Shown here: positions 1 through 64,000 of the stretch, in pieces
Position numbering within the stretch: the stretch's first letter is position 1
How the letters are laid out: every line of letters starts with the position of its first letter
Origin: Candidatus Enterousia sp.
GTDB taxonomy: Bacteria > Pseudomonadota > Alphaproteobacteria > Rs-D84
Reading direction: 5' to 3'
Assembly (NCBI GenBank): GCA_045613785.1
Contig: JAZLBQ010000024.1
Location: 1 to 64,000, forward strand
DNA: 64,000 nt
The notes under the pieces: generated by a model
The model's database searches: none
What the model was told of the DNA's origin: nothing
What the model saw: the letters and a program-made list of their open reading frames with translations, nothing else
Position numbers and translations under genes: made by a program

Positions 1-252
1 TACAGCGAAGATGTTGTAAAAGAAAAGTTCGGTGGTATGTATACTGCATTCCAATATGGTGCACCGCCACACGGTGGTTGTGCGTTCGGTTTGGATCGAC
101 TGGTTCAGATTATGCTGGACGAACCAAACTTGCGTCAGGTCGTGATTTTCCCAACAAATCAACGTGGACAAGACTTGATGATGGGGGCACCTACGACTGT
201 GACGGAAAAGCAGTTGCGTGAAGTTCATATTCAAGTTAGAAAAAAGAACTAA
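1..252 (+). CDS. aspS: Aspartyl-tRNA synthetase, C-terminal part (truncated by window start)
   Basis: Frame is open from base 1; class II motif 3 'YGAPPHGGCAFGLDRL' and tail 'DLMMGAP...QLREVHI'. Confidence 0.95.
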   Translation, partial: YSEDVVKEKFGGMYTAFQYGAPPHGGCAFGLDRLVQIMLDEPNLRQVVIFPTNQRGQDLMMGAPTTVTEKQLREVHIQVRKKN

Positions 253-257
253 AATAT

Positions 258-289
258 AAAAATCCCCCAAAAAAATGGGGGATTTTTTT
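258..289 (+). terminator. Intrinsic terminator after aspS
   Basis: aaaaatccccca-loop-tgggggattttttt hairpin followed by a T-run. Confidence 0.8.
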
Positions 290-358
290 GTGAATTCATA
301 CCTGTTGGCAATGATGTTTTCCTAGGTATAATTTGGGGCATAACAAACGAGAGATGTT

Positions 359-709
359 ATGCACAAAAATACAGATAAATTATGTGAATTATTGGGACTT
401 AGCCAGTATCAGGTGTGTAAATTAAAAACGCACTTTGAACGTTATAATTTTTCAGGCCTGCAAAAGCGGGGTGGGGTGTTGTATGCACCGTATGTCGTCC
501 ATGGATTTTGGCAGAAATTAGGACGGTTTGTGTTCGGTGTTCGTGCAGATTTAATCGGTGAAAATCGGGTCTTGTTGAGGGCACAAAGAAATATTAAATT
601 TTGTGCAAATGGATATCACTGTGTTCGGGTTGGACGATATGTTTATTATGCTAATGCCAAAGGACAAGTCGTTTCTCGTGATGAATTCTTGCAAAATAAA
701 TCAAAATAA
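359..709 (+). CDS. Hypothetical basic protein, 116 aa
   Basis: ATG preceded by 'gagaga'; fills the gap between aspS and a convergent gene; no motif recognised. Confidence 0.6.
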   Translation: MHKNTDKLCELLGLSQYQVCKLKTHFERYNFSGLQKRGGVLYAPYVVHGFWQKLGRFVFGVRADLIGENRVLLRAQRNIKFCANGYHCVRVGRYVYYANAKGQVVSRDEFLQNKSK

Positions 710-721
710 CTTGTATAAATT

Positions 722-3196
722 TTAGAATTTGTCGTGCGTTTTAACAAATGCACGCATAAAACCTGGGTCTAGTTCGGTCATTATTTCTGATAATGAATAC
801 TGGCGTTTGCCATCAGGCAGTATGCTTAGTGCAATGGTCGCAGGTGTTGGGGCAGTGCCACGCAGTGTTAAATCAAATTCAGCTGTCATTTTCCCGTCTG
901 TTATTGCCAGACCACCACGGCCGTTTATATGACGCATTGATATTTCTATCGGTTGTGTGGTAATAAAGTTGCCTGTTGAATAATCGCCAATAATACGCAT
1001 TTGTTTTAATGCTGTTTGACCTGATGTCAGGGCGTTGGCCAGGGCAAATTCTGCATTTAGTGAGGTTATGTTTTCCGCAGATGCATAGAATTTATCAAAT
1101 GACATGCCAATAAGATTGCCACCGTCAAATGTTAAATCAATGTTCCCCGCAAGATTATAGTAGATGTCGTGAGCAATCTGGCCAGATGTAGTCAACAAAA
1201 TCTGTCCTGTGATTGTAGTGTCTGCAACGTTTAATGGTAGCGTGTTGTTTAGTAGGGTGCCTTGGATAACGAATTTATTTAACTGGGCAAAGATGTCATA
1301 GTTGGTTTTGTTGCGTTCGATTGTTGCAAGAATGTTGCCACGATTAGAATCTGTAATTGAAAATGTTTGTGTGTTTGGTTTTAGGGTATAGATAAAATTT
1401 TGATATGAATCTGTGTTGTATATCAATGTGTCCGCAGATAAAGCGATATTTATTGGCAGATTAAATGGGGTAAGAATTGGGTCGTTAGTTAGGAATTCTT
1501 GATTCGCAAAGTCAGCAAAGAATTCAGCGTTCTTTATCTGGTCAAGTGATAGTTGTTTTGTGTGCAGTGTTAGTGTGTTGCCAGAATAACTGCCGTTGAA
1601 TTCGTGGTTTTGTGTTTTTATGTTCAGGTTAGATATACGGTTGTTGGAATAAAAACCTGTAATTGTATATGATGAATCATTTATTGATTGTAAATCTAGG
1701 TTTGGCAACCAGGTCTTGAAACTAAGCCCCATTAGGTAAAAGTAATTGTCATATGTTGATAGTTGCCATTGATTATTATATGGCGTAAAGGTTAGCATTC
1801 CGTTTTGCCATGAAAAATTACCAGGGGCATTTAATATAAAATCTGGTAAAAAGGGTAGGTCTAGTTTCAGCCAAGACAGGGTTTTGTCCTGGGCATAGGT
1901 ATAAGATATTTCTTTCTTGTTTCCGTCAATTTTATATATGCCGCCAACATCAGAAAACTGAAAGTTTATTGTTCCGGTTGTGCCAAGTTTCTTTATTAAA
2001 TCTTGTGTTTCCTTGTCAGTGGGCATCGGCAGGTTTGATTGAACAAATACATCAAATGTTCCGTTGTCAACAGATAGCGACCCCGACAAGTCCCCATAGG
2101 TAAATACTGCACATTCATATTTTTCAGGTGTGCCGGAAAATACACACATCGCATTAGTATCGTTTACGGGCATTGTAATCATTATGTTGTTTGCACCGTT
2201 TGCTGTGATTGTGCCGCCTGTGATTGCGACGTCGTCAGCGATTATGTTTGATATTTGCAGTTTATTGTTGTTGGATGTGGCTTGGATTCGCAAGTGTTTG
2301 AATGTGCGGTCTGCAAAGTGTAGTTTGCCATATAAATCCAAGTTAAATGTTGTGTCGTTTAGTAGTGTGTTCGGTTGTGTTAAAAATGAAAAATCAAAAT
2401 CTATGTTTTCAGATACCAGTTGGATAATACGTTCGCCAGATGGTGTGATTTCAATGTTGCCTGAGAAATTATCAGATTGAATACTGGTGAACTTATAACC
2501 ATTGCCACCATCCCATTCAAAGTTTGCTGTTAGTCGAACAGTGTTAGTGATTTTTGGAATCTCAAAATTAAACCATTCATTTATCTTGTCCGTTTCTATG
2601 GATATGTGCCCATTGATTGAGCCATCAGAATACATCTGGCCTGTTATTTCAAGTGAATTGTTCTTGTTCCTGATGTTAAAAGTATCACCAATAAATTCAA
2701 CGTCGTATTTATGTTTCTTGCTGCGAACAGTGCCGTGAAATTCCCCGTTCTTAAACTGGGCACGAATTATGTGAAATTTGCGACCAAATATTTCTATGTT
2801 GCTGTTGTAAATGTTGATGTTATGGTTAAAGCCAGCAGGTTCAAGTTTGTCGATTTTTATTGCTGCGTCATAGATTGATACATTGCGTTCTAGTTCAGCG
2901 TTTTTGATGTCAAAAAAATCAGAAAACGGAATCGATAGCATCACAGAACCAATTCTGGCCGTCGGAACAACAACATCGTGAACAACAATCGTTGCACCGC
3001 CAATCAGACTGAAATGGATATCACCATTTAACTTTGCTGGAACGGACATTTGGTTGTATATAGATTTTTCAATCGTAGGTTTGAATTGGTTCAGAGTTAT
3101 AAATGGTGGAATAATAATTACGCAAAGGGCAAGTGCACAAAATGTGCATGTCAATGACCAGAATAAGCGACGTTTATGTCTGGGTTTTAATGCCAT
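722..3196 (-). CDS. AsmA-like (bridge lipid-transfer family) membrane-anchored protein
   Basis: 824 aa; N-terminal TM followed by 'PFITLNQFKPTIEKSI...LNGDIHFSL'; beta-rich body; C-terminal 'GNIDLTFDGGNLIG...GQTALKQM' resembles the AsmA C-terminus. Confidence 0.65.
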   Translation of the reverse strand: MALKPRHKRRLFWSLTCTFCALALCVIIIPPFITLNQFKPTIEKSIYNQMSVPAKLNGDIHFSLIGGATIVVHDVVVPTARIGSVMLSIPFSDFFDIKNAELERNVSIYDAAIKIDKLEPAGFNHNINIYNSNIEIFGRKFHIIRAQFKNGEFHGTVRSKKHKYDVEFIGDTFNIRNKNNSLEITGQMYSDGSINGHISIETDKINEWFNFEIPKITNTVRLTANFEWDGGNGYKFTSIQSDNFSGNIEITPSGERIIQLVSENIDFDFSFLTQPNTLLNDTTFNLDLYGKLHFADRTFKHLRIQATSNNNKLQISNIIADDVAITGGTITANGANNIMITMPVNDTNAMCVFSGTPEKYECAVFTYGDLSGSLSVDNGTFDVFVQSNLPMPTDKETQDLIKKLGTTGTINFQFSDVGGIYKIDGNKKEISYTYAQDKTLSWLKLDLPFLPDFILNAPGNFSWQNGMLTFTPYNNQWQLSTYDNYFYLMGLSFKTWLPNLDLQSINDSSYTITGFYSNNRISNLNIKTQNHEFNGSYSGNTLTLHTKQLSLDQIKNAEFFADFANQEFLTNDPILTPFNLPINIALSADTLIYNTDSYQNFIYTLKPNTQTFSITDSNRGNILATIERNKTNYDIFAQLNKFVIQGTLLNNTLPLNVADTTITGQILLTTSGQIAHDIYYNLAGNIDLTFDGGNLIGMSFDKFYASAENITSLNAEFALANALTSGQTALKQMRIIGDYSTGNFITTQPIEISMRHINGRGGLAITDGKMTAEFDLTLRGTAPTPATIALSILPDGKRQYSLSEIMTELDPGFMRAFVKTHDKF

Positions 3197-3254
3197 TCTC
3201 TGTTCCCTTGTTTTTTTATTATAATGGATTATATTAGGAAATGTGAATAAAAAA

Positions 3255-5246
3255 ATGAAAAAAGCACAATTTTATCTTGATAGTGATTACAAGCCGATGG
3301 GGGATCAACCAACGGCAATCGCTGAATTGGTAAGCGGCGTAAATGAAGGGCGGCAATCTCAGGTCTTGCTGGGGGTGACAGGGTCTGGTAAAACTTTTAC
3401 AATGGCAAATGTTATCGCAGAATTAGGACGCCCTGCGTTGATTATGGCACCAAATAAAATCTTGGCTGCACAATTATATACTGAAATGAAATCTTTCTTT
3501 CCAAAAAATCATGTCGAATATTTCGTTTCTTATTATGACTATTATCAGCCAGAGGCATATATGCCGACAACTGATACTTATATCGATAAAGACGCATCTA
3601 TAAACGAGCAATTAGATCGTATGCGGCACAGTGCAACACGGGCAATGCTGGAAGAACGTGATGTTGTGGTGGTATCAAGTGTTTCTTCTATCTATGGTAT
3701 GGGGTCGCCTGAACAATATGCAGGTATGAAAGTGGTCTTAAACACAGGGGATTTAATCGGACAAAAAAATGTTATTCGTGCGCTGGTTGATATTCAATAT
3801 AAACGTAATGATGTGGCGTTCGAACGTGGTGATTTTAGAGTCCGTGGTGATGTCTTAGATATTTTCCCATCCCACGCACAGGATAGAGGCTGGAAATTGT
3901 CTTTCTGGGGGGACGAAATCGAAGAAATTTGGGAGTTTGATACCTTGACCGGGGCAAAGTTGCGTAAGTTAGATAGAGTTGCTATTTATCCTAATACTCA
4001 CTATGCTACGCCAATGCCTAGTATCTTGCAGGCCATCGCACAAATCAAAGACGATTTAAAAGACCGATTGAATTATTTCCATGAAAATATGAAGTATATC
4101 GAAGAACAACGTTTAAGAGAACGGGTGAATTTTGATATCGAAATGATGGAAAATACTGGAACGTGCAGGGGGGTGGAAAACTATTCTCGATATTTGTCGG
4201 GGCGTTTGCCTGGACAACCACCACCAACACTGTTTGAATATTTACCAAATGATGCGGTATTGTTTATTGATGAAAGCCATGTGACAGTGCCTCAGATTGG
4301 TGCAATGAGTCGTGGCGATAGGGCTAGAAAAGAAACTTTGTCGCAGTATGGTTTTAGATTGCCATCGTGTGTTGATAACAGACCGTTGACTTTTGACGAG
4401 TGGGATACATTGCGACCCCAGACTATTTTTGTTTCGGCAACACCAGGTGCATGGGAATTAGAACAGGCAGGTGGAATCGTTTCAGAACAAGTTATTCGTC
4501 CAACAGGATTGTTGGACCCTGTTTGTGATGTGCGACCAACACAAAATCAGGTCGATGACTTGTTAGGGCAGGTTAAAAATGTTCAAGGACGAGTGCTGGT
4601 AACAACACTTACAAAAAAAATGGCCGAGCAGTTGACAGACTATTTCGTTGAAAACGGGGTGCGGGCAAAATATCTGCACAGCGATATCGAGACCTTGGAA
4701 CGTATTGATTTGTTGCGTGATTTAAGATTGGGAAAATTTGATGTCTTGGTTGGTATCAATTTGCTGCGTGAAGGATTAGACGTGCCAGAGTGCGAATTGG
4801 TCGCAATTATGGATGCTGATAAAGAAGGGTTCTTGCGGTCAACACGATCTTTGATTCAAACAATTGGACGTGCAGCACGTAATGCAAATGGACGAGTCAT
4901 TTTGTATGCTGATAAAATAACCGAGTCTATGAAAAGTGCACTGGACGAAACACAACGCAGACGTGAAAAACAAATGGCATACAATCAGGCACACGGTATA
5001 ACACCAAAAACTGTTTCAAAAGCGGTCTTTGCTGAGGTTGGTGAAAAACAAGAAAAGACTGACAAAGGACGTAAATTTGTTTATGATAAGTCAGGTGGTG
5101 TTATGGACGCAGATGCAATTCGCAAGGAAATAAAAAAATTGAAACTGCAAATGCGACAAGCTGCCGAAGATTTAGAGTTCGAAAAGGCTGCACAGTTGCG
5201 TGATGCTGTCCGTCGTATGGAAGATGACTTGTTATTGGTGGAGTGA
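3255..5246 (+). CDS. uvrB: Excinuclease ABC subunit B
   Basis: GVTGSGKT Walker [38 protein letters not shown]-terminal UVR domain '[11 protein letters not shown]'. Confidence 0.98.
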
Positions 5247-5249
5247 AAA

Positions 5250-5648
5250 ATGCAAGAATTTATTTTAAATAATGTCGAAGAAATGCGTGCTTGGGCAGCG
5301 GATTTTGCCAAGACTTTGAGTGTGCCGTCTGTGGTGGCATTACACGGAGATTTGGGTATGGGTAAATCTGAAATTGCACGTGCTGTTATTCAGACCTTGC
5401 GTGGGGCAGAAACTGTTGTGCCAAGCCCAACCTTTACAATCGTGCAGTCGTATGATGGAATTTCTCACTTTGATTTGTATCGTGTTGAAGACGCTGCAGA
5501 ACTGACCGAAATAGGCTTGGGGGACGCAATCGAAAATGATATAACCTTAATCGAGTGGCCAGAAATTGCAGCAGATATGCTGCCAGATAATACAATTCAC
5601 TTGTTTATAACACAAAATGGTGATGGGCGAAAAATTGTTCGTAAATAG
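5250..5648 (+). CDS. tsaE: tRNA threonylcarbamoyladenosine biosynthesis ATPase
   Basis: LHGDLGMGKS, VPSPTFTIVQSY, HFDLYR, LIEWPE. Confidence 0.95.
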   Translation: MQEFILNNVEEMRAWAADFAKTLSVPSVVALHGDLGMGKSEIARAVIQTLRGAETVVPSPTFTIVQSYDGISHFDLYRVEDAAELTEIGLGDAIENDITLIEWPEIAADMLPDNTIHLFITQNGDGRKIVRK

Positions 5649-5649
5649 G

Positions 5650-5740
5650 CTGGGAATATCTGCCTGTGGTTTTGATGCAAGATAATTGTTATTATCAAAG
5701 TGCAGACTTGCATCGAGGCTTTAGCCCGAACCACATCCCT
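5650..5740 (+). ncRNA. Candidate structured RNA, family unknown
   Basis: Nested stems tgtggtt/aaccaca, ttgatgcaag/cttgcatcga, gataat/attatc, ggc/gcc and ggga/tccc, plus a possible pseudoknot tctgc/gcaga. Confidence 0.35.
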
Positions 5741-5760
5741 AAAAAAACGCAGTGTTTGCA

Positions 5761-5790
5761 AAAAAAAACACCGGTTTCCCGGTGTTTTTT
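5761..5790. terminator. Bidirectional intrinsic terminator between tsaE and ftsA-rpe
   Basis: aaaaaaaacaccgg-tttc-ccggtgttttt. Confidence 0.85.
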
Positions 5791-5792
5791 GT

Positions 5793-7562
5793 TTATTTTT
5801 TTAACAGACTTTGCACCGCAAGTGGAAAATCAGGGGATTTTGCAAGATATGACCCAGATACCAATAGGTCTGCACCAGCAGCCCAACATTGTTGTGCTGT
5901 ATCAGGGTTGATGCCACCATCGACAGATATCAGGAATTTCAATCCATACTTTTTACGGGTAGCAGCCAAGACGGCGATTTTGTTTAATGAATCTGGGATA
6001 AAATCTTGAGATGCAGCACCAGGGGCAACAGACATTACCATTACTTCATCAATATCACGTAGTATCGTTTTAAGTAATGTAACAGATGATTCTGGGTGCA
6101 GGGCAATGCCAACACGACGTCCAGAGTTGCGAACGGTCTTGATGGCGTTTCGCAGTCCTGATGTGCCAGTTGATAATATAATTGTATCTGCACCAGCCGC
6201 AATCGCATCAGATGCCCAGACTGCTGGACTTTCTGTCATTAAATGCACGTGCAGGTGGGCGTTTGTGTGTGAACGGATGTTCTTTATCTGTTCGGTATTG
6301 TCGGTTACACGGTCAACATAAAAGCCGTCCATAATGTCAACGTGAATCATTGATATGCCACCTGATTTAAACAGCGTATATGTTTCAGGACGACGCATGT
6401 CAAAGCACAATGTGCTGGGCATAATAGGGATAAATTTATTTGTCTGGCGTGGACGACGTTGGAACAGCCGGGTAAACCAATTCGCACGACGGGCCCAACG
6501 ATCGTGGCGTGCCATATAACGATCACGGCGACCCGTCTGGGAACGCCATACATAATCAGACAAGGCACGGACAGATGCGTCTGTTGGTAAAATTTCTGTG
6601 ACGACTGCAAATGCGTTTTCGATAAATTCACGCAGGCCTTCGACCCCAGCACCGCCACCACTTAGAATAATCTTTGTCGGACGATGTTTTTTAAACGCAT
6701 TGGCACAGTCGTCTTTGATTTTTGCAATTATGTCAACCAATATCGGAATAACAATATCGTTTATATCACTGCGAGAAAACGCATAATCACGGTCTGCCGG
6801 CATAAAGCGGTCTGTTTCTTTTGGAACAACAGAGGCAACAGTGCATTTTATGCGGTCTGCTGTTTCAAAGTCTAGGTTCATTTTTTCTTGGATTGCGGTT
6901 GTTATCGTAGCACCGCCCATTGGTATCTTGGTATGGCAGACAGGACCACGTTTTGTCCAGATAGATGCTGATGTAAATGTTGCACCAAAATCAATAAACA
7001 GTGTTGTCTGATTTTCTGGACGATAGATTTCGTTTTGTAAAAAATGTGGGTCGTAAAAGGTGTCTGGCTGAATATGTGCGTTGTGCAGATGTTCTTGGAT
7101 TTTATTCAGGTCAGAACAATTATAATAAATAATGCCAAATACAGATATCAACTGTCTATCAATGTGGCCAATTGGGGATATCATATTCTTGGAATGAGGG
7201 GAATAATACCGCATTGGTATAATGTGCATCGGAAAATAGCCGTCAGGTGGCGTTATTTTTGATATCTGGTTGCGTATGTCCGATTGGGTTATCTTGTGTT
7301 CCCCAGACCAGGTTTGATTCTGAATAGACGAGTCATATATCGTTTGACCTAAATCACCCGTTATATAGGCAGTGTCAAAATGCGCACCAATTTGCTTTTC
7401 TAGTTCGTCAATTACGGATTTTATTCCAAATACTGTATCGGTGGTGTCAATGCTGAAATAGGCAGAATGATCAATGTTGGCCTTGTGAACACGGTGGGCC
7501 AATCCACGAACACAATGTGTGCCAATGTCTAGGCACAAAAATGACGAATCAAACAGGTTCAT
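5793..7562 (-). CDS. ftsA-rpe: Fusion: cell division protein FtsA (N-terminal ~370 aa) and ribulose-phosphate 3-epimerase Rpe (C-terminal ~215 aa)
   Basis: Actin-fold motifs LDIGT, FIDFGATFT, IPMGG, LSGGGA, directly downstream of ftsQ; Rpe motifs IHVDIMDG, HVHLM, VMSVAPG, SVDGGIN, GADLLVSGS; one uninterrupted 589-aa ORF. Confidence 0.9.
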   Translation of the reverse strand: MNLFDSSFLCLDIGTHCVRGLAHRVHKANIDHSAYFSIDTTDTVFGIKSVIDELEKQIGAHFDTAYITGDLGQTIYDSSIQNQTWSGEHKITQSDIRNQISKITPPDGYFPMHIIPMRYYSPHSKNMISPIGHIDRQLISVFGIIYYNCSDLNKIQEHLHNAHIQPDTFYDPHFLQNEIYRPENQTTLFIDFGATFTSASIWTKRGPVCHTKIPMGGATITTAIQEKMNLDFETADRIKCTVASVVPKETDRFMPADRDYAFSRSDINDIVIPILVDIIAKIKDDCANAFKKHRPTKIILSGGGAGVEGLREFIENAFAVVTEILPTDASVRALSDYVWRSQTGRRDRYMARHDRWARRANWFTRLFQRRPRQTNKFIPIMPSTLCFDMRRPETYTLFKSGGISMIHVDIMDGFYVDRVTDNTEQIKNIRSHTNAHLHVHLMTESPAVWASDAIAAGADTIILSTGTSGLRNAIKTVRNSGRRVGIALHPESSVTLLKTILRDIDEVMVMSVAPGAASQDFIPDSLNKIAVLAATRKKYGLKFLISVDGGINPDTAQQCWAAGADLLVSGSYLAKSPDFPLAVQSLLKK

Positions 7563-7580
7563 TTTACTAACCTTAGGCTG

Positions 7581-8261
7581 TTATTTAACAAGAATACGGG
7601 CGTTGTCACGCATGTCGATAACGGATATTTTTCGATCCAAAATCTTGTGTGTCTGGTTCATCGCTATCAGCGTGTTTATTGCAGATATCGCATCGTGTTC
7701 AGGTAATTTTACCGTGATGCCATTAAATGTATGTAAATCCCAGCGACGGTTTTCAATCCATTCAAGGTAATCAAGTTGGCCAATTAAATTTGATGCCGCG
7801 TTCGTTATTTCTGATATGTCGTTCGGAACAGTGCCGTGGAAAACAACGTGGTTTACATCACGGGTGTTGGTCGGTGTGTTCACGATTGTGCCATCTGCCG
7901 ATAAGGGAAAATAGTTTTCACCATCAGACCATAATGCAACCGCAGTGTATAATGACACACGGACAGATAAATTGCCGTTGGCAAGGCGACGAACAGCAGA
8001 TTTTTGAACGCCTGGAACAGATGATATTCGTGTGTTTATGTCTTCAAGATTTACAGAATATGATCGTGTGCCAGGGGCAATCGCAGCCGCACTGACGATG
8101 CCGGATAAATCCTTGGACTTTTGGTCGGCAGAAATCGAAATATTGCGAACACGGGATATATCACAGTGTCCCATTCCAACCATAATAATACGTGTGGCAA
8201 AATATATTGCCAAAATAACGGTAATCACAAAACACAGCCAAAACCAAATAGAACGTTTCAT
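7581..8261 (-). CDS. ftsQ: Cell division protein FtsQ/DivIB
   Basis: N-terminal TM, POTRA-like 'VQKSAVRR', 'NRRWDL', 'VKLPE', 'IDMRD'; upstream of ftsA. Confidence 0.85.
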   Translation of the reverse strand: MKRSIWFWLCFVITVILAIYFATRIIMVGMGHCDISRVRNISISADQKSKDLSGIVSAAAIAPGTRSYSVNLEDINTRISSVPGVQKSAVRRLANGNLSVRVSLYTAVALWSDGENYFPLSADGTIVNTPTNTRDVNHVVFHGTVPNDISEITNAASNLIGQLDYLEWIENRRWDLHTFNGITVKLPEHDAISAINTLIAMNQTHKILDRKISVIDMRDNARILVK

Positions 8262-8300
8262 AAATGCAATTATATCATATTTTTATGATATAGCCATTTT

Positions 8301-9305
8301 TTATTTTTCAAATTCAGATTTGTTTGGAAAACGCTGTGATAAATATGTCGTATTTTCGATTAAATCTTGGGCTGTGTTATCGCTGGAATCATTTATGCAA
8401 AATATTGCAGCGTGCTTTAATGATGTTTTGTGCCGTGAAACACTGGGGCAAACATAGGAAGAACGTCGAATGTCAAACCAGTGTATTGCATTGTAAATGC
8501 TGTCTAGGATTATGTTGCGACCACTTTTAGGTGGGCGAGCACGGCGAAAGGTTGCGTGGTTGGTGGCAACCTGATTCAATGTAAATAGCCAACGCTGAAA
8601 TTCCCAACTAACACGAAATTTGTTGCGGATTTGTTTGTCGATTGTGGGTTTGATTTTGGGCGAATTATAAAAATCAGACCAGACAGATTTTAGGTATGGG
8701 TCAATACCGTGTGATGGGGCAAAGGAATAAAATTTTTTGCCGTGGATTTCATGAATCTTTTTGGCACTGTTTAATATTGTTGAACGATATGTGTTTGATT
8801 TCTTTAGAATTTTGTCCAGTTTTTTATAGTCTGTTTTGCGATAGACATACAGGTTCTTTGCGTGGCCGTGTCGATCAAAGAAAAATGACGGTGATAATTG
8901 TCTGTTAAAAAATATGTCGTCGTTCATAAGTAGGAATTTTTCTGATAGGCCAGGTATATTTGGTATGCACATTTCTATGCTGTTTGAATTAAAGGTCGGT
9001 AGTGCATCAGCGGGTATGATTTGTTCGTGTGGAACAATTGTAATTTTTGGGTGGTCTGTGTTTAGCCATTTGGGAATCTGACCAAAGCCAGTTATGATAT
9101 AGATGTGATTTATAAATTTAGCGTTTTGGGCAACGCTTCGCAGGGAATAGAGCAGTTCGTCATTATCACGATAGCGTTCGCTTGAAGAAATACCAGTTTC
9201 ACAAGGTGGTGTTTGGAAGAATTTTTGTTCCCATTTTCTTTTTTGGCTTAGCCATTTTTTATCAGAACCGTCAACCCACAGGTAAACAATGTCGATTTTA
9301 TTCAT
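8301..9305 (-). CDS. Stealth-family hexose-1-phosphate transferase (capsule/exopolysaccharide)
   Basis: CR1 'IDIVYLWVDGSD', CR2 'RYRDNDELLYSLRS...PTFNSNSIE...FLLMNDDIF', CR4 'FCIND...RFPNKSEFEK'; start taken at MNKID. Confidence 0.9.
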   Translation of the reverse strand: MNKIDIVYLWVDGSDKKWLSQKRKWEQKFFQTPPCETGISSSERYRDNDELLYSLRSVAQNAKFINHIYIITGFGQIPKWLNTDHPKITIVPHEQIIPADALPTFNSNSIEMCIPNIPGLSEKFLLMNDDIFFNRQLSPSFFFDRHGHAKNLYVYRKTDYKKLDKILKKSNTYRSTILNSAKKIHEIHGKKFYSFAPSHGIDPYLKSVWSDFYNSPKIKPTIDKQIRNKFRVSWEFQRWLFTLNQVATNHATFRRARPPKSGRNIILDSIYNAIHWFDIRRSSYVCPSVSRHKTSLKHAAIFCINDSSDNTAQDLIENTTYLSQRFPNKSEFEK

Positions 9306-9364
9306 TTTTTTCCCTGAACTATAATTCAGTTGAATTATAGTCATAGGAATAGTTTCTGTGCAAC

Positions 9365-9868
9365 CTACTTTTTCCCAAAGTGTTTTTTCAAAATTTCATA
9401 GGCTGATGATATGCGGGCAAATTCTGCGGCGGCATTTTTCTTGTCTGTTGCTGTGTCGGGGTGGTATTTTTTCGCCAAGGCACGATATTTTGTTCCGACT
9501 TCACGCCAGGTGGCAGAAATTCCTAAATCAAAGACTTTTAATGCAGAAACAACCGTAGATGGTAGTTTGCTTTTTGCAGGTGTTTTATCAAATTGACTGC
9601 GGCCTGTGATAAAGTCGTTGATGAATTTTGCATAATCAGCAGCGTCAGTTTTCGCAGTTTCTTTGTCTTTTAAAGCAGCACCAAATGTTTGACGTTCCCA
9701 ATCTGCTTCGATTTCTTCGGGGGTCATGTTGGCGTAAAAATTCCAGTTCTTGTTATATTCGGCGGCGTGTTCTTGGCAGAAAAACCAATATTCACGTAAA
9801 TCACGTGTCTTTGGTGCCCGGCATGTGCCGGCCTTGGTGCAGCCTGGGTGATCACATTTCTTTATCAT
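9365..9868 (-). CDS. DnaJ-domain protein with N-terminal Cys/His motif
   Basis: CDHPGC...RAPK...WFFCQEHAAEYN; C-terminal J domain with HPD. Confidence 0.9.
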   Translation of the reverse strand: MIKKCDHPGCTKAGTCRAPKTRDLREYWFFCQEHAAEYNKNWNFYANMTPEEIEADWERQTFGAALKDKETAKTDAADYAKFINDFITGRSQFDKTPAKSKLPSTVVSALKVFDLGISATWREVGTKYRALAKKYHPDTATDKKNAAAEFARISSAYEILKKHFGKK

Positions 9869-9877
9869 TTTGAACCT

Positions 9878-10726
9878 TTATTTGTTTGATAATGGGTGAT
9901 GGTTTATTGTTTCTTGCAATTTTTCAGGATTTACGTGTGTGTAAATCTGGGTGGTGGAAATGTCTTCGTGACCCAACATTGTTTGAATTGCACGAAGGTT
10001 TGCACCGCCAGCCAATAGGTGGGACGCAAACGAATGACGCAAAACGTGCGGACTGACCCGGTCGGGGTCAATGCCAGAAAGTAATGCACATTTTTTTAAT
10101 ATCTTGAAAAAGCCGTCACGGGTTATATGACCAGATTTGCCCCCAGATGGAAATACGTATTTGGATTCATTGTCGCCACGCATTTTTAGCCATTTGTTTA
10201 GGGCATATATTGCTGTGTCGTGCATCGGAACTAGGCGTTCTTTGGCACCTTTGCCGTGGATTAGTAATTTGTCGCCAAGTATTCCAGTCATTGGTAATTC
10301 GCATAATTCAGATACACGAAGCCCAGATGCGTAAAGCAGTTCAATCATTGCACGAAGGCGGGTCGAATTCTTTATGTCGCCAGCACTGGATATCAATAAT
10401 TCTATTTCGGAAACAGATAAAAATTTTGGCAGTGTCCGATTGCGTTTGGGTAATTCCAGGTTTGATGCCGGGTTGGTGGTGATTATCTTTTCTAGCATCA
10501 AGAACTTATAAAATCCACGCAGGGCAGATGCCTTGCGGGCAATTGATGATGGCTTGTCCGGCAGGCTAGATAGATAATTTTGTATCGCAGCAGAATCTGC
10601 AGATAACAGACCTTGTTCAATTGTGTTGTCAGCCAGACGTAGGTCTGATTCATAACTGGCCAAGGTTTTTTCACTGCGGCCTTTTTCAGCAGAAAGGGCT
10701 TCTAAGAATATATCAATGTAATTCAT
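9878..10726 (-). CDS. xerD: Site-specific tyrosine recombinase XerD
   Basis: LYASGLRVSE, GKGAKERLVP, SPHVLRHSFASHLL..GANLR.IQ.MLGH.DISTTQIYTH. Confidence 0.9.
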   Translation of the reverse strand: MNYIDIFLEALSAEKGRSEKTLASYESDLRLADNTIEQGLLSADSAAIQNYLSSLPDKPSSIARKASALRGFYKFLMLEKIITTNPASNLELPKRNRTLPKFLSVSEIELLISSAGDIKNSTRLRAMIELLYASGLRVSELCELPMTGILGDKLLIHGKGAKERLVPMHDTAIYALNKWLKMRGDNESKYVFPSGGKSGHITRDGFFKILKKCALLSGIDPDRVSPHVLRHSFASHLLAGGANLRAIQTMLGHEDISTTQIYTHVNPEKLQETINHHPLSNK

Positions 10727-10860
10727 TAGGGGTAAACCACAATTTCTGTTAAATGCTGGGGGGTGGAAAATGATATTATCATCAGAATTAAAACAGCAAT
10801 CACGCCCAGCAGTAATAAAATTTTTGCAAATGAATGTTTTTTCTTTTTCTTTAATGGCAT
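10726..10860 (-). CDS. Small single-TM protein, 44 aa (not in ORF track)
   Basis: MPLKKKKKHSFAKILLLLGVIAVLILMIISFSTPQHLTEIVVYP; SD 'aggga' upstream; stop overlaps the xerD start (TAATG). Confidence 0.7.
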   Translation of the reverse strand: MPLKKKKKHSFAKILLLLGVIAVLILMIISFSTPQHLTEIVVYP

Positions 10861-10881
10861 CGATAGTCCCTATTGTTGGGG

Positions 10882-11940
10882 TTAGATTGTATCAAAACTG
10901 GTTATAAATATCCCGGCACCTGCAATTATTATCAGTGGCGGTGCAATGATTGATAATATCGGTGGTAGTGTTCCAGTTGCACCCAGGGCATTGAACATAT
11001 TTATCAGGAAATACACCGCAAAGCAGGTAATTATACCAAGACTAAATTTTATGCCAAAACTGTAATTGCGGCGTTGCTTGGTCTGGGAAAATGCAATCCC
11101 AAGGGTTGCCATCGCAATCATTGTCAGTGGTAAAAATAGCAATGTCCACAGTTGAACACGATGTCCACGAACTGGAACACCAATCGATTCCATGTGGCGG
11201 ATAAATTTTGGTAATTGCCAGAACGATATTTGATCGGGTTGTAAATAACGATCCAGAACGGTCTGAGGCGTTAAAAGTGTTGTTGTTGACCAGTCTGATT
11301 TGCGAATGTTGCCGTTTGAATCCCAGATTGTTGCGTTATGGGCAGATAAACCGTCGTCAGACAGGGTGATTGTGTCAGCCTGAACCCGGTTCTGTAATTT
11401 AAATTCAGGGGTTTGTGTGTAAACAGTTGCGTTTTCAAAAATTAGAACATTGCCAACCTTGTGCATGGTTTCGGCGTTCATCGTGGTAAAACCATTGGTT
11501 GATTCTTCACGTAGCCAGATGGTGTTGTCAATCAATCGCAGGTTGTCTGATGTTATGTTGTTTGTGCTGATGTGGACAGAGTATGGATTTATGACCATAG
11601 TCGCAAAAACACCAATTAAAAATGCACCAACTAAAAATGGCTTGGTCGATTGATAGGGGGATAGACCAGCACTGGATACAATAATGCTTTCACTGGATTT
11701 TGTAAGGTTGTATGATGTCAGCAATGTTCCCATAAATACCGCCATCGGTAAAAACATTGGAACATATTCCAAAAGGCGAACCCACGATTCATAAAGTGCA
11801 GCAAAAGCGTTCGGGTTCGAAGGCAGTCGTTCAACAAATGTCACTGCCAAAATAATGCCGCATACAATCAGCATAACAAGACCAATGCCAGAAAAAAATC
11901 TGTGCAACAAAAAACGGGTTAAGATATTTTGCCTAAACAT
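10882..11940 (-). CDS. lptG: LPS export ABC permease, LptF/LptG family
   Basis: Multi-TM; 'LTKSSESIIVSSAGLSPYQ', 'IWLRE', 'PDQISFWQLPKFI'. Confidence 0.85.
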   Translation of the reverse strand: MFRQNILTRFLLHRFFSGIGLVMLIVCGIILAVTFVERLPSNPNAFAALYESWVRLLEYVPMFLPMAVFMGTLLTSYNLTKSSESIIVSSAGLSPYQSTKPFLVGAFLIGVFATMVINPYSVHISTNNITSDNLRLIDNTIWLREESTNGFTTMNAETMHKVGNVLIFENATVYTQTPEFKLQNRVQADTITLSDDGLSAHNATIWDSNGNIRKSDWSTTTLLTPQTVLDRYLQPDQISFWQLPKFIRHMESIGVPVRGHRVQLWTLLFLPLTMIAMATLGIAFSQTKQRRNYSFGIKFSLGIITCFAVYFLINMFNALGATGTLPPILSIIAPPLIIIAGAGIFITSFDTI

Positions 11941-11971
11941 ATTATGTATAGTATAACCTGAAATTTCATAA

Positions 11972-11999
11972 TTGCAAAATTAAAATGTTTGCGTATAAT
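11972..11999 (+). promoter_or_regulatory. Putative sigma70 promoter for greA-mutL
   Basis: TTGCAA-16 nt-TATAAT. Confidence 0.55.
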
Positions 12000-12028
12000 T
12001 TGCGAAAATAAAATCAAGGAAGACTGTT

Positions 12029-12514
12029 ATGGAAAAAAAACCAATTTCACGCACAGGTTTTGATAACTTGTTGAAAGAACTGAAAGATTTGCAGGAAAAT
12101 CAAAGGCCAGAAATTTTAAAGACAGTGCAGTGGGCCAGATCGTTGGGGGATTTGTCAGAAAATGCAGATTATAGTGCTGCACGTGAAAAACAACGCCAGA
12201 TTGATGCTCGTATTCATTTTATCGAAGGCGTTATTGAAAATGCTGCCGTGATTGATGTTGATTCGTTGACGGGGAACAAGGTTGTCTTTGGGGCACGTGT
12301 GGTTGCAGAAGACGAAGACGGAAATAAAATGCAATGTAGAATCTTGTCAGATATTGAATCTGATGGGCGAACCGTCATTTCGTGCACTTCACCTGTTGGG
12401 CGGGCAATGATTGGTCGATGTGTTGGGGATACGTGTATCGTTCGTCTGCCAGGCGGTGAAAAAGAATATGAAATCTTGTCCGTTTCATTCAAAGACGAAG
12501 AAAAATCAGAATAA
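12029..12514 (+). CDS. greA: Transcription elongation factor GreA
   Basis: GDLSENADYSAARE, ISCTSPVGRAMIG. Confidence 0.95.
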   Translation: MEKKPISRTGFDNLLKELKDLQENQRPEILKTVQWARSLGDLSENADYSAAREKQRQIDARIHFIEGVIENAAVIDVDSLTGNKVVFGARVVAEDEDGNKMQCRILSDIESDGRTVISCTSPVGRAMIGRCVGDTCIVRLPGGEKEYEILSVSFKDEEKSE

Positions 12515-12529
12515 AAATAGGATTTCAAT

Positions 12530-14311
12530 ATGGCTGTTCGTGTGCTGCCAGACTTTTTAATCAATCAAATTGCTGCTGGTGAAGTGGTGGAACGTCCTGC
12601 CAGTGTGGTCAAGGAATTGGTTGAAAATGCACTGGACGCAGGGTCAGACCAGATTATGATTGATGTCGTCGATGGTGGACGGACACTGATTAGCATCATT
12701 GACAACGGTTGTGGTATGGGCTGTGATGATTTAAAGCGTGCAATTACACGGCATGCAACATCAAAGTTGCCAGATGATGATTTGTTGAATATCAATTTTA
12801 TGGGATTTCGTGGGGAAGCATTGCCATCAATTGCGTCTGTGTCAGATATGACAATTGATACTTGTAATGGTATTGATGATAATGGCTGGCAGATTGATGC
12901 GTCAACTGGTGTTGTAAAGCCGTCTGATTGGGAAAGCGGAACACGTATTCGAGTTCAGAATTTGTTCGCAAAAACACCCGCAAGATTAAAGTTCTTGCGT
13001 GGCGACAGGGCAGAAATGATGTCTGTGTTAGAGGTGGTAAAACGCCTGGCGATGGCACGGTCTGATGTCGGATTTGTATTGAATAGCAAGTGGTTTTTTC
13101 CAAAGAACGAAGACCTAATCGAGCGTATTGCGTCGGTTATGGGCGATGATGTTCGTGGGCGTATGTTAGAGGTGGACGCAGAATCAAAGTCTTCTGTTGG
13201 TATGAGACTTACGGGATTTATTTCAGAACCAACATTGCGACGTGCGTCAAGTATTGACCAATATTTGTTTGTAAATGGTCGGCCAGTTAAGGATAAAGTT
13301 TTGGTCGGTGCTTTGCGGGCGGCATATATGGATGTGATGCATGCACGTGAATTTCCTCTGTGTGCATTGTATCTGACGGTGCCAACAAATGCGGTTGATG
13401 TAAATGTGTCGCCTGCCAAGACAGAAGTGCATTTTTTAGAACCTACGCATGTTCGTTCGTTTATTATCAAGACTTTGCGGGACAGATTGGCCAAGACAAT
13501 GGTTGGGGCTGATAGGGCAGAGGTTGCAGATGTGCCAAAAATGCCACAAACTCAATCGCAACAGATGTTCGAAAGTTCTTTTGTTCCACGTCAAGTGCCT
13601 GTGAAATTTGATTTTGGTATTAGAAAAGAGTCTTTTCAAGTCAATGACGATTTGTTGCGTAATGTTATTGCAGCAAACAAGATTGAACAGCCAGAAGAGT
13701 CTGTGGCTAGGGTAGAAGCAAAAATTGATAATACGGTCGTTATTGATTTGCCGTTGGGACGCGTGGTCGGGCAGGTCGGAAATAAATATATAATTGCACA
13801 AAAAGATGACAATATGGTCGTGGTTGACCAGCACGCAGCACACGAGCGGATTACGTATGAAAAGTTGCGGACTCATAAAATCAAGACTCAGCCGTTGTTG
13901 ACCCCAATAGTGGTAAATATGCGTGAAGAGGATGTTGTCGCTGTTCTGGGGATTGTGGAAGAATTGAAATTGTCAGGGTTGGTGGTCGATGCATTTGGCG
14001 ATAACGCTATTGCAATATTTGAAAAGCCTGCCGATTGGGATATGAATTGGGCAGATGTCTTGCGAAGCGTTGCCGAAGAAGTTCGAGAAAATGGACATTC
14101 TTCCCAATTAAACGAAAAGTTGCATTTGAAATTAGCAAATTATGCCTGTCATCATTCTGTTCGGGCAGGGCAAAAGCTGGATATGATTCAGATGGACGCA
14201 TTGTTGCGTGATATAGAACAGACAGAACGGGCAGGACAATGTAATCATGGGCGACCCGTTTATAAATTTATTCCGATGGCGGAAATTGATACTTGGTTTG
14301 AACGCCTGTAA
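12530..14311 (+). CDS. mutL: DNA mismatch repair protein MutL
   Basis: IAAGEVVERPASVVKELVENALDAG, GFRGEAL, DQHAAHER endonuclease motif, CNHGRP. Confidence 0.98.
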   Translation: MAVRVLPDFLINQIAAGEVVERPASVVKELVENALDAGSDQIMIDVVDGGRTLISIIDNGCGMGCDDLKRAITRHATSKLPDDDLLNINFMGFRGEALPSIASVSDMTIDTCNGIDDNGWQIDASTGVVKPSDWESGTRIRVQNLFAKTPARLKFLRGDRAEMMSVLEVVKRLAMARSDVGFVLNSKWFFPKNEDLIERIASVMGDDVRGRMLEVDAESKSSVGMRLTGFISEPTLRRASSIDQYLFVNGRPVKDKVLVGALRAAYMDVMHAREFPLCALYLTVPTNAVDVNVSPAKTEVHFLEPTHVRSFIIKTLRDRLAKTMVGADRAEVADVPKMPQTQSQQMFESSFVPRQVPVKFDFGIRKESFQVNDDLLRNVIAANKIEQPEESVARVEAKIDNTVVIDLPLGRVVGQVGNKYIIAQKDDNMVVVDQHAAHERITYEKLRTHKIKTQPLLTPIVVNMREEDVVAVLGIVEELKLSGLVVDAFGDNAIAIFEKPADWDMNWADVLRSVAEEVRENGHSSQLNEKLHLKLANYACHHSVRAGQKLDMIQMDALLRDIEQTERAGQCNHGRPVYKFIPMAEIDTWFERL

Positions 14312-14383
14312 TTTGTTGTATTTTTTCTTTACTTTAATGGGTTTATTTACTATTGTGCAGGTATTAAAGTAAGGAGAAACATT

Positions 14384-14698
14384 ATGGAACAGACTGTTGA
14401 AGTTGTCGAAAATGTCGCACAATCCGCACCAGAAGTAGCACAGCAAGGAGGTTTTATGGGAATGCTGCTGTATTGTGTCGTGGTGTTTGGAATTATTTAC
14501 TTGTTTATGGTGCGGCCAAATAAGAAACGTATGGCTGAATATCAAAAAATGCTGGATTCTTTGCAGGTTGGCAATAGGGTCTTGGCAGCTGGTATTTATG
14601 GAACTATTACAAAGGTAAATAGCAATACCATAGAGGTGGAAATCGCTAAGGGTGTTGTTGTAGAAGTGGCAAAAAATGCCGTGGCATCAGTAGAATAA
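14384..14698 (+). CDS. yajC: Preprotein translocase subunit YajC
   Basis: TM followed by 'YLFMVRP', 'LQVGNRV..AGIYG'; upstream of secD. Confidence 0.92.
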   Translation: MEQTVEVVENVAQSAPEVAQQGGFMGMLLYCVVVFGIIYLFMVRPNKKRMAEYQKMLDSLQVGNRVLAAGIYGTITKVNSNTIEVEIAKGVVVEVAKNAVASVE

Positions 14699-14716
14699 AC
14701 AGAAAGGGTAATAATT

Positions 14717-16279
14717 ATGTTCAAGAAGTTGGCGATTATTTTTGTTGCTGTATTTTGTGTGTTGTTGGCAGTGCCAACGTTGTCGCCAAAATTGGCTCCG
14801 TTCTTTCCATCTTGGATTGATCCTGTATCGTTGGGGTTGGATTTGAAGGGTGGTGCACAGTTGCTGTTGGAAGTTGATACAACAACAATGATGCAGGAAA
14901 AAATGCAACAGTTGTATGAAGAAACTCGTTCGTCATTGATTGATAGAAATAAAGGGGTTATTCGCTTTTCTAATTTGCGTAATAATGATGGTGTTGTGTC
15001 GCTGGTTGTTCGTGATGAAGATCAGGTTAGTGATGCAAAAGGACGCTTGAAAAGTGCTTTTGGTAATACTGTTGATATCAAGTCTGACGGAAAAACAATC
15101 TCTTTGTCTTATTCTGAAAAACAAAAAGAAGAAATGATTCATGATGCATTGGGACGCAGTATCGAAATCGTTCGTCGCCGTATTGATGCATTGGGAACAA
15201 AAGAACCATCAATTCAAAGTCAGGGTGGAAAATATATCTTGGTTCAGTTGCCAGGTGTTGATAACCCAGAACGTATCAAGGAATTGATTGGACAAACCGC
15301 AAAAATGACTTTCCATTTAGTAAATGAATCCGTATCGCCAGAACAGATTCAGGCAGGACGTGCACCAAATGGAACAGAATTTTTGCCATATATTGATTCA
15401 CCTGGTTCGGTTGTGCCAGTTTATTCAAGGGTAGAAGTTTCAGGTGAGGCTTTGAAGGATTCACAGGCGGATTTTGACCAGAATAATATGCCAGTTGTGA
15501 CCACTGTGTTTGATGCATCTGGGGCACGTAGATTTGCAAAGTTGACAACAGAACATGTAAACGAACGCTTTGCAATTGTCTTGGACGGCAAGGTTTTGTC
15601 TGCACCAACAATTCGTGAACCGATTCCTGGTGGTCGTGGTCAGATTTCTGGTGGATTTTCGCTGCAGGGGGCAAAAGATTTGGCTGTGTTATTGCGGTCG
15701 GGGGCTTTGCCAGCACCGTTGCAGGTTATCGAAGAACGCACCGTTGGTGCAGGATTGGGCGCAGATACAATCGCAGGTGGTAAAATTGGTGCGATTGCAG
15801 GTGTCATCTTTATCTTTATTTTCTTGCTGACGGTTTATCGTGGCTTTGGTGTGATTGCAGCAATATCGCTGATGGTGAACTTGGGTATGATTATTGGTTT
15901 GACTGCATTGTTTGGGGCAACACTGACATTGCCTGGTATCGCAGGTATCGTGTTGACTTTGGGTATGGCGGTTGACGCAAATGTATTGCCTTTTGAACGT
16001 ATTCGTGATGAAATCAGGGCAGGAACACCGCCTTTGCGTGCCGTAAATCTGGGATTTGACCGTGCAATGAAGGCTGTTTTGGACGGAAACTTGACTACGT
16101 TGATTTGTGGATTGGTATTGTTCCAGTTCGGTGCAGGCCCAATCCGTGGATTTGCAGTGACTTTGTCGATTGGTATCTTGACAACGTTGTTTACCTGTGT
16201 TTGCTTGACAAGAGTCTTGGTCGATTGGTATATGAACGGTAAAAACAAGAAAATCGGCTTTGTCGGTGGTAAAAAATAA
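14717..16279 (+). CDS. secD: Protein translocase subunit SecD
   Basis: LGLDLKGG, RRIDALG..EP, LLRSGALPAP, GMAVDANV. Confidence 0.97.
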   Translation: MFKKLAIIFVAVFCVLLAVPTLSPKLAPFFPSWIDPVSLGLDLKGGAQLLLEVDTTTMMQEKMQQLYEETRSSLIDRNKGVIRFSNLRNNDGVVSLVVRDEDQVSDAKGRLKSAFGNTVDIKSDGKTISLSYSEKQKEEMIHDALGRSIEIVRRRIDALGTKEPSIQSQGGKYILVQLPGVDNPERIKELIGQTAKMTFHLVNESVSPEQIQAGRAPNGTEFLPYIDSPGSVVPVYSRVEVSGEALKDSQADFDQNNMPVVTTVFDASGARRFAKLTTEHVNERFAIVLDGKVLSAPTIREPIPGGRGQISGGFSLQGAKDLAVLLRSGALPAPLQVIEERTVGAGLGADTIAGGKIGAIAGVIFIFIFLLTVYRGFGVIAAISLMVNLGMIIGLTALFGATLTLPGIAGIVLTLGMAVDANVLPFERIRDEIRAGTPPLRAVNLGFDRAMKAVLDGNLTTLICGLVLFQFGAGPIRGFAVTLSIGILTTLFTCVCLTRVLVDWYMNGKNKKIGFVGGKK

Positions 16280-16299
16280 GTGTGCAAAGGGGAAGTGTT

Positions 16300-17166
16300 A
16301 TGAAATTGCAGGTTATGAAATTTCGCAAATTGTCATATTGGGTTTCAGGGGCATTGATTTTGTTGTCTGTGTTGTCCTTGTTGGTGCGTGGATTGAATTA
16401 TGGTATTGACTTTTCTGGCGGTATCGCAATGGAAGTCAAACCTGTTGTCCAGGGTTATGGTATTGAACAAATGCGTGATGCGTTGGACGAATTTAATCCA
16501 GAATTGCAAGAAGTTGATGGCAGTTCAATCTTGATTCGCCTGGGGTTGCCAAAAGGGGCAACAGATGCAACACAAAATGAACGTGTTGCCGAAATAAAAA
16601 ATGTCTTGGGCGATAACGTGCAATATACCCAGGTTCAGGTCGTAGGACCAAAAATCGGGGGTGAATTGGTGCGTGGTGGTATCTTGGCGATATTGTTCGC
16701 TTTTGTTATGATGGCTGTTTATGTATGGATTCGATACAAAGGTGGATATGCAGTCGGGGCATTTTGTTCGCTGTTCTTGGACTTTGTCTTGATGTTTGGG
16801 TTCTTTTCAATTACAGGATTGGAATTCAATCAGACTGCAATTGCTGTTATCTTGACAGGTATTGGTTATTCGATAAACGATAAAATCGTAAATTATGACC
16901 GTATTGATGAAAATGTAAAGAGATATCACAAAATGCCAATGGCTGATTTGATTGATTTGTCCGTCAATGAAATGTTGCGTCGAACAATGCTGACTAGCGT
17001 TTCAACGTTGCTGGCAATGATTGGGTTGGCTATATTTGGTGGGCAGGTGTTGCGTGAATTTGCTTATGCAATGGGATTCAGCGTGATTATGGGGACGTTC
17101 ACCAGTATTTATGTTTCTAATATTATGTTGTATCACTTTAATTTGCGTGATTCAGATAATAAATAA
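16300..17166 (+). CDS. secF: Protein translocase subunit SecF
   Basis: GLNYGIDFSGG, VGPKIGGEL, GYSINDKIV.YDRI. Confidence 0.96.
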   Translation: MKLQVMKFRKLSYWVSGALILLSVLSLLVRGLNYGIDFSGGIAMEVKPVVQGYGIEQMRDALDEFNPELQEVDGSSILIRLGLPKGATDATQNERVAEIKNVLGDNVQYTQVQVVGPKIGGELVRGGILAILFAFVMMAVYVWIRYKGGYAVGAFCSLFLDFVLMFGFFSITGLEFNQTAIAVILTGIGYSINDKIVNYDRIDENVKRYHKMPMADLIDLSVNEMLRRTMLTSVSTLLAMIGLAIFGGQVLREFAYAMGFSVIMGTFTSIYVSNIMLYHFNLRDSDNK

Positions 17167-17199
17167 ATCTGTTGTGTGCCGCAATCAGGAGGGGAAAAA

Positions 17200-18705
17200 A
17201 TGAGTCTGAAAAAACTTTTAGGAATTTTTGTTGTTTTCCTGGGGGTGGCACACGCTGCGTTCGCAGAAAGTTTGTTCTTTGAAGATGAACCCGTCCAAGA
17301 CGGTTTACAGGTTTTTGAGGTTTCTAAGACTTTTGCAGAAATTTATGAAAAATTGGATAATGTAAATTGGGCTGGGAAAAATCTGAATGTTGCTATTGAA
17401 AGTTTGGAAAATTTAAACAAATCTGCTCATGTGGCGGCGACAGATGAACGGGTCGTGCTGGTGTGGGATGATTCTATTGTGGCTAATTTCCCACGACCTC
17501 AGCCAAAAGATTGGAACGGGTTTGGAGAAATTACAACTGCATTGATTTTGAAAATGCGGGCTTATGACCCAAGTTTGCGTAGTCTGTCAGAAAGCGAAAT
17601 GTATCAGGCTGTTGTAGATAGTTTAATTCGGGGCGTTGATGAAAATGGACGCTATGTTTTTTCCAAAGCCGCAGAAATTGCGGAAGATGGACGCTTGTTG
17701 ACCAGTGTTGGTATCGAAGGCGTGCGTGATGAACGTGGGAACTTTCGTGTAAATGGAATATATAAAGGTTCGCCAGCAGATAATGCTGGTATCAGGGCAG
17801 GGGATTTAATCGCACAGATAAATGGAAAATTTGTGGCGGATATGTCCGATGCCGAGTTGGCTGCTGTGATGACCGGATTTAATTCTGGGACTTCAAAAAT
17901 AAAATTGCTGACCCCATATGGTGATAGAGATGTTGTTTTGCGTCGTGCAACAATCGTTTTGGCAGATGCTGATATTATTCACAGAACAGACCCAACAGGA
18001 GGTTTGTTGGAAATTGTTGTTCATCGCGTGTCTGATGGGGCGGTGGCAATTATAAATGAGGCCTTGGCACGATATGATGATTTGACTGGTATTGTTTTGG
18101 ATTTACGTGCCGCAACAGGGGACGATGAAAGGGCTGCTGCAAAGTTGGGTGGGCTGTTTGTCGGGGCAAAACCTATTATGCGTATCGTAGAAACGGCTAA
18201 GGACGAGGTAGAGGTTGTGCCAGGTGGTGATGCAATCACAGATGTGCCGGTTGTTGTCTTGATGTCTGACCAAACGCGTGGAACAGCCGAAGCGTTGGTG
18301 GCGGCATTTTATGAATATGGTCGTGGTGTTCTGGTCGGAACGCCGACCGCAGGCAGTGCAAGAATTGCCTCAACAATTGATTTGAGTAATGGTGGGGCGT
18401 TGGAATTACTGAATAAATCAGTTAAAACAGGTAATGGTCGCAAAATTGATGGTCGTGGGGTCTTTCCAATTGTGTGTTTGTCTAATATTCGGACAAATCA
18501 GCAGCAAAATGCCTTTTTCTTGAACGTTATAAACAATGAATTTAATGCAAAAGACTTTAACAAGGCAGTCGAAGTTAGCCCAGAAGATATTCGCAGTGGT
18601 TGTCCTGTCATAACCAGTGGGGCAGATGAAGATGCAGTCGCAACGGCAGTTTCTGTAAAAATTCTAACCGATAAAAAGGTTTATAACAGATTGATTGCAG
18701 AATAA
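17200..18705 (+). CDS. S41/CtpA-like PDZ protein, probably catalytically inactive
   Basis: Signal peptide, PDZ 'GSPADNAGIRAGD', 'GIVLDLR', 'IDGRGV.P'; catalytic Ser and Lys positions substituted. Confidence 0.8.
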   Translation: MSLKKLLGIFVVFLGVAHAAFAESLFFEDEPVQDGLQVFEVSKTFAEIYEKLDNVNWAGKNLNVAIESLENLNKSAHVAATDERVVLVWDDSIVANFPRPQPKDWNGFGEITTALILKMRAYDPSLRSLSESEMYQAVVDSLIRGVDENGRYVFSKAAEIAEDGRLLTSVGIEGVRDERGNFRVNGIYKGSPADNAGIRAGDLIAQINGKFVADMSDAELAAVMTGFNSGTSKIKLLTPYGDRDVVLRRATIVLADADIIHRTDPTGGLLEIVVHRVSDGAVAIINEALARYDDLTGIVLDLRAATGDDERAAAKLGGLFVGAKPIMRIVETAKDEVEVVPGGDAITDVPVVVLMSDQTRGTAEALVAAFYEYGRGVLVGTPTAGSARIASTIDLSNGGALELLNKSVKTGNGRKIDGRGVFPIVCLSNIRTNQQQNAFFLNVINNEFNAKDFNKAVEVSPEDIRSGCPVITSGADEDAVATAVSVKILTDKKVYNRLIAE

Positions 18706-18727
18706 CGTAAAAACAGGGGTGTGGATT

Positions 18728-19408
18728 ATGTTTTTGACAAAAGATAATAAAATCAAATGGCGTAAAATGGCCTGGGCAGCAGTTATAACTGCGGTTCTGG
18801 TTGGGCTGGGGATTGTGTGGTTTGACAAGCCTTTGTTCCTGGAATTGAGAACTTTGGATTGCCGTTTGTGGCGGTGGTTCGATGAAATTTTTTCTGCAAA
18901 AGTATGGATTTTTTCTTCTTTTGTTGCAGCAACGATTTTTTGTATCAAAAAGTGTGTAAAAACAAATTGTAATTTCTTGAAATGCACAAATAAGTCTAGT
19001 TTGCGTGCATTTTGGTCTGAATTTTTCGTAAATACAAAAACTAATAATGCGTTTTTGATATTTTACAGCGTTTTAAGCACTGGGCTGCTGGTCAAGGTGT
19101 TAAAGACCCTTATCGGGCGTGCCAGACCAATATTTTTTGAGGCCTTGGGTATGACTGGATTTTTCCCACCGTCTTTTGATTGGGCTTTTAATTCAATGCC
19201 TTCGGGGCATACAGCAGTAAGTTTTGCTGGCTTGGTTATGATTGGTATGTTAGCACCACGGTATAAAGCTTTGACCTGGACGTTGGCAATTGTAATCGGG
19301 GTTTCTCGTGTTGCATTTGGGGCTCATTGGCCAAGTGATGTTATTTTAGCGGCCTTTATCGGTATGGCGGTGGCGGATATCGTAAAGGGGACTTTGTTGA
19401 AAAAATAA
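18728..19408 (+). CDS. PAP2-family membrane phosphatase (LpxE-like)
   Basis: K..IGRARP, SMPSGH, SRV..GAHWPSD. Confidence 0.9.
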   Translation: MFLTKDNKIKWRKMAWAAVITAVLVGLGIVWFDKPLFLELRTLDCRLWRWFDEIFSAKVWIFSSFVAATIFCIKKCVKTNCNFLKCTNKSSLRAFWSEFFVNTKTNNAFLIFYSVLSTGLLVKVLKTLIGRARPIFFEALGMTGFFPPSFDWAFNSMPSGHTAVSFAGLVMIGMLAPRYKALTWTLAIVIGVSRVAFGAHWPSDVILAAFIGMAVADIVKGTLLKK

Positions 19409-19472
19409 ATTGTCAGGCGGTAAAAAATATCGCCTGATTTACTGTTGTTTTTATGATAAACTAGGTTTTGTT

Positions 19473-21791
19473 ATGGCAGGAAATTCAAGATTTTTACCGG
19501 GCAGTGTTGCCGAAGCTTTAAAAAGTTTATTAAATCGTGTCGTTGGGGCTGTGGTCTTGGGCGTGGGACTGTGGGCCATTGTGGCACTGGTGTTTTTTAA
19601 TCCGTATCTGGACGGTTTTGGTGTGGTAAGTGCATACGGGAGTCAATCTGTGATGGGCTGGTGCGTTGGGGCTTTGCGTTATGCAGTCGGTGTGCTGCCG
19701 GGATTGTTCATCTTGTTATGTGTCGCACGCTGGGGGGCGGCAAGGTTGATTGCGTTGGATTGTGGGGCAACGCCTGAGTATAATTTTTTACGTGGCTTTA
19801 TTGCGGTCTGTTTGGGGGCAACTGGGTTAGGTCTGATTTCTAGTTCGTCTGCATTTGGTGGCTTGTTCGGTGCAATTGCAGCAATGGATTTAGGAAAATT
19901 GCTGGGTGGGGCGGCACCTGTGGTTGGTGTTTTTTGTTTGGTGGCTTTTTTCTGGATTGGTGGGGTTATTTTGCATGTTAGATGGAGTCATGTTCGTTCA
20001 GCGTTGCGTTTGTTTGGTCGTTGGTTGCGGTGGATTGGGGCTGCATTTCATCTGCGTCAAGGATATGCAGTTGCACCGGTGCGGTCTGATAATGAATATG
20101 GGACTGTGACAGAAAGTAAAGATGATGATTTAGCGGTTCAGGATTTGCCACAAGAAGTTGTTGAAAAGCCAGAACCTGAAAAAGAACGTCGCAGTTTGTT
20201 GGCTCGCTGTGTTCAGAAAAAAGAAAAAGAAGAAAAGCCAAAGGCTGTGCCTGTGGTGGCGGCGGTTGTGCCACGGCGTATAAATGCATTGTCGGGATAT
20301 CGGTTGCCTGATCCAAAATTGTTGGAAAAATCAGCGACTTCTAAATATTCTGTAACTCCAGAATTGCGGCAGAATGCGTATGCAATGGAAACTCATTTTG
20401 CAGAATATGGTGTTGTTGGCAAGGTGGTCGCAATAAAACCAGGGCCGGTGGTTACGCTGTATGAATTTGAACCTGCACCAGGTTTGCGAATTGTTGATAT
20501 CGAAAAAACAAACAGAGATATGACTCGTGCAATGGCAGTGGAAAAATTCCGTATTGCTCAGTTGCCTAAATCAAACTATCTGGGGGTAGAGGTCGCAAAT
20601 ATTGAACGTCAGATGGTGCGTTATCGTTCGCTGATGGAAGATGATTTGTTTGTGAATTCTAAATATAAAATCCCGTTGGCGTTGGGGGTAAATATCGGTG
20701 GAAACCCAATGTATTTTGATTTGGCAAAAATGCCGCATATGCTGATTGCAGGACGAACTGGATCTGGTAAGTCGGTATTTGTCCAATCTATTATCACGTC
20801 GATTGTTTATCATTTTTCGCCAGATAAGTGCAAGTTGATGATTATTGACCCAAAAGGTGTGGATTTTGTGTTCTGGGATAATATTCCACACTTGATTACG
20901 CCAATCGTAAAGGCAGACCCGCAGGCGGCAATAAATGCGTTAAAGTGGGCTGTGCGTGAAATGGAAGACAGATTTAAGCGGTTGGGGCAGTTGAACGCAC
21001 GTAATATTGAAAGCTATAATGAAATTGTTGCACAAAAACGGGCAAATGGTGAAAAACTAACCAAGCAGGTGCCTGTTGGAACAGACGAAGAAACGGGTGA
21101 ATTGTTGTTTGAAACCCAAGAAGTTGATTTGTCTGATATGCCGTATCTGGTAATTATTATTGACGAGGTTGCAGACTTGATGGCGGTTGCACGCAAGGAT
21201 GTTGAATTGCAAGTGCAGCGTATTGCACAAAAGGCACGTGCCGCTGGTATCCATTTAATTATGGCAACCCAGCGACCAGACGCAACAATTATCACGGGTG
21301 TCATCAAGGCAAACTTCCCGACACGTGTTTCGTTCCAGGCCAGTAGCCGTATTGACAGTATGACTACACTTGGGGCAACCGGGGCAGAGCAGTTGTTAGC
21401 AATGGGGGATATGCTGTTTTCCGAAGGTGGACATCCGGCTGTTCGCTTGCACGGTGCATACATAAGCGACGAAGAATTGACCAGAATTGGGGATCATTGG
21501 CGTGCCCAGGGCGAGCCAGAATATGTTGATGGGGTAACTGCGTCTGATGATGGTGGTATCCCAGGAATGCCAGGTGCAATCCCAGGTGGTGGACGTGCAA
21601 AAGGTGGCGACGATCTGTATGAACAGGCAAAAGAAATAGTTTTACGTGATAAAAAACCGACTGTTTCATATATTCAGCGACGTTTGGGTATTGGCTATAA
21701 CAAGGCCGCAAGTTTGATTGAACGTATGGAAGAAGAAGGGGTTGTGTCAGCACCTGATGCGAATAACAAGCGTCAAATCCTGGTAAATTAA
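19473..21791 (+). CDS. ftsK: DNA translocase FtsK
   Basis: N-terminal TMs, PGPVVT.YE, MPHMLIAGRTGSGKS, IIDEVADL, ATQRP, gamma domain 'IQRRLGIGYNKAA'. Confidence 0.97.
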   Translation: MAGNSRFLPGSVAEALKSLLNRVVGAVVLGVGLWAIVALVFFNPYLDGFGVVSAYGSQSVMGWCVGALRYAVGVLPGLFILLCVARWGAARLIALDCGATPEYNFLRGFIAVCLGATGLGLISSSSAFGGLFGAIAAMDLGKLLGGAAPVVGVFCLVAFFWIGGVILHVRWSHVRSALRLFGRWLRWIGAAFHLRQGYAVAPVRSDNEYGTVTESKDDDLAVQDLPQEVVEKPEPEKERRSLLARCVQKKEKEEKPKAVPVVAAVVPRRINALSGYRLPDPKLLEKSATSKYSVTPELRQNAYAMETHFAEYGVVGKVVAIKPGPVVTLYEFEPAPGLRIVDIEKTNRDMTRAMAVEKFRIAQLPKSNYLGVEVANIERQMVRYRSLMEDDLFVNSKYKIPLALGVNIGGNPMYFDLAKMPHMLIAGRTGSGKSVFVQSIITSIVYHFSPDKCKLMIIDPKGVDFVFWDNIPHLITPIVKADPQAAINALKWAVREMEDRFKRLGQLNARNIESYNEIVAQKRANGEKLTKQVPVGTDEETGELLFETQEVDLSDMPYLVIIIDEVADLMAVARKDVELQVQRIAQKARAAGIHLIMATQRPDATIITGVIKANFPTRVSFQASSRIDSMTTLGATGAEQLLAMGDMLFSEGGHPAVRLHGAYISDEELTRIGDHWRAQGEPEYVDGVTASDDGGIPGMPGAIPGGGRAKGGDDLYEQAKEIVLRDKKPTVSYIQRRLGIGYNKAASLIERMEEEGVVSAPDANNKRQILVN

Positions 21792-21796
21792 ATATA

Positions 21797-21993
21797 ATAA
21801 TTCATCTATGCGTAAATCCGTTGGCTCATGTATGTTCAATGCACTACGCCAACGGATTTTCACATATCTAAACTATTCTATTTAATTTCACTTATTTGTT
21901 GATAATTCATCTGCGAATGGTGTCGTTCCTTTATGTCGCTTCTGGACACTGCGGGGACGGCACTGTCCGCATCTAAATCATTCTATTTAATTT
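21797..21993 (+). repeat. Two tandem 92-nt hairpin units (period 105 nt)
   Basis: Each unit is ataattcatct + 18-nt arm + 22-nt loop + 18-nt arm + atctaaa(ct/tc)attctatttaattt. Confidence 0.85.
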
Positions 21994-22006
21994 GCAATTG
22001 TGGGGT

Positions 22007-22032
22007 AAAAAAATCCCCCAATCGGGGGATTG
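22007..22032. terminator. Terminator hairpin between ftsK and secB
   Basis: aaaaaaatccccc-aatc-gggggatt; T-run lies on the minus strand. Confidence 0.75.
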
Positions 22033-22048
22033 TTATAATATTTTTTTC

Positions 22049-22489
22049 TTAGGCCTGTTGTGCCTGAGATTGTCTTTGGTTATACAACTGTTCAAAGTCA
22101 ACAGGTTGCATTGTAAATGCAGGGAAGCCTGATTCAGATGTCAGACGGGTAATCAGACCACGGACTGTTGGGAATAACAATGTTGGAACGTCAATCAACA
22201 ATGTTTTTTTCTTGGTTTCGTCATCGATTTTTTCTTCGCCTAACTGAACCAAGCCTGAATATGTTGATTCAATCAAAAAGATTGATTTTTCGCCAGCTTC
22301 TAATTTTGAATGAACTTTGGTAATCAGATCAACCATGAATAAATTGTTTTCTGCACCCTTAATCTGAATGTCGATTTTGATTTCCAATTTTGCCTGGCCA
22401 TTGTCCGATTTAAAGAATAATTCTGGGACGTTTGGACTTTCAAATGAGATGTCTTTCAAAAATTGTGAGATGATATTAAAATTTGCCAT
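22049..22489 (-). CDS. secB: Protein-export chaperone SecB
   Basis: QFLKDISFESPN, LLFP.VR, SGFP...QPVDFEQLY. Confidence 0.95.
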   Translation of the reverse strand: MANFNIISQFLKDISFESPNVPELFFKSDNGQAKLEIKIDIQIKGAENNLFMVDLITKVHSKLEAGEKSIFLIESTYSGLVQLGEEKIDDETKKKTLLIDVPTLLFPTVRGLITRLTSESGFPAFTMQPVDFEQLYNQRQSQAQQA

Positions 22490-22599
22490 TTGTTTTCTCC
22501 TTAAATCTGATTCTGGCTAATGTAAGTCTGGACTTTGATCCGTGTTTTATGCTAATATAGCATTATAAAAAGTTTTTACAAGTGGGAGGACCGAATAAA

Positions 22600-23700
22600 A
22601 TGCGTTTTTTACAAAAAAAATTGATTTTTCGGGTTGTTTTAGGGGTGTGTGCGGCTGTTGCTTTGGCAGGATGTGATGTTTCAACGCCTACTGTTTCTGG
22701 GGATAATTCGGTTATTCCGTCTAATTTTAAAAAGGTTTCATACAATGATTTGCCTGGATGGCGTGAAGATGATGTTCGATATGCGTTGCAGGCTTTTCGT
22801 AATTCGTGTAAGGCGAAAATTCAATATACAGGGCGTTTAATCCCAGATAAAGAATTGTTCGCAGAAAAGTGCAGAATGTTGCCGTCTGCATCCGCAGATG
22901 TTGCAACTGTGCGTGCGTGGTTTGAGTCTAATTTTCAACCTTATCAGATATTTAATGAAAACGGTGGTGATAAAGGGACTTATACAGGTTATTATTCTCC
23001 TATTATTCCTGCGTGCAGAACCAAGACCGCACAATGTAATGAACCTTTGATGGGAATCCCAACAGATGGACGCAAATACAAGGGCGTCCCAAAGAAGGAT
23101 ATTGTTGAACAGAAAATAGGGCGAGTCTTATACTGGGCAAATATTGTTGATGTGCAAAATATTCAAATTCAAGGCTCTGGTAATCTAAGGTTGGAAGACG
23201 GAACAGATGTAAAACTGAATTTTGCCGCTGTCAATGATATGCCTTTTAAGTCAATTGGTGAAGAATTGCGTAATCGTGGAATTAGACCTGCTGGTGGTTT
23301 TTCTTCTGAAGCGGTCTGGCAGCACCTGAAAGCAAATCCAACCTTGGCCAAAGATGTTATCTATAAAAATCCAAGATATGTTTATTTCTATGAATCTGTG
23401 CCACCAGATGTTATTGGAAAACTAGGAACACCGTTGTCTAAGATAAGAAGTGTTGCAATGGATGATGATTTATATACACTGGGATTGCCTGTCTATGTGA
23501 ATACAAATTTGTCAGATGGGCGTTCGTTTCGTCGCTTGATGATTGCTCAGGATACAGGCAGTGCAATTCGTGGATGGATTCGTGCTGATATATTCTTTGG
23601 CAAAGGGGACGAAGCATATAAATTCGCCCAGGGACAACATGCACAAGGACAAATGTTTATACTGATGCCAAAAGAATATACTTATGTCAAACCACGATAA
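22600..23700 (+). CDS. mltA: Membrane-bound lytic murein transglycosylase A (lipoprotein)
   Basis: Lipobox LAGC, TGYYSP, IQGSG, NPRYVYF, AQDTGSAIRG..RADIFFG. Confidence 0.92.
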   Translation: MRFLQKKLIFRVVLGVCAAVALAGCDVSTPTVSGDNSVIPSNFKKVSYNDLPGWREDDVRYALQAFRNSCKAKIQYTGRLIPDKELFAEKCRMLPSASADVATVRAWFESNFQPYQIFNENGGDKGTYTGYYSPIIPACRTKTAQCNEPLMGIPTDGRKYKGVPKKDIVEQKIGRVLYWANIVDVQNIQIQGSGNLRLEDGTDVKLNFAAVNDMPFKSIGEELRNRGIRPAGGFSSEAVWQHLKANPTLAKDVIYKNPRYVYFYESVPPDVIGKLGTPLSKIRSVAMDDDLYTLGLPVYVNTNLSDGRSFRRLMIAQDTGSAIRGWIRADIFFGKGDEAYKFAQGQHAQGQMFILMPKEYTYVKPR

Positions 23701-24013
23701 AAAGTTAAATGAACGCTTGAAACGCCCCCAAACAATCGCAGGGGCGTTGGGTGGTTTGATTCAAGTGTTTGGTGTAAGGGCATCTGATTCTGATTTGGTG
23801 CAACGTTGGGCAGAAATTATGGGGCCTGATATTGCTGCAATCGCTGCGTTGGCCGCAATTAAAAAAAATCGTGATAAGACTTTTAATGTGGTTATTAGAC
23901 CTACTGTTCCTGCGTATGCGTTGCAGTTGTCTTATCAGTCAGATGAAATAATAAAACGAATAAATAAATACTTTGGCTATGACGCCGTTAGCAAAATAAG
24001 TTTTAGAAAATGA
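23684..24013 (+). CDS. DUF721/DciA-family protein
   Basis: 'W.EIMGP.IA', 'ALQLSY...II.RIN.YFGY.AVSKI'. Confidence 0.8.
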   Translation: MSNHDKKLNERLKRPQTIAGALGGLIQVFGVRASDSDLVQRWAEIMGPDIAAIAALAAIKKNRDKTFNVVIRPTVPAYALQLSYQSDEIIKRINKYFGYDAVSKISFRK

Positions 24014-24489
24014 CAAAACGTGTTTTGGGAATTGATCCAGGTTTAATTCATACAGGTTGGGCAGTCGTTGATTCTGTTGGACAATCACGTAAATATGTTG
24101 CCAGTGGTGTTATTTTGCCGAAAACAAAGTTGCCTTTTGCGGAAAGGTTGGCAACAATTTTTCAGGGAATAACAGATTTGTGTGAACAATTTGAACCTGA
24201 TGAATGCAGTATTGAAATCACGTTTGTAAATAAAAATCCGCAGACCACATTGATTTTAGGACATGCACGTGCCGCAGCAATTGTAGCCGTGGCAAATAAA
24301 AATATTCCAGTATTCGAATATGAACCAAACAAAATTAAAAAAGCACTGACAGGGGCAGGGCATGCCGATAAAAGTGCTGTTGATAAAATGGTCAAGATTT
24401 TACTGCCAGTTGCTAACCCAAAGACCCCGGATGAAGCAGATGCTATTGCTATTGCGTTGGCACATACTAATATGATGCGATTGGGATAA
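24010..24489 (+). CDS. ruvC: Holliday junction resolvase RuvC
   Basis: LGIDPG, IE.TF, LGHAR, TG.GHADK, DEADAIAIALAH. Confidence 0.96.
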   Translation: MTKRVLGIDPGLIHTGWAVVDSVGQSRKYVASGVILPKTKLPFAERLATIFQGITDLCEQFEPDECSIEITFVNKNPQTTLILGHARAAAIVAVANKNIPVFEYEPNKIKKALTGAGHADKSAVDKMVKILLPVANPKTPDEADAIAIALAHTNMMRLG

Positions 24490-24544
24490 ATTTTGTCTTT
24501 TATAATGGGGGGATTTGTGATAAAATTGCCTGTATAGAGAGAAT

Positions 24545-26443
24545 ATGAAATTTTTTAAGCGATTTTTGCTGTTCGTTTTTTGTTTCTTGCCAGCGGTTGC
24601 AGGGGCAGATGTTGCAACTACTGCGGGCAGTAATTTAACAGCCTGGAACGGTAATGCCGGGGCAACAAATAATAATAATTGGAACCAAATGATGAACAGT
24701 CGAACCCAGGCAACAGGTGCGGTTGGTGCAGGGGCAACGGCTGATTTTGGAAACTGTAATTCTTTGATTTTGCGTTGTGCACAGCCAAAGTGTTCGGGAT
24801 GTAATACAATGGAAATTGCACGCTCAATCGTTGCAGGGTGTGTCAATAGTAATGATGTCTGTAAAAAATATGGTGATGATTTAGTAGAATTTATTTCTGC
24901 ACAAATGGTGTCTAATGCAACTAGCAAGGCACAACAGGCAGAAATCGCAGCTCAGCAGCAGGCGGCCAGTGTGGCTGCTGCACAAAATAGTGCACAGTTG
25001 CAACAGATGCAGGCTCAAATGCAACAGATGCAATATGATATTCAACAACAAAATGCACAGCAGTTGGCACAAATGCAGGTCGCTTTGGACGAACAAAAGG
25101 CAATGACAGCAGCGGCAATGGAAAAGCAGGCAGAATCACAGTCTGTGTCAAATTCGGCAGTTGCATCAAATAATACGACATTGACTGATGAACAAGTGGC
25201 AGCTGCACAGCAGGGTGTTGCAGCAGATATTCTGGCACGTCAGCAGATTTCTGGACAGATTATGTCCAAGATTGAGTCAGCAGAAGTTGCGTTGAAATCA
25301 TTAAAGGCAACAATGAATAATGCTTTTGAATATGCTGGCTGTGATATGTCAGGGAATAATTGTGTTGGACCAAAACGTGTTCAGGTGTTCAAGACCAAGG
25401 CTTTGCAGTTCTTTGAACCATATAATGATGTGTTGGACGAATTGTATGATGCTTTGATTATTGCACAGGCGGTTGGTGTTGATATCACAGATATTTATAT
25501 GATGTTAAATGGTTCTTGTAATGTGTGGGGGGAATATCTGTGTTCTGATACTGCACGTGAAGTATATAATAGTGATAATTGTCAAAATGGTCGCTCGGTA
25601 AAATCGGGAAATACAAATGGTGGGGCAGAATGTTATGATGGTCAGGTTATCCCAGCCGAAGATAGTCCTGCTTGTGTTCTGCAACGGACATTAAAAGACC
25701 AAGAAGAGGTGCAAAGAAATTGGCTGTATGCAGAAACAGGGGATCGTGATGATATGATTCGTGTTGGCTGTGCATCGGCGGCACTGGATTCGTCTGTGTT
25801 TTTCAGAAATCGTAAAAAGCAGGCGACAATTGATATCGAAATATTGGAACGGATTATTGAACAAGATGCACCTGCAATATTTGGTGGTAATCGTTTGGCG
25901 GCAGCAACAAAACCAGACCCAGATGGGGTAAAGTATTGTGCTGTAACATCAACGGGATATCAGGAACTGCAAAAGGCTGCTGCAACAAAAACTTTACCAA
26001 AGAAGGTCTGTGTGGCAGATTCGAAACTAGCGGGGTTGTGGACATCAGGTGGTGCTGTTTCGGCGGATGTTTCTGATGCAGTTCAGGTATTGGCGGCACA
26101 TGCCAAATGCCAGTCCAAGAAAGGGCCAGATTGGGTGCGGTGTTTGTGTGAAAGTTCATCAGATAACGAAGCTTATTGGGATAGACAAAGTAATAAATGT
26201 TTATGCGTGTCCAAAGATAAGAGTTTTGATACGGACTCAGCCAGGTGCATGAAGTCTGGTGAAACGGTGGATAATAATACAAAGTCGTATAGTTTGTATA
26301 TGTCGTGTGTGACGACGGGGGGAACACCAAATTTTGGTGTCAATTATGGTGATGTTTGTGTGTGTGATAAAACATCATATAATCCCGTGACTAAGAAATG
26401 TGTTGATGGTTTTATGGGAAATAAGATAGTTATAGATAAATAG
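24545..26443 (+). CDS. Secreted Cys-rich protein with a Gln-rich coiled-coil segment, 632 aa
   Basis: Signal peptide (…AGA/DV); Q/A-rich stretch; many paired Cys; no family recognised. Confidence 0.8.
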   Translation: MKFFKRFLLFVFCFLPAVAGADVATTAGSNLTAWNGNAGATNNNNWNQMMNSRTQATGAVGAGATADFGNCNSLILRCAQPKCSGCNTMEIARSIVAGCVNSNDVCKKYGDDLVEFISAQMVSNATSKAQQAEIAAQQQAASVAAAQNSAQLQQMQAQMQQMQYDIQQQNAQQLAQMQVALDEQKAMTAAAMEKQAESQSVSNSAVASNNTTLTDEQVAAAQQGVAADILARQQISGQIMSKIESAEVALKSLKATMNNAFEYAGCDMSGNNCVGPKRVQVFKTKALQFFEPYNDVLDELYDALIIAQAVGVDITDIYMMLNGSCNVWGEYLCSDTAREVYNSDNCQNGRSVKSGNTNGGAECYDGQVIPAEDSPACVLQRTLKDQEEVQRNWLYAETGDRDDMIRVGCASAALDSSVFFRNRKKQATIDIEILERIIEQDAPAIFGGNRLAAATKPDPDGVKYCAVTSTGYQELQKAAATKTLPKKVCVADSKLAGLWTSGGAVSADVSDAVQVLAAHAKCQSKKGPDWVRCLCESSSDNEAYWDRQSNKCLCVSKDKSFDTDSARCMKSGETVDNNTKSYSLYMSCVTTGGTPNFGVNYGDVCVCDKTSYNPVTKKCVDGFMGNKIVIDK

Positions 26444-26444
26444 A

Positions 26445-27188
26445 ATGAAAAGAATTAAATGTATTTTTGCTGTTGTATTGTTCTGCCTGGGGCTGGGTGG
26501 GGTGGTTTTGCCTGCTGGGGCGGCGGATAATGGATGTGATAAAGAACAAAATGATAAAATTGTGCCGGAACTGGCACTGTGTTCAACACACGCATATAAT
26601 ATTGGGGCAACACGAAACCCGTCAGGGGCAGATAAACAGTTGATGAAGGATGTTGTGGCGTTGAAAACAACTGTTATGGCACAACAGATGAATAAACAAT
26701 ATGAATACTTAGAAGCGATGATTCGCAGATTCAAGATTCAATTAGAAAAAGCTGTTTTAACAACAGGGCTGGAAGCCAAGGGTGCCACCAGCACTAGTTC
26801 TAGCAGTTCAGGAAATTCTGGTTTTAAGTCAAATGATCGTAATATCTTTATGGCAGGGGTCAAAAACTGTAATAATGAATTGTTGCCAACCGATGTTATG
26901 ACGTGTTTGAATGCGAATATGAATACTATATCAAATATGTCGAGTAATGCAGATAATATTAGTTTGGAAATACGCAAGCAGTTGGCAAACGATTTTAATT
27001 TGTTGGATACAACTACTGTAAAAGATCAGGTGTGTGTTACAAAATCAAAAACAAATGGCAAAGACTGCTTAAAATATAATGAAATTTCCAAGAAAAAGGA
27101 TTTTCAGGAATGTTTTGATAATATGCGTTCGTGTCTGCGAAACAAGAGCTATGCGTTGAGTCAGGCCGCACAGCAAAAAAAACAATAA
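26445..27188 (+). CDS. Secreted helical Cys-containing hypothetical protein, 247 aa
   Basis: Signal peptide; starts 1 nt after the previous stop. Confidence 0.8.
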   Translation: MKRIKCIFAVVLFCLGLGGVVLPAGAADNGCDKEQNDKIVPELALCSTHAYNIGATRNPSGADKQLMKDVVALKTTVMAQQMNKQYEYLEAMIRRFKIQLEKAVLTTGLEAKGATSTSSSSSGNSGFKSNDRNIFMAGVKNCNNELLPTDVMTCLNANMNTISNMSSNADNISLEIRKQLANDFNLLDTTTVKDQVCVTKSKTNGKDCLKYNEISKKKDFQECFDNMRSCLRNKSYALSQAAQQKKQ

Positions 27189-27277
27189 TTATTTGCTCCC
27201 ACGATTGTGGGGGATTTTTTTATTCTTTTTTATGATGAATATTTATGATATAATTTCACCAAAAGGAGTTGTTTATT

Positions 27278-28570
27278 ATGAAAAAATTAGGTTCTGTTTT
27301 TGTTGGTTTGTTGACGGCCTTGGCTGTGGTAAATGCAGATGCTGCAACAAATTGGGGAACACGTGCAGGTTCAAGTGCAGATTTGTCAGGAACACCCGCA
27401 ACACGAACACGTGAAAATGTAAATTATGAAAAATACCAAACACGGACTTTGACCAAGACATATGAATCAAAAGATGCAGGGGATTTGTATTATTCAAAAC
27501 CTGCAAGTCGTAGTGCTTTGTATAAACAATATGAAGGGGCAGGGTCAGCATCCGCAAAGGCTTCTAAGACAACAACACGCACAACACGTTCGGAAAAAGT
27601 TGTCAATAAGATGAAACGTAAATATTTCTTGGCTCATCCGTTCTATCAGCCGTTGGAAGGTATGTTTGGTGCACATACAGATTTGTCTTATAACACCAAT
27701 TCATATGATTTTACAATCAATCAGACTGTTCCGGTATTTGATTCTTTGGGCGGAACAGCAGATTTGTATTGGAATGGCCATGGCGGTAAATGGAATATGT
27801 CTGGATTTTCAATCAAAGAAGATTTCAGTTATGGTATCACAGACCGTATCGCTTTGATGGCAATGTTGCAGTATGATTCAAATGAATACAAATTTGAATG
27901 GGATGATGAATCACCAGATGACAAAATGGACGACAGTGGTTTGAATCTGATTGGGTTCGGTGGACAGTGGCGTTTCGTTGATAACGAAAAGTGGATTGGA
28001 ACAGCCAGTGCTTATTTCCAGCACCAGAAAGATATTGCGAATAACTTTGTTCTGGAATTAAAAGGTGGATACAAAGTTTCGTCTTCAACAATATACGGAC
28101 TGGCACGTGGTTGGTATGTTGATTTGGAAGGTAATTCATATGGTAATGGTATAAGTGGAATAAATCCGCTGGGAACAGAATCAACAATGTATTTGCCTTA
28201 TCAGGTTGGTGATGGCAGCGTTATGTATCTGGAAGCAGGGTTGGGTGTGTTTAGTGTCTTGAACGAAGATTGGACATTGAATGTAGAGGCAATCCTTGGC
28301 AACTATGATTGGCACAACCAGGGCAGTATCAAGGGGGCAATCGGTTGGCAGCCAAATGATTGGTTCGCATTAAACCTGTATGCAAAAATGGTTGTTTTTG
28401 ACAGTGCAGATGGAAAAGATTTGGGATTCTATTGGAAAGAATCAGGTGCATATTATGAAGGTGAAGGCGGAACAGCTGTTGAAATGGCTGACTTTACAAA
28501 ACTGGGAACTGTTGAAGTTGATAACTATGCAGAAACTAAGATTGGCTTGCAGGTTATGTTCCAGTTCTAG
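27278..28570 (+). CDS. Putative outer-membrane beta-barrel protein
   Basis: Signal peptide, amphipathic aromatic-rich strands, C-terminal 'LQVMFQF'; SD aaggag. Confidence 0.75.
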   Translation: MKKLGSVFVGLLTALAVVNADAATNWGTRAGSSADLSGTPATRTRENVNYEKYQTRTLTKTYESKDAGDLYYSKPASRSALYKQYEGAGSASAKASKTTTRTTRSEKVVNKMKRKYFLAHPFYQPLEGMFGAHTDLSYNTNSYDFTINQTVPVFDSLGGTADLYWNGHGGKWNMSGFSIKEDFSYGITDRIALMAMLQYDSNEYKFEWDDESPDDKMDDSGLNLIGFGGQWRFVDNEKWIGTASAYFQHQKDIANNFVLELKGGYKVSSSTIYGLARGWYVDLEGNSYGNGISGINPLGTESTMYLPYQVGDGSVMYLEAGLGVFSVLNEDWTLNVEAILGNYDWHNQGSIKGAIGWQPNDWFALNLYAKMVVFDSADGKDLGFYWKESGAYYEGEGGTAVEMADFTKLGTVEVDNYAETKIGLQVMFQF

Positions 28571-28589
28571 TCGATTAAAGACAAAAATA

Positions 28590-28621
28590 ATATTGCCCCA
28601 GGTTTAGGCTTGGGGCAATAT
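28590..28621 (+). terminator. Long hairpin (terminator or stabiliser)
   Basis: atattgcccca...tggggcaatat; weak T tail. Confidence 0.5.
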
Positions 28622-28644
28622 CCTTAGACGGAGAGAGGGAGTTT

Positions 28645-29382
28645 ATGAAAAAATTTTTTTCAACTGTTTTTTTGGGACTTGCAGTTTTGATGCCGACTTT
28701 TGTTCGGGCAAATGATATATCGGTTGATACGTCTGACCCGTTGTTCTTGCAGGCTCAGGAAGAGATATTGACCAAAAGTTCAATCACATATTGGGATCAT
28801 ATTTTGCGTGTGGGACAATCTGCATCATATGGTATGAATGAACGATTGGCACTGGGAATCGATGTAAATTATCAGCATGATTTTAATGGTGATGAAGATG
28901 GTTTTGCGGCTGTTGATATTGGTGGGTTATACCGGTTGTCGGGGGCAGGTGATAACAGTGCAAATATAATTTCTGATGTTATTTTTGGTTTTAAGTTCGG
29001 TGGTAGTTCACAGGTCAGAACCCCGGATTATGCTGATTCTACGTATTATGCAGGATTGAGATTCGGTCGGCAATGGGCAGGTTTGACATTGGCTGCGACA
29101 ATTAAATCGACATGGGTGTTTGATGATACTCGTGGGGTGGCGTTTTTAGACTTTTCACCAGAGGCTTATTTTAGAACTTCGCCTGATTGGCGTATCGGGG
29201 CAGGCTTTACAGTGCGTAAGGCAACCCACAAAGATCAAATTGATGGAACAGATTTTGACCAGGAATGGTTGCATTTCAAAGTTGTTCGTCAATATGGACG
29301 CACGCAATACATTGGTCATGTTGACTTTGAATTCGAATCCGATGATGCCCAGATTGGGGGACGGATAAATATCTTGTTCTGA
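28645..29382 (+). CDS. Putative outer-membrane beta-barrel protein
   Basis: Signal peptide, alternating beta strands, C-terminal 'GGRINILF'. Confidence 0.7.
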   Translation: MKKFFSTVFLGLAVLMPTFVRANDISVDTSDPLFLQAQEEILTKSSITYWDHILRVGQSASYGMNERLALGIDVNYQHDFNGDEDGFAAVDIGGLYRLSGAGDNSANIISDVIFGFKFGGSSQVRTPDYADSTYYAGLRFGRQWAGLTLAATIKSTWVFDDTRGVAFLDFSPEAYFRTSPDWRIGAGFTVRKATHKDQIDGTDFDQEWLHFKVVRQYGRTQYIGHVDFEFESDDAQIGGRINILF

Positions 29383-29410
29383 TGAAAGGTTTGATAGTTT
29401 GTAAAAAAAT

Positions 29411-29449
29411 AAATCCACCAGTTTAGATGTCAACTGGTGGTTTGTTTTT
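29411..29449. terminator. Bidirectional terminator
   Basis: ccaccagtt-loop-aactggtgg flanked by A- and T-rich runs, between convergent genes. Confidence 0.75.
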
Positions 29450-29457
29450 AGTTGTTT

Positions 29458-30741
29458 TTATTCGTTATTATTTTTTTCACTGTTGATTTTCTGACGTAGA
29501 TTATCCCAATAATCTAGTCGTTTTTTAATTTCACGCTCAAAACCACGTTCAACGGGTTGATAGAATTTTTGACGTCCCATCGATTCGGGAAAACAGTTCT
29601 GACCAGAGAAACCATTTGCGGTGTCTGGGTCGTAAATATAGCCGTCGTTATACCCCAGATTCTTCATCATTTTTGTTGGGGCATTTAAAATATTTTTTGG
29701 AGGCATTAAACTGTCTGTGGCACGGGCGGCTGCGTATGCAGCCTTTTGTGCACGATAATTTCCAATGCTTTTTGGGGCTGTGCCAAGATATATTACCAGT
29801 TGTGTCAGAGCAAGGTCGCCTTCGGGACTGCCCAGGCGTTCGTATGCCTGCCACGCCGCAATCGCAATTTGTAATGCGTTCGGATCAGCCAGACCAACGT
29901 CTTCGACAGCGAAGCGGGTCAAGCGACGAAATATATACATCGGATCTTGGCCAGATGTCATCATGCGTGCTGTCCAATATAGGGCTGCGTCTGTGTCGCT
30001 GGCACGCAGTGATTTATGGACAGCGGAAATTAAATTGTAATGTTCATCGCCGTGCTTGTCAGACAGTGGGGCACGCTTTTGCACAACGCCCGCTAATGTT
30101 TCTGGGGTAAGTGGCTCGTTGAAATTTGCGTTTAGCAAATATTCAACTGTGTTTAATAAAAATCGTGCGTCGCCGTCAGCCATCTGAGCCAGGTGAATTC
30201 GGGCGGAATCGTCTAAGGGTAATTTTTTAGATGAAAATTCTTCGGCACGTTCCATCAGTATCATTAGGTCTTGGCTGGATAAAGGTTGCAAAACACCAAC
30301 GTGGCAACGTGAAAGCAATGCGTTGTTTAAATTAAAACTGGGGTTTTCAGTTGTCGCACCAATAAAGGTGACTGTCCCATCTTCTAGATAGGGTAGTAAT
30401 GTATCTTGCTGGGTTTTATTAAATCTGTGGATTTCATCAATAAACAGCAATGTGTTGCGACCAATGTCGTGATTCATACGGGCGGCATCCATTGTCTTTT
30501 TTATGTCGGCTGTGCCAGAAAATACCGCTGACATCGGAACAAAGTCCATGTCAACAGAATTTGCCAGGGCACGTGCAATTGTTGTTTTCCCACATCCGGG
30601 GGGGCCCCATAAAATCAGATTTGATAACTTTTGATTGTCAACCATACGACGGACAAGTCCGTTTTCGCCCAATAGGTTTGTTTGCCCAACAACATCGTTT
30701 ATCGTGTTTGGACGCATTAAATCCGCAAGTGGTCGTGTCAT
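29458..30741 (-). CDS. rarA: Replication-associated recombination protein A (MgsA)
   Basis: PLADLMRP, WGPPGCGKTT, FIDEIHRF, GATTENPSF, SAVHKSLR, EDVGLADP. Confidence 0.96.
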   Translation of the reverse strand: MTRPLADLMRPNTINDVVGQTNLLGENGLVRRMVDNQKLSNLILWGPPGCGKTTIARALANSVDMDFVPMSAVFSGTADIKKTMDAARMNHDIGRNTLLFIDEIHRFNKTQQDTLLPYLEDGTVTFIGATTENPSFNLNNALLSRCHVGVLQPLSSQDLMILMERAEEFSSKKLPLDDSARIHLAQMADGDARFLLNTVEYLLNANFNEPLTPETLAGVVQKRAPLSDKHGDEHYNLISAVHKSLRASDTDAALYWTARMMTSGQDPMYIFRRLTRFAVEDVGLADPNALQIAIAAWQAYERLGSPEGDLALTQLVIYLGTAPKSIGNYRAQKAAYAAARATDSLMPPKNILNAPTKMMKNLGYNDGYIYDPDTANGFSGQNCFPESMGRQKFYQPVERGFEREIKKRLDYWDNLRQKINSEKNNNE

Positions 30742-30811
30742 TTTACTTGGCTTTTATTTAGTGTTTATTTGTGATATAATAATGTTATTAAATTGTAAAG
30801 GAAAGTGCAAG

Positions 30812-31168
30812 TTGGTAAGTAAAAATTCAGAATGGACATTAGCAGTTGCAAACTTGGCGGCGGCGGCAATCGCTGCTAATCCTACGTTGTCAATGGAAGA
30901 GGCAGTGCGACGTGCAAGGGAAATCTTGCGTGGGACATCTGTTACACAGCAACAAATCGAAGATTCTGTGCAACCCGATAAAATTCAATGCTTGGAAGAC
31001 GGAACGTGGCACGTGATGTTGCGACGCTATGTAAAACGTCGCTTTAACTTGACACCACAACAGTATCGTGAAAAGTGGGGATTGCCTGATGACTATCCGT
31101 TCGTAGCACCAGCATACGCACGAAAACGTTCAAAAATTGCAAAAAAATCAGGTCTTGGGAGAAAATAA
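30812..31168 (+). CDS. mucR: MucR/Ros-family transcriptional regulator
   Basis: 'CLEDG...MLRR...LTPQQYREKWGLPDDYPFVAPAY..KRS.IAK..GLG'; start uncertain (TTG 30812 behind 'aaggaaag', or ATG 30782). Confidence 0.9.
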   Translation: MVSKNSEWTLAVANLAAAAIAANPTLSMEEAVRRAREILRGTSVTQQQIEDSVQPDKIQCLEDGTWHVMLRRYVKRRFNLTPQQYREKWGLPDDYPFVAPAYARKRSKIAKKSGLGRK

Positions 31169-31169
31169 A

Positions 31170-33260
31170 ATGGCATACAGATATATCACAAAGGCAGAAA
31201 AATTAGGACGTGGAGCAAAGTCTTTGGCTGCATCGCTGGATAAAAGACGTGCAAAATTGGCAGGGGTAGAAGTGCCAGATACTGTGCAATGGGCAGAGGC
31301 ACTTGATTATAAAAATTTTGATTTTGACAAGTTTGTGACTTGGCTGGGCGAAGTCGGAAAAACAGGTGGTAAGCACACAGGTGTTGTGGCGTTGTGGCTG
31401 AGTAAATATTTGGTTTTGGTTGGAAATAAAATCTTTGTTGACAATCCTGTGTTGCGTCGTTTGGATAAATTGGCAAAAAATACCGCAAAGTCTTGGGAAG
31501 AGGCAAAGTATGAAGAAACAGGCAAGAAAAAACACAAACCTTCAAAGGTTGCAAAGTTTGTAAAAGAACAGCCATGGACAGTTGGCTATCTGGTTTATTA
31601 TGCAATGTTGGCTTCTATTGCAATGGGGTGGGGGGCACTTGATAATGATAAATCCCAGGAAAAAGAAGAAATAAAAAATGAGTCAAGAGAAGAAGTAAAC
31701 CCAGCAGTTGTTGTTGAGCCTATTGAGGAAACAAAACCAGAGGCTGTTGTTAAACCTATTGAGGAAGCAAAACCAGAAGTAACCCCAGAGCTTGTTGCAG
31801 AGTCTGTTCAAGAAATTGTTCAGACATCTGATATCAATACGATTGACCCAATGTCATCGGGATATGTGAAAAAGGCAATAAATGAATATTGGCCAGAAAT
31901 TGCAGTCGGATTGACAGAACTTGAAACATATCGGGCAAAGGCAAAACGTCATGGTTCGGAAGCACGCTCAACTAATGGGTTGGGGATTACTTATACATAT
32001 TATTATGACAGGGCAGGAAATTTATATCGCAAAGATAATCCAATAGATGCAAAAAAAGTAAAACAATTTGACACGGCTGGAAATTATGAACAGGCGAAAC
32101 GTCATATGATTTATGAAGTCTTGCCTGCACTCCAAAGAGCAACCGGGGGAAAGAAAAATATAGAAGCACAGCAGGCAATTGCTATTGTATGGGCGGGACA
32201 TCAAAGACCTGCAGATATGAATGAAATTGCAAGACGTATTTCAAATGCAACGACAGTGCAGCAGGTGGCAGATGCATTTGCATATTATCCAGGAGCTTTG
32301 AAATGGAGAGAGGGAACTTTGATACGTCGTTGGTGGTGTGCTGCATATGCAGTTGGTTTAATTGATATGAAGGATTTCCTTAGTTTAAGACCAGATGCTT
32401 TTTCATCGATAAATGTCAATAATGTTTACAGAGATGGGCATTTCTTGCTGGGGGAAGAAACGGTTAAATATGCACTGAACCGAGCAAAGGGAAGTAAACG
32501 GACGGTGTCGGGTTTTATGGATGATTTTGATGGCGGACGAAAAATGCTGGCAACTGTAAATGGAAGAGTCGCTGGAAAAAAATTGGTTTTGTTAAGAGGT
32601 GGTTCAAAGGACAAAATTTTTGAAAGTTCTATGGCAAAATTGAATAGTGCTACTGCTTTGTTTGCAAAGGCGGATTATAAGGGAGCTGTCAAGTTGTGTG
32701 AAGAAGCAATTAAATTGGATCCTGATAATATGGAAGCATATAGCAGTCTGGCATTGGCGTATAAAAAATTAGGAGATAAGGAAAAGTCAATCTCGTATTA
32801 TGAAAAGTGTCTTGCAACTGTTGTGGCTGGAAATAAGCGTATGAATGAAAATAAGTCTTTGCTGATGGATTATGATGTAAAGGCTGCGTCTTATTTTAAT
32901 GCAGGTATGGCACGTGAAGAAATGGCAAAACTGTATCTGAAAACAAAGGATAAGGAAAAAGCACAACAGAATTTCAGAAAAGCTTTGAAGAATTATCAGA
33001 CTTCACTGGAAAATGCAGAGGTTGATAATATGAGCGAAAGAAGAAAACAAGTATATAAAGAAGCTGTTGAAAGAGTAGAAAAACAATTGAAGGAACTTGA
33101 TGGACAGGATAAAGGTAAAAAACTGGCGTTGTCAATGGATGCAGGAATAAAGAAAATACGCCAAAGAAATGCACTGAATAGTTCAGCAAAAAAATCACGG
33201 GGAGATGCGTTGTTGTATGGAAACGCAAAAATTGTCGGTGACGGAAATGAACTGGCCTGA
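31170..33260 (+). CDS. Membrane protein with a lysozyme (GH24)-like middle domain and C-terminal TPRs
   Basis: TM at 'WTVGYLVYYAMLASIAMGWG'; 'LTELETYRAKA...STNGLGITY' and 'GTLIRR'; TPR 'AIKLDPDNMEAYSSLALAY'. Confidence 0.65.
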   Translation: MAYRYITKAEKLGRGAKSLAASLDKRRAKLAGVEVPDTVQWAEALDYKNFDFDKFVTWLGEVGKTGGKHTGVVALWLSKYLVLVGNKIFVDNPVLRRLDKLAKNTAKSWEEAKYEETGKKKHKPSKVAKFVKEQPWTVGYLVYYAMLASIAMGWGALDNDKSQEKEEIKNESREEVNPAVVVEPIEETKPEAVVKPIEEAKPEVTPELVAESVQEIVQTSDINTIDPMSSGYVKKAINEYWPEIAVGLTELETYRAKAKRHGSEARSTNGLGITYTYYYDRAGNLYRKDNPIDAKKVKQFDTAGNYEQAKRHMIYEVLPALQRATGGKKNIEAQQAIAIVWAGHQRPADMNEIARRISNATTVQQVADAFAYYPGALKWREGTLIRRWWCAAYAVGLIDMKDFLSLRPDAFSSINVNNVYRDGHFLLGEETVKYALNRAKGSKRTVSGFMDDFDGGRKMLATVNGRVAGKKLVLLRGGSKDKIFESSMAKLNSATALFAKADYKGAVKLCEEAIKLDPDNMEAYSSLALAYKKLGDKEKSISYYEKCLATVVAGNKRMNENKSLLMDYDVKAASYFNAGMAREEMAKLYLKTKDKEKAQQNFRKALKNYQTSLENAEVDNMSERRKQVYKEAVERVEKQLKELDGQDKGKKLALSMDAGIKKIRQRNALNSSAKKSRGDALLYGNAKIVGDGNELA
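31710..31777 (+). repeat. In-frame 36-nt tandem duplication
   Basis: gttgtt(g/a)a(g/a)cctattgaggaa(a/g)caaaaccaga x2, encoding VV(E/K)PIEE(T/A)KPE. Confidence 0.85.
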
Positions 33261-33269
33261 TGAAGCAAG

Positions 33270-35282
33270 GTGGCGGATATGAAAGTATTTGTTGATGTTC
33301 ACGATAAACGTTGGAATAAGTATAAAATTGACTTTGAAAAAATCGCTAATACGGCGGTTTCTGGCGTGCACAAGAATTCAGAGGTATCAATTGTTTTGGT
33401 CGATGATTCTGAAATTCATGAATTAAACAAGAATTATCGTGGTATGGATAAACCTACGAATGTTATCTCTTTTGAATTGGGTGATGATGTTTTGTTGGGG
33501 GATATTTATATATCTTTTGATACCGCACTGCGTGAGGCAAAAGATGAAAATATTAGCCTAGAAAATCATGTGGCTCATTTGGTTGTGCATGGGGTCTTGC
33601 ATTTGCTGGGATTTGACCACATAACTGATGATCAGGCAAATATAATGGAGATGAAGGAAATTCAAGTATTGAAAAAATTAGGAATAAAAAATCCGTATCA
33701 GGACGAAGAAGATTTTGTGTGCGATTGTGAAGAGTGTTGTCCAGGGGGACGTTTCTTGTCTTGGTTTCGGAAACTAACAGTTAAAGAAAATGGGGTGTTG
33801 CAATACGCTCTATACGCAGTGTTTGGTGGACTTGCTGCATTTGGGTTTGCTCCATTTTATCAGTGGTGGTGGACAATTGTTGGTGTGGCAGGTGCGTTTT
33901 GGTTGACTGTCAGAAATAAAAATATTGGTGGGTTCTGGCAATCGTTGATGCGGGTCGCACCCTTTGGTGCAATGTATTCAGTTGCTATGTTTTGGTGGGT
34001 TCTGAATTCTATTTATGTTGTTCCAGAATTGGCCGAGCAATTTGCAATTTGGACATTGCCTGGAATTGTTGGGTTGGCACTGGCTGGTGTCTTTATCTTT
34101 TCTTGGCCGTTTGTTGCAGTGGCACAGAAGAAATTTAGTGCAGGGGGGCGAGTGTTCTTGTTCGCCGCTGTTTGGACACTGGTTTTGTGGGGGCGTGAGT
34201 GGTTGTTTACAGGTTTCCCATGGAATCCAATTGCAAATATAACAATGCCATGGCCAATGTTTGCAAATGCAATGTCGTTGTTTGGAACTTTGGGGTTGAC
34301 CTTTGTTATTGTTGGGGCGATTGCAGTTCTGGTTGAACTTTTAAGAAACCCAAAAAGCAAAGTTTTATGGTGTGTTTTGTTTGTCTTTGCTTTGCTGTTC
34401 GGTGGTGGGCTGTTCGCTGGCTATAAAAATATGCAAGCAAGTGATGTGGGGGCAGAAAATCCTGCGGTTTTGTTTCGAATCGTTCAACCTGCACAATCGC
34501 AATCACAAAAGGCAACACATAATCGTCAAAGTGCGTTAGAGCAGGCTCAGTTTAATTTACAAAATCTGGCTAAACTAGCAATGCAACCTGGAAATCCAGA
34601 TGTTATTGTTTTTCCTGAAACAACGTATCCTTTTGTTGTTGTGGAAAATGATAATATTGAGTTAGCACGTGTTTTGCAACGGCCTGTTATTATCGGAGCG
34701 ACAAGTTTTGATGCAGGAAAAATATTTAATTCTATGTTACTGATAGAACAAAATGGAGAAATTCAAAAGATTTATAGTAAATCGCATTTAGTGCCATTTG
34801 GTGAATATAGCCCTTTGGGGATATTGCCAAGTCCTGCAAATTTAACACGTGGAAATGGCCCAGAAATTTTGTCTGTCGCAAATTTAAAATTCGCACCAGC
34901 AATTTGTTATGAGGTTATTTTTTCTGATTCGTTATTAAATAGCGATGCTGATGATGTTCAGGCAATTATAAATATAACTAATGATAATTGGTTTGGTAAG
35001 ACACCTGGAATATATCAGCACTTGGATATGGTGCGGCGTTATGCAATCGAATCGGGTATGCCAATTATTCGAGCAAACTATTCTGGAATCAGTGCATTTG
35101 TTGGGGCAGATGGAGTGGTCATATCTTCTTTGCCTGTTGGGGCGGTTGATGTCCTGGACGGATATGTGTGGGGTGGACATAAAACACCATATCGTATGAT
35201 TGGTTTGAATAAGATGATGATACTGATTTTATTGGTCGCAATGTTGGGAATTGCATGTTGTCAGAAATTTGAAAAAGACTAA
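33270..35282 (+). CDS. ybeY-lnt: Fusion: endoribonuclease YbeY and apolipoprotein N-acyltransferase Lnt
   Basis: YbeY: LN..YRG.DKPTNVISF, LGDIYIS, HLVVHGVLHLLGFDH. Lnt: TGFPWN, FPET, YSKSHLVPFGEY, ICYE, NITNDNWFG, RANYSGIS. Confidence 0.92.
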   Translation: MADMKVFVDVHDKRWNKYKIDFEKIANTAVSGVHKNSEVSIVLVDDSEIHELNKNYRGMDKPTNVISFELGDDVLLGDIYISFDTALREAKDENISLENHVAHLVVHGVLHLLGFDHITDDQANIMEMKEIQVLKKLGIKNPYQDEEDFVCDCEECCPGGRFLSWFRKLTVKENGVLQYALYAVFGGLAAFGFAPFYQWWWTIVGVAGAFWLTVRNKNIGGFWQSLMRVAPFGAMYSVAMFWWVLNSIYVVPELAEQFAIWTLPGIVGLALAGVFIFSWPFVAVAQKKFSAGGRVFLFAAVWTLVLWGREWLFTGFPWNPIANITMPWPMFANAMSLFGTLGLTFVIVGAIAVLVELLRNPKSKVLWCVLFVFALLFGGGLFAGYKNMQASDVGAENPAVLFRIVQPAQSQSQKATHNRQSALEQAQFNLQNLAKLAMQPGNPDVIVFPETTYPFVVVENDNIELARVLQRPVIIGATSFDAGKIFNSMLLIEQNGEIQKIYSKSHLVPFGEYSPLGILPSPANLTRGNGPEILSVANLKFAPAICYEVIFSDSLLNSDADDVQAIINITNDNWFGKTPGIYQHLDMVRRYAIESGMPIIRANYSGISAFVGADGVVISSLPVGAVDVLDGYVWGGHKTPYRMIGLNKMMILILLVAMLGIACCQKFEKD

Positions 35283-35283
35283 G

Positions 35284-35307
35284 AAAACCGCCGTATAGGC
35301 GGTTTTT
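35284..35307. terminator. Bidirectional terminator (identical copy at 56632)
   Basis: aaaaccgcc-gtata-ggcggttttt. Confidence 0.85.
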
Positions 35308-35524
35308 AATTTTGTGAAATTCGTAATATCATTTGATTTAGAACCCATACCCGAACTGCTGATGATAGGTTCGTGTTTGCAGAGCGGTTTTCGTCGATTT
35401 CATTTATAATCGTTGCGACTGGTTTGCCACTGCGAATTGCCAGGGCGTTTAATGCATCAATAAATTCGGGTTCAAGTGTGATACTGGTTTGGTGGCCAGC
35501 AAGTGATACAGATAACTTCTTCAT
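35306..35524 (-). CDS. Ribbon-helix-helix (RHH_4-like) protein
   Basis: SVSLAGHQTSITLEPEF...L...ID......NLSSAVRVWVL. Confidence 0.88.
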   Translation of the reverse strand: MKKLSVSLAGHQTSITLEPEFIDALNALAIRSGKPVATIINEIDENRSANTNLSSAVRVWVLNQMILRISQN

Positions 35525-35531
35525 TTTTTAT

Positions 35532-35966
35532 TTACATTTTTCCTGCAATTAAACAATCTGATAATGCTTTATACGGGTCATCATAGCGACGTAATGGGGA
35601 TAATGTCAAGTTGTCGAACATATAGCAAACCCCAAATGCATCAAATCCAAACCAGAATAAATCATTACGACCAAATATTGTTTTGCCCATCGTTTGCGGT
35701 ATGTTTGTTAGGTCTTGGTTAAATTCAAGAATTGTTGGTGCAGGGAAATGTAATCCTTGGGCGAATTCTGATGGTCCAAATATATAACCGTTGCCCAGAT
35801 TTATCCCACCGGTATGTGTGTAAAGCTCAATCATAAATGATGGCAACATTGCACGACGGTGTTGTTGCAATGATGTGTTTATCAGTGAAACCTGACTCAT
35901 TGGGGCAGGTGGTGTTAGAACTGCACCACGGGACTGGATAAATGATAAAAATTCAGAGCATGTCAT
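35532..35966 (-). CDS. SUKH/SMI1-KNR4-like (immunity-family) protein
   Basis: 'LPSFMIELY..TGG.....GYIFG', 'ILEFN', 'IFGRND' pattern. Confidence 0.6.
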   Translation of the reverse strand: MTCSEFLSFIQSRGAVLTPPAPMSQVSLINTSLQQHRRAMLPSFMIELYTHTGGINLGNGYIFGPSEFAQGLHFPAPTILEFNQDLTNIPQTMGKTIFGRNDLFWFGFDAFGVCYMFDNLTLSPLRRYDDPYKALSDCLIAGKM

Positions 35967-35980
35967 ACTTGTCCCTTTGG

Positions 35981-36481
35981 TTATTCACGGCCGCCTGCAA
36001 GTTGAGCACTCATTTGTGCAAGACGGTCTTCGGTTGCGTTGCCACCATCGCCACCACCAGCAGTGTGTGCAGGTAGGTATATCTTTTTCGCTGGGTTGGG
36101 TAACCATATCGTTTGAGCCCCAGTTTGTCCAATAATAAAACGATCAAGGTTATTGCTGTGCGGAAATGTCCAGCACATAAATAAATTGTCTAGTTCAAGT
36201 TTGCCGCCAAACGCCAGTGGAATTCGAAAACGAAAAGATATGTTCTGGGGAATGCTTTGCCCCATAATCAGACCCATAAATTCGTCCTGGGTTAGATTCA
36301 TAAATGCTAATGTTTCAACCGAATCGGTTAGCGTTGTTATGAATTCGTGGACAAGTTTTTTATACTGGTTAAACCAATCCGCAGGAATGTTTGATGGTGT
36401 GGGGTGTATCTCCATCAGGGGCATATCTGACATGCCCATATCTGATAATATCTTTTCTGCGGAGCCTTGTGTCAATTGCAT
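35981..36481 (-). CDS. Degenerate HNH toxin-like domain protein
   Basis: 'G.SIPQNISFRFRIPLAFGGKLELDNLFMC..FPH' follows the G..P.gy.vHH..PL..GGtN...NL.l....H pattern with HH lost. Confidence 0.55.
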   Translation of the reverse strand: MQLTQGSAEKILSDMGMSDMPLMEIHPTPSNIPADWFNQYKKLVHEFITTLTDSVETLAFMNLTQDEFMGLIMGQSIPQNISFRFRIPLAFGGKLELDNLFMCWTFPHSNNLDRFIIGQTGAQTIWLPNPAKKIYLPAHTAGGGDGGNATEDRLAQMSAQLAGGRE

Positions 36482-36494
36482 CTTTTATCCTGTG

Positions 36495-37448
36495 TTAAAT
36501 TTTCGAAATGTAATCAATTACTGTTGAAATATATGATGAGAACGCTTCGAAACTTTCGTCGTCTGTTATAGGTGGATTTTTATGGGATTCCATATAAGTC
36601 CTTAATTCAGACGGGGTCGCAAATGTCAATATGTTCGCAGCACCAGGTGCTGATGCGTCGGGGGCAGAAATAACAAAGCCGTGAATGTTGATGACAACAT
36701 CGTCCAATGTGTCGTTGAATATTTCTTGCATTGTATCAATGGCACTTTGAAGGGCGGTGGTTGGAACACCAACTGCACCAATCCACAAGGTTTCATTTGT
36801 GCCAATGGCAATCAGGTTTGTTTGAAGATTGCCGATTCGGGCATTTTCTTTTGTTGTATAGCCAGAGTTTTTAAATATTTCCGGAAGTTCTGGCCAGTTT
36901 TGTTGCGAAGGTTGTGGTATTGAATTTGTTGTCGTGGGGACTGTAAAACTTTGTGTTTGTGAAGCACTGGGTAATGATGGAGTAATGCTGATGTTCAAGC
37001 GTGGTGGACGTGATAGACCTATTTCAGAAGTTTGAGGTGCTGTTGTTACAGGGGCGGTCGTCGCAGTCGGTGTTTGTTGAACAACAGGTTGTGGTGCAGG
37101 TGTTGCAGGTGTCGTTGCGTTTTGTGGCACTGCAGTTGTAGGCACTGGGGCAGGCGTTTGTTTTACAATGGCTTGTGATGATTTTTCAGGTTGGGTAATT
37201 TTTATTTTCTTGCGTGGTCGCAATAAGAAATGTAATCCCAGAACCATTATTATCACGGTTAGAACCGTTGAAATATAAAAATCGGGCTTTACCGGTTGTT
37301 GCGAGGCCTGCATATAAGCCAAATGCTGCCAGTGGGCAGATGAAAATATGTTAAAGCCGAATTTTATGTTAAACCAAAATGATGCACCAAGTATCGATAT
37401 GCTTAGCCATAAAAGTGATAGTAAAATGTTGTCTAGTTTATTTCTCAT
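36495..37448 (-). CDS. Two-TM protein with Pro/Thr-rich linker and C-terminal restriction-endonuclease-like fold (inactive-looking)
   Basis: Two TMs; P/T/Q linker; 'EIFKNSGY......IG...TNLIAIG....LWIG'. Confidence 0.55.
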   Translation of the reverse strand: MRNKLDNILLSLLWLSISILGASFWFNIKFGFNIFSSAHWQHLAYMQASQQPVKPDFYISTVLTVIIMVLGLHFLLRPRKKIKITQPEKSSQAIVKQTPAPVPTTAVPQNATTPATPAPQPVVQQTPTATTAPVTTAPQTSEIGLSRPPRLNISITPSLPSASQTQSFTVPTTTNSIPQPSQQNWPELPEIFKNSGYTTKENARIGNLQTNLIAIGTNETLWIGAVGVPTTALQSAIDTMQEIFNDTLDDVVINIHGFVISAPDASAPGAANILTFATPSELRTYMESHKNPPITDDESFEAFSSYISTVIDYISKI

Positions 37449-37492
37449 TATGTTTTTAATTGTAGCATATTTGTGATAAAGTAAAAAGCATT

Positions 37493-38164
37493 ATGATTGA
37501 TAAAAAATATTTAAATAATTTTTCTGAATTTGCTGCACTGTGGTGTCGGTCTGATATGGAAAATGCAGAATTGGCATTGGTGGCTGATCAAATTAGTGCA
37601 AATAATGTTCCGCTGGTGTCTTTGCTGCCAGAGCAGGTCGGCGTAATTTGGCCGTGGTTAGAGAATATGGATGTTAAAATTATGCCCAGATTCTTTATCC
37701 AGGATAAAAAAATTACAGAAAAAAATATTTCTGAATTGACTATTCAAATCAATAATGTCTTGAAACGGGGGGCAAGCGGTGCACAGGTGTTCTTGCCGTA
37801 TAAATTGTTGGCGGACTTGGTCGAGCAGACATATGTTGTCCGTGATGATTTGTTCTTTGACAAGGACTTGGCAATAGGAATAAATCTGTATGATGTTGCA
37901 CCACTGGATTGGTCGGAATTATATCAACAACTGCGAAAAATAAATGCTTCGTCTTTGATTCTGGTGCTGGGGGCAAAGGATGCACAAAAAAATGACTTTG
38001 TTGGCAGGATTTTCGCAATGCTGGATTTATGGGAACAGGATAATAAATTCGATTTGCAATTTGTGTTTGGTGGTAATTTATACTGTATGGAATCAACATT
38101 GCGATTGGTGCAAAAAATGCGACCAGATTTAATCGGTAGAATACGTTTCTTTGTAAACGCCTAG
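37493..38164 (+). CDS. Hypothetical protein, possibly a degenerate DeoC/aldolase-like TIM barrel
   Basis: 'VSLLPEQV....WLENMDVKI' and 'KRGASGAQVFL' recall DeoC; no Schiff-base Lys motif. Confidence 0.55.
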   Translation: MIDKKYLNNFSEFAALWCRSDMENAELALVADQISANNVPLVSLLPEQVGVIWPWLENMDVKIMPRFFIQDKKITEKNISELTIQINNVLKRGASGAQVFLPYKLLADLVEQTYVVRDDLFFDKDLAIGINLYDVAPLDWSELYQQLRKINASSLILVLGAKDAQKNDFVGRIFAMLDLWEQDNKFDLQFVFGGNLYCMESTLRLVQKMRPDLIGRIRFFVNA

Positions 38165-38781
38165 TGGCTGAGGATTAAATATTTTGGTGCAGTGGTGCCG
38201 GCCTTGTTTTTTGTCTGATAGCGTGTTTGGATTATGTCAAGATCTGCAATCGTTGCAGTTAGGTCGGTGTTTGCAATTTGTTCCAAAATCCAATCAAAAT
38301 AGCCCCAGTGGTCCGTGCCAATAATTATTTCACCGTCATCAGCCAGGTATTTTGACAAGGTGTTCAAAAAAGTCGCAGATAACAGGCGACGCTTTTCGTG
38401 GCGGCTTTTTGGCCAGGGGTCGGGGTGTAAAACCCAAATCTGAGAAAATTTCGAATCGGTTTCACGCAGAAAATCACGAACATCATCAGCCCAGATTCTG
38501 ACGTTTTTATATTCGTCCATAACCTGATTCGTTTTTTCGTCTGTTATGGCAGATAACAGGGACGCCACACCGTTCATAAATGGTTCTGCCCCAATAATAA
38601 TCTTGTCGGGGTTGGTGGTTGCCAGGGTGCGGACGTGTTCGCCAGCACCAAAGCCGATTTCCAAGATGTCGCCAGTTGTTGGTTTTAGATTTGGTAACAG
38701 GTTTTCAACCAGCCAATTTTGGCGGGCAGATAATTTTTTGCCGTGACGACGGCCAAATGTTCTTAGTTCTTGTATTTCCAT
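38161..38781 (-). CDS. trmB: tRNA (guanine-N7)-methyltransferase
   Basis: RTFGRR.GK, LEIGFGAGEH, EPFMNG, HPDPWPKSRHEKRR, GTDH..Y, TRYQ; real start at MEIQE (38781). Confidence 0.93.
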   Translation of the reverse strand: MEIQELRTFGRRHGKKLSARQNWLVENLLPNLKPTTGDILEIGFGAGEHVRTLATTNPDKIIIGAEPFMNGVASLLSAITDEKTNQVMDEYKNVRIWADDVRDFLRETDSKFSQIWVLHPDPWPKSRHEKRRLLSATFLNTLSKYLADDGEIIIGTDHWGYFDWILEQIANTDLTATIADLDIIQTRYQTKNKAGTTAPKYLILSH

Positions 38782-38827
38782 AGTTTTAGTATAGAATTGA
38801 GTTTGATGAAAAACAAGGAATATATAG

Positions 38828-40405
38828 ATGAGAAACGGTTTGTCAAAAGATTTAATTGCACGTGTGTTAGGTGCGACACCAAAATATACAATTGAACAAT
38901 TAGAAGAAAAATTCCCAGCACGCAATCTGGCAGAAGGTGCATTTGTGACAAGATTTGCCCCAAGTCCAACAGGGTATATGCATATTGGTGGTCTGTATGG
39001 TGCGTTGATAGACTGTAAATTGGCACAGCAATCAGGTGGTGTGTTTATGTTGCGTATCGAAGATACTGATACAAAACGTGAAGTTGCAGATGCTGTTAAA
39101 ATCATCGAAGAATCAATGGATCGATTCGGACTGAAATACAATAATGTTGAGGAATATGGGCCTTATTATCAATCGCAAAGAAAAGATATTTACCACAGTG
39201 TTGTGGCACACTTGTTAGAGCAGGGGTTGGCTTATCCTTGTTTTTTAACTGCAAGCGATATGGAACAGATTCGTGAAAATCAAAAGGCAGCAGGTTTTTC
39301 AACGGGTATATATGGTGAATTTGCACGGGATAGAAATTTAACCGAAGAAGAAATCGTGGCTTATTTAGACAAAGGGTTAGTGCCATCGATTCGTTTGTAT
39401 TCAAATGGAAATCCAGAACAGCGTATATTTTGTAAAGATGCAGTTCGTGGTTCAATCGGATTCCCAGAAAATAACGAAGATATTGTTCTGATTAAATCAA
39501 ATGATGGTTTGCCAACGTATCATTTTGCTCATTTGTGTGATGATCACTTTATGCGAACGACACATGTTATTCGTGGGGAAGAGTGGTTGCCTTCGTTGCC
39601 ACTGCATGTGCAGCTGTTCCGTATGATGGGCTGGAATGCACCGTTGTATATTCATACGTCAACTATTGATAAGATTGATGAGGAAACAGGTAAACAGCGT
39701 AAACTGTCCAAACGTAAAGACCCAGAAGCAAATGTTGCGTTCTTTTTAGAGGCAGGTTGGCCAGTTGAGGCGGTAATTGAATACTTGGGGAATATTGCCG
39801 CATCGGGATACGAAGAAGCCAAAATGAAGGGGCAGGTTAAATCGTTCTGGGATTATGAAATGCGTGCAAAAAAAATTCCTATGTCTGGTGCGTTGTTTGA
39901 TATGAAAAAATTGGAATGGTGGGCCAAGGAATTTATTGGTGCGTTGCCAGTGCCAGAATTGGTCAATCGTGTTGTAAATTGGGCAAATGAATATGGAAAT
40001 GACGTCAATAAAATGCAGGTTGCAGATGTGGCTTATTTAACAGGCGTGTTGGGTATTGAACGTGATAATCCAAAACGTGTTCGTAAGGACTTTATTACGT
40101 GGTCACAGACGTTGGAAAATGTTGCGTTTTTCTGGGATGAATTGTTTGTGCCAAATACTGAATATGAATTTAATTCAGATGTTTTAAAGGCCTTTTTGGA
40201 AACGTATAACGAATCGGATGACAAGGATACTTGGTGGGGAAAAATTGTGGCTGTTGCCGAAAGCTTGGGCGTAAAAAATGGTGATGTGGCAATGAATTTG
40301 CGTGTGGCATTATCGGGACGCACAAATACACCTGATTTGTATTCTATTATGAGTGTAATGGGCGGTGATAGAGTTCAAAAACGAATCGAAGGGGTATTAA
40401 AATGA
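38828..40405 (+). CDS. gltX: Glutamyl-tRNA synthetase
   Basis: TRFAPSPTGYMHIGG, LRIEDTD, PTYHFAH, THVIRGEEW, KLSKRK. Confidence 0.97.
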   Translation: MRNGLSKDLIARVLGATPKYTIEQLEEKFPARNLAEGAFVTRFAPSPTGYMHIGGLYGALIDCKLAQQSGGVFMLRIEDTDTKREVADAVKIIEESMDRFGLKYNNVEEYGPYYQSQRKDIYHSVVAHLLEQGLAYPCFLTASDMEQIRENQKAAGFSTGIYGEFARDRNLTEEEIVAYLDKGLVPSIRLYSNGNPEQRIFCKDAVRGSIGFPENNEDIVLIKSNDGLPTYHFAHLCDDHFMRTTHVIRGEEWLPSLPLHVQLFRMMGWNAPLYIHTSTIDKIDEETGKQRKLSKRKDPEANVAFFLEAGWPVEAVIEYLGNIAASGYEEAKMKGQVKSFWDYEMRAKKIPMSGALFDMKKLEWWAKEFIGALPVPELVNRVVNWANEYGNDVNKMQVADVAYLTGVLGIERDNPKRVRKDFITWSQTLENVAFFWDELFVPNTEYEFNSDVLKAFLETYNESDDKDTWWGKIVAVAESLGVKNGDVAMNLRVALSGRTNTPDLYSIMSVMGGDRVQKRIEGVLK

Positions 40406-41139
40406 CAGAGTCTAAACGGACTAGAATCAAGGCTGTAAAGAAAGATGAACATGGTTCACACCTGTTAAAGGTTTTGCGTGCAACAGGACTTTTCCGTTGG
40501 GAAAAACCGTCAACGCATGTTGAAGAAGTTGTAAATATTCTAACGCATGGGATTGGTATTGGACTTGCCATTGCAGCATTGACCTTGTTAGTTGTTTTTG
40601 CAGGAATAAAGGGTGATGTGTGGGCAATCGTTTCTTGTGCTGTATTTGGTGTGACAATGATAACCTTGTATTTTGGTTCGACAATGTGTCATGCAACAAT
40701 CGGAAAAAAACATGAATGCTTTTTTGAAGTATGGGATAGCGTTGCAATATATGCTTTGATTGCAGGAACTTATACGCCATTTTTATTGGTGAATTTGCGG
40801 GGTGTTATCGGCTGGACGGTTCTTGCAATTTTGTGGGGAATTGTGTTGTTTGGGGCTTATATGAAAATCCGGAATCCTCGTCAACAACCTAAGTGGATGG
40901 TGGCTCTGTATGTTGCAATGGGGTGGACGTTGTTGTTCATATTGCCTGCAATGATTCGTAGTATTCCAGAACGTGGATTGTGGTTTATTCTGGCTGGTGG
41001 ATTGGCATATACAATCGGGGTGATATTCTATCTGTGGCGACGTATGAAGTTTTCACATGCTGTGTGGCACTTGTTCGTAATTGGGGGCAGTGTGTGTTTC
41101 TTTTTTGCGGTTCTGTTCGGATGTATTTTTGATTTGTAA
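40402..41139 (+). CDS. Hemolysin III / PAQR-family membrane protein
   Basis: EEVVN.LTHG, ST..H, D..AIY.LIAGTYTP, HAVWHLFV. Confidence 0.92.
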   Translation: MTESKRTRIKAVKKDEHGSHLLKVLRATGLFRWEKPSTHVEEVVNILTHGIGIGLAIAALTLLVVFAGIKGDVWAIVSCAVFGVTMITLYFGSTMCHATIGKKHECFFEVWDSVAIYALIAGTYTPFLLVNLRGVIGWTVLAILWGIVLFGAYMKIRNPRQQPKWMVALYVAMGWTLLFILPAMIRSIPERGLWFILAGGLAYTIGVIFYLWRRMKFSHAVWHLFVIGGSVCFFFAVLFGCIFDL

Positions 41140-41149
41140 GGTATATGTT

Positions 41150-41545
41150 ATGCCGTATGAATATCAAAAAAATACAGGGGTGGATGAAGAAAAATTGCTG
41201 AAAAATCCATATAGGAATCTTGAATTAGATTTTCCCTATGTGTGTGATGGTTGTGCGGAAAAATGTCAGTTGTCTGTGAATTTATGCACTGTGCCAACAG
41301 ATACAAGATTTTGTTGTGGTGTTGATTCCGTTCGTTTCAAAGTTGTGCCCGAGATGTATGCAGGGGATAAGAAGTTCTTCGAATTTCCAGTGAACAGACC
41401 AAATGTATATTATCCACATGGATGTAATTTGACAGTGTTTCAGGTTTTAGGTGATACTTCGTTATGCTTACGTGAGGCAGAAGATAGGTATAAAAGTGCA
41501 TTGATGTGGTGCAGGGCGACTTGTAAACACAGCAAAATGAGATAA
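41150..41545 (+). CDS. Hypothetical Cys-rich protein, 131 aa
   Basis: ATG after 'aaggt'; CxxCxxxC near the N-terminus and CxxxCxH at the C-terminus. Confidence 0.6.
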   Translation: MPYEYQKNTGVDEEKLLKNPYRNLELDFPYVCDGCAEKCQLSVNLCTVPTDTRFCCGVDSVRFKVVPEMYAGDKKFFEFPVNRPNVYYPHGCNLTVFQVLGDTSLCLREAEDRYKSALMWCRATCKHSKMR

Positions 41546-41601
41546 GTTGGAATAACAGATTGGTTTGCTGTGGTTGTGTCTTGTGTGATAAATTATATCG
41601 C

Positions 41602-41630
41602 TTGATTTTTATTTGGAATGGGAATACTAT
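41602..41630 (+). promoter_or_regulatory. Putative sigma70 promoter of the thrS leader
   Basis: TTGATT-17 nt-TACTAT, ending 7 nt before the leader ATG. Confidence 0.6.
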
Positions 41631-41637
41631 ATTAGGT

Positions 41638-41694
41638 ATGAATTTGTTTAAAATTTTCTTCACAACAACTACTACAACCCCGTTGGGGGTGTAA
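41638..41694 (+). CDS. Thr-rich leader peptide of thrS (MNLFKIFFTTTTTTPLGV)
   Basis: Six consecutive Thr codons ACA ACA ACT ACT ACA ACC, about 80 nt upstream of threonyl-tRNA synthetase. Confidence 0.85.
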   Translation: MNLFKIFFTTTTTTPLGV

Positions 41695-41775
41695 TTTCTG
41701 TGTTGCGTTCAAACGCATTTCTTAATTAAAATTTAATCAAATAAAAATAAAAACAAAAAAGCATAAGGATTTATT

Positions 41776-43509
41776 ATGTCGTATGATATTGAATTGATTC
41801 GTCATTCGCTGGCACATGTTATGGCGGCCGCAGTTAAAAAATTGCACCCAGATGTTAAATTTGCAGGGGGGCCTGCTATTGAAAATGGGTTCTATTATGA
41901 CTTTGATACAGAATATCGTTTTTCTGAAGAAGATTTTGCACAAATCGAAAAGGAAATGCGTGATTTAATCAAGTCAAATGGTCGCTTTGAACAGAGAAAT
42001 GTTTCATTAGATGAAGCAAAAGAAATTTTTGCAAATCAGCCATATAAAATGGAATGGTTAAATGAATATGATGCCGCAGGTGAGGCATTGTCAATTTATA
42101 CTTTCCGTGATTTTGTTGACTTGTGTCGTGGGCCACACGTTGAAAGTTCCAAGGATTTGCCACGTGATGCTTTCAAAATTCGCAGTGTTGCAGGGGCTTA
42201 TTGGAAGGGTGATGCAAAAAATAAAATGTTGCAGCGTATTTATGTCGATGCATTTGCAACAAAAGAAGAATTAGAACAGTTCTTGAAAATGCAGGAAGAA
42301 GCCGCTGCACGTGATAATCGCAAATTGGGGAAAGATATGGACTTGTTCCATTTTGAACCAGAATATGCACCAGGATCTGTGTTCTGGCATGACAAGGGAT
42401 ACAAAATGTATCGCAAGTTGATTGAATATGTCCGTTATCGTCAGGAATTGGCTGGATATCAGGAAATTTCAACGCCTGCTGTTATGGACAGATGTTTGTG
42501 GGAACGTTCTGGGCACTGGGCAAAATATGGTGAACATAATTATTCAGGTAAAACACAGGACGGGAAAGTGTTCTGTATTAAACCAATGTCTTGTCCAGGT
42601 GGTATGCTGGTATTTGGACACGGACTTCGTTCATACAAAGATTTGCCATTGTATATGGCGGAATTTGGTAAAGTGCATCGCTATGAAGCGGCAGGTGGTT
42701 TGTCTGGGTTGATGCGTGTGCGTGAATTTACACAGGATGATGCTCATATTTTCTGCACAGAAGAACAATTAGAAGAAGAAGTTGTTAAAATCTTGCAGTT
42801 CATCAAGGATATTTATGGAAAGTTCGGTTTCGAAAATATCACAATGAAGTTGGCAACACGTAAAGAATCTGAATTCCGTATCGGGTCTGATGAAATTTGG
42901 GACAAGGCCGAAGGGGCTTTGAAGCACGCACTGGACGCAAATGGTATTGAATACGAAATCGCCGAAGGTGATGCGGCATTCTATGGACCAAAGATTGACA
43001 ATTATCTGAAAGATTCTATGGGACGTGTATGGCAGTGTGGAACAGTTCAGTTGGATATGAATCTGCCAGAACGATTCGATTTGTCTTATGTTGGTGAAGA
43101 TGGTGAAAAACATCGCCCAATTATGTTGCATCGTGCAATGTTGGGGTCTATTGAAAGATTTATGGGCGTGTTGTTGGAATCAACAGGTGGTAATTTGCCT
43201 TTGTGGCTGAGTCCAGAACCAGTCGTTGTCGCACCAATTTCAGAAAAATATGCACAGTATGCTAATGAAATTGTTGCACAATTGCGTGCTGCTGGTGTAA
43301 ATGCACGTGCAGATTTGCGTGATGAAAAAGTAAACTATAAAATCCGTGAATTGTCGTTGGCAAAAACACCTATCATTGCAATTGTAGGCGAAAAAGAAAT
43401 GGCTGATAAAAATGTTACTCTGCGTCGCTTGGGCGTTGAAAAACAGGAAGTTATGCCAATGGCAGAATTCATTGAAATGATGAAAAATGCTGTGAAAATG
43501 CCATTGTAA
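41776..43509 (+). CDS. thrS: Threonyl-tRNA synthetase (lacks the N-terminal TGS domain)
   Basis: RHSLAH, GFYYDF, DLCRGPH, KPMSCP, HRYE, GLMRVREFTQDDAHIF, FYGPKID, HRAMLGSIERF. Confidence 0.98.
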   Translation: MSYDIELIRHSLAHVMAAAVKKLHPDVKFAGGPAIENGFYYDFDTEYRFSEEDFAQIEKEMRDLIKSNGRFEQRNVSLDEAKEIFANQPYKMEWLNEYDAAGEALSIYTFRDFVDLCRGPHVESSKDLPRDAFKIRSVAGAYWKGDAKNKMLQRIYVDAFATKEELEQFLKMQEEAAARDNRKLGKDMDLFHFEPEYAPGSVFWHDKGYKMYRKLIEYVRYRQELAGYQEISTPAVMDRCLWERSGHWAKYGEHNYSGKTQDGKVFCIKPMSCPGGMLVFGHGLRSYKDLPLYMAEFGKVHRYEAAGGLSGLMRVREFTQDDAHIFCTEEQLEEEVVKILQFIKDIYGKFGFENITMKLATRKESEFRIGSDEIWDKAEGALKHALDANGIEYEIAEGDAAFYGPKIDNYLKDSMGRVWQCGTVQLDMNLPERFDLSYVGEDGEKHRPIMLHRAMLGSIERFMGVLLESTGGNLPLWLSPEPVVVAPISEKYAQYANEIVAQLRAAGVNARADLRDEKVNYKIRELSLAKTPIIAIVGEKEMADKNVTLRRLGVEKQEVMPMAEFIEMMKNAVKMPL

Positions 43510-43514
43510 TTTTT

Positions 43515-43537
43515 AGGGGTGGGAAACCACCCCTTTT
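43515..43537 (+). terminator. Terminator after thrS
   Basis: aggggtgg-gaaa-ccacccct-ttt. Confidence 0.7.
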
Positions 43538-43555
43538 GAAAAAAAAGGGGGAAAG

Positions 43556-43699
43556 ATGAAAAAAATCTTGATTGTGTGCGTGCTGGGAATGCTGCCTGTG
43601 ATTTGTGGGGGCTGTGCAAAAAAGTGCGAAGTCGAACCAATCGTCGAACAAAATCACAAATTGATTGTGCCACCAAATTTTGGACAAATGCCAAAGTAA
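43556..43699 (+). CDS. Small lipoprotein, 47 aa (not in ORF track; DUF3035-like tail)
   Basis: MKKILIVCVLGMLPVICGGCAKKCEVEPIVEQNHKLIVPPNFGQMPK; SD ggggga; lipobox-like CGGC; 'LIVPPNF'. Confidence 0.7.
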   Translation: MKKILIVCVLGMLPVICGGCAKKCEVEPIVEQNHKLIVPPNFGQMPK

Positions 43700-43777
43700 A
43701 AAAAGTAAGCCAAAGCGTTTTGTTTTTGGCTTTTTTTATGATATAATGTCCATAATGAAATATGGGGGGATTTTATC

Positions 43778-44614
43778 ATGAATGATGATAATAACTTGGA
43801 TTTATTAGATTTAGACGATAACGGGGCAATGGATACTTTGCCTGATGCGACACCTTTTGTAAACCCACGTCCAAAAAAACCGTGGCTGTTGTTGACAATC
43901 GGATTGGTCGTTATTGTCTTGGCAACATATATCATCATTCAAGCGATTGGTGATGAAACTTCTTCGTCAATTGATGTTGATTTAGATGTGCCTGTGATGG
44001 TGGATTCAGGGGCAGGGCAACCAGTGCCGGTTGATATGAACGTGATGCCGCCTGTGCAGCCGGTAAATGTTGTGCCACAACCTGTGGTTCAGCCGCAGCC
44101 GCAACAGGTCGTGCAACCAAATCCACAGCCTGTGGTTCAGCCACAACCACAACAGCAGACCGCTGGTGTGCCTGTGCGGGTAATAGAAGAAAGAAAAGAA
44201 GTTGTGTTTAACCCAGAAAAAGCTGTTGCAGAGCCTGCACCAAAGATTGTCGAAAAACCAAAACCAGTGGCAGCAAAGCCTGCTGTGTCTGCGTCTAAAC
44301 CTGCTGCAAAGTCCGTTGCAAAACCAGCAGTGAAAACAACAGCAGCAAAGCCAGTGGCAAAACCTGTCACAGGGGCTTGGTATGTTCAGTTTGGATCATA
44401 CAGCACACGTGCTTTGGCAGAAAATGCACAACGCCAGATTCAAAATGCACACAAAAGCTTGTTTGAAGGACATCAATTCGTTATCTTGGCAGCACAGTTA
44501 AAAGATGGTAAAACAACATACAGATTGCGTGTGGCTTTCAAGACATCTAATGATGCAAATGGGTTCTGTCGTAATGCAAAATCTGATGGATTGGATTGTT
44601 ATGTAGCAAAATAA
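43778..44614 (+). CDS. SPOR-domain cell division protein (FtsN-like)
   Basis: Single TM, Q/P- and A/K-rich linker with QPVVQPQP repeats, SPOR 'WYVQFGSY...YRLRV.F....ANGFC...C'. Confidence 0.85.
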   Translation: MNDDNNLDLLDLDDNGAMDTLPDATPFVNPRPKKPWLLLTIGLVVIVLATYIIIQAIGDETSSSIDVDLDVPVMVDSGAGQPVPVDMNVMPPVQPVNVVPQPVVQPQPQQVVQPNPQPVVQPQPQQQTAGVPVRVIEERKEVVFNPEKAVAEPAPKIVEKPKPVAAKPAVSASKPAAKSVAKPAVKTTAAKPVAKPVTGAWYVQFGSYSTRALAENAQRQIQNAHKSLFEGHQFVILAAQLKDGKTTYRLRVAFKTSNDANGFCRNAKSDGLDCYVAK

Positions 44615-44629
44615 AAAAAAGGACGAACG

Positions 44630-44824
44630 ATGAGATTAGGTTGGATGGAAATTCTTTTAATTGTTGTCTTGGTAATAATTTTGTTCGGACATAACAAAAT
44701 ACCAGGAATGATGAAAAATTTGGCAGATGGATTGAATATCTTTAAAAAAGAAATAAAGTCTGATTCCAAAAAAACAGAAAAAAAAGCACCAGTGAAGAAA
44801 AAAGTGCAATCAAAGAAAAAATAA
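44630..44824 (+). CDS. tatA: Twin-arginine translocase TatA
   Basis: GWMEILLI...LFG..KIP..M..LA.GL..FKKE. Confidence 0.92.
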   Translation: MRLGWMEILLIVVLVIILFGHNKIPGMMKNLADGLNIFKKEIKSDSKKTEKKAPVKKKVQSKKK

Positions 44825-44825
44825 A

Positions 44826-44889
44826 AAAAATTCCCCCGATTTGGGGGATTTTTTAAAGTAATAAAAATCCCCTGGTTAAGGGGATTTTT
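44826..44889. terminator. Two adjacent terminator hairpins between tatA and dksA
   Basis: ttccccc-gattt-gggggattttt and aaaaatcccct-ggtta-aggggattttt. Confidence 0.75.
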
Positions 44890-44891
44890 GT

Positions 44892-45350
44892 TTAGTTTTT
44901 ATGTGCTTCGTATTCTTCTTGTTCGTCAACAGTCATTGTCGCCAATGGACGTGCCATCATTCGTTGAATACCGATTTCATCACCAGAAACAACGCTGTAA
45001 CCATATTTCTTGGACAGTTCCATATCTGGATTTGTGCTGTTTTCAATCCGTGTTAGTGCAACTTCTATTTTTTGCAATAGTTTGTTGTTGCGGTCATACA
45101 TACGCAAATCCATTGTGATGTCTTGGTTAAATGTGGCGTTGTCAGATTCGTCGCCAACACCTAGCGAATCGGTTTTTTCAGCCAAGCGAACAGCGTTCAA
45201 TACAGATTCTTTGCTGTTTTCGATTTCTTCTTTCTGAGCCTTTAAAATGCGATAGAAATACGCCAACTGCATCGGGCACATGTATGGCTCGCTCTTTTTA
45301 GGTTTGTAGTTGGCAGGTAGTTCAAGCGTCTTGTAATCTTGTGATGACAT
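44892..45350 (-). CDS. dksA: RNA polymerase-binding protein DksA (Cys-free zinc-finger region)
   Basis: YKP..SEPYM, DESDNA (DxxDxA), KIEVAL.RI, YGY....G.EIG..R..ARP.A. Confidence 0.9.
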   Translation of the reverse strand: MSSQDYKTLELPANYKPKKSEPYMCPMQLAYFYRILKAQKEEIENSKESVLNAVRLAEKTDSLGVGDESDNATFNQDITMDLRMYDRNNKLLQKIEVALTRIENSTNPDMELSKKYGYSVVSGDEIGIQRMMARPLATMTVDEQEEYEAHKN

Positions 45351-45355
45351 TGTTT

Positions 45356-45673
45356 TTAACCTTTTAGTTCTTGAATCCAGGATAGTAGTGTTTCTTCGTC
45401 CATAACACCTGTGCGTGCTTCGACCAGTTCGCCGTTTTTAAATGCTAAAACAGATGGTATGCTGCGGATTCCGTATTTCGCAGGAGTTTGACGATTCGAT
45501 TCGTCTATTTCAAACTTTATAAATTTTGCATCGTTGGTTTTTTCAGATGTTGATTCAAAAATTGGACCAAACATACGGCATGGACCACACCAAACAGCCC
45601 AGAAATCAACCAAGGTTATGCCAGTGCCAATCATACTGTCAAATGTTGCGTCAGTTGCATGTTCTAATGCCAT
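45356..45673 (-). CDS. trxA: Thioredoxin
   Basis: VDFWAVWCGPC, YGIRSIP; start at MALEH behind aaggag. Confidence 0.95.
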   Translation of the reverse strand: MALEHATDATFDSMIGTGITLVDFWAVWCGPCRMFGPIFESTSEKTNDAKFIKFEIDESNRQTPAKYGIRSIPSVLAFKNGELVEARTGVMDEETLLSWIQELKG

Positions 45674-45747
45674 ATTTTTCTCCTTTCTGTTATTGATATT
45701 CGGCAAGAGTGTATTATAATCACCATAAAATGCAAGAGAAATCATAA

Positions 45748-46836
45748 ATGAATAAAATCATATACTTAGACGCTGCCGCAAGTTATCTAAAATCATCTGC
45801 TGTTATAAATGCTCAGGTCGATTTTTTGCAGAATAATTATGCTAATGCTGGACGGGGGATTTGTGCCAGGGCTGTTGCTGTAGATAATATGATTTCTGGT
45901 GTGCGTCTTCGTGTGGCAGATTTTATTGGTGCAAAACCTGAAAATATTGTTTTTACGTCTGGAACAACTGATGGTATGAACAGGGTTGTTGCATTGGTTG
46001 GGCCGGATAAGTCAAAAACTGTTGCGTTGTCGGAACTGGATCATCACAGTGCTTGTTTGCCGTGGGTGGCAAGTGGGGCAAATGTTGTTATGTGTCCGTT
46101 AGACGCACAATATAATTTTGATATTGAAAATATCCCATGGGCAGATGTTTTGGTTTTGACAGCGATGTCTAATGTGTTGGGCGTTCCGCAAAAAGTGCAA
46201 GAAATTATACGCATGGCACGTGAAAAAAATCCGAATGTCATCGTCGTTGTTGATGCTGCACAATATGTTGTTCATGAAAAAATAAATGCAGAAAAGTGGG
46301 GGGCTGATTTTATTGTCTTTTCAGGGCATAAAATTGGTGCAGATACAGGTGTTGGGATTTTGTATATAAAAAATCCTGGTGCGTTTAGTCCTGATAAGTT
46401 TGGCGGTGGTATGGTTCAAACTGTTGATGGGTTTAATTGGGAATTGGCAAATCTGCCAGAGCGGTTCGAGGCAGGGACTTTGCCATTGACGCAAATCGCA
46501 GGTTTGGCAGTCGCTGTTGATGAAATTGAAAATAATCGACCCGATTTATCGCTGATAAAATATATGCGTGATGAATTATTAAAATTGGACAAGGTTCGTG
46601 TTCTTTCTTCTGATGGGGCAGCGGTGTTGTCTTTTGTTGTCGATGGTATGCATTGCTTGGATGTTGGTGTAATGCTGGGGGCAAGAAATGTTTGTGTGCG
46701 GGTTGGTCAAATGTGTGCTGCATGGATTCACAAGGCATTAGGTGTGCCTGGAACGATTCGAATTTCTGTTGGTGCATATAATACAATCGAAGAAGTAAAA
46801 GCAGTTGTTGATATAATAAAAGATATTGTGAAATGA
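45748..46836 (+). CDS. sufS: SufS-like cysteine desulfurase
   Basis: YLDAAA, FTSGTT, DHHS, SNVLG, DAAQ, FSGHK, FEAGT, RVGQMCA (catalytic Cys). Confidence 0.88.
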   Translation: MNKIIYLDAAASYLKSSAVINAQVDFLQNNYANAGRGICARAVAVDNMISGVRLRVADFIGAKPENIVFTSGTTDGMNRVVALVGPDKSKTVALSELDHHSACLPWVASGANVVMCPLDAQYNFDIENIPWADVLVLTAMSNVLGVPQKVQEIIRMAREKNPNVIVVVDAAQYVVHEKINAEKWGADFIVFSGHKIGADTGVGILYIKNPGAFSPDKFGGGMVQTVDGFNWELANLPERFEAGTLPLTQIAGLAVAVDEIENNRPDLSLIKYMRDELLKLDKVRVLSSDGAAVLSFVVDGMHCLDVGVMLGARNVCVRVGQMCAAWIHKALGVPGTIRISVGAYNTIEEVKAVVDIIKDIVK

Positions 46837-47147
46837 CGTGGACAAAAGACGATATTATTGCAGGTTTGAAAACAATTTATGACCCAGAAATCCCAGTAAA
46901 TATTTGGGATATGGGGTTGATTTATAATATAGATATATCAGATGATATTGTTGTTTTGCAGATGACGTTTACCAGTCCAACCTGTCCAATGATGGAAGAA
47001 TTGTTAGAGCAGGTGCGTAGCGTCGTTCAAAATATTACAGGAACAACACCTGTTCGGGTTGATTTAGTTTGGGATCCACCGTGGGATTTAAGTCGTATGT
47101 CTGATGAGGCACGACTGGAACTGGATTTGACAAATCAGGGATGGTAG
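46833..47147 (+). CDS. sufT: Fe-S cluster assembly protein SufT (DUF59)
   Basis: YDPEIPVNI.DMGLIY, TSPTCP, VWDPPW. Confidence 0.9.
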   Translation: MTWTKDDIIAGLKTIYDPEIPVNIWDMGLIYNIDISDDIVVLQMTFTSPTCPMMEELLEQVRSVVQNITGTTPVRVDLVWDPPWDLSRMSDEARLELDLTNQGW

Positions 47148-47149
47148 TT

Positions 47150-47512
47150 ATGACATACGATGAAATAAAAAATGCGTTATCACTGGTTCAAAGCCCAATA
47201 GAAAAATTAGAGTTTGTTATGGAACTGGGGCGTGGCTTAGTAGCGGTTCCTGACGGGGCAGTGTGTTCCGAAATCAAAGGGTGTGCATCGTTTGTTCAAA
47301 TTTGTCGCAAGGAAAATAATTTTTATGCAACAGCCGATTCGGGGCTGGTGCGGGGAATTGTTGCAATTATTATCGCAATGGTTGATGGAAAAACACCAGA
47401 ACAGATAAAAAATATGGACTTGGATTCCGAGTTTTCGTCGCTGAATTTGAATCTGGGGGTGGGTAGGTTAAATGGTGTGAATTCTATGATTCGTTTTTTG
47501 AAAAATTTATGA
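47150..47512 (+). CDS. sufE: Sulfur acceptor SufE
   Basis: IKGCASFV, ADSGLVRG, GRLNG. Confidence 0.88.
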   Translation: MTYDEIKNALSLVQSPIEKLEFVMELGRGLVAVPDGAVCSEIKGCASFVQICRKENNFYATADSGLVRGIVAIIIAMVDGKTPEQIKNMDLDSEFSSLNLNLGVGRLNGVNSMIRFLKNL

Positions 47513-47548
47513 TAAAATGCGGACAAGTAGTCTGACGGGGGTGGGGCA

Positions 47549-47842
47549 ATGCGTGATGATGAGAAAATGTTTCAGATTGGTATTTGGTCAATGGGGATTG
47601 TGCTGTTGATGACTGTGATTTTACAGGTCGCATTTAGAACTCAAAATCGTCAAATGAACAGAACAAGACGTGAAATTGTTCAGACTCAACAAAAAATCGC
47701 AGTTGCAGAGGCTAATTTTGCATCTTATGTTAGACCAGAAATTTTACGCAATTTGGTTGTAAGTGTCGAACCAAAATCAGAAGCAATCGGATTTAATAAA
47801 TTTGTTACAATAAATGATTTGCCACTAAGGGACGAAATCTAA
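47549..47842 (+). CDS. ftsL: Cell division protein FtsL-like
   Basis: Single TM plus coiled coil 'I.V.EA.FA...RPE.L'; stop overlaps the ftsI start. Confidence 0.75.
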   Translation: MRDDEKMFQIGIWSMGIVLLMTVILQVAFRTQNRQMNRTRREIVQTQQKIAVAEANFASYVRPEILRNLVVSVEPKSEAIGFNKFVTINDLPLRDEI

Positions 47843-49473
47843 TGTTCGAAATCGGTAAGGATATTTTTAGACACGGGGTTTCAGGTGCAAAAAGTGATGC
47901 TACTGCACGTAGCAGATTGTGGATTATGCACTTGGCTTTCTTGGTTATGTTCGCAGGTTTTATTGGGCGGACTTTGCAGTTGGGGATTCAGGGAACAGAC
48001 AGAACAAGATTGGCTGGCTCAGACGGAGAGTGGGCTGTTCAACGTGCAGATATTGTTGATAGAAATGGTGATATCTTGGCAAAAAATGTTGAGTCTGGAC
48101 ATATTATTTTGCGTAATAGAGCCGTGCGTGAAAAAGATAGAGATGCAGTCGCACAAACAATTCATCAGGCATTGCCATACGAGTATTCTTTGGCAGAAGC
48201 AATAGAGTTGGTAAATTCAGATAAACGATTCGTTCGATTGAAAAAATATGCCAGTGATAGCCAACGTGAAATTATTAAAAAAGCACGATTGGAAGGTTTG
48301 GAAGTCGAACGTATTCAGACTAGAAAATATCCAAAAAGAAGACTGTTTTCACATGTGGTCGGATTTGTCGGTGCTGATGGTAATGGACTGGAAGGGGCAG
48401 AGAGAGTTTATAATGACTATTTAAAGGAAAACAAAGACCCTTTGCGGTTGAGCTTGGATTCAAGAATTCAGGCTGTGTTCTATGACCAGTTGTCGTTCGC
48501 AATGCAAAAATATCAGACTAAGGCCGCTATGGGAATGCTGATGAATGCACGAACTGGCGAAATGATTGCTATGGTGTCTTTGCCAGACTATGATCCAGAA
48601 AACTTGTCTGCAGACCCTGTTGCAAATCGTTTGTTCAAACCAATGCGTAGTGTTTATGAAATGGGCTCTATTTTCAAAATATTCAATACTGCAATGGCGT
48701 TGGAAAATGGTATCGATAAGGAATATTATATTAAAGAACCTTTCAAGGTTTTAGATAAATTTGGACGGGTCGCAGCCAGAATTAGCGATGTGCGTAGTTT
48801 TAAACCGCCACGGCCATATTTGACAGTCGAAGAAATTATGGTGCATTCGTGTAATGCAGGAAGTGCACAAATCGCATTGGATTTACCAGATGGAACACAA
48901 AAAGAATTTTTTGAACGTCTGAATATGGACAAGGCATTGAGCTTGGAATTTGGACGCACTGAAAATTCTATCCCACAACGTAAATGGGGGCAGGTTGAAC
49001 GGGCAACTGTGTCTTTTGGACATGGGTATGCAGTAACACCAATGCATTTGATGTTGGCTGTAAATGCAGTTACAAATGGGGGGATTTATATCTATCCAAC
49101 GTTGCAAAAAAGAAGTGTTGGGGTTGTGCGTGGTGAACGTGTGTTGGCAGATGAAATTTCTGCAAAGTTGCGACCAATTATGTTGCGAGTCGCCGAAGAA
49201 ACTAGTGGTAAACAGGCCAGAGTTGCAGGTATTCAAATCGGTGGAAAAACAGCAACTGCTGAAAAAATTATCAATGGAAAAATTGATAGAAAGAAAAATA
49301 TTACGGCTTTTGTGGGAATCTTCCCAGTAAACGCACCACAATATACTATTTTAGTTGTGCTGGACGAACCACAGGGAACAAAAGAATCTTGGGGGTGGCG
49401 AACTGCAGCCTGGAACGCCGTGCCAACAACGGGAAAAATTCTTGATAGTATCCTGCCATTGCTATTTGAATAA
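47842..49473 (+). CDS. ftsI: Class B penicillin-binding protein (FtsI/PBP3)
   Basis: RADIVDRNG, R.YP, GLEGAE, SxxK (GSIFK), SxN (SCN), KTA in place of KTG. Confidence 0.92.
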   Translation: MFEIGKDIFRHGVSGAKSDATARSRLWIMHLAFLVMFAGFIGRTLQLGIQGTDRTRLAGSDGEWAVQRADIVDRNGDILAKNVESGHIILRNRAVREKDRDAVAQTIHQALPYEYSLAEAIELVNSDKRFVRLKKYASDSQREIIKKARLEGLEVERIQTRKYPKRRLFSHVVGFVGADGNGLEGAERVYNDYLKENKDPLRLSLDSRIQAVFYDQLSFAMQKYQTKAAMGMLMNARTGEMIAMVSLPDYDPENLSADPVANRLFKPMRSVYEMGSIFKIFNTAMALENGIDKEYYIKEPFKVLDKFGRVAARISDVRSFKPPRPYLTVEEIMVHSCNAGSAQIALDLPDGTQKEFFERLNMDKALSLEFGRTENSIPQRKWGQVERATVSFGHGYAVTPMHLMLAVNAVTNGGIYIYPTLQKRSVGVVRGERVLADEISAKLRPIMLRVAEETSGKQARVAGIQIGGKTATAEKIINGKIDRKKNITAFVGIFPVNAPQYTILVVLDEPQGTKESWGWRTAAWNAVPTTGKILDSILPLLFE

Positions 49474-49516
49474 TTTTTGATTATAATGCTGCTGATAATA
49501 AAAAAAAGAGCAGAAG

Positions 49517-51247
49517 TTGAAGAAGATAGTAGAGAAATCCAAGCTGGGTAAAGCCTGGGTGGCAGATGGTGATGTGCTGGGGGCTGGAGACGATTTATTA
49601 AAAAAAATTTTAATCCGGCGTGGAATCGAAACAGATAGTGATATTCAGAAATTTTTAAATCCTTGTATCAAGGGATATATGCCTGACCCGTCCGTATTAA
49701 AGGATATGGATTTGGCTGCAAAAATTATTGCAGAATCTGTTTTAAATAATGAAAAAATTGCTATTTATGGGGACTATGATGTTGATGGTATTACGTCAAC
49801 TGCTGTGTTCGTAAAGTATTTGCGAGCGTTGGGGGTTGATGTTATGTGGCACTTGCCAACCCGTGAGGGTGAAGGTTATGGGCTAAATAATACCGCTGTT
49901 GAGGAAATTGCACAAACAGGTGCAAAGTTGCTGATTACTGTTGATTGTGGTATCAGTGGTGTCGAAGAAGTTTTGTGTGCAAAACAATTAGGACTTAAAG
50001 TGGTGGTGACAGACCATCATTCGCCTGATTCTGTTTTGCCAGATGCTGATGCAGTCGTAAATCCAAAACGTAGTGATGATGAGTCGGGGTTGTCTTATCT
50101 GGCAGGCGTTGGTGTCGCTTTCTTGACTGTTGTTGCGGTCAATAGAGAACTGAATGCCAAAGGGGGCGGAATCGATAAATCAGAACTGATAAATTATACA
50201 GACTTGGTGGCGTTGGGGACAATTTGCGATACGATGCCTTTGATTGAACTGAATAGGGCTTTCGTTGCAACAGGATTGAAGATTCTGGGTAAAAAACAAA
50301 ACTTGGGATTGACCAAGTTGATGGAAAAAGCAAATATTCAACATTCATCTGTATATGCAGCAGGGTTTGCGTTGGGACCTCGTTTGAATGCGGCAGGACG
50401 TTTGGATTCTGCAGCACCAGCGTTGGATTTGTTGCTGACAGATAATGCATTGATTGCTGATGAATTAGCAGAAAAATTGCATGATATGAACAAAGAACGA
50501 ATCGGTATCCAAAATGCAATTATGTTGACGGCAACAGAAATGGCTGAAAAATGCTGTGCAGCCGGAAAGTGCAGTTTATTTGTTTGTGGCGATAAATGGC
50601 ACGGTGGTGTTATGGGGATTATCGCAGGGCGATTAAAGGATAAGTATAATCTGCCTTCGTGTGTTGCAACCAGGGTAGATGGTGTTGTAAATGGATCAGG
50701 ACGTTCAATACCAGGGGTCGATTTAGGTAAAATTATTCATGATGCTTTGGCCAAAGGTATTGTTAGCGAAGGTGGTGGTCATGCCGCTGCTGCAGGATTT
50801 TCGTTGCCTGCGGAAAATGAAGAAGAATTTTGCAAATTTTTAGAGGCTGCAGTTGTTGAACAATTAAATGGTCAAGTGCCAGCACCACAGGTCTTGGTTG
50901 ATGCAGAACTGGATGCAGGGGCGGCAAATATGCGACTGTTTAATTTGTTGTCTGCGATGGAACCGTTCGGTCAGGGTAATCCAGAACCGGTATTGGTCTT
51001 GCGTGGGGCGTCTTTGATGCGGGCCAGCACAATGGGTAATGGTAATCATTTGCGTGGTATGGTTAAAACAAGTGCCGGAACAAAATTGGCTTTTGTTGGG
51101 TTCAATTTAGTTGGAACACCAGTCGGGGATTTTTTGCTGGACGATGAAAATACAAACACTAAAATAATGATGTTGGGTAGATTAAAATCCAATGAATACA
51201 AGGGTAGTGTAAGTGCACAATTCTTTCTGGAAGATATAGCAGTGTAA
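49517..51247 (+). CDS. recJ: ssDNA exonuclease RecJ
   Basis: YGDYDVDG, EGYGL, TVDCG, TDHH, PRLNAAGRL, GSGRS, GGHAAAAG, EPFGQGNPEP. Confidence 0.97.
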   Translation: MKKIVEKSKLGKAWVADGDVLGAGDDLLKKILIRRGIETDSDIQKFLNPCIKGYMPDPSVLKDMDLAAKIIAESVLNNEKIAIYGDYDVDGITSTAVFVKYLRALGVDVMWHLPTREGEGYGLNNTAVEEIAQTGAKLLITVDCGISGVEEVLCAKQLGLKVVVTDHHSPDSVLPDADAVVNPKRSDDESGLSYLAGVGVAFLTVVAVNRELNAKGGGIDKSELINYTDLVALGTICDTMPLIELNRAFVATGLKILGKKQNLGLTKLMEKANIQHSSVYAAGFALGPRLNAAGRLDSAAPALDLLLTDNALIADELAEKLHDMNKERIGIQNAIMLTATEMAEKCCAAGKCSLFVCGDKWHGGVMGIIAGRLKDKYNLPSCVATRVDGVVNGSGRSIPGVDLGKIIHDALAKGIVSEGGGHAAAAGFSLPAENEEEFCKFLEAAVVEQLNGQVPAPQVLVDAELDAGAANMRLFNLLSAMEPFGQGNPEPVLVLRGASLMRASTMGNGNHLRGMVKTSAGTKLAFVGFNLVGTPVGDFLLDDENTNTKIMMLGRLKSNEYKGSVSAQFFLEDIAV

Positions 51248-51259
51248 AAACAGAAGATT

Positions 51260-52213
51260 ATGATGGAACAAAAGATACAAGATTTTTTTGAACGTGTAAG
51301 AAATGCAAAAACAATCGCAATTATGGGACATAAAAATCCTGATGGCGATTCGCTGTGCAGTGTGTTGGCGTTGGCAAATCTGATTGAAAAAAATTTCGGA
51401 ATTCGATCTGTGTGTTTGTATGATGGTAATATTCCAGATGCACTGGATAATGTGCCGTTGCGTTCGTGGATAAAATATTATGAACGTGTTGATATGTCTC
51501 AACCTTTTGATATGGCAATCGTTATGGACTATGGCAACCCTGTTCATGTCGGTGGAGGACAACCGATTCTTGATAAGGCAAAGTTTGTCGTTGAAATAGA
51601 TCATCATAAAAATGATAACTATATAGGTCAGTTGTGCATAAATGATGAAAATGCTGCTGCAACCGCAGTGATTGTCTATAATATGATGCGGTTTGAGGGC
51701 TTGCACTTGGATTCTTTTACGGCAGATTTGTTGATGCTGGGAATTCTGACTGATACTGGGAATTTTAAATTTTGTCGAAACGGTGATGCGTTGCGAATCG
51801 CTGCAGATTTGGTTGATAGTGGTGTAAATATTCGTGCGTTGATTGAACTGATGGCAAATAAACCTCGTAAGTCTGTTCAGTTAGAAGCAAGAACAACCGC
51901 AAATGCAGAATTTTTTTATCGTGGACGTTTGGCGTTGGCAACGGTTTGCAAAAAGGATTATAAATATCTGGACGGACGTGGCGAAATGATTTTGAGTTTG
52001 TTAGGACAAATCCAAGGTGTGGATTATGTTGTCTTGTTAAAGGAACAAAAGCCTGAACAGATTGGTATATCGATTCGCAGTCGAAATAAACCAATTGATC
52101 AAATTGCTGCGGCGTTAGGTGGTGGTGGGCATGAGCGTGCGGCTGGGGCTGTTGTGCGGGATTCAATGGAAAATGTTCGTCAACGGGTCTTGGATTTATT
52201 TAAGGAGGCGTAA
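51260..52213 (+). CDS. nrnA: DHH/DHHA1 nanoRNase / pAp phosphatase
   Basis: HKNPDGD, IDHH, TDTGNF, SIRS, GGGGH..AAGA. Confidence 0.9.
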   Translation: MMEQKIQDFFERVRNAKTIAIMGHKNPDGDSLCSVLALANLIEKNFGIRSVCLYDGNIPDALDNVPLRSWIKYYERVDMSQPFDMAIVMDYGNPVHVGGGQPILDKAKFVVEIDHHKNDNYIGQLCINDENAAATAVIVYNMMRFEGLHLDSFTADLLMLGILTDTGNFKFCRNGDALRIAADLVDSGVNIRALIELMANKPRKSVQLEARTTANAEFFYRGRLALATVCKKDYKYLDGRGEMILSLLGQIQGVDYVVLLKEQKPEQIGISIRSRNKPIDQIAAALGGGGHERAAGAVVRDSMENVRQRVLDLFKEA

Positions 52214-52214
52214 G

Positions 52215-52829
52215 GTGAGAAAAATTTTATTCGCATTATTGGCAATCTTCGTTGTATCAGGAGCAGGGGCTGGCGTTGATTCAAAATTAGTAAGCAAGGC
52301 GGAAAATTATCTAAATGCTGTGACCGGGTTGGAGGGTAAGTTTGTTCAGACCGCCAATGGTAATCAACAGGCTGGTGATTTTGCGATGCTGAGACCAGGG
52401 CGTGTGCGGTTGGATTATGATAATATGCCTGTTCAGTTGATTGCAGATGGACAAGATTTGTATTTCTTTGATAAGTCATTAGACCAAATTACAACTGTGC
52501 CAATTACAAGCACACCAGCAGGTATTTTAATTAGAAAAAATATCAATCTGACAAATGCTGATATAAATGTTGTTGAAACAACTGACTGGAAAAATTCTTT
52601 TGCGTTAAAAATGAATCTGAAAGGTCAAGAAGGCTTGGGGCATATGGTTGTGGTTTTTGATAAAAGTCCTGTGAAATTGAATTCGTGGACCGTTGTTGAC
52701 GCAACAGGTGCAACAACTGATGTGGTGTTTAAAAATCTGAAGGAAAAATCAAGTTTTGGTAAAAACTTTTTCCAGATTCAAAGACATAAAACAGTCAGCA
52801 CCAGCGGTGGTGATGATTACTATGATTAA
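52215..52829 (+). CDS. lolA: Outer-membrane lipoprotein carrier LolA
   Basis: GTG start behind 'aggagg'; signal peptide; FVQ, RPGRVRLDY, IADG. Confidence 0.88.
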   Translation: MRKILFALLAIFVVSGAGAGVDSKLVSKAENYLNAVTGLEGKFVQTANGNQQAGDFAMLRPGRVRLDYDNMPVQLIADGQDLYFFDKSLDQITTVPITSTPAGILIRKNINLTNADINVVETTDWKNSFALKMNLKGQEGLGHMVVVFDKSPVKLNSWTVVDATGATTDVVFKNLKEKSSFGKNFFQIQRHKTVSTSGGDDYYD

Positions 52830-52837
52830 ATAATGCG

Positions 52838-53128
52838 ATGTTTGGTATTAGTTGGGCTGAATTTTTTGTGATTTTATTGGTGGCTGTGCTGGTTGTGCCG
52901 GCACGGTTATGGCCTGATGTTGCACGATTCTTGGCACGGTGTGTCAAATTTGTGCGTCAGTTAGTTTGGAAAATTACAGATGCGTCTGAAAATATTAAAC
53001 AGCAAATTGAACTGGAAAAACCTATTGATGATTTGTTGAAAAATACTGCTGATGATGTAATTGACAGTTTTTCATCGGTGTTGCCAAAACCAAAAAAAAC
53101 AGTAAAGAAAAAGGCAAAGCAAAAATGA
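52838..53128 (+). CDS. tatB: Twin-arginine translocase TatB
   Basis: MFGISWAE..VI..VA.LVV..P; upstream of tatC. Confidence 0.85.
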   Translation: MFGISWAEFFVILLVAVLVVPARLWPDVARFLARCVKFVRQLVWKITDASENIKQQIELEKPIDDLLKNTADDVIDSFSSVLPKPKKTVKKKAKQK

Positions 53129-53829
53129 AAAAAATGACTTTGTTGCAGCATTTTTCCGAACTGCGTCGCAGAATTTTGTGGTGTGCCTTGATTTTTGTTT
53201 TGGCGTTTGGAATAGGGTTGTGGATAGCACCAGTTATTCAAAGTTTTTTAACACAACCATTATTAAATGTTTGGCCTGATGGTGCGTTGTTGTATGTTGG
53301 ACTGTCTGACGGATTGATGATTCAATTTTCATTAGCGGCAATGTTTGCGTTGGTTGTTATTTTGCCTGTGGCGTTGTGGCATCTGTGGGCTTTTGTCGCA
53401 CCGGGATTAAAGGAAAATGAAAGAAGGTTTATTTGGCCTGTGTTGCTGATGTCGCCAATTTTATTTTGTGCAGGGGCGGCATTTGCCTTTTATTTCTTGT
53501 TCCCGATTGTATTTAAGTTCTTTGTAGAATTAAATCAAACAGCGGCTGTGCCAAGTGTTTTGTTGCCGGCTGCACGGGATTATTTAACCTTTGCAATCGG
53601 GCTGTTAAAGGTTTTTGGTGTGGCATTTCAATTACCGTTGGTGATGGTTTTATTAAACAGAATTGGGATTTTACAACGCTCGCAGGTTCTGAAAATGCGA
53701 CGCTATGCAATTATTTTTATTGTTGTTCTGGCTGCAATTTTAACACCACCTGATATTGTTTCCCAAGTTGTGCTGGCAGTGCCAATGTGGTTGCTGTTCG
53801 AGGTTAGTATTTTGTTTATGCGAAAGTAG
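53125..53829 (+). CDS. tatC: Twin-arginine translocase TatC
   Basis: H.SELRRR, W.FVAPGL...E, FQLP, RRYA, AAILTPPD. Confidence 0.95.
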   Translation: MKKMTLLQHFSELRRRILWCALIFVLAFGIGLWIAPVIQSFLTQPLLNVWPDGALLYVGLSDGLMIQFSLAAMFALVVILPVALWHLWAFVAPGLKENERRFIWPVLLMSPILFCAGAAFAFYFLFPIVFKFFVELNQTAAVPSVLLPAARDYLTFAIGLLKVFGVAFQLPLVMVLLNRIGILQRSQVLKMRRYAIIFIVVLAAILTPPDIVSQVVLAVPMWLLFEVSILFMRK

Positions 53830-53852
53830 GCTTTTTGTGCTATAATTATAGC

Positions 53853-55316
53853 GTGAAAAAAATCAGTTTGATTTTAGGTGGTATTCTTTGCACGCTGACA
53901 GCGTGTGATTTGAAACCAAAAATTATGTCTTTGCCTGATTCCGTCGGTGAATTTATTTCAGACAGATATCCTGCTTTGTTGGCCGACCCAAATGTTTATC
54001 CAGAGATTTATAATTCTGCGGTGACAGACTATGGTGTGTATGCTTCGCCAGAATTATATGGAACTGATACATCAAATGACTATGTTGTTTATGCGTCTGT
54101 TGATGATTATATTGTGCCACCACAGGATAATTTGATTATTACAACAAATGAGGTCGAGTCTTCTGTTGATGCCAAAACTAAGGATTTAAACGAATCTACA
54201 GATGCAGAAGATAATGATGATGTTGAAACAGATGAGCAGGTAATTCAGACGCAACCATCGACTGATTTCTTGTTAGTGCCAATGTATGGTGGTCCACAGA
54301 CAGAAGTAAAGACAACTGAAGTTATTGTTCAGCCGGGAGATACGTTGTATAAACTGGCACAACAACACAGAACCTCGGTTGAGGACTTGGCTGCATTGAA
54401 TAAATTACAGGTGCCATACGTATTAAAGGTTGGTCAGAAATTGCAGGTCGCAGGGCAGGTCAAGGTCGCAGAATCTGACAAAGATGTCTTGAAAATAGCA
54501 AAGCCTGTTTCAGGTGTGCAAACGGCAACTCGTGTTGAGTTAGTTGATGTCGTCGTAAAACCTGGGGATACATTATATTCGCTGTCTAGAAAGTATTCTG
54601 TGCCGGTAAATGACTTGGCGGTGATGAATAATTTAAGCGTGCCGTTTAGTTTAAGCGTCGGACAAAAAATTCGTGTTCCAAATCTGGCACAGGCACCTGT
54701 GGCAAAGATAGAGGTTTCAGAAAAAGTTGCCGCTTCGTCAAAGGCAGAACAGATAAAAACAACACAAAAGATTTCTGAAAAATCCCAGAATTCTAGCGTA
54801 AAGGTCGTGAAGGTTGAAAAGACAGAACCGGTAAAAACAGTAGAAGCGGTCAAAGAAACCAAGGTTGTAAAAACAACGACAGAGCAAAAGATTTCTTCGG
54901 ACCCTACAAAGAAGTTGCCAAAGATTACAGCACGCTCGTCATCAAAGTTTTCGTGGCCAGTGCGTGGAAAAATTTTGTCTGGATATGGTGCTAAATCAAA
55001 CGGCTTGTTTAATGACGGGATAAATATTAGTGCAAAATTGGGAACAGCAGTAAAAGCGGCGGAAAATGGCGTGGTAGCATATGCCGGAAATGAAGTAAAA
55101 GGTATGGGAAATTTAATTATTATTCAGCACGATGCAGGTTGGATGACGGTCTATGCACATATGGATACAATGACTGTGCGTCGTGGAGCTAAGGTTAGTG
55201 TTGGTCAGAAAATTGGTGCTATTGGAAAAACAGGCAAGGTAGATAGTCCGCAGTTGCATTTTGAAATTCGTAAAGGAACGAAGGCTTATAATCCAACAGA
55301 ATACTTGAAAAAATAA
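53853..55316 (+). CDS. LysM x2 + M23 lipoprotein (NlpD/DipM-like; degenerate M23 site)
   Basis: Lipobox LTAC; two 'V.PGDTLY' LysM domains; 'FSWPVRG', 'NDGINI', 'VYAH', 'LHFEIR'. Confidence 0.9.
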   Translation: MKKISLILGGILCTLTACDLKPKIMSLPDSVGEFISDRYPALLADPNVYPEIYNSAVTDYGVYASPELYGTDTSNDYVVYASVDDYIVPPQDNLIITTNEVESSVDAKTKDLNESTDAEDNDDVETDEQVIQTQPSTDFLLVPMYGGPQTEVKTTEVIVQPGDTLYKLAQQHRTSVEDLAALNKLQVPYVLKVGQKLQVAGQVKVAESDKDVLKIAKPVSGVQTATRVELVDVVVKPGDTLYSLSRKYSVPVNDLAVMNNLSVPFSLSVGQKIRVPNLAQAPVAKIEVSEKVAASSKAEQIKTTQKISEKSQNSSVKVVKVEKTEPVKTVEAVKETKVVKTTTEQKISSDPTKKLPKITARSSSKFSWPVRGKILSGYGAKSNGLFNDGINISAKLGTAVKAAENGVVAYAGNEVKGMGNLIIIQHDAGWMTVYAHMDTMTVRRGAKVSVGQKIGAIGKTGKVDSPQLHFEIRKGTKAYNPTEYLKK

Positions 55317-55415
55317 AAATGCCGCATTTGTTGCGGCTTTCTTTTTGTGAATAGTGTCAAATCAGTTTTTTTAATCCGTTTTGTTAGAATTTATTATAAC
55401 AAAGGGAGCGAGAAA

Positions 55416-56627
55416 ATGAAAAAACTGGTTTTTATCTTGTCTGTGATTTTAGTTGTGTTGGTGGTTGTTTGGTTGGTTTCAAGATTACACAGCGGAACAA
55501 CTAATTCTATTGATGAGTATCAGGCATCAACATTGGACGAAGATGTGAAAATTGTTGATATTCTTGATTTAGAAGAGATGGCCGCACAGGTTATCCCAGA
55601 AGGTGGATTTGGATATATTCAGGGCGGTGCAGAAACAGAAAGCACAATGCGTAGAAATGAAACAGCGTTTGATATGGTGGATATTTATCCTCGTGTTTTA
55701 ACGGGCGTAAATGATCCCAGCACACGGACATCTATTTTAGGAATTGATATTGCGTTGCCTGTAATTGTTGCACCAGCGGCGGCACATGGGTTGGCACATG
55801 TTTCCGCAGAGGCAGGAACAGCACGTGGGGCGGCAGTTGCAGGAACAATAATGAGTGTTAGTAATTATGCAAGTTCTACGCTGGCGGAAATTGCCAAAGC
55901 AGGTAAGGGTGCACCGCAGTGGTTTCAATTATATTTGAGTAAAGATGATGATTTTAATCGTAAAATAATAAAACAGGCGGAAGATTTGGGATATAGTGCA
56001 ATTATTCTGACAGTTGATGCACCTGTTGGAGGATACCGAATTGCAGATGTTCGAAATGACTTTAAATTTCCATTGGAATTGCCAAATGTTGCAAAAACTT
56101 CAATCAAGACAAAGGGACGTGGGGTAAGTAAAGTCTTTGCGGCTGCACAAAATGAACTGACCCCATACGATGTTATGAGGGTAAAATCAATGACTAGATT
56201 GCCCGTAATTGTCAAAGGCATTCAACATCCTGATGATGCAGAAATTGCAATCATTAGTGGTGCAGATGCAATATGGGTTTCAAATCATGGTGGACGGCAA
56301 CTTGATGGAGCACCAGGGGCATTCGAAGTTTTGCCGGAAATTGCAAGGAAAGTAAATAAGCGGGTGCCTATTATATTTGATAGTGGTGTTCGGCGTGGTC
56401 AAGATGTTTTCAAAGCAATTGCAAGCGGTGCAGATGTTGTTGCAATTGGACGACCTGTGATTTATGGTTTGGCGTTGGGTGGTTGGCGTGGTGTTGTGGC
56501 TGTCTTTGATTGGTTGAAAAAAGACTTGAAACGGGTAATGTGGTTGGCTGGAACACAGACTGTAAAAGAAATAAAAAGTGTAGAGCTGCGACCAAAGTGC
56601 ATGATGGTCAAGTGTGATGAATTGTGA
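55416..56627 (+). CDS. lctO: FMN-dependent L-lactate oxidase / alpha-hydroxy-acid oxidase with N-terminal membrane anchor
   Basis: IPEGGFGYI, AAHGLAH, QWFQLY, LTVD, VKGI, SNHGGRQLD, DSGVRRG, GRP. Confidence 0.85.
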   Translation: MKKLVFILSVILVVLVVVWLVSRLHSGTTNSIDEYQASTLDEDVKIVDILDLEEMAAQVIPEGGFGYIQGGAETESTMRRNETAFDMVDIYPRVLTGVNDPSTRTSILGIDIALPVIVAPAAAHGLAHVSAEAGTARGAAVAGTIMSVSNYASSTLAEIAKAGKGAPQWFQLYLSKDDDFNRKIIKQAEDLGYSAIILTVDAPVGGYRIADVRNDFKFPLELPNVAKTSIKTKGRGVSKVFAAAQNELTPYDVMRVKSMTRLPVIVKGIQHPDDAEIAIISGADAIWVSNHGGRQLDGAPGAFEVLPEIARKVNKRVPIIFDSGVRRGQDVFKAIASGADVVAIGRPVIYGLALGGWRGVVAVFDWLKKDLKRVMWLAGTQTVKEIKSVELRPKCMMVKCDEL

Positions 56628-56631
56628 TACT

Positions 56632-56656
56632 AAAACCGCCGTATAGGCGGTTTTTT
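56632..56656. terminator. Bidirectional terminator (identical to 35284)
   Basis: aaaaccgcc-gtata-ggcggtttttt. Confidence 0.85.
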
Positions 56657-56657
56657 A

Positions 56658-57623
56658 TTATCGCGTATGTGGTTGTTTTAGCAAGGCGATTCCATCATGA
56701 AATTTTTCGCCGTTTAATAATGCTGTTTTTATGCGTTGACGTAGGTATGTGTCAGAAGGGTATTTGGATATGTCGGATGATGATGTGTTAAATAAAAATT
56801 TTGATAGACTGGATTCGGGCAGGTGTTGCAGTGTTTCAAAACGCTCGCGAAATAAACGGATGTTTGATTCTGTGGGCAGATAAGGTTCTAGATTTTTATC
56901 CATCAGCCAACTGTCAATAAACATGTCGGGGTGTTTGGGGGCTTCTGGGAAATATGTAGGGATCTTTTTGTGGGCATTTGCCAGTGATTTTGAAACCGAA
57001 TCGTTTGATAATTTCTGACCACGTGGTACATGAATGTTTATGCAATATTCGTGTTTAGGGGTAATGTTTGGAATCTGGTAATCGTATTTTATCAATTCAT
57101 ATTGCAGACGTCCAAATTCGATAATGTGTGCATTGATAAAAAAACTGCCCCAGATTAGTTGTGATATTTCAGAACCTTGTATTTTATATACGTCCAGACC
57201 GCGTGTGCATGTTTCATTTATTCTGTATCTGTGTTTGTTTTCTTGATAGTCATCAAATTTTCTGGATTCCATGTTATCTTGGTGTGTTTTATAGCCTGAC
57301 AGCAGTATTAATGCGGGTAGGGGGTCAATCGTTTTTCGTTTTAAATCATGTGTCCAGTTGTATTTGTTTGGTGCAAATAAATAATTGCTTAGAATGTATG
57401 CGCCGGCTTGTAAGTTGGAATTAGAATTAAATTGTGCTGTATATTCACGGAATAATTTTTGAAATTCTGTGTGCTCATTTAGATTGTAAAATTGCAAGGC
57501 TGAATCAAAATCAATCGAATTTAACCAATTTCTGATTTTGTCTGGCGATGCGTCAATATTGGATATGTCGTGTGGGATGGTTGTGAAACCAATTTTTTCT
57601 AATATTGCTGAATTGTTTACCAT
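56658..57623 (-). CDS. Acyltransferase-domain (GNAT-like) protein
   Basis: 'FGRLQYE', 'NIHVPRG.KL....V..S', 'SWLMD..L..YLP.ESNI..F', 'T.LRQ'. Confidence 0.7.
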   Translation of the reverse strand: MVNNSAILEKIGFTTIPHDISNIDASPDKIRNWLNSIDFDSALQFYNLNEHTEFQKLFREYTAQFNSNSNLQAGAYILSNYLFAPNKYNWTHDLKRKTIDPLPALILLSGYKTHQDNMESRKFDDYQENKHRYRINETCTRGLDVYKIQGSEISQLIWGSFFINAHIIEFGRLQYELIKYDYQIPNITPKHEYCINIHVPRGQKLSNDSVSKSLANAHKKIPTYFPEAPKHPDMFIDSWLMDKNLEPYLPTESNIRLFRERFETLQHLPESSLSKFLFNTSSSDISKYPSDTYLRQRIKTALLNGEKFHDGIALLKQPHTR

Positions 57624-57703
57624 ATGCTTTTTCCTTTTCCCATTGTGTAAAAGTATGTATTCTATAAGCATTTTATGGGAAATGTAAATAAGATTATAAA
57701 GGC

Positions 57704-57731
57704 TTGCATTTTCTGGAAAAAAGGATATAAT
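57704..57731 (+). promoter_or_regulatory. Putative sigma70 promoter for tRNA-Lys
   Basis: TTGCAT-16 nt-TATAAT followed by a GC-rich discriminator-like 'cgcgc'. Confidence 0.6.
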
Positions 57732-57759
57732 TATCGCGCTGATTGAAAAATATAGTTCT

Positions 57760-57835
57760 GGATGCGTAGCTCAGTTGGTAGAGCAACTGACTCTTAATCA
57801 GTGGGTCCAGGGTTCGAGTCCCTGCGCGTCCACCA
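57760..57835 (+). tRNA. tRNA-Lys (anticodon CTT)
   Basis: 76-nt cloverleaf: GGATGCG/CGCGTCC acceptor stem, AGCTCAGTTGGTAGAGC D arm, ACTGA-CT-CTT-AA-TCAGT anticodon arm, GGTTCGAGTCC T arm, encoded CCA. Confidence 0.97.
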
Positions 57836-57841
57836 GAAATT

Positions 57842-57870
57842 ACCGGTCGTAGTGCGACCGGTTTTTTATT
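57842..57870 (+). terminator. Terminator after the tRNA
   Basis: accggtcg-tagtg-cgaccggt-tttttattt. Confidence 0.85.
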
Positions 57871-57991
57871 TCCTAAAAAAACGAATCGATAGCAGGGATT
57901 CATACCTATGCAAAAGTGTTTTTCGCATTGGTAAAATAGAGGTGTTGACATGAAACTTTAATATAAAACAAAAATACAAAAAGGAGAGAAA

Positions 57992-58603
57992 ATGAAAAAG
58001 TTAGCTATTTCAACACTGGCGGTGCTACTTGCGTGCCCAGCGTTCGCAATGAATCACCCTGACCAGGGTAGCAGTTGGCAAATGTGGGGTATGGATCCTT
58101 ATATTGCTATGCGTGGGGGTATGAGCTATACAAACTTAAATTATAAATATGAAGGCAACAAGGAATCGATGACTGATTATATTTTCCAAGGACGTGCCGC
58201 ATTAGGTTTGGAAGTTTGTGATACTGTGCGTTCAGAAATTGAATGGACATACTTTGGTAAAACATCAGACCAGGAAAAATTCGGTGCAGCAGGTGGCATT
58301 GATGTAGAAGCAAAAATGCAGACCTTGTTGTGGAACAACTATATGGAATTTGGACCTTATAAAATGGTTCGACCATTTGTTGGTGTAGGTGCAGGTATCG
58401 CAATGACAGATGTTAAACGTCATGGTGATTTGGTGCCGCGTAAAAGCGAAAGCAAAACACGCTTTTCTGCAATGGGAACAATGGGTGTGACATTTGATAT
58501 GGAACGCTTTGCTGTTGATTTGGCAGCACGCTATACTTATGTTGATATCCAGTCAGGATTGCATAACTTTGGTGGTGATGTTGGTATCAGATTTATGTTC
58601 TGA
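57992..58603 (+). CDS. Small 8-stranded outer-membrane beta-barrel (opacity/OmpA-TM-like)
   Basis: Signal peptide, 'RSEIE', 'RPFVGVGAG', 'DLAARY', C-terminal 'GIRFMF'. Confidence 0.85.
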   Translation: MKKLAISTLAVLLACPAFAMNHPDQGSSWQMWGMDPYIAMRGGMSYTNLNYKYEGNKESMTDYIFQGRAALGLEVCDTVRSEIEWTYFGKTSDQEKFGAAGGIDVEAKMQTLLWNNYMEFGPYKMVRPFVGVGAGIAMTDVKRHGDLVPRKSESKTRFSAMGTMGVTFDMERFAVDLAARYTYVDIQSGLHNFGGDVGIRFMF

Positions 58604-58613
58604 TGTAAATCAC

Positions 58614-58689
58614 AAGAACGCCCCGTTTGGGGCGTTTCTTTGTGCCTTGTTTTATAAAAAAATAACCCCACAGTTTTGTGGGGCTTTTT
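58614..58689. terminator. Pair of terminators between convergent genes
   Basis: aacgcccc-gttt-ggggcgtt and ccccac-agtttt-gtgggg hairpins. Confidence 0.7.
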
Positions 58690-58701
58690 GTCGTGATTAT
58701 T

Positions 58702-59058
58702 TTAGGTTAGTTGTGCCAGGGCAAGTTTATTTAAAAAGCCAGATTCGATATCGCCAAGTAAGGATTTCTCGCCTTCGTTATTTTCGCCATCGGTCTGCAA
58801 TTCTTCAAGGTGGGAAATGATTGTTTCACAAGCCTTGACCAGGTTTTGATTTACATATTTTGGATTCAAGATGTCTGGTTTGAAAACTTTTTTATTATCG
58901 TTCGCCATAAAATATGTTTCTGCAATTGAATCGACCCAGGTGTCTATGTCTTCTTGGAGTCTGTCAAACAGCAAGTGTGCTGAATACTCGTCAGTTGACC
59001 AATGATTTAGTTTGCACGCATATTTAAACGCAATTAAATGTTGCATTAATTCATACAT
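58702..59058 (-). CDS. Short Dps/ferritin-like four-helix protein
   Basis: 'HW....YSAH.LFD.L.E.....D.IAE' ferroxidase-like pattern; start at MYELM behind aaagga. Confidence 0.7.
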   Translation of the reverse strand: MYELMQHLIAFKYACKLNHWSTDEYSAHLLFDRLQEDIDTWVDSIAETYFMANDNKKVFKPDILNPKYVNQNLVKACETIISHLEELQTDGENNEGEKSLLGDIESGFLNKLALAQLT

Positions 59059-59258
59059 TTTTGTTCCTTTTGGTTTGTAGCTGTAAAGCATTTTATAAAG
59101 TATCAAAATTGCTTTTTTATGTATATAGGATTGGTTTCTGAAAATACCGCTATACGCAAGGCTTCTGGGAAAAATTAGGTATTCAAACCTGGGGTAATCA
59201 ATAAAAAAATATAGTAAACTATGTTGCGTCCACACAAAGGAACAAAAAGGAGAAAATT

Positions 59259-59816
59259 ATGAAAAACTTTACAAAAAAAATCTTTATGTTTGCGTCAATG
59301 TTAGGGGCAGCAGTTTTGTTGTCTGGTTGTATGATGGAATGTCCAAATAAAAAAATGGCTCATCATAAAAAGGTTCAACGTGCACATCCAGTAGAAATAG
59401 TTGAGGAAACTGAAGCAATCGTCGTTTATCAGACATACGAAAATGCAGATATAAATAGCGTTTATGCAAAAATGTATACTCATAGTAGCCATGGCGGCGA
59501 ATCTAAAATGGGACATATCAAGTTCAAAGATACTGATAATGGGCTGAAAATGATGGTTGATTTGAAAGATATGCGACCAGGTGTTCAATATTATGTTAAA
59601 CTGTATCAATGTGCATCGTGCCACAATGATGCAAAGTGTTGCAATGAAGCAAAACGCTTTGATATGAATTTGCCAATGTTACAGACTGGAAAAAGTGGTC
59701 GGTTGAATCAGACTTATATGATTCAGGGTATGAGTGCCGCACAATTAAATGGTGCAAATATCTATCTGGAACGTGATGGTGGATATAAAGCAGGTTGGGG
59801 TAAGTTGGAAAAATAA
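59259..59816 (+). CDS. Lipoprotein with a Cu/Zn-SOD-like fold lacking metal ligands
   Basis: Lipobox LSGC; 'GHIKF.DT..GL...VDL..M.PG', 'NLPML....SG', 'L.GANIYL'. Confidence 0.6.
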   Translation: MKNFTKKIFMFASMLGAAVLLSGCMMECPNKKMAHHKKVQRAHPVEIVEETEAIVVYQTYENADINSVYAKMYTHSSHGGESKMGHIKFKDTDNGLKMMVDLKDMRPGVQYYVKLYQCASCHNDAKCCNEAKRFDMNLPMLQTGKSGRLNQTYMIQGMSAAQLNGANIYLERDGGYKAGWGKLEK

Positions 59817-59932
59817 TCTTTTGAACTTATTTATAACTGCTGTTGATAAATCGCCCCAGAAAGTTGGGGCGTTTTTCTTTTAGTTCTTTAAGAATATATT
59901 CAGGTGTGTTAGTATGTCGCCAGAGAAAAAGA

Positions 59933-61474
59933 ATGAGATTATTTTGCTTTTTTTGGGCGGTATGTTTTATGACTGTTGATGCCTCTTTTGGGGCAACAGT
60001 TGTGTCTGACGTTTATGGCGGACCAATAAGTTGTCGGACTGATTTTATTATTATGGAAAATGTTTCTTTTGGGCCGGATTCAGTGATGATTCAAGGGTCT
60101 GTGCAGATTGAAAATCGTGGTATGTTTCACAGCGATATTGTTGTGTGTGATGGGTGTAATTTATATGTGAGAAATAGTGGCGATTTTACTGCAAAAGTCC
60201 AGTTGGGAAACAATGCACAGGTAATCGCAGTTGTTGCAGAGCAGGCGGATATTTCAAACCTGAATATCGATTCGGAATATAGTGTTTTGGTACGTGGTGC
60301 AGATGGTATTAGTTTGGGCGATGTTGTTGAAAATTTTTCTGAGGCAAATCGAATTATATTAAATGACAGTTTTGTAGATATTACAGGGCTAAATTTAGAA
60401 TCTGATATTAGTATAGAATTAGACGGAAATGTTAGTTTTTATCTGGATGATTTAACAGAGTTTTATGCTGCTGGTATTCTTGAAAATCTTTCTGGTTGTG
60501 GAACAGTTACTTTCCTTGATAATTCAACAGATTCAATGTTTGTTGATGTCGGTATTGTTAAGGATGGTGTAATAGAGGTGCATCGTGAACGTGAGAAAAA
60601 TTATGTTCGTGTGCTGGGAAATGATAAACGTGCGATGCTGCTAAATCGATTGAGGACAAGTAAAGCAAATGATAATTTGTTTGCTGCCTTGGATACGGCA
60701 CAGGATAGGGCAGGTCTGGAAAATATAATGCGGCATTCTGTGCATTTTAATTCAGATGTGTTGGTTTCTGCTGGTCGAATGTTAAATATGGGGTTGATGA
60801 TAAATAATTCAATGACGAATAAACTTGATATTCGTCCTTTTGGTTTGTTCGCAGATGATTTTATTGCTTATGGGCTGGATGTTGGAGCTGTTTATAATTT
60901 TGATAGCAGGTTAAAGATAGACGGACGTATTCGCACTGGTGAATTAAAATATAGGTCTGAAATTGATGCGTTTAATGCTTGGTTCAATGGTATTAGGATT
61001 GCGGCAGAATATCAGTTCCCAAAAGATGATTTTATCAATATAAGTTTTCAGGGAATAAAAATTAAAACCGATATAAACGAAGTCTTGTATGATAATAAAT
61101 TTATTTCGAATCCAGATGTGTTGTCAGGTGTTGCGACATTTGATTATGGGTGGAATTTAAATTTAAGCGATTCGATTTTTGTTAGACCGCAGGTTGGTAT
61201 CACAGCGTATTTAGACAAGGTTGCAGATGAAATAGAATTTAATTGGTCTGGTCGTGCAGGGGCTGAGTTTGGATATAGTTTTGAATCACTGGGGTTGCGG
61301 TATGACTATGGTATTTTGACCGAAGTTGGAACAGAAAATCAATATAGTGTTTTAGGTCGTATGTCTGTATGGTCTGAATTTGATATGGCAGGTGGCCAAA
61401 TAAGCATAGGTGCATTACAGACAGGGAATGTAAAGGCCTGGCAATTATCAGTTGGGGTAAATATCGGATTTTGA
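59933..61474 (+). CDS. Autotransporter-like outer-membrane protein
   Basis: Signal peptide, beta-rich passenger-like N-half, helical linker, C-terminal barrel ending 'GVNIGF'. Confidence 0.6.
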   Translation: MRLFCFFWAVCFMTVDASFGATVVSDVYGGPISCRTDFIIMENVSFGPDSVMIQGSVQIENRGMFHSDIVVCDGCNLYVRNSGDFTAKVQLGNNAQVIAVVAEQADISNLNIDSEYSVLVRGADGISLGDVVENFSEANRIILNDSFVDITGLNLESDISIELDGNVSFYLDDLTEFYAAGILENLSGCGTVTFLDNSTDSMFVDVGIVKDGVIEVHREREKNYVRVLGNDKRAMLLNRLRTSKANDNLFAALDTAQDRAGLENIMRHSVHFNSDVLVSAGRMLNMGLMINNSMTNKLDIRPFGLFADDFIAYGLDVGAVYNFDSRLKIDGRIRTGELKYRSEIDAFNAWFNGIRIAAEYQFPKDDFINISFQGIKIKTDINEVLYDNKFISNPDVLSGVATFDYGWNLNLSDSIFVRPQVGITAYLDKVADEIEFNWSGRAGAEFGYSFESLGLRYDYGILTEVGTENQYSVLGRMSVWSEFDMAGGQISIGALQTGNVKAWQLSVGVNIGF

Positions 61475-61475
61475 T

Positions 61476-62774
61476 TTAATCCGAAAATTTACCACGTAAT
61501 GATGCTTTGTTTGCTGATGTAATTGTAATGTTGGCAAGTTCTGGGGCGTTATCGACAGATGGAACAATGCACTGTTGCATAAAAGGTGTGCGATATACCA
61601 AATGTTTGCCTGTCTTGTCGGGGCCTTCGAGTAAGCATTGCAGGGTTTTATCAATGCAACTTTCGTTAAATTCACGTTGAACTTCGTTTAGATATGTGTC
61701 CAGACGTGCCAAGCGTGCGGCCTTGGTTGATTCTGGGATTTGATCTGGCATTAGTGCCGCTGCTGTGTGCGGACGTGGTGAATATTTGAACGAATATGAA
61801 TTGATATATTTTATTTGCTGGGCAATCTTCATTGTTTGTTCAAAGTCTTCATCAGTTTCACCAGGAAAACCAACAATAAAATCAGACGAGATTTGAATGT
61901 CAGGACGTGCCAATTTTAATTTGTTTATAATGTCGCAGTATAATTCCAGACTGTATGGACGGTTCATTCGTGATAGAACGTTTTGTGAGCCACTTTGGAT
62001 TGGCATGTTCAAAAATGGTAATAGTTTTGGTTCGATTTTGAACATTTCAATCAGGTCATCAGTCATTTCTGTTGGATAACTAGAAGTGAAACGTATACGT
62101 TGGATTTCTGGCATTTTTGCTGTTTCACGAATCAAATCAGACAGGCGATATGTCGTGCCGTTTTTATCGGTGTATTTATAGCCATTTACGTTCTGACCCA
62201 GGAAACAAATTTCAATTGCACCTGTTTTAGATGCGTGTAATGTTTCGGTAATAACCGATTCGAATGATCGAGATATTTCACGGCCACGTGTGTATGGAAC
62301 AATGCAATATGTGCAACAGTGATTACAACCTTCTTGGATTGGAATATAGGCAACACGTGGACTGCGTTCCATCTGGGGCAGAGAATCAAATTTTTCCAAA
62401 CCGCCCAAATCAATGTTTAACAGACGTGCGTCTGGATTTTCCAGAATTTGTGGCAGTTTATGATAACTTTGTGGGCCTAGGACAAAGTTCAAATCAGGAA
62501 TGCGACGAAATGCATCGCTGCCTGATTCACGGGCAACACAACCAACAATTCCAAACAGGGCGGTCGGCTTTTTTGCACGACGTATGCGACCCAGGGCTGA
62601 AAAAACTTTGTCCGTGGCCTTGGCACGAACGGCACAGGTATTTAGGATAATTATATCTGCATCGGGAATGTTGTCCGTCTGGGTCAGACCATGATGCGTC
62701 AGCATTGCTGCAATACGCCACCCATCATAAACATTCATTTGACAGCCAAAAGTTTGGATAAAGAATTTTTTCAT
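61476..62774 (-). CDS. miaB: tRNA-2-methylthio-N6-dimethylallyladenosine synthase
   Basis: TFGCQMNVYD, NTCAVR, GCVA, QEGCNHCCTYCIVPYTRG, SDFIVGFPGE, FKYSPRP. Confidence 0.96.
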   Translation of the reverse strand: MKKFFIQTFGCQMNVYDGWRIAAMLTHHGLTQTDNIPDADIIILNTCAVRAKATDKVFSALGRIRRAKKPTALFGIVGCVARESGSDAFRRIPDLNFVLGPQSYHKLPQILENPDARLLNIDLGGLEKFDSLPQMERSPRVAYIPIQEGCNHCCTYCIVPYTRGREISRSFESVITETLHASKTGAIEICFLGQNVNGYKYTDKNGTTYRLSDLIRETAKMPEIQRIRFTSSYPTEMTDDLIEMFKIEPKLLPFLNMPIQSGSQNVLSRMNRPYSLELYCDIINKLKLARPDIQISSDFIVGFPGETDEDFEQTMKIAQQIKYINSYSFKYSPRPHTAAALMPDQIPESTKAARLARLDTYLNEVQREFNESCIDKTLQCLLEGPDKTGKHLVYRTPFMQQCIVPSVDNAPELANITITSANKASLRGKFSD

Positions 62775-62781
62775 TTGTTTC

Positions 62782-62955
62782 TTATTTGTTCTTGGTTCGT
62801 GTGTTGATAATTTTTTTGTTTATCTGTTTTTGTTTTGTGTTAAAAGCCCGCAAGGCATATTGCCGTTGGTATTTTTCAGACTTTGCAAGAATTTTACTTT
62901 GCGATTCGTGCATGCTCATTTGTTGCAGCATCGCCATAATTTCTTTTTGGGTCAT
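62782..62955 (-). CDS. Small basic hypothetical protein, 57 aa
   Basis: MTQKEIMAML...RTKNK; ATG 4 nt after the upstream stop; ends 7 nt before miaB. Confidence 0.5.
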   Translation of the reverse strand: MTQKEIMAMLQQMSMHESQSKILAKSEKYQRQYALRAFNTKQKQINKKIINTRTKNK

Positions 62956-62959
62956 TGGC

Positions 62960-63208
62960 TTATCTGTGTTTTGTTCTGGTTGCGTCCTGTATGCGTTTTT
63001 TTGCCGCAGACATTTTAGTTTGCCATGAACGACCTGGCTGTTTAATAACAGGAGCCTGTTGTGGGGCAGGTTGTGGTGCAGCTGCAATAGATGTTTTTTT
63101 GTTTGGTGTGTGAATAGAAGTTGTTTCGACAATGTCAGGAATTTCTACTAGTCCGTATTGAACGCCTGTGATGCAGTTGTTTTCAATGATTTTGATAACT
63201 TTGGTCAT
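62960..63208 (-). CDS. Small hypothetical protein, 82 aa
   Basis: ATG behind aaagga, directly after gatB. Confidence 0.6.
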   Translation of the reverse strand: MTKVIKIIENNCITGVQYGLVEIPDIVETTSIHTPNKKTSIAAAPQPAPQQAPVIKQPGRSWQTKMSAAKKRIQDATRTKHR

Positions 63209-63226
63209 AATTTTTCCTTTTTGTTT

Positions 63227-64000
63227 TTATGCTAATTTTGCGCGTAAGATTTCGTTTACAACGGCTGGGTTTGCAGTGCCACCTGTTTTCTTCATAACAT
63301 TTCCAACAAAGAAACCCAAGAGGCCAACCTTGCCTGATTTGTATTGTTCTACCTGAGATGGATTGGCAGCGATGACTTCGTCAACGATTGCTTCGATTGC
63401 ACCAGTGTCTGTCATTTGTTTCATGCCGTATTTGTCAGCAATTTCACGTGGTGTTCCCGATTCGCCGTCCAGCATTTTGATGAAGATTTCTTTGGCCTGT
63501 TTGCCGTTGATTGTGTTTTCGCTAATCATATCGACCAGTTCTGATAAGTCAGATGGGGTGATTATACGCATTTCATCGACAATACCTGATTTCTGATTTT
63601 TTACATCCCAATTTTCAGGGTGTGCAAACAGTTCACTTATCATCCAGTTGGCGATTGATTTTGCGTTCTGTTTTTTGCCGTTTACAGCGGCGTCATACCA
63701 GTGTGAAATGTCAACTGTTTCGGTAAGTCTTGCCGCATCATATTCGGACAGCCCGAAATCCGCTGTATAGCGTGCACGGGTCGCTGATGGTAGTTCTGGC
63801 ATTGTTGAACGTATGCGTTCGATTTGTTCGTCGGTGATTTCCACAGGCAACAGGTCTGGGTCTGGGAAATAACGATAATCCAGTGCGTCTTCCTTGCTTC
63901 GCATTACAGATGTTGTGCCGTCGTCCTGGTGAAAACGCATTGTGTCTTGGGAAACAGTGCCGCCGTTTTCATAAGCCTCTATCTGGCGGCGTGCTTCATA
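63227..64000 (-). CDS. gatB: Asp/Glu-tRNA amidotransferase subunit B, C-terminal part (truncated by window end)
   Basis: YEARRQ, MRSKEDALDYRYFPDPDL, MPELP, ANW, GFFVGNVMK..GG.ANP; frame is open to the window end. Confidence 0.97.
   Translation of the reverse strand, partial: YEARRQIEAYENGGTVSQDTMRFHQDDGTTSVMRSKEDALDYRYFPDPDLLPVEITDEQIERIRSTMPELPSATRARYTADFGLSEYDAARLTETVDISHWYDAAVNGKKQNAKSIANWMISELFAHPENWDVKNQKSGIVDEMRIITPSDLSELVDMISENTINGKQAKEIFIKMLDGESGTPREIADKYGMKQMTDTGAIEAIVDEVIAANPSQVEQYKSGKVGLLGFFVGNVMKKTGGTANPAVVNEILRAKLA

Follow-up and report, generated by a model that had tools for sequence, protein, structure and literature searches.

An in-frame FtsA–ribulose-5-phosphate 3-epimerase fusion in the Rs-D84 family of Alphaproteobacteria, whose searched genomes yielded no FtsZ

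Introduction

FtsZ is, to our knowledge, close to universal in walled bacteria, and it is the usual partner of FtsA. The FtsZ-less exceptions named in the portions of PMC4164004 and PMC10591338 used here are the Chlamydiae, the Planctomycetes, some mollicutes, and extremely reduced endosymbionts. Among these, the Chlamydiae and Wolbachia supergroup J are described as reduced genomes that keep MreB, FtsK, FtsQ, and peptidoglycan synthases, a gene set suggesting that septation is driven by MreB or by the late divisome, and Table 2 of the same source tabulates ftsA as absent along with ftsZ in Chlamydia and Wolbachia supergroup J (PMC10591338). The family of Candidatus Enterousia (GTDB Rs-D84) resembles them in giving no FtsZ match and in keeping MreB, SEDS proteins and PBPs, FtsK, and FtsQ. 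Unlike them, it keeps FtsA and ZapA, and its members are gut-associated, with genomes of about 0.9–1.0 Mb and no known intracellular lifestyle.

In this family, FtsA shares one reading frame with ribulose-5-phosphate 3-epimerase (Rpe). The actin-like fold of FtsA-Rpe is that of the canonical FtsA proteins of E. coli, T. maritima, S. aureus, and Vibrio (7q6d, 1e4g, 3wqu, 7q6f), aligned over 350–390 columns against chains of 352–388 residues; the nucleotide-binding motifs, the amphipathic helix after the fold, and the position of the gene directly after ftsQ are likewise shared. However, FtsA-Rpe has no FtsZ to bind in the genomes searched, its helix is internal, with a 210-aa enzyme behind it, and its sequence lies far under the ftsA equivalog cut-off. 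With the stand-alone Rpe of S. pyogenes (2fli) it has in common the TIM barrel and all metal/catalytic residues, and it differs in being joined N-terminally to FtsA via a putative membrane-binding linker and in scoring under the TIGR01163 cut-off. The sister families of the order Rs-D84 carry orthologous ftsQ-ftsA-rpe genes with order and strand unchanged, and the C-terminal helix of their FtsA aligns with the linker, but there ftsA and rpe are separate genes, the stop codon of the first overlapping the start codon of the second, and the genome contains FtsZ.

Results

Organization of the Locus and Continuity of the Fused Frame

The window is the whole stretch of DNA analysed, 64,000 nucleotides of a Ca. 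Enterousia contig, and the features of the locus are collected in Table 1. The initial annotation had described a single 589-aa frame after ftsQ, reading FtsA and then Rpe, closed by a terminator and lacking ftsZ downstream. The frame and its Pfam domains bear this out, with FtsA (PF14450) at residues 189–320 (41 bits, cut-off 31.8) and Ribul_P_3_epim (PF00834) at residues 382–573 (146.6 bits, cut-off 21.1); the terminator corresponds to a hairpin, and ftsZ was found neither downstream of the fused gene nor elsewhere in the assembly. In all 94 of the 94 loci with both genes detected, ftsQ is the immediate upstream neighbour of the fused gene and has the same orientation.

Table 1. Features of the ftsA-rpe locus (positions in the window).
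Feature	Position	Strand	Basis or description
Fused ftsA-rpe gene	5793..7562	-	One ORF, 589 aa, ATG start; Pfam FtsA + Ribul_P_3_epim
FtsA-like actin-fold domain, about residues 1-340	6543..7562	-	Profile, Foldseek, motifs, dN/dS
Linker, residues 341-379: amphipathic helix + polybasic run, putative former FtsA C-terminal membrane-targeting helix	6426..6542	-	Model + alignment
Ribulose-5-phosphate 3-epimerase domain, residues 380-589, + stop codon	5793..6425	-	PF00834, NF004076
ftsQ, 226 aa, upstream	7581..8261	-	POTRA_1 + FtsQ_DivIB_C; 18 nt before fused gene
Bidirectional hairpin terminator	5763-5790		12-bp stem, A and T runs flanking; just past stop codon
tsaE, convergent with fused gene	5250-5648	+	TsaE Pfam match; terminator between the two

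A stop or frameshift at the junction, which the initial annotation had named as a sign of assembly error, was absent from the contigs of four sequencing runs (three DNA libraries and one RNA library), and these list no indels within the gene. Single contigs cross the junction in X5 (5700-6732), X8 (5964-6569), and X20 (6263-6649), the last being from the RNA library and as such no proof of transcription, and in run X6 the junction is covered by two overlapping contigs. The AlphaFold2 model of the fused protein has a pLDDT of 91.1. Median dN/dS (59 pairs, dS < 1.2) was 0.059 in FtsA and 0.047 in Rpe, with 0.133 in the linker between them, and these substitution patterns indicate that the FtsA and Rpe domains are both under strong purifying selection. 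Production of a separate Rpe from an internal start was considered and appears unlikely: the 20 nt upstream of the Met381 codon contain no Shine-Dalgarno-like purine run, and this residue is missing in four of the 14 other genera (L106, L107, L109, L110).

The FtsA Domain

The best Foldseek matches of the N-terminal domain are FtsA structures (3wt0, 1e4g, 7q6f, 4a2a; TMt 0.66–0.74, 350–390 columns), and residues 5–337 of the family profile align to residues 7–370 of FtsA 7q6f (E 5.3e-24). The matches of PilM and MreB are confined to the C-terminal half. In the model, the fused protein has an actin/HSP70-type fold with a predicted FtsA-type topology that includes the 1C subdomain, and the domain is collinear with sister-family FtsA in alignment. 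Across 39 sequences from 15 genera, conservation reaches at least 90% for D12/G14 and D191, while G193, G302, and G304 do not vary; we take these residues to represent the phosphate 1, phosphate 2, and adenosine motifs of actin-fold ATPases.

Divergence of the sequence is considerable. Against the NCBIfam ftsA equivalog (TIGR01174, cut-off 175.85) the FtsA part scores 68 bits, with sister-family FtsAs at 251.7, 242.8, 162.1, and 127.6 bits, which suggests that the FtsA part is strongly diverged and that its function may have changed. Its actin fold is also some 60–80 residues shorter than the sister-family FtsAs (402–426 aa with their tails). Loss of the FtsZ-binding surface was considered on account of a shortening of about 10 residues in subdomain 2B, and was set aside: a similar gap occurs in the FtsZ-bearing f6 FtsA and is missing in two deep FtsZ-less genera, so the shortening is not diagnostic.

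The Linker

The amphipathic basic segment that had been reported as retained inside the protein, RWARRANWFTRLFQRR, was located at residues 354–369, within a helix predicted at residues 343–367 and followed at 368–375 by a disordered, low-confidence basic stretch in the AlphaFold2 model. The outgroup FtsAs align to the linker with their C-terminal helix. The linker sequence is weakly conserved (42% mean pairwise identity), and a cationic amphipathic segment occurs in 39 of 39 sequences, internal and not C-terminal, with a net charge of +2 to +13 (median +10); by hydrophobic moment, the best 14-mer ranks at a median 98th percentile within its own protein. These properties are those of a putative membrane-targeting helix.

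The Rpe Domain

The fused copy is the sole Rpe match in the source genome. It scores 174.4 bits against the subfamily model NF004076 (cut-off 165) and 156.4 bits against the equivalog TIGR01163, under the cut-off of 212.6. Across 39 of 39 family members there is no variation at H407, D409, D412, G413, H440, D548, or G550, in agreement with the complete set of metal and catalytic residues noted initially; H407, D409, H440, and D548 are assigned these roles on the assumption that they act as in known Rpe structures. The canonical Rpe loop motif is of the PGFGGQ type, whereas this loop reads PGAASQ in FtsA-Rpe. The domain superimposes on S. pyogenes Rpe 2fli (Foldseek TMt 0.92, rmsd 1.3 Å, 33% identity), to which the family profile also aligns with E 5.8e-64, placing it among the (beta/alpha)8 barrels of the Rpe family. 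A transketolase gene is kept in the source genome.

Distribution and Origin of the Fusion

More than 100 full-length homologues of the fused protein were found, the best 120 all being 587–598 aa long with 67–81% identity and 99–100% coverage, and a relative is encoded at 298 species-genome loci (the best 80 being 58–96% identical). Among the 41 relatives searched, Rpe lies within a 591–612-aa frame in the source genome and in 23 of 24 same-genus genomes, and in 199–259-aa frames in ten genomes of other families. The fused frame occurs in all 15 genera sampled of the family, at 564–623 aa in the 14 other than Ca. Enterousia, and the hundreds of independent assemblies that carry it include a long-read closed genome. 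Close and distant relatives within the family are thus all fused and the sister families separate, the opposite of the pattern of separate genes in close relatives that was initially said to point to an assembly error or a strain-specific stop loss. Six family genomes hold an extra stand-alone Rpe; among the matches listed, the fused frame is also present in two of these (G090, G190), and in the remaining four (G043, G109, G115, G138) the other Rpe match lies outside the matches listed. In a library of 1.84 billion proteins, the best 150 representatives included 19 fused proteins (542–623 aa, 30–52% identity to the query) and no independent FtsA-Rpe fusion, the rest being fragments and stand-alone Rpe.

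The sister-family genomes G025, G029, and G028 carry separate, adjacent ftsA (402–426 aa) and rpe genes that overlap by 1–22 nt; their FtsA ends in an amphipathic helix, and their ftsZ sits elsewhere in the genome. This stop-on-start overlap of neighbouring genes indicates that the fusion arose by read-through, and as ftsA and rpe already overlap in FtsZ-bearing families, a small change sufficed. The suggestion that the fusion is a by-product of genome compaction fits this origin. No prior description of an FtsA–ribulose-phosphate 3-epimerase fusion was found in a literature search, nor any literature on Rs-D84 or Enterousia together with FtsZ; the main text of an mSphere 2025 paper on Enterousia mentions neither FtsZ, FtsA, nor 'cell division' (PMC12306168).

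FtsZ and the Remaining Division Genes

The source genome (1.04 Mb, 96.5% complete) gave no match to PF12327 or PF00091, and tblastn with four FtsZ proteins of relatives found no FtsZ in it. A profile built from six order-specific FtsZ sequences and run with filters off against its 12,545 six-frame ORFs reached a best E of 0.29. In FtsZ searches, sister families of similar genome size and GC score 120–173 bits. At the level of the family, 0 of 230 genomes of at least 85% completeness yielded FtsZ, most family genomes being MAGs and many of the 230 being 95–100% complete in 1–10 contigs, and one closed circular family chromosome of 958,618 bp also gave no match. The sister families have FtsZ in 17 of 20 genomes. 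Concerning the site of an ftsZ deletion by synteny, the ftsZ neighbours of four relatives map to scattered contigs of the source genome.

Full-length MipZ, a regulator of FtsZ, was found in 0 of 25 genomes in the family, and is present in sister family f3 and in most of f2. ZapA, known as an FtsZ-binding protein, is kept in the source genome and 23 of 24 genomes of the same genus, which is unexpected if FtsZ has been lost completely. The division genes of the source genome comprise FtsQ, FtsK, two SEDS proteins, four PBPs with transpeptidase domains, and MreB. FtsL gave no Pfam match there, in a search whose control matched in E. coli only, and the FtsB search returned DivIC at 19.9 bits in a 367-aa frame, with no confident FtsB. 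No MinD match over the cut-off was obtained in any of 41 genomes, so that the order appears to be without a Min system and this result is uninformative on the loss of FtsZ. An N-terminal extension of MreB as in Chlamydia was also considered: the source-genome MreB (C26, the second PF14450 match) is a 459-aa open frame, but other family genomes have frames of 349–382 aa, and the 100 additional residues resemble read-through of non-coding sequence, so the extension was rejected.

Discussion

We consider it probable that the gene encodes a bifunctional, membrane-tethered FtsA-Rpe acting in an FtsZ-independent divisome and derived from a single ftsA/rpe fusion event, in which loss of the ftsA stop would have joined ftsA to the adjacent rpe, whose start it overlapped. 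The N-terminal part is predicted to be a diverged yet selected ATP-binding FtsA. The former C-terminal helix is now internal and extended by the polybasic run; it most likely continues to attach the protein to the inner face of the membrane. The C-terminal part, as the only ribulose-5-phosphate 3-epimerase of the cell, is predicted most likely to be active and would feed xylulose-5-phosphate to the retained transketolase. Since FtsZ was found in none of the family's genomes, we infer that the FtsA moiety tethers no Z-ring any more; it probably keeps a role that does not depend on FtsZ, bound to the membrane on the cytoplasmic side and serving the late divisome (FtsQ, FtsK, FtsW/FtsI) as a scaffold or activator, and the polymer that organises it may be MreB, as in Chlamydia. 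The initial annotation had proposed an enzyme tethered to the divisome. The anatomy that it described is borne out, and the data are neutral on its option of metabolic coupling to division. With no FtsZ in any of the 230 family genomes searched, the divisome in question would have to be an FtsZ-less one. The fusion itself may most simply be a neutral accident, locked in because both halves are needed.

There is a negligible chance that the fused frame is a pseudogene, the result of a stop loss in one strain, or an artefact of assembly or sequencing: nothing was found in favour of this, independent contigs of four runs cross the junction, hundreds of independent assemblies (a long-read closed genome among them) carry the fusion, and purifying selection acts on both halves. 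It is also very unlikely that FtsZ is present yet missed through extreme divergence, an unassembled element, or binning loss, which would leave a conventional FtsA moiety. The retained ZapA and the preponderance of MAGs would fit such an oversight, but the absence extends over all 230 genomes, many of them nearly complete in few contigs, and over a closed circular chromosome; the clade-specific profile gave a best E of 0.29 with filters off, sister families of similar genome size and GC score 120–173 bits, and full-length MipZ was not found either.

A change of function deserves more weight, though we regard it as rather unlikely: after the loss of FtsZ, the FtsA moiety may have left division and now anchor Rpe to the membrane, promote its oligomerisation, or regulate it, or do the same for another process. 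Its strong divergence (68 bits against 128–252 bits in sister families) and the lack of a detected FtsZ partner are in line with this, as is the fact that FtsA without FtsZ is unprecedented in Table 2 of PMC10591338, where Chlamydia and Wolbachia supergroup J are entered as lacking both. However, the gene still directly follows ftsQ in 94 of 94 loci, the FtsA-specific fold and the ATP motifs are kept at a dN/dS of 0.06, the late divisome genes on which FtsA is known to act are still present, and there is no obvious reason why a soluble TIM-barrel enzyme should require a membrane anchor. 

Rpe might instead have a structural part to play, which we think improbable. Rpe enzymes are homo-oligomers, and the fused barrels, if likewise oligomeric, could cross-link membrane-bound FtsA into a scaffold that partly replaces FtsZ and is possibly tuned by pentose phosphates. 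FtsA-Rpe would then be, with the same low probability, the organiser of an FtsZ-free divisome, a self-assembling scaffold recruiting FtsQ, FtsK, and FtsW-FtsI. The fusion and the non-detection of FtsZ do coincide in all 15 genera of the family and in no sister family, the fused frame is, among the matches listed, also present in two of the six genomes with an additional Rpe (G090, G190), and among the best 150 library representatives the fused architecture occurs only as homologues of this clade. However, the co-occurrence amounts to one evolutionary event and so gives no evidence for a causal link, and gene adjacency accounts for the fusion without a selective story. 

A membrane-tethered, bifunctional FtsA-Rpe in an FtsZ-independent divisome is the reading that we consider most likely. 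Where homologues are named at all (four entries in the best-homologue listing), the name is solely 'ribulose-phosphate 3-epimerase', so automated surveys would count FtsA as missing from the family. These Alphaproteobacteria, a family widespread in the guts of animals and humans, combine the absence of any FtsZ match in the genomes searched with an FtsA that is under strong selection and welded to a sugar-phosphate enzyme that is itself essential. The protein is also a probable instance of a moonlighting-type fusion at the divisome. If the organiser reading were true, a metabolic enzyme would be a structural part of the division machine and possibly a sensor of pentose-phosphate supply. As no ftsZ gene was found in it, the Rs-D84 family probably divides in an unusual way, and it offers a natural test case of FtsA without FtsZ, a question otherwise approached via mutants only.

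Architecture of the Fused Gene and Integrity of Its Junction

The gene following ftsQ is a single open reading frame (ORF), which the initial annotation described as FtsA joined in frame to ribulose-5-phosphate 3-epimerase (Rpe) with a membrane helix retained between them. This description is correct, because the domain searches, the structural model, and the Foldseek and profile alignments agree. Pfam identified FtsA at residues 189–320 (41 bits) and Ribul_P_3_epim at residues 382–573 (146.6 bits). The NCBIfam rpe subfamily model scored above its cut-off (174.4 against 165), and the ftsA equivalog, aligned over residues 39–321, scored below its own (68 bits against 175.85). The AlphaFold2 model, built from 39 family members, was confident (mean pLDDT 91.1, pTM 0.60) and contains two globular domains, between which lie a long helix (343–367) and a disordered basic stretch (368–375). 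In Foldseek comparisons with the PDB, the N-terminal domain matched the FtsA structures 3wt0, 1e4g, 7q6f, and 4a2a (target-normalised TM 0.66–0.74) and the C-terminal domain matched Rpe structures, the best being 2fli (TM 0.92, rmsd 1.3 Å). In the family profile, residues 5–337 align with residues 7–370 of FtsA 7q6f (E 5.3e-24), and PilM and MreB align with the second half only.

The fusion is not an artefact, as contigs across the junction and related genomes bear out. Contigs from three DNA runs of three studies cover the junction without indel, as single contigs in X5 (5700–6732) and X8 (5964–6569) and as two overlapping contigs in X6; the indels listed in these runs are confined to the intergenic terminator region 5730–5765. 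A 387-nt contig from a metatranscriptomic library (6263–6649) also spans the junction, with one mismatch and no gap, which is presence in an RNA library, short of proof of transcription. The 120 best protein homologues are all 587–598 aa long and carry both Pfam domains (67–81% identity, 99–100% coverage). When one genome was scanned for each species, 298 loci proved to encode a relative; the best 80 of the 298 are 58–96% identical, include a closed chromosome of 958,618 bp, and derive from gut samples (ruminant, horse, chicken, human) recorded as Candidatus Enterousia, Alphaproteobacteria bacterium, or uncultured Rickettsiales.

Across the window (1–64000), GC skew is positive in all 2-kb bins and cumulative skew climbs throughout; therefore, the entire window lies on one replichore, with the fused gene on the strand opposite the G-rich strand.

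Coordinates of the fused gene and of associated features (window positions unless a contig is named)
Feature	Position	Strand	Remarks
824-aa ORF	722–3196	−	N-terminal AsmA is the sole match, and a weak one (15.3 bits, under the cut-off); possibly a diverged outer-membrane lipid-transport protein
Hairpin	5763–5790		12-bp stem, A and T runs either side; 3 nt past the end of the fused ORF; common to the fused gene and convergent tsaE
ftsA-rpe	5793–7562	−	589 codons, ATG start
ftsQ	7581–8261	−	226 aa; POTRA_1 and FtsQ_DivIB_C domains; 18 nt 5′ of the fused ORF
Stealth-family gene	8301–9344	−	Directly upstream of ftsQ; CR1, CR2, and CR4 regions
ftsK	~20634–21278	+	796-aa frame
Transpeptidase-domain PBP	48535–49383	+	551-aa frame; one of four
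zapA	contig C7: 60700–60957		Outside the window; PF05164, above cut-off
mreB	contig C26: 87677–89057 (locus L004: 7678–9057)		459-aa open frame
mipZ of G038 (family f3)	contig C4: 23907–24686		
ftsZ of G038 (family f3)	contig C4: 29804–30286		

Distribution and Origin of the Fusion

By the record names of relatives and the main text of the Enterousia genome paper (PMC12306168), the organism belongs to Ca. Enterousia (GTDB order and family Rs-D84), a group of uncultured gut bacteria whose genomes measure about 0.75–1.0 Mb; the assembly carrying the window has 1,044,118 bp in 26 contigs and is 96.5% complete. Among 41 relatives, 23 of 24 same-genus genomes have, like this assembly, the Rpe match in an open frame of 591–612 aa; the other five families in the order, represented by 10 genomes, gave 11 Rpe matches in frames of 199–259 aa. 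The 14 other genera of family Rs-D84 have fused ORFs of 564–623 aa. The order-wide set comprised 251 genomes with a completeness of 85% or more; of its 230 family members, 227 gave an Rpe match. In this order-wide search, where frame lengths come from 150 of 255 matches, the family frames among the matches listed measure 588–634 aa, except for two short ones near a contig start (G248 and G232) and a few extra stand-alone copies. Among the best 150 matches from 1.84 billion representative proteins, both halves were matched only by 19 representatives (542–623 aa, 30–52% identity) and by fragments, all lower-ranking matches being stand-alone Rpe. From these comparisons, the FtsA-Rpe architecture looks like one invention, of family Rs-D84.

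Six Enterousia genomes (G043, G090, G109, G115, G138, and G190) have one or two extra stand-alone Rpe copies in frames of 217–228 aa, and among the matches listed G090 and G190 also have the fused frame; transfer, duplication, or bin contamination may account for these copies.

Sister families that have FtsZ already show ftsA and rpe adjacent on the same strand, in three of four genomes. Their frames overlap by 17 nt in G025 of f2 (420 and 235 aa, ftsQ before) and by 22 nt in G028 of f5 (402 and 215 aa), and have 1 nt in common in G029 of f6 (426 and 195 aa). In G038 of f3, a 460-aa ORF lies between ftsA (417 aa, ftsQ before) and rpe, about 2 kb downstream. The earlier remark that ftsZ has gone from its usual position holds insofar as the gene is not downstream, but that position had been given up before the fusion, because ftsZ is on a different contig or about 20 kb off in all four genomes. 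The sister-family FtsAs have a short amphipathic helix at the extreme C-terminus, which a joint alignment places opposite the fused proteins' linker; the fused FtsA part is collinear throughout with the outgroup FtsAs. Wherever both were detected (93 family loci and one outgroup locus), ftsQ is immediately upstream on the same strand (94/94). The simplest history would be loss of the ftsA stop inside the overlap, joining two adjacent genes. The Stealth-family gene beyond ftsQ is of the capsule or exopolysaccharide phosphotransferase type and no cell-wall-cluster gene.

Conservation of Both Halves and of the Linker

An alignment of 39 sequences (15 genera) shows no variation at the Rpe residues H407, D409, D412, G413, H440, L441, M442, P514, G515, D548, and G550. 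The same holds for G193, G302, and G304 of the FtsA part, where D12, G14, and D191 reach at least 90% conservation; we assign these FtsA positions to the phosphate-1, phosphate-2, and adenosine motifs known from actin-fold ATPases. Median dN/dS (Nei-Gojobori, 59 locus pairs with dS < 1.2) was 0.059 for the FtsA part, 0.133 for the linker, and 0.047 for the Rpe part. No second Rpe copy accompanies the fused gene in the assembly, which also encodes transketolase; according to the main text of PMC12306168, most Rs-D84 genomes have the steps of the non-oxidative pentose phosphate pathway other than transaldolase. Very probably the Rpe half serves as the working enzyme. The FtsA half, for its part, is no decaying remnant.

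The linker is poorly conserved, with a mean pairwise identity of 42% (FtsA 65%, Rpe 78%). In all 39 sequences it has 29–48 residues and a net charge of +2 to +13 (median +10), and the helical hydrophobic moment of its 14-residue window has a median at the 98th percentile (minimum 85th) of windows in the same protein; in the genus of locus L110, the polybasic part predominates. These properties fit a membrane-targeting helix selected on physical character and not on sequence, for which membrane binding would be expected.

Absence of Detectable FtsZ and the Remaining Division Machinery

No FtsZ was found in the assembly with PF12327 or PF00091 (controls positive in 13 of 14 reference genomes), with tblastn using four relatives' FtsZ proteins (nothing at E <= 1e-3), or with an HMM from six FtsZ of the order run without filters on 12,545 six-frame ORFs (best E 0.29); the closed chromosome likewise gave no match. 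A tubulin-family match was obtained in none of the 230 family genomes (from 15 genera; completeness at least 85%) and in 17 of 20 genomes of other families (f2, 2/3; f3, 13/14; f4, 0/1; f5, 1/1; f6, 1/1). Full-length MipZ (261–308 bits) was detected in 6/6 genomes of f3 and 3/4 of f2, within a few kb of ftsZ in six of these nine; it was not found in family Rs-D84, f5, or f6, and the search of the assembly and 24 same-genus genomes gave partial, ParA-like matches only. The f4 genome, G027 (93% complete), gave no FtsZ, Rpe, or MipZ match and no FtsA-level match, the best being MreB-like, and may represent a second, fuller loss of the module.

The assembly encodes FtsK, FtsQ, two SEDS proteins, four transpeptidase-domain PBPs, two of which adjoin the SEDS genes, and MreB of normal length. 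An N-terminal extension of MreB was rejected: the 100 codons upstream lack conservation in relatives, whose frames have 349–382 aa, and the true start is probably the Met just ahead of the MreB domain. ZapA is kept in the assembly, in 23 of 24 same-genus genomes, and in G027. Its retention without its known partner is unexpected; mainly for this reason we leave a very slight chance that family Rs-D84 has an FtsZ that escaped these searches.

Implications for Division in Family Rs-D84

Searches of main texts found no paper combining FtsA, ribulose-phosphate 3-epimerase, and fusion, nor any on Rs-D84 or Enterousia with FtsZ, and the main text of PMC12306168 is silent on FtsZ, FtsA, and cell division. 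Public records, where named, give only the label ribulose-phosphate 3-epimerase. FtsA, Rpe, and FtsZ-less division are each already known, and we rate the fusion as a new variation on them.

The fusion and the missing FtsZ both map to the whole family and together count as one event, which gives neither an order nor a causal link between them. In the boldest reading, an unlikely one, oligomeric Rpe barrels would cross-link FtsA into a scaffold in place of FtsZ, as the co-occurrence of fusion and missing FtsZ might suggest. In the history that we favor, the fusion would have been neutral, arising by accident where genes overlapped as the genome shrank. The FtsA half is strongly diverged (68 bits vs 128–252 bits in sister families), which fits a change of partners and equally leaves room for a repurposed FtsA domain.

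In the favored interpretation, FtsA-Rpe is a peripheral membrane protein with two functions. Its FtsA half would retain the share of the FtsA role that does not depend on FtsZ, acting on the late divisome and the septal peptidoglycan synthases; E. coli FtsA is described in PMC10591338 as interacting with FtsN and activating FtsW. A table in the same paper lists ftsA as missing along with ftsZ in Chlamydia and Wolbachia supergroup J, whereas family Rs-D84 has kept FtsA with no FtsZ found, and among the published cases compared such retention is therefore unusual.

Follow-up and report, generated by a model that had tools for sequence, protein, structure and literature searches.

YbeY is a near-universal protein that takes part in 16S rRNA 3′-end maturation and in ribosome quality control, and how exactly it acts remains a matter of debate. 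Lnt, which is built of eight transmembrane (TM) helices and a nitrilase-like domain in the periplasm, attaches the third acyl chain of lipoproteins and acts after the enzymes Lgt and LspA. Fused forms exist in both families: an Lnt-like domain is joined to polyprenol-phosphate-mannose synthase in mycobacterial Ppm1, and YbeY of plant chloroplasts carries a C-terminal HAD domain. Both families thus tolerate partners, although the partners and the ends involved differ from those described below. We know of no described case of YbeY joined to Lnt, nor of an explanation of why, in Proteobacteria, the YbeY gene sits in one operon with that of a membrane enzyme. The accessible parts of two reports (bioRxiv 10.1101/2023.03.20.533420; PMC12421838) place ybeY and lnt in one operon in Escherichia coli and Salmonella.

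The DNA analysed here (the window) is a stretch of 64,000 nt from Candidatus Enterousia sp. of the order Rs-D84, a bacterium of the gut with a tiny genome. It encodes both enzymes, in the order that they have in the E. coli ybeZ(phoH)-ybeY-ybeX(corC)-lnt operon and in the miaB-phoH-ybeY-corC-lnt cluster of Alphaproteobacteria. However, whereas the canonical operon has phoH/ybeZ and corC/ybeX beside ybeY, neither was found here and ybeY-lnt forms one frame; the gene upstream encodes a TPR protein instead of MiaB. Free-standing YbeY (1xm5) and Lnt (5n6m, 5n6h) are matched in sequence and predicted fold, and their His triad and E-K-C residues are kept, but the two enzymes are covalently joined by a 32-residue linker, which is predicted to tether YbeY to the membrane. 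The open reading frame very probably encodes a genuine bifunctional YbeY-Lnt fusion protein, a modest new domain architecture. Literature searches found no description of a YbeY-Lnt fusion, and in the accessible part of the Enterousia genome paper (PMC12306168) neither "fusion" nor "lipoprotein" occurs.

Reading frame, domains and predicted topology

A preliminary description of this DNA had given a 670-aa frame read from GTG 33270 (33270..35282, + strand). The open frame holds, and the start has to be moved: translation most likely begins 9 nt downstream, at ATG 33279, and yields a protein of 667 aa. This assignment relies on the MKV start of homologues, on a Shine-Dalgarno-like site (Table 1) and on a 1-nt deletion at 33271, relative to the window, in contigs of two other studies (runs X5 and X7); the missing base breaks the GTG frame and is compatible only with ATG 33279. 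The upstream TPR-protein ORF ends at 33260, which makes its co-transcription with ybeY-lnt plausible. The string EEDFVCDCEECCPGG can be read directly in the fusion ORF.

Table 1. Features of the ybeY-lnt locus. Coordinates are those of the window; residues, including E447, K501 and C543, follow the 667-aa numbering.
Feature	Position	Strand	Residues and remarks	Basis
ybeY-lnt fusion gene	33279..35282	+	667 codons and stop	domain searches, homologues
Shine-Dalgarno-like AAGGTGG	33267..33273	+	5 nt before likely start ATG 33279	read from sequence
YbeY endoribonuclease domain (predicted)	33279..33698	+	1-140; ends N-P-Y like free-standing YbeY	
Zinc-binding His triad (predicted)	33588..33620	+	H104-x3-H108-x5-H114 (HGVLHLLGFDH)	aligned with E. 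coli YbeY HxxxHxxxxxH
Linker	33699..33794	+	141-172; acidic stretch, Cys cluster, amphipathic basic helix	
Cys cluster	33720..33749	+	C148-D-C150-E-E-C153-C154-P-G-G; conserved core C-x4-C-C-P-G	DNA pattern match 33720-33745
Lnt membrane domain, predicted TM helices 1-7	33795..34442	+	173-388	PF20154 LNT_N, AlphaFold2, Foldseek
Lnt periplasmic nitrilase-like domain (predicted)	34473..35186	+	399-636	PF00795
Catalytic residues (predicted)	34617-34619, 34779-34781, 34905-34907	+	E447, K501, C543	aligned to P. aeruginosa Lnt 5n6m
C-terminal TM helix 8 (predicted)	35205..35276	+	643-666	AlphaFold2 helix

The N-terminal 140 residues are predicted to form a complete zinc-dependent YbeY endoribonuclease. 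They match PF02130 (residues 16-137, E 5e-36, 123.8 bits against a Pfam cut-off of 25), TIGR00043 (135.1 bits; NCBIfam cut-off 45) and, by phmmer, E. coli YbeY 1xm5 (E 2e-27). The AlphaFold2 model, with a pLDDT of ∼77-91 over residues 1-140, superimposes on 1xm5 with a target-normalised Foldseek TM-score of 0.83 and an rmsd of 2.5 Å. The zinc motif noted in the preliminary description is intact, H104 and H114 being invariant and H108 at least 90% conserved among 51 aligned fused proteins. R54, which aligns with the conserved arginine R59 of E. coli YbeY, is likewise invariant or at least 90% conserved in these fused proteins. In unfused relatives YbeY ends 0-2 residues past the NPY sequence.

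The remaining ∼495 residues are predicted to constitute a complete Lnt. The match to TIGR00546 (lnt) scored 241 bits (NCBIfam cut-off 132.9), and the two component domains were recognised by PF20154 LNT_N (residues 186-348, 60.4 bits) and PF00795 CN_hydrolase (residues 429-622, E 5e-25, 88.6 bits). Solved Lnt proteins (P. aeruginosa 5n6m and E. coli 5n6h) were matched in sequence at E 1e-21; in Foldseek, 5n6m was matched at E 9e-23 with a TM-score of 0.80, and scores of 0.75-0.83 were obtained for 20 Lnt entries. AlphaFold2 places helices at residues 173-189, 196-212, 219-246, 252-283, 288-309, 332-356, 361-388 and 643-666, which gives eight predicted TM helices and sets the nitrilase-like domain between the seventh and the eighth. 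In the alignment with 5n6m, E447, K501 and C543 fall in its PET, K-x-x-LVPFGE and CYE motifs, at the catalytic positions of the solved chains, as had been claimed for the triad; all three are invariant in the 51 aligned fused proteins. For an 816-aa representative (P0198) the match is confined to the Lnt part, which would fit a C-terminal extension.

Since seven predicted helices precede the periplasmic domain, the N-terminus should be cytoplasmic, and a basic segment before TM1 agrees with the cytoplasmic location of YbeY anticipated in the preliminary description. We infer that YbeY is anchored at the cytoplasmic side of the inner membrane, with one copy per Lnt. A complex prediction for residues 1-169 and 170-667 (alignment A2; score 0.00, mark 0.32) bears in neither direction on whether the two domains dock.

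The genome (1.04 Mb, 96.5% complete) has no ybeY or lnt besides those of the fusion ORF, so that the single polypeptide, or its products, would have to supply both functions. Lgt, LspA and Era are encoded elsewhere in the genome, and both pathways are therefore otherwise in place.

Continuity of the frame through the junction

The combination of YbeY, LNT_N and CN_hydrolase was present in all of the 120 best clusters listed (62-89% identity). Among the 120 best long proteins with a YbeY domain, 118 likewise had all three; the other two are truncated. A search for other YbeY fusions with region 1-145 returned proteins exclusively of the Enterousia type among the best 120 of 561 matches, a result that says nothing about other lineages. 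Across 121 sampled genomes of the order, the frame is single and open in 80 of the 81 other genomes of the genus and in 9 of 10 from the other genera of the family; in the two exceptions (G061 and G026) it breaks at contig ends.

An assembly or sequencing artefact, in which a metagenome-assembled genome has lost a stop codon or acquired a frameshift, would also yield a joined frame, and the window does derive from a draft genome of 26 contigs. We found no support for this explanation, and the same open frame recurs in the listed clusters and in the other genomes of the genus. The junction is moreover bridged, without a stop, an indel or a gap, by contigs of three independent DNA studies, and a sequencing error at this point, raised in the preliminary description as grounds for doubt, is extremely improbable. 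At the RNA level, two contigs of one metatranscriptome library tile the junction with an overlap of only 17 nt, which, as DNA carry-over is possible, is weak evidence; the RNA library X20 has no contigs over 34539-35105, which is not evidence of anything.

The fused frame could also be merely a compact encoding of two genes, with two proteins arising from it by translation restart in the linker or by a protease cut, and with YbeY soluble as usual. The linker is predicted to be flexible (pLDDT ∼48-57), and in the window the Pro-Gly-Gly codons read AGGGGGA, with an in-frame TTG 7 nt further on. This arrangement is not conserved among relatives: between the Cys cluster and TM1, ATG, GTG or TTG occurs in at most 8 of 31 distinct sequences in any column, and the Pro and Gly codons differ freely at their third positions. 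A separate Lnt start, which the preliminary description had allowed for, can therefore be rejected as a conserved feature, and an internal start would in any case add to the full-length product, not replace it. In 30 distinct sequences the conserved Cys, Pro and Gly residues are kept while their codons vary synonymously, which shows that the linker frame is translated through the junction and that selection on the Cys cluster acts at the amino-acid level. Two separate products are, in our judgement, a rather improbable outcome, and a full-length fusion protein is much to be preferred.

The linker and its cysteines

The linker is the least confidently modelled part of the protein, with pLDDT values of ∼48-57 over residues 141-170 (blocks of 10) and a helix at 157-165; at this low confidence, no metal site was predicted in the AlphaFold2 model. 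Of the four cysteines in the linker of the window's protein, which had been proposed to bind metal or to sense the redox state, only C148, C153 and C154 are conserved. The pattern C-x(3-6)-CC was found in 117 of the 120 clusters listed. In a census of 82 Enterousia genomes, 46 had the strict C-x4-CC-P-G core and 19 had other clusters with at least two cysteines, so that 65 of the 82 carry a cluster of 2-11 cysteines (the maximum of 11 being found in G086), varying in number and spacing; one cysteine was found in 2 genomes, none in 14, and 1 was uncalled.

The cluster is absent from every other fused genus as well as from those 14 genomes, from which it follows that the fusion works without it. 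The Cys cluster is dispensable, which weakens any claim of a central function, and is a later insert within the genus Candidatus Enterousia. This insert of ∼20-25 residues added the cysteines and the amphipathic helix just before TM1; selection on the amino acids has held the Cys-rich character while cysteine number and spacing drifted.

Two other sources of the linker were considered. An origin from a hairpin or repeat was rejected, as the region 33640-33860 contains no inverted or direct repeat except one 11-nt pair 199 nt apart; the linker DNA forms no hairpin, and a search of the genome with 102 nt of it found no other significant copy. Descent of the linker from a relic of corC was rejected too: no sampled genome of the order has a CorC_HlyC match above the cut-off, and in the basal fused genera the linkers are short and lack the insert.

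The short, low-complexity runs of CxC, CC and CxxC, with cysteines drifting in number and spacing between close relatives, recall metallothionein-like clusters. The likeness is one of composition only: the clusters in the linker are very short, and when the 11-Cys variant (locus L085) was searched against Pfam at E up to 10, neither a metallothionein nor any other Cys-domain family was matched. We tentatively suggest that the cluster may be a tether that binds Zn2+ or Cu+ as a metal-thiolate at the membrane surface, though we regard this as somewhat less than an even chance. A more elaborate proposal makes the cluster a membrane-surface buffer or sensor of Zn or Cu, by which the zinc site of YbeY in the fusion would be loaded, protected or gated in a way that somewhat resembles a cysteine switch. 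More broadly, the fusion would then point to a genuine functional connection of the final step in 30S maturation with envelope or lipoprotein biogenesis, which would explain the long-puzzling conservation of the ybeY-lnt operon. This proposal is unlikely to be correct. As a small module present in most species of the genus, and possibly metal-binding, the cysteine tether is open to direct test.

Genomic context and origin of the fusion

The preliminary description held that loss of corC had fused its neighbours. CorC_HlyC was indeed not found in this 96.5%-complete genome, nor was PhoH, and CorC_HlyC was above the cut-off in none of the 121 sampled genomes of Rs-D84. Yet in most families outside f1, ybeY and lnt are separate, abutting or overlapping, so that the loss can stand as a precondition but not as the direct cause, the fusions having come later and at least twice. 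The unfused arrangements are graded: the genes are separated by ∼40 nt in G010, by a few nt in G005 and by a single in-frame TAA stop in G001, and in family f3 they overlap by 29-44 nt (stop-to-stop frames) in another frame. The gene miaB lies directly upstream of ybeY-lnt in the relatives G118, G068, G003, G005 and G010.

In a tree of the Lnt domain (77 rows), f1 and f4 formed one fused clade (SH-aLRT 98), and the fused G039 was placed within the otherwise unfused f3 clade (SH-aLRT 100). Two changes of fusion state are needed on this tree. A constrained tree with all 53 fused rows in a single clade was rejected (p-AU 4e-07), with the group chosen after the tree had been seen and with long branches in the tree. 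On this phylogeny, the fusion appears to have arisen at least twice.

The architecture is best explained by operon shrinkage. From an ancestral miaB-phoH-ybeY-corC-lnt cluster, corC appears to have been lost from the order, and phoH also from this genome, leaving ybeY and lnt abutting or overlapping. Loss of a stop codon or a change of frame then merged them at least twice, with one event in the ancestor of f1 and f4 and another in a single genus of f3. Most simply, the fusion would be a tolerated by-product of genome compaction.

Alternatively, it may reflect real functional coupling of the "Rosetta stone" kind, selected rather than tolerated, with YbeY working alongside Lnt or envelope biogenesis at the membrane; this would also account for the sharing of an operon across Proteobacteria, of which the E. 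coli and Salmonella operon cited above is an instance. The repeated origin of the fusion and the lack of any reversion to separate genes among the 91 sampled members of the family are consistent with such coupling. However, fusion comes easily to abutting or overlapping genes when genomes shrink, and selection is therefore not required; the linkers are short and unrelated across lineages, with no common interface, and in family f6 ybeY and lnt lie on different contigs. We consider selected coupling doubtful and favour compaction, for which the series from separate through overlapping genes and an in-frame stop to a fusion offers a clean example of genome shrinkage making new architectures.

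Whatever its origin, the fusion amounts to a natural experiment across a whole bacterial family, in which the sole YbeY is predicted to be tethered one to one with Lnt and no YbeZ/PhoH or CorC homologue was found. A soluble, freely diffusing YbeY and those partners would accordingly be dispensable, at least in tiny cells. Public annotations name these proteins only as "apolipoprotein N-acyltransferase" or "rRNA maturation factor", and automated pipelines may score ybeY as missing in these genomes.

Domains, start codon and predicted topology of the fused protein

The protein encoded by the fusion ORF contains YbeY (residues 16-137, E 5e-36), LNT_N (186-348) and CN_hydrolase (429-622) domains, and it passes the curated cut-offs of both NCBIfam equivalog models, with 135 bits against 45 for TIGR00043 (YbeY) and 241 bits against 132.9 for TIGR00546 (lnt). 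It also aligns with solved structures: with E. coli YbeY 1xm5 over its N-terminal part (E 2e-27) and with P. aeruginosa Lnt 5n6m over residues 177-657 (E 1e-21). Alignment to these structures located the YbeY His triad (H104, H108, H114; 667-aa numbering), the Arg aligned with E. coli R59, and the Lnt motifs with E447, K501 and C543. The zinc motif and E-K-C triad, already described as intact, are in place, and each residue named here is either invariant or conserved to at least 90% across 51 aligned fused proteins.

The ORF of the preliminary description was confirmed, but its GTG start at 33270 was not. The real start is most likely ATG 33279, because homologues of the fusion start with MKV, AAGGTGG lies 5 nt 5' of this codon, and contigs of two other studies (public sequencing runs X5 and X7) are one base shorter at 33271, a position just 5' of the ATG and within the extension that the GTG start would add. 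The base difference, a strain difference, counts against the GTG start.

An AlphaFold2 model, built from a 51-row alignment of fused proteins (mean pLDDT 84.8, pTM 0.72), comprises a YbeY fold over residues 1-133, a low-confidence linker (141-170, pLDDT about 48-57) with a single short helix (157-165), seven long helices within 173-388, an alpha/beta domain (399-636) and a final helix (643-666). In Foldseek comparisons it matched 20 Lnt entries with E about 1e-22 and TM-scores of 0.75-0.83 (target-normalised), and YbeY 1xm5 with a TM-score of 0.83. The nitrilase-like domain of Lnt acts in the periplasm; because it comes after seven helices, the N-terminus and the YbeY domain are predicted to lie on the cytoplasmic side. 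The basic residues ahead of TM1 (R158, R164, K165, K169) agree with the positive-inside rule, and the modelled topology is consistent with the proposed anchoring of YbeY at the cytoplasmic face of the membrane.

Conservation of the fusion and integrity of its junction

A search of a 5.8-billion-protein set bore out the proposed architecture: each of the 120 clusters among the matches listed (62-89% identity, 662-688 aa) has all three Pfam domains. Our sample of the order comprised 121 Rs-D84 genomes, including 81 other genomes of the genus. Each of these 81 contains a match to the fusion, in a single open frame in 80; in the exception, G061, the gene is cut by contig ends. In the other genera of family f1, to which the window belongs, one open frame of 620-686 aa was found in 9 of 10 sampled genomes, the tenth (G026) being cut at contig ends. 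Near-identical DNA turns up in 20 public runs, which belong to 11 studies of gut samples from ruminants and other animals, and contigs of three independent DNA studies span the junction (see table), which disposes of the sequencing error considered earlier. With the same open frame conserved across the genus and family, an assembly artefact was excluded. Two contigs of one metatranscriptome library tile the junction with a 17-nt overlap, a weak hint, given possible DNA carry-over, that it is transcribed.

A global scan covered 1.84 billion 50%-identity representatives. About eight of the best 150 are putative full-length two-domain proteins (P0121, P0122, P0123, P0124, P0126, P0128, P0136 and P0139), the others being fragments or Lnt alone, and the architecture appears to be confined to the Rs-D84 lineage with the fusion. 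Database labels for fused proteins read solely 'apolipoprotein N-acyltransferase' or 'probable rRNA maturation factor'. Full-text literature searches turned up no account of a YbeY-Lnt fusion, and the searched passages of the Enterousia genome paper (PMC12306168) do not mention it.

Features, contigs and ybeY/lnt arrangements in the window and in Rs-D84 families f1-f6
Source	Genome or record	Position	Strand	Feature
Window		33270..35282	+	ORF with YbeY, LNT_N and CN_hydrolase by Pfam
Window		30635-33260	+	5' of fusion: small ORF, 707-aa TPR-repeat protein
Window		35306-37448	-	Convergent with fusion: ribbon-helix-helix (RHH_4) gene, ORFs of 144, 166 and 317 aa
Run X5	record 12	entire stretch		No gap at junction
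Run X7	record 16	33494-34240		No gap at junction
Run X11	record 2	33581-33925		No gap at junction
Metatranscriptome	two contigs	33274-33745; 33729-34535		Tile junction
f2	G001	L018:2285-2400	+	ybeY and lnt in same frame; one TAA and 12 nt between
f2	G007	L069:2420-5950	+	ybeY adjoins tandem Lnt-Lnt ORF, 1177 aa
f2	G012	L070		ybeY adjoins tandem Lnt-Lnt ORF, about 1145 aa
f3 (g10, g18, g19)	several genomes			ybeY and lnt adjacent, different frame; stop-to-stop frames overlap 29-44 nt
f3 (g20)	G039			ybeY-lnt fused
f4	G003			ybeY-lnt fused
f5	G005			lnt ATG 2 nt after ybeY stop
f5	G010			Gap of about 40 nt, ybeY to lnt
f6	G006, G015, G011			ybeY and lnt on separate contigs

The linker and its Cys cluster

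Linker length was taken as the distance between N-P-Y and the GFAP motif in TM1. Short linkers (22-37 residues) have no Cys cluster and are found in 14 genomes within the genus as well as in every other fused genus. The long class (43-61 residues) combines an acidic stretch, a Cys cluster for which C-P-G is the usual end, and a basic amphipathic helix whose consensus is K-I-R-E-N-x-F-W-Q-Y. C-x(3-6)-CC is present in 117 of the best 120 clusters, with variants in 3. The linker Cys residues singled out in the preliminary description are conserved at C148, C153 and C154, but not at C150.

For 82 genomes of the genus, including that of the window, Cys residues were counted from fused-gene coordinates, in-gene DNA pattern matches and, for the genes left over, direct reading. 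Strict C-x4-C-C-P-G was found in 46 genomes, other clusters with at least two Cys in 19, one Cys in 2 and no cluster in 14; a contig break left the linker type unassigned in 1. Examples of the other clusters are those with four Cys in G073, G093, G112, G049, G120, G056 and G108, and with five in G087. The G086 linker (locus L085), metallothionein-like in look, has 11 within about 30 residues. Within the genus, the Lnt tree shows two clades with the cluster and a third (nine rows) that lacks it; a single gain at the genus base, with later loss, is the likeliest history, although there may have been two gains.

Every synonymous form (TGT/TGC; CCA/CCC/CCG/CCT; GGA/GGC/GGG/GGT) is used at the conserved Cys, Pro and Gly codons of 30 distinct sequences, which indicates constraint on the protein and a frame translated through the junction. 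Separate YbeY and Lnt products, arising by cleavage or from the internal start considered earlier, are unlikely. Between the cluster and TM1 there is no conserved start codon; in no column is one shared by more than 8 of 31 sequences. The two halves are very probably made as a single functional polypeptide. The linker DNA is not a hairpin, and the window's genome contains no second copy of it.

Metal binding by the cluster is a tentative reading, held with rather less than even confidence. The always Cys-rich composition, with Cys number and spacing that drift (up to 11 Cys in one species), and the position at the membrane surface, beside a zinc enzyme, point to a loose metal-thiolate site, made up of CxC, CC and CxxC units amid Asp, Ser, Gly, Asn and Lys, rather than to a defined motif of the zinc-finger or iron-sulfur type. 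However, the 11-Cys linker matches no Pfam family, metallothioneins included, AlphaFold2 gives low confidence over the linker, and 14 genomes of the genus do without the cluster. Alternatively, the Cys residues may be sites of S-acylation, sense redox state or form a turn with a purely structural role.

Origin of the fusion and neighbouring genes

The canonical gene order is miaB-phoH-ybeY-corC-lnt. In relatives miaB lies immediately 5' of ybeY (G118, G068, G003, G005, G010), as expected for a shrunken form of this cluster. An E. coli operon with ybeY and lnt is described in the literature (10.1101/2023.03.20.533420; PMC12421838). According to the genome paper, Candidatus Enterousia belongs to Rs-D84, an uncultured order of Alphaproteobacteria, and comprises farm-animal gut bacteria whose metabolism is strongly reduced and whose genomes are about 1 Mb or smaller (PMC12306168). 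The window's genome (1.04 Mb, 26 contigs, 96.5% complete) has its sole YbeY and sole Lnt matches within the fusion ORF; Lgt, LspA and Era are present, while neither PhoH nor a CorC_HlyC domain was found in it.

None of the 121 sampled Rs-D84 genomes has a CorC_HlyC match above the cut-off (two have sub-threshold matches), and the loss of corC is therefore older than the fusion. Of the earlier proposal that this loss fused the neighbours, the absence of corC stands, but no match passed the cut-off in the sampled unfused families either. Free-standing YbeY proteins of relatives end 0-2 residues past the N-P-Y with which the fusion's YbeY domain ends. The G001 arrangement, judged from its sequence, is one substitution from a fusion; the f3 overlap is larger in G031. 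The Lnt-Lnt tandems of two f2 genera each contain two LNT_N and two CN_hydrolase stretches, with Glu, Lys and Cys positions seemingly kept in both copies (by eye).

In the Lnt-domain tree, computed by maximum likelihood from 77 rows and 512 columns, f1 and f4 form a single all-fused clade (SH-aLRT 98), and the fused G039 is nested in the otherwise unfused f3 clade (SH-aLRT 100), with a minimum of two changes of fusion state. A single clade of all 53 fused rows was rejected (log-likelihood 106 lower, p-AU 4e-07; group chosen after tree inspection, several branches long). This is evidence for probably at least two fusion events. The fusion is best explained as a by-product of operon compaction that was tolerated and is now fixed, with a working YbeY that would be held at the cytoplasmic membrane face by a working Lnt. 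Selected functional coupling of YbeY with the envelope is a less likely possibility, with the repeated origin of the fusion as its one line of support.

The 144-, 166- and 317-aa ORFs convergent with the fusion have no Pfam match. Look-alike ORFs of 140-175 and 260-290 aa lie beside the fusion in other genera (loci L019, L020, L021, L022, L030 and L031; by eye), which suggests a conserved neighbourhood of uncharacterised proteins. The small ORF 5' of the fusion has a C-terminal half that presumably resembles a MucR/Ros-type regulator. ORFs similar by eye to those 5' of the fusion in the window occupy this position in G090 (L031), and miaB is found there in more basal genera.

Follow-up and report, generated by a model that had tools for sequence, protein, structure and literature searches.

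A conserved four-gene operon of Candidatus Enterousia that probably carries a domesticated toxin-immunity pair

Results

Four tightly packed genes lie at a conserved housekeeping locus

We analyzed a window of 64,000 nucleotides (contig JAZLBQ010000024.1, positions 1 to 64,000 of the forward strand) from Candidatus Enterousia. This alphaproteobacterium lives in the gut, and its genome measures about 0.75-1.0 Mb, the size given for Enterousia in PMC12306168. The locus of interest comprises four open reading frames (ORFs), here called g1 to g4, and two flanking features:

37449-37492, minus strand: candidate promoter and RHH operator, in the 44 nt that separate g1 from the divergent gene at 37493-38164
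36495-37448, minus strand: g1, ORF of 317 amino acids
35981-36481, minus strand: g2, ORF of 166 amino acids
35532-35966, minus strand: g3, ORF of 144 amino acids
35306-35524, minus strand: g4, ORF of 72 amino acids
35283-35307, both strands: bidirectional terminator, a GC-rich hairpin (stem of 10 pairs on the plus strand and 9 pairs on the minus strand) with T runs in both directions

The ORF coordinates leave 13, 14, and 7 nt between successive genes, all on the minus strand, as the first-pass annotation of this DNA had described. That annotation had also reported no mobile-element context, which agrees with a Pfam scan of the 43 other large ORFs of the window. These encode UvrB, FtsQ, FtsK, MutL, SecD/F, RuvC, GltX, ThrRS, RecJ, TatC, and other housekeeping proteins, with no transposase, phage, or type VI secretion genes among them, and the sole integrase-type match is a XerC/D-like recombinase (9878-10726). 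The GC content of the operon (0.41-0.42) likewise falls inside the range of the window (0.35-0.45). The terminator, located by a terminator scan, is common to g4 and the convergent ybeY-lnt gene and marks the 3' end of the operon.

The same four genes occur in the same order and on the same strand in all 80 related loci, each from a species-level genome, and in 80 of 80 genomes they occupy one conserved housekeeping locus. All sequences compared are from uncultured genomes. Gaps of at most 30 nt separate g1 from g2 in 79, g2 from g3 in 79, and g3 from g4 in 80 of the 80 loci. The first two genes overlap in 68 of them, and the median gap between g2 and g3 is 14.5 nt. Median dN/dS was 0.158 for g1, 0.068 for g2 (25 pairs), 0.092 for g3 (33 pairs), and 0.296 for g4. 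With 57-98% identity across loci, g2 shows the strongest conservation in the operon.

Phylogenetic trees of g2 and g3 shared 26 and 33 of 68 splits, respectively, with the tree of ybeY-lnt. As a reference, the ybeY-lnt tree and that of the divergent gene at 37493-38164, both non-operon neighbors, had 28 splits in common, and shuffling the labels gave at most 2. Synteny and dN/dS across relatives were a check that the first-pass annotation had proposed. The four genes are strictly co-conserved, descend vertically, and evolve under purifying selection. The patchy spread, variable context, and fast-evolving pair of a mobile conflict module were not found here.

g2 is a degenerate homologue of the YhhZ HNH toxin domain

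None of g1, g2, and g3 matched a Pfam family above threshold. From profile comparisons, we describe g2 as a 166-aa standalone HNH/His-Me-finger domain of the YhhZ type that appears catalytically degenerate. A profile of 52 g2 family sequences aligned with E. coli YhhZ by hhalign with a probability of 95.7% (E 8.6e-9, 123 columns), pairing g2 residues 17-139 with residues 257-385 of YhhZ, its C-terminal toxin domain. Ten scaffold residues are common to the two proteins (G74, P78, N80, G92, G93, N99, P107, F115, Q119, and P128). The catalytic signature differs. We assigned the roles of the g2 positions by presumed analogy with the catalytic residues of colicin E9. In the window g2, the HH dyad is replaced by Arg-Phe and the Asn of GGxN by Leu. 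Across the family, position 85, which corresponds to the second His of the dyad in YhhZ, holds F, L, M, C, W, or N in 221 sequences and a gap in one; His occurs in 0 of 222. Position 84 is Arg in 207 of 222 (His in 4), position 86 is Arg in 210 of 222, and the GGxN position 95 retains Asn in a single sequence of the 222. The HNH pattern with these replacements, which the first-pass annotation had read in g2, reflects true homology.

A loss of catalysis in g2 is well supported by this alignment. Because R84 and R86 are nearly invariant, the substituted site is fixed rather than decaying. The fixed Arg pair could bind phosphate or sustain other chemistry, and the loss of His is no strict proof of full inactivity. 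The charge of the domain also differs from that of YhhZ: g2 has a pI of 5.1 (family median 5.36, n=134) versus 9.45 for the YhhZ toxin domain. At its C-terminus, g2 carries a family-specific, Gly-rich tail with a conserved GGNAT.DR motif at 146-153.

The AF2 model of g2 (pLDDT 86.7, pTM 0.78) places beta strands at 81-85 and 100-104 and a helix at 105-117. The first-pass annotation had proposed profile and fold searches for g2, and the two differed in outcome: profile homology to YhhZ was clear, whereas Foldseek with the model returned no match at E<=1e-3 in PDB or BFVD. The best PDB match, 4uhp_G (E 0.35, probability 0.47), and the best viral match (E 0.25) were non-significant. The top weak matches were pyocin and colicin DNases and other HNH domains.

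An exhaustive HMMER search of 1.84 billion proteins returned 42 representatives of the g2 family, the longest of 321 aa, and no Pfam domain was found in the 14 representatives scanned. With 166 aa and no other domain, g2 itself is not fused to a delivery domain (Hcp, RHS, LXG, or CdiA). These results confirm the earlier statement that no delivery domain is attached.

As a separate observation, the immunity-protein domain T6SS_Tdi1_C of Pfam was weakly matched by 4 of 52 g2 relatives at residues 74-100 (best E 8.6e-4).

g3 is related to the YrhA immunity-type family

In NCBIfam, the sole family matched by more than one of 38 g3 family members was NF038335 (YrhA family), the one model on which the g3-YrhA link is based; 34 of the 38 matched it at E<=1 (best E 6.4e-10). 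The window g3 scored 16.4 bits (E 0.0064) against a curated cut-off of 55 bits. Of four other relatives, one gave no match at E<=0.1, and the remaining three reached 24.6, 23.8, and 20.1 bits. As all copies scored individually fall below 55 bits, g3 is a relative of the YrhA family and not a member by the NCBI rule. E. coli YrhA is a true member (E 3.5e-23, 82.1 bits). Alignment of the g3 profile with single YrhA sequences by hhalign gave nothing (probabilities of 0.17% and 0.35%).

The first-pass annotation had called g3 SUKH/SMI1-KNR4-like. Its immunity-type character is consistent with the YrhA family match; the SUKH label itself is weak, with matches below the gathering score. The window g3 has no Pfam match at E<=1, and in its family SMI1_KNR4 was matched by 5 of 38 members (best E 0.022) and SUKH_6 by 4 of 38 (best E 0.055). 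The E. coli YrhA fragment had no Pfam match either. Median pI was 7.74 across the g3 family (n=120), compared with 4.52 for this fragment.

g2 and g3 are predicted to form a heterodimer

Complex prediction for g2 with g3 gave a score of 0.89, against 0.01 for the best of three controls. In a benchmark, which is a rough guide here because the alignments were self-built, 58 of 80 solved complexes scored this high, compared with 2 of 110 mismatched pairs. Runs agreed in at least 97% of contacts, with a partner pLDDT of at least 90. The predicted g2 interface (77-84, 88, 90-91, 104-107, 109-110, 113-114, and 116-118) covers the beta-beta-alpha core including R84, so that g3 is modelled on the former active-site face. 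This placement points to a stable, non-catalytic heterodimer of g2 and g3 as the most likely form of the pair. A retained binding complex, as the first-pass annotation had suggested, has support at the level of this model.

Conservation did not single out the interface. Interface residues of g2 scored 0.760 versus 0.733 for the rest, equaled by 1456 of 5000 random sets, and those of g3 scored 0.639 versus 0.702. The distance correlation between g2 and g3, computed on non-independent pairs, was 0.75 raw and 0.50 residual, the highest for g2. Sequence searches returned no solved structure for either YrhA or the toxin domain of YhhZ.

g1 is a membrane protein with a possible nuclease-like domain

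The two transmembrane helices and Pro/Thr linker that had been read from the g1 sequence recur in its AF2 model and composition. The protein is predicted to begin with an N-in/C-in hairpin (helices 2-30 and 55-76, with a short helix 37-48 between them). The linker that follows (about 80-184) is disordered and rich in Thr, Pro, and Gln (19% Thr, 18% Pro), with a conserved RPPRLN motif. The C-terminal domain (185-317) is acidic (pI 4.2) and folded, with secondary structure elements in the order alpha-beta-beta-beta-alpha-beta. Mean pLDDT was 79.6, with 84-97 in blocks of the C-terminal domain and 46-65 in the linker. Charges after the second transmembrane helix (+7/-1) suggest, by the positive-inside rule, that the C-terminus is cytoplasmic.

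Foldseek against PDB with the g1 model returned no match at E<=1e-3 (best E about 0.012-0.013). The weak matches were mostly PD-(D/E)xK proteins, including EndoMS (5gke, E 0.013, probability 0.75), Can1 (6sce, probability 0.94), and the R2 endonuclease (8gh6, probability 0.80), and an Atlas lead pointed to NERD (11% of members of one cluster, score 0.88). As neither g1 nor g2 has a significant Foldseek match, their fold labels rest on the kinds of weak matches obtained.

The catalytic D...(D/E)xK motif is missing from strands 2 and 3. Position 211, that of the canonical Asp, is Ala in 34, Ser in 21, and Asn in 8 of 80, and Asp is absent among the six commonest residues. The ExK positions 222 and 224 are Trp in 69 and Gly in 79 of 80, while K200 and E219 are nearly invariant (79 of 80 for both). 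The earlier description of a PD-(D/E)xK-like domain without its D and ExK holds for the missing motif, and the likeness itself is seen as weak fold matches. Homologues of g1 were found solely in this lineage.

g4 and the region upstream of g1 point to a possible RHH operator

That g4 encodes an RHH DNA-binding protein, as first annotated, was confirmed by a match to Pfam RHH_4 (PF13467; E 9.8e-20, 70.8 bits versus a cut-off of 25, model positions 2-66 of 67). Its pI is 8.3, and it has a weak PDB sequence match (3kk4, E 0.014). A search of a limited literature collection by accession returned no described function for RHH_4. We consider g4 a likely DNA-binding regulator of the operon.

Upstream of g1, we read by eye an extended -10-like element, TGnTACAAT, whose hexamer (37459-37464) stops 10 nt short of the g1 start codon; it was absent from the output of a consensus promoter scan. 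A TATCA-N6-TGATA inverted repeat, also read by eye, lies at 37463-37478, with TGCTA as its right arm in the window. The conserved block could be anchored in 75 of 78 loci, and the inverted repeat is perfect in 55 and present in a relaxed form in 73 of the 78. A script located a -10-like hexamer in 73 loci, in which 8-10 nt lie between its end and the g1 ATG. The inverted repeat is a putative RHH operator.

Comparison with known systems

The closest counterpart is the YhhZ-YrhA pair of E. coli. In YhhZ, the toxin domain is fused to Hcp (Pfam T6SS_HCP E 1.6e-11, NCBIfam TssD E 3.8e-34), and yrhA shares 4 nt with the end of yhhZ. PMC5714182 files YhhZ as His-Me finger group 32, and the review PMC6730261 reports Hcp-ET1, related to YhhZ, to be an HNH DNase that is delivered by the type VI secretion system and has an immunity protein. 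As g2 is homologous to the YhhZ toxin domain and the downstream g3 matches the YrhA family, in the same tight adjacency, both partners and their order are conserved. YhhZ has the Hcp delivery domain, the HH dyad, and the GGxN Asn, which are all lost in g2. Its toxin domain is basic, whereas g2 is acidic and has an added, conserved C-terminal tail. The Enterousia operon carries two extra genes, g1 and g4, and is present in 80 of 80 genomes, in contrast to yhhZ-yrhA, which occurs in 3807 of 5426 complete E. coli genomes.

The DNases of colicins E9 and E7 and pyocins AP41 and S2 were the best structural neighbors of g2 (4uhp_G, 2vln_B, 1bxi_B, and 4qko_B), though no match in structure or sequence reached significance. 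Like g2, they have a small partner encoded directly downstream; unlike them, g2 lacks the catalytic and metal-binding His. Their Im-type immunity proteins are unrelated to g3, and colicin immunity proteins bind beside, not on, the active site.

Inactive His-Me fingers kept for binding or signaling include the C-terminal GHH domain of teneurin, Smad MH1, and the nuclease-like domain of ENPP/autotaxin, as described in PMC3482391 and PMC5714182. The nuclease-like domains of NPP3 and autotaxin were among the weak Foldseek matches of g2. These domains are eukaryotic and have no immunity partner, whereas g2 is bacterial and its partner gene is co-conserved. The element order of the g1 C-terminal domain is compatible with the core of PD-(D/E)xK proteins (EndoMS/NucS, Can1, R2, and NERD-type), which also dominate its weak, non-significant matches, and the domain differs from these nucleases in its missing D/ExK, its acidic pI, and its membrane tether. 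With an RHH_4 protein and an inverted repeat in the promoter, the operon also resembles RHH-autoregulated operons; here, g4 is the last gene.

Discussion

We favor the interpretation that the operon holds a domesticated effector-immunity pair, consisting of a YhhZ-type HNH protein and a YrhA-type partner, and consider this the more probable origin and state of the locus. Descent from an HNH toxin-immunity pair appears well supported by the YhhZ and YrhA matches. The first-pass annotation had likewise posited an ancestral toxin-immunity pair with its catalysis lost, and these two matches and the absence of His in 222 of 222 family members bear this out.

The strongest competing explanation is an active toxin-antitoxin or addiction module, in which g2 would be toxic in a non-canonical way (e.g., nucleic-acid binding or cleavage by the Arg pair), g3 would neutralize it, and the RHH protein would autoregulate the operon as in type II systems. 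The order of toxin then immunity gene and its tight spacing are kept, g3 is modelled on the former active-site face, and R84 and R86 are strongly fixed. The RHH protein g4 and the inverted repeat in the promoter also recall toxin-antitoxin autoregulation. However, the general-base position is without His in every family member, the charge of g2 is acidic rather than basic, and a PADLOC scan of five proteins gave no match at E<0.01. Addiction modules are normally patchy and mobile, whereas this operon sits at one housekeeping locus in all 80 genomes, with g2 and g3 trees that agree with that of a neighboring housekeeping gene as well as the trees of two non-operon neighbors agree with each other, and with dN/dS of 0.07-0.09. 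We regard an active module as improbable.

Slightly less probable still is that g3 is an orphan immunity gene against YhhZ-type effectors injected by gut neighbors, with g2 a decayed remnant or a decoy. The family match of g3 is to the immunity-position gene of a type VI effector, and the organism inhabits animal guts, an environment rich in such effectors; yhhZ-yrhA is found in 3807 of 5426 E. coli genomes. Against this, g2 is the most conserved gene of the operon (57-98% identity, dN/dS 0.068), with a fixed site and a conserved new tail, which is not how a decaying remnant behaves. The g3 family is near-neutral, in contrast to the acidic YrhA fragment, and the locus is fixed, whereas orphan immunity islands are usually variable and mobile. 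Finally, convergent or too-remote likeness in a lineage-specific housekeeping operon of unknown proteins would fit the sub-threshold Pfam results for g1, g2, and g3, the empty Foldseek searches at E<=1e-3, and the negative single-sequence hhalign of g3, but is very improbable given the 123-column g2-YhhZ match (E 8.6e-9) with its ten common scaffold residues and the independent match of the adjacent g3 to the family of the yhhZ-adjacent gene (34 of 38, best E 6.4e-10), as two neighbors matching two neighbors in the same order is improbable by chance.

Under the favored domestication of an effector-immunity pair, an ancestor would have acquired a YhhZ-type HNH DNase toxin domain together with a downstream YrhA-type immunity gene. 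g2 would then have lost its delivery domain and exchanged its His dyad for an Arg-hydrophobic-Arg site. It would also have lost the basic charge typical of DNases and gained its conserved Gly-rich C-terminal tail. In the present operon, g1 to g4 would be co-transcribed from the short, highly conserved promoter region, with the transcript ending at the common terminator. g1 would tether its acidic, nuclease-like domain to the membrane by a long and flexible linker in the cytoplasm, and the g2-g3 heterodimer may serve to bind other proteins. Its contact with the cytoplasmic domain of g1 may run through the tail of g2 or through faces that the dimer leaves exposed. In this way the complex may link the membrane protein to the RHH transcription factor, as the first-pass annotation had proposed. 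g4 would bind the promoter inverted repeat and set expression of the operon, and perhaps also that of the divergent neighbor. Any contact of the pair with g1 or g4, the operator function, and the role in the cell are inferences. Retention of the operon in every related species compared suggests that a former weapon of bacteria now serves as a housekeeping complex.

A more speculative extension, which we hold to be unlikely, concerns regulation. An ancestor of Rs-D84/Enterousia would have captured a type VI-style pair, stripped it of delivery and catalysis, and rebuilt it as an indispensable cytoplasmic switch. In such a switch, g3 and the membrane-tethered dead nuclease g1 would compete for, or assemble on, g2 and so control the RHH factor.

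Effector-immunity pairs are normally studied as fast-moving weapons. Animals provide known examples of inactive HNH domains with a new use, among them teneurins and Smad. Full-text searches of a limited collection found no paper on a bacterial disarmed toxin and its immunity partner both fixed as a core operon. If the switch existed, it would be without bacterial precedent, a weapon and its antidote converted into core regulatory machinery in which the antidote survives as the binding partner. The operon is kept in genomes of less than 1 Mb, where little dispensable DNA survives, and its retention there points to a genuine function in the cell. The reuse of a toxin-immunity interface in ordinary cell biology is also a tractable question here. 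The four proteins are of small size and could be produced in laboratory strains.

A core operon of four genes among housekeeping genes

The operon ends at a hairpin that faces the convergent ybeY-lnt gene, and its elements are arranged as follows:

36495-37448, minus strand: g1, ORF of 317 aa (membrane protein)
35981-36481, minus strand: g2, ORF of 166 aa (HNH-like, degenerate toxin domain)
35532-35966, minus strand: g3, ORF of 144 aa (immunity-type protein)
35306-35524, minus strand: g4, ORF of 72 aa (RHH_4 protein)
35283-35307, both strands: hairpin with T runs on both strands, at the operon end facing ybeY-lnt

Gaps of 13, 14 and 7 nt separate the ORFs, confirming the tight packing described in the first-pass annotation, and the GC content (0.41-0.42) is inside the range of the window. 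Pfam profiling of the 43 other large ORFs of the window revealed housekeeping surroundings (UvrB, FtsQ, FtsK, MutL, SecD/F, RuvC, TrmB, GltX, ThrRS, RecJ, TatC and GatB) and no transposase, phage or type VI secretion genes, in agreement with the earlier claim that mobile-element context is absent. PADLOC matched no defence family, and the sole Rfam match in the window was a tRNA outside the operon.

A genome scan recovered 100 stretches with a gene for a g2 relative; 80 loci were kept for analysis. The closest (g2 98% identical) is from a Candidatus Enterousia genome, and the remaining loci are from metagenome-assembled genomes of gut Alphaproteobacteria. According to PMC12306168, Enterousia belongs to order Rs-D84, and its genomes measure about 0.75-1.0 Mb. 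The comparison of synteny and dN/dS across relatives, which the first-pass annotation had proposed, came out in favour of a conserved unit. All four genes are present in identical order and strand in 80/80 loci, with gaps of 30 nt or less in 79/80 (g1-g2), 79/80 (g2-g3) and 80/80 (g3-g4); the g1 stop overlaps the g2 start in 68/80. Median dN/dS (Nei-Gojobori, only pairs with dS 0.05 to 1) was 0.158 for g1 (14 pairs), 0.068 for g2 (25), 0.092 for g3 (33) and 0.296 for g4 (231). We compared FastTree phylogenies over the 71 taxa common to the trees (68 splits). The ybeY-lnt tree has 26/68 splits in common with g2, 33/68 with g3 and 28/68 with the divergent gene upstream of g1, and the g2 and g3 trees agree in 31/68; with shuffled labels, trees have 0.14-0.17 splits in common on average and never more than 2. 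The operon is a vertically inherited core operon. A mobile conflict island is ruled out by the synteny, low dN/dS, tree congruence and housekeeping surroundings, and tblastn of g2 against plasmids returned no match.

g2 resembles the HNH domain of YhhZ without its catalytic residues

Pfam and NCBIfam assigned no family to g2 of the window. A word-based search returned 431 relatives, and the 120 matches listed are all without names and 62-96% identical. Exhaustive HMMER searching of 1.84 billion representatives found 42 at E≤1e-3 (the longest 321 aa), and no Pfam domain was detected in the 14 of these that were scanned. The route to a named relative was through the YrhA match of g3 (below), yhhZ being the gene upstream of yrhA in E. 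coli. YhhZ is annotated as a putative endonuclease and contains an Hcp domain and a weak HNH match; a passage in PMC5714182 places it in His-Me finger group 32. The related Hcp-ET1 is described in the review PMC6730261 as a T6SS-delivered HNH DNase characterised along with an immunity protein.

Profile alignment (hhalign) of 52 g2 sequences against YhhZ paired g2 17-139 with YhhZ 257-385 over 123 columns (probability 95.7%, E 8.6e-9). The family and YhhZ have G74, P78, N80, G92, G93, N99, P107, F115, Q119 and P128 in common (g2 numbering). The HH dyad of YhhZ lies opposite g2 R84-F85, and the Asn of its GGTN opposite L95. Among 222 sequences, none has His at position 85, which is F in 162, L in 37 and M in 19, with C, W, N and a gap once each. 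Arg occupies position 84 in 207 sequences (His in 4) and position 86 in 210, and Asn is found at position 95 in one. The first-pass reading, an HNH motif with HH replaced by RF and the GGxN Asn lost, was right in detail. Loss of the canonical catalytic site of g2 is well supported by these alignments. An active module with unusual chemistry would be less likely, as none of the 222 sequences carries the His at position 85.

 A tail missing from YhhZ comprises G146, G147, N148, A149, T150, D152 and R153, each present in 204-219/222 sequences. An orphan immunity gene carrying along a remnant also seems less likely: against it stand the median dN/dS of g2 (0.068, 25 pairs), R84 and R86 (207/222 and 210/222) and these tail residues.

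The AF2 model of g2 (pLDDT 86.7, pTM 0.78) has strands at 81-85 and 100-104, followed by a helix at 105-117. Neither structure library gave a Foldseek match at E≤1e-3. Its weak matches were the DNases of pyocin AP41, colicin E9/E7 and pyocin S2, Cas8-HNH, the ZRANB3 HNH and phage HNH endonucleases, and the model is consistent with an HNH-type fold. The protein Atlas, taken as a lead only, gave HNH-type families (0.77-0.79). Searching PDB sequences with the g2 or the g3 profile yielded nothing credible; the best match was a designed repeat protein (E 0.0052). Weak matches to Pfam T6SS_Tdi1_C, a domain found at the C-terminus of a type VI immunity protein, were seen in 4/52 relatives (including P0034, P0044 and P0110; best E 8.6e-4, below the cut-off) over g2 residues 74-100, the hairpin of the HNH-like core. 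The Rehh toxin, as described in a preprint, belongs to a different family.

Three distant relatives (P0158, P0161 and P0162) are 224-321 aa long, with N-terminal extensions; in alignments read by eye, the first dyad position is His and the second Leu or Met. In an IQ-TREE phylogeny rooted on YhhZ, P0158 and P0162 (paired, support 99) and P0161 are basal, and the Enterousia-type clade has support 97. The root is a single outgroup sequence, so we draw no order of events from this tree.

g3 is related to the YrhA immunity-position family

The single match of the window g3 was NCBIfam NF038335, the YrhA family (E 0.0064). Scanned singly, 34/38 g3 relatives match this family (best E 6.4e-10), and no other family was matched by more than one of the 38. 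In E. coli K-12, the first YrhA fragment scores as a genuine member of the family (E 3.5e-23, 82 bits vs a cut-off of 55), and yrhA begins 4 nt inside the end of yhhZ. By hhalign, the g3 profile did not match individual YrhA sequences (probability 0.17% and 0.35%). On the family matches, g3 is thus distantly related to the YrhA immunity-position family. The first-pass annotation had called g3 SUKH/SMI1-KNR4-like; the immunity-type assignment stood, but the SUKH label found weak Pfam matches (SMI1_KNR4 5/38, SUKH_6 4/38). E. coli YrhA had no Pfam match, and a literature search found no relevant paper tying YrhA to SUKH.

In the E. coli K-12 locus (L081, 7039-8310), yrhA is a pseudogene interrupted by IS1E; other E. 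coli strains carry an intact yrhA of 164 aa. The yhhZ-yrhA DNA occurs in 3807/5426 complete E. coli genomes, chromosomal in every case.

A likeness to a toxin-immunity pair by chance is the less likely reading given the profile match of g2 to YhhZ (E 8.6e-9, 123 columns) and the YrhA matches in 34/38 g3 relatives. Descent of g2-g3 from an effector-immunity pair of the YhhZ/YrhA type is well supported. Full-text literature searching found no published case of a bacterial disarmed toxin kept with its immunity partner as a core operon.

g2 and g3 are predicted to form a complex

Modelling of the HNH-like and immunity-type proteins together, a check proposed at first pass, gave a favourable result: with two family alignments, the g2-g3 complex scored 0.89 and the best control 0.01. 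The score mark was reached by 58/80 solved complexes and 2/110 mismatched pairs, counts that hold only roughly for g2-g3 because our own alignments were used. Contacts agreed by at least 97% across three runs, with partner pLDDT of at least 90. In the model, g2 contacts g3 through residues 37, 40-41, 44-45, 62, 77-84, 88, 90-91, 104-107, 109-110, 113-114, 116-118 and 120, a surface that corresponds to the former active-site face, R84 included. Sequence searches turned up no solved structure related to either partner, which makes it unlikely that the predictor reproduced a known complex of this family, although solved structures exist for other HNH-immunity complexes. The prediction supports the view that g2 and g3 still bind each other. 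Interface residues were no more conserved than residues elsewhere. The correlation of g2 and g3 distances (mirror-tree) is weakly suggestive.

The membrane protein, the RHH protein and the promoter region

The AF2 model of g1 (mean pLDDT 79.6) has two helices (2-30 and 55-76) separated by a short one, low confidence over 80-180, and a confident C-terminal domain (helix, three strands, helix, strand, strand, two helices). The linker is rich in Thr (19%), Pro (18%) and Gln (12%) and contains a conserved RPPRLN motif, matching the earlier description of a two-TM protein with a Pro/Thr linker. The segment past the second helix has 7 basic residues and 1 acidic; the linker and C-domain should therefore be cytoplasmic, and a periplasmic domain was rejected on this charge.

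The C-domain had also been described as patterned like a degenerate PD-(D/E)xK nuclease. This stood in part: the canonical ExK is absent (Trp/Gly), the canonical Asp position is Ala/Ser, and the weak Foldseek matches were mostly to PD-(D/E)xK nucleases (EndoMS, Can1 at probability 0.94, the R2 endonuclease domain and Bax1, and further OkrAI, BamHI, XisH and cap-snatching endonucleases), but nothing matched at E≤1e-3. K200 and E219 are each kept in 79/80 loci. The protein Atlas suggested NERD (0.88, a lead only), and Pfam returned scattered membrane-protein noise and nothing else for 49 relatives. For g1 of the window, neither Pfam nor NCBIfam offered an informative match. Homologues of g1 were found in this lineage only.

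The g1 C-domain has a pI of 4.2 and g2 of 5.11 (family median 5.36, n=134), versus 9.45 for YhhZ 257-392. Because both are acidic, protein-binding rather than DNA-binding roles are suggested, and DNA tethering by g1 and g2 was rejected.

The RHH DNA-binding protein recognised at first pass in g4 is a clear RHH_4 member (Pfam, E 9.8e-20); we found no paper on PF13467 in the literature searched. The 44-nt spacer between g1 and the divergent gene (37449-37492) is highly conserved, its block being anchored in 75/78 loci. Within it lies a TATCA-N6-TGATA-type inverted repeat, which 55/78 loci have in perfect form and 73/78 in relaxed form; in the window, one arm is off by one base. Read by eye, the spacer also has an extended -10-like element. 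Its hexamer ends 8-10 nt from the g1 ATG, which predicts a nearly leaderless g1 transcript. A consensus promoter scan did not list this candidate promoter.

Neighbouring genes and the wider window

The divergent gene (37493-38164, plus strand, 223 aa; 44 nt between its start codon and that of g1) matched no Pfam, NCBIfam or PADLOC family. It adjoins g1 in 77/80 loci, the three misses being contig ends, and may be regulated jointly with the operon. On the other side (33270-35282, plus strand), YbeY, an rRNA maturation RNase, and the apolipoprotein N-acyltransferase Lnt lie in a single 670-aa ORF, present in 75/80 loci. The fusion seems conserved, since tblastn matches cover about 1.9-2.0 kb in related loci. 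GltX identity across the 80 loci falls mainly into two classes (one at about 74-84%, the other at 88-96%; two loci are close to 62%), and its distances correlate poorly with those of other genes; there may be two gltX forms, or a replacement.

Several large ORFs lack a Pfam family at E≤1e-6: four in series directly 3' of ruvC (24545-29382, plus strand; 632, 247, 433 and 245 aa), one of 824 aa (722-3196, minus strand) and two of 185 and 543 aa (59259-61474, plus strand). In a 589-aa ORF (5793-7562, minus strand), an FtsA-type domain (189-320) precedes a ribulose-phosphate 3-epimerase domain (382-573); the ORF is an unusual fusion or else two genes that share one frame. GC skew is above 0 in all 1-kb windows across 1-64000, the cumulative skew climbing steadily to 14.3, and the plus strand carries most large ORFs. 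The entire window seems to belong to a single replichore, in which the operon occupies the minority strand.

A possible role for the operon

Judging from co-transcription alone, the g2-g3 pair may have g1 as its partner at the membrane and g4 as its partner on DNA. The status of the operon as a core, selected part of a reduced genome is well supported.
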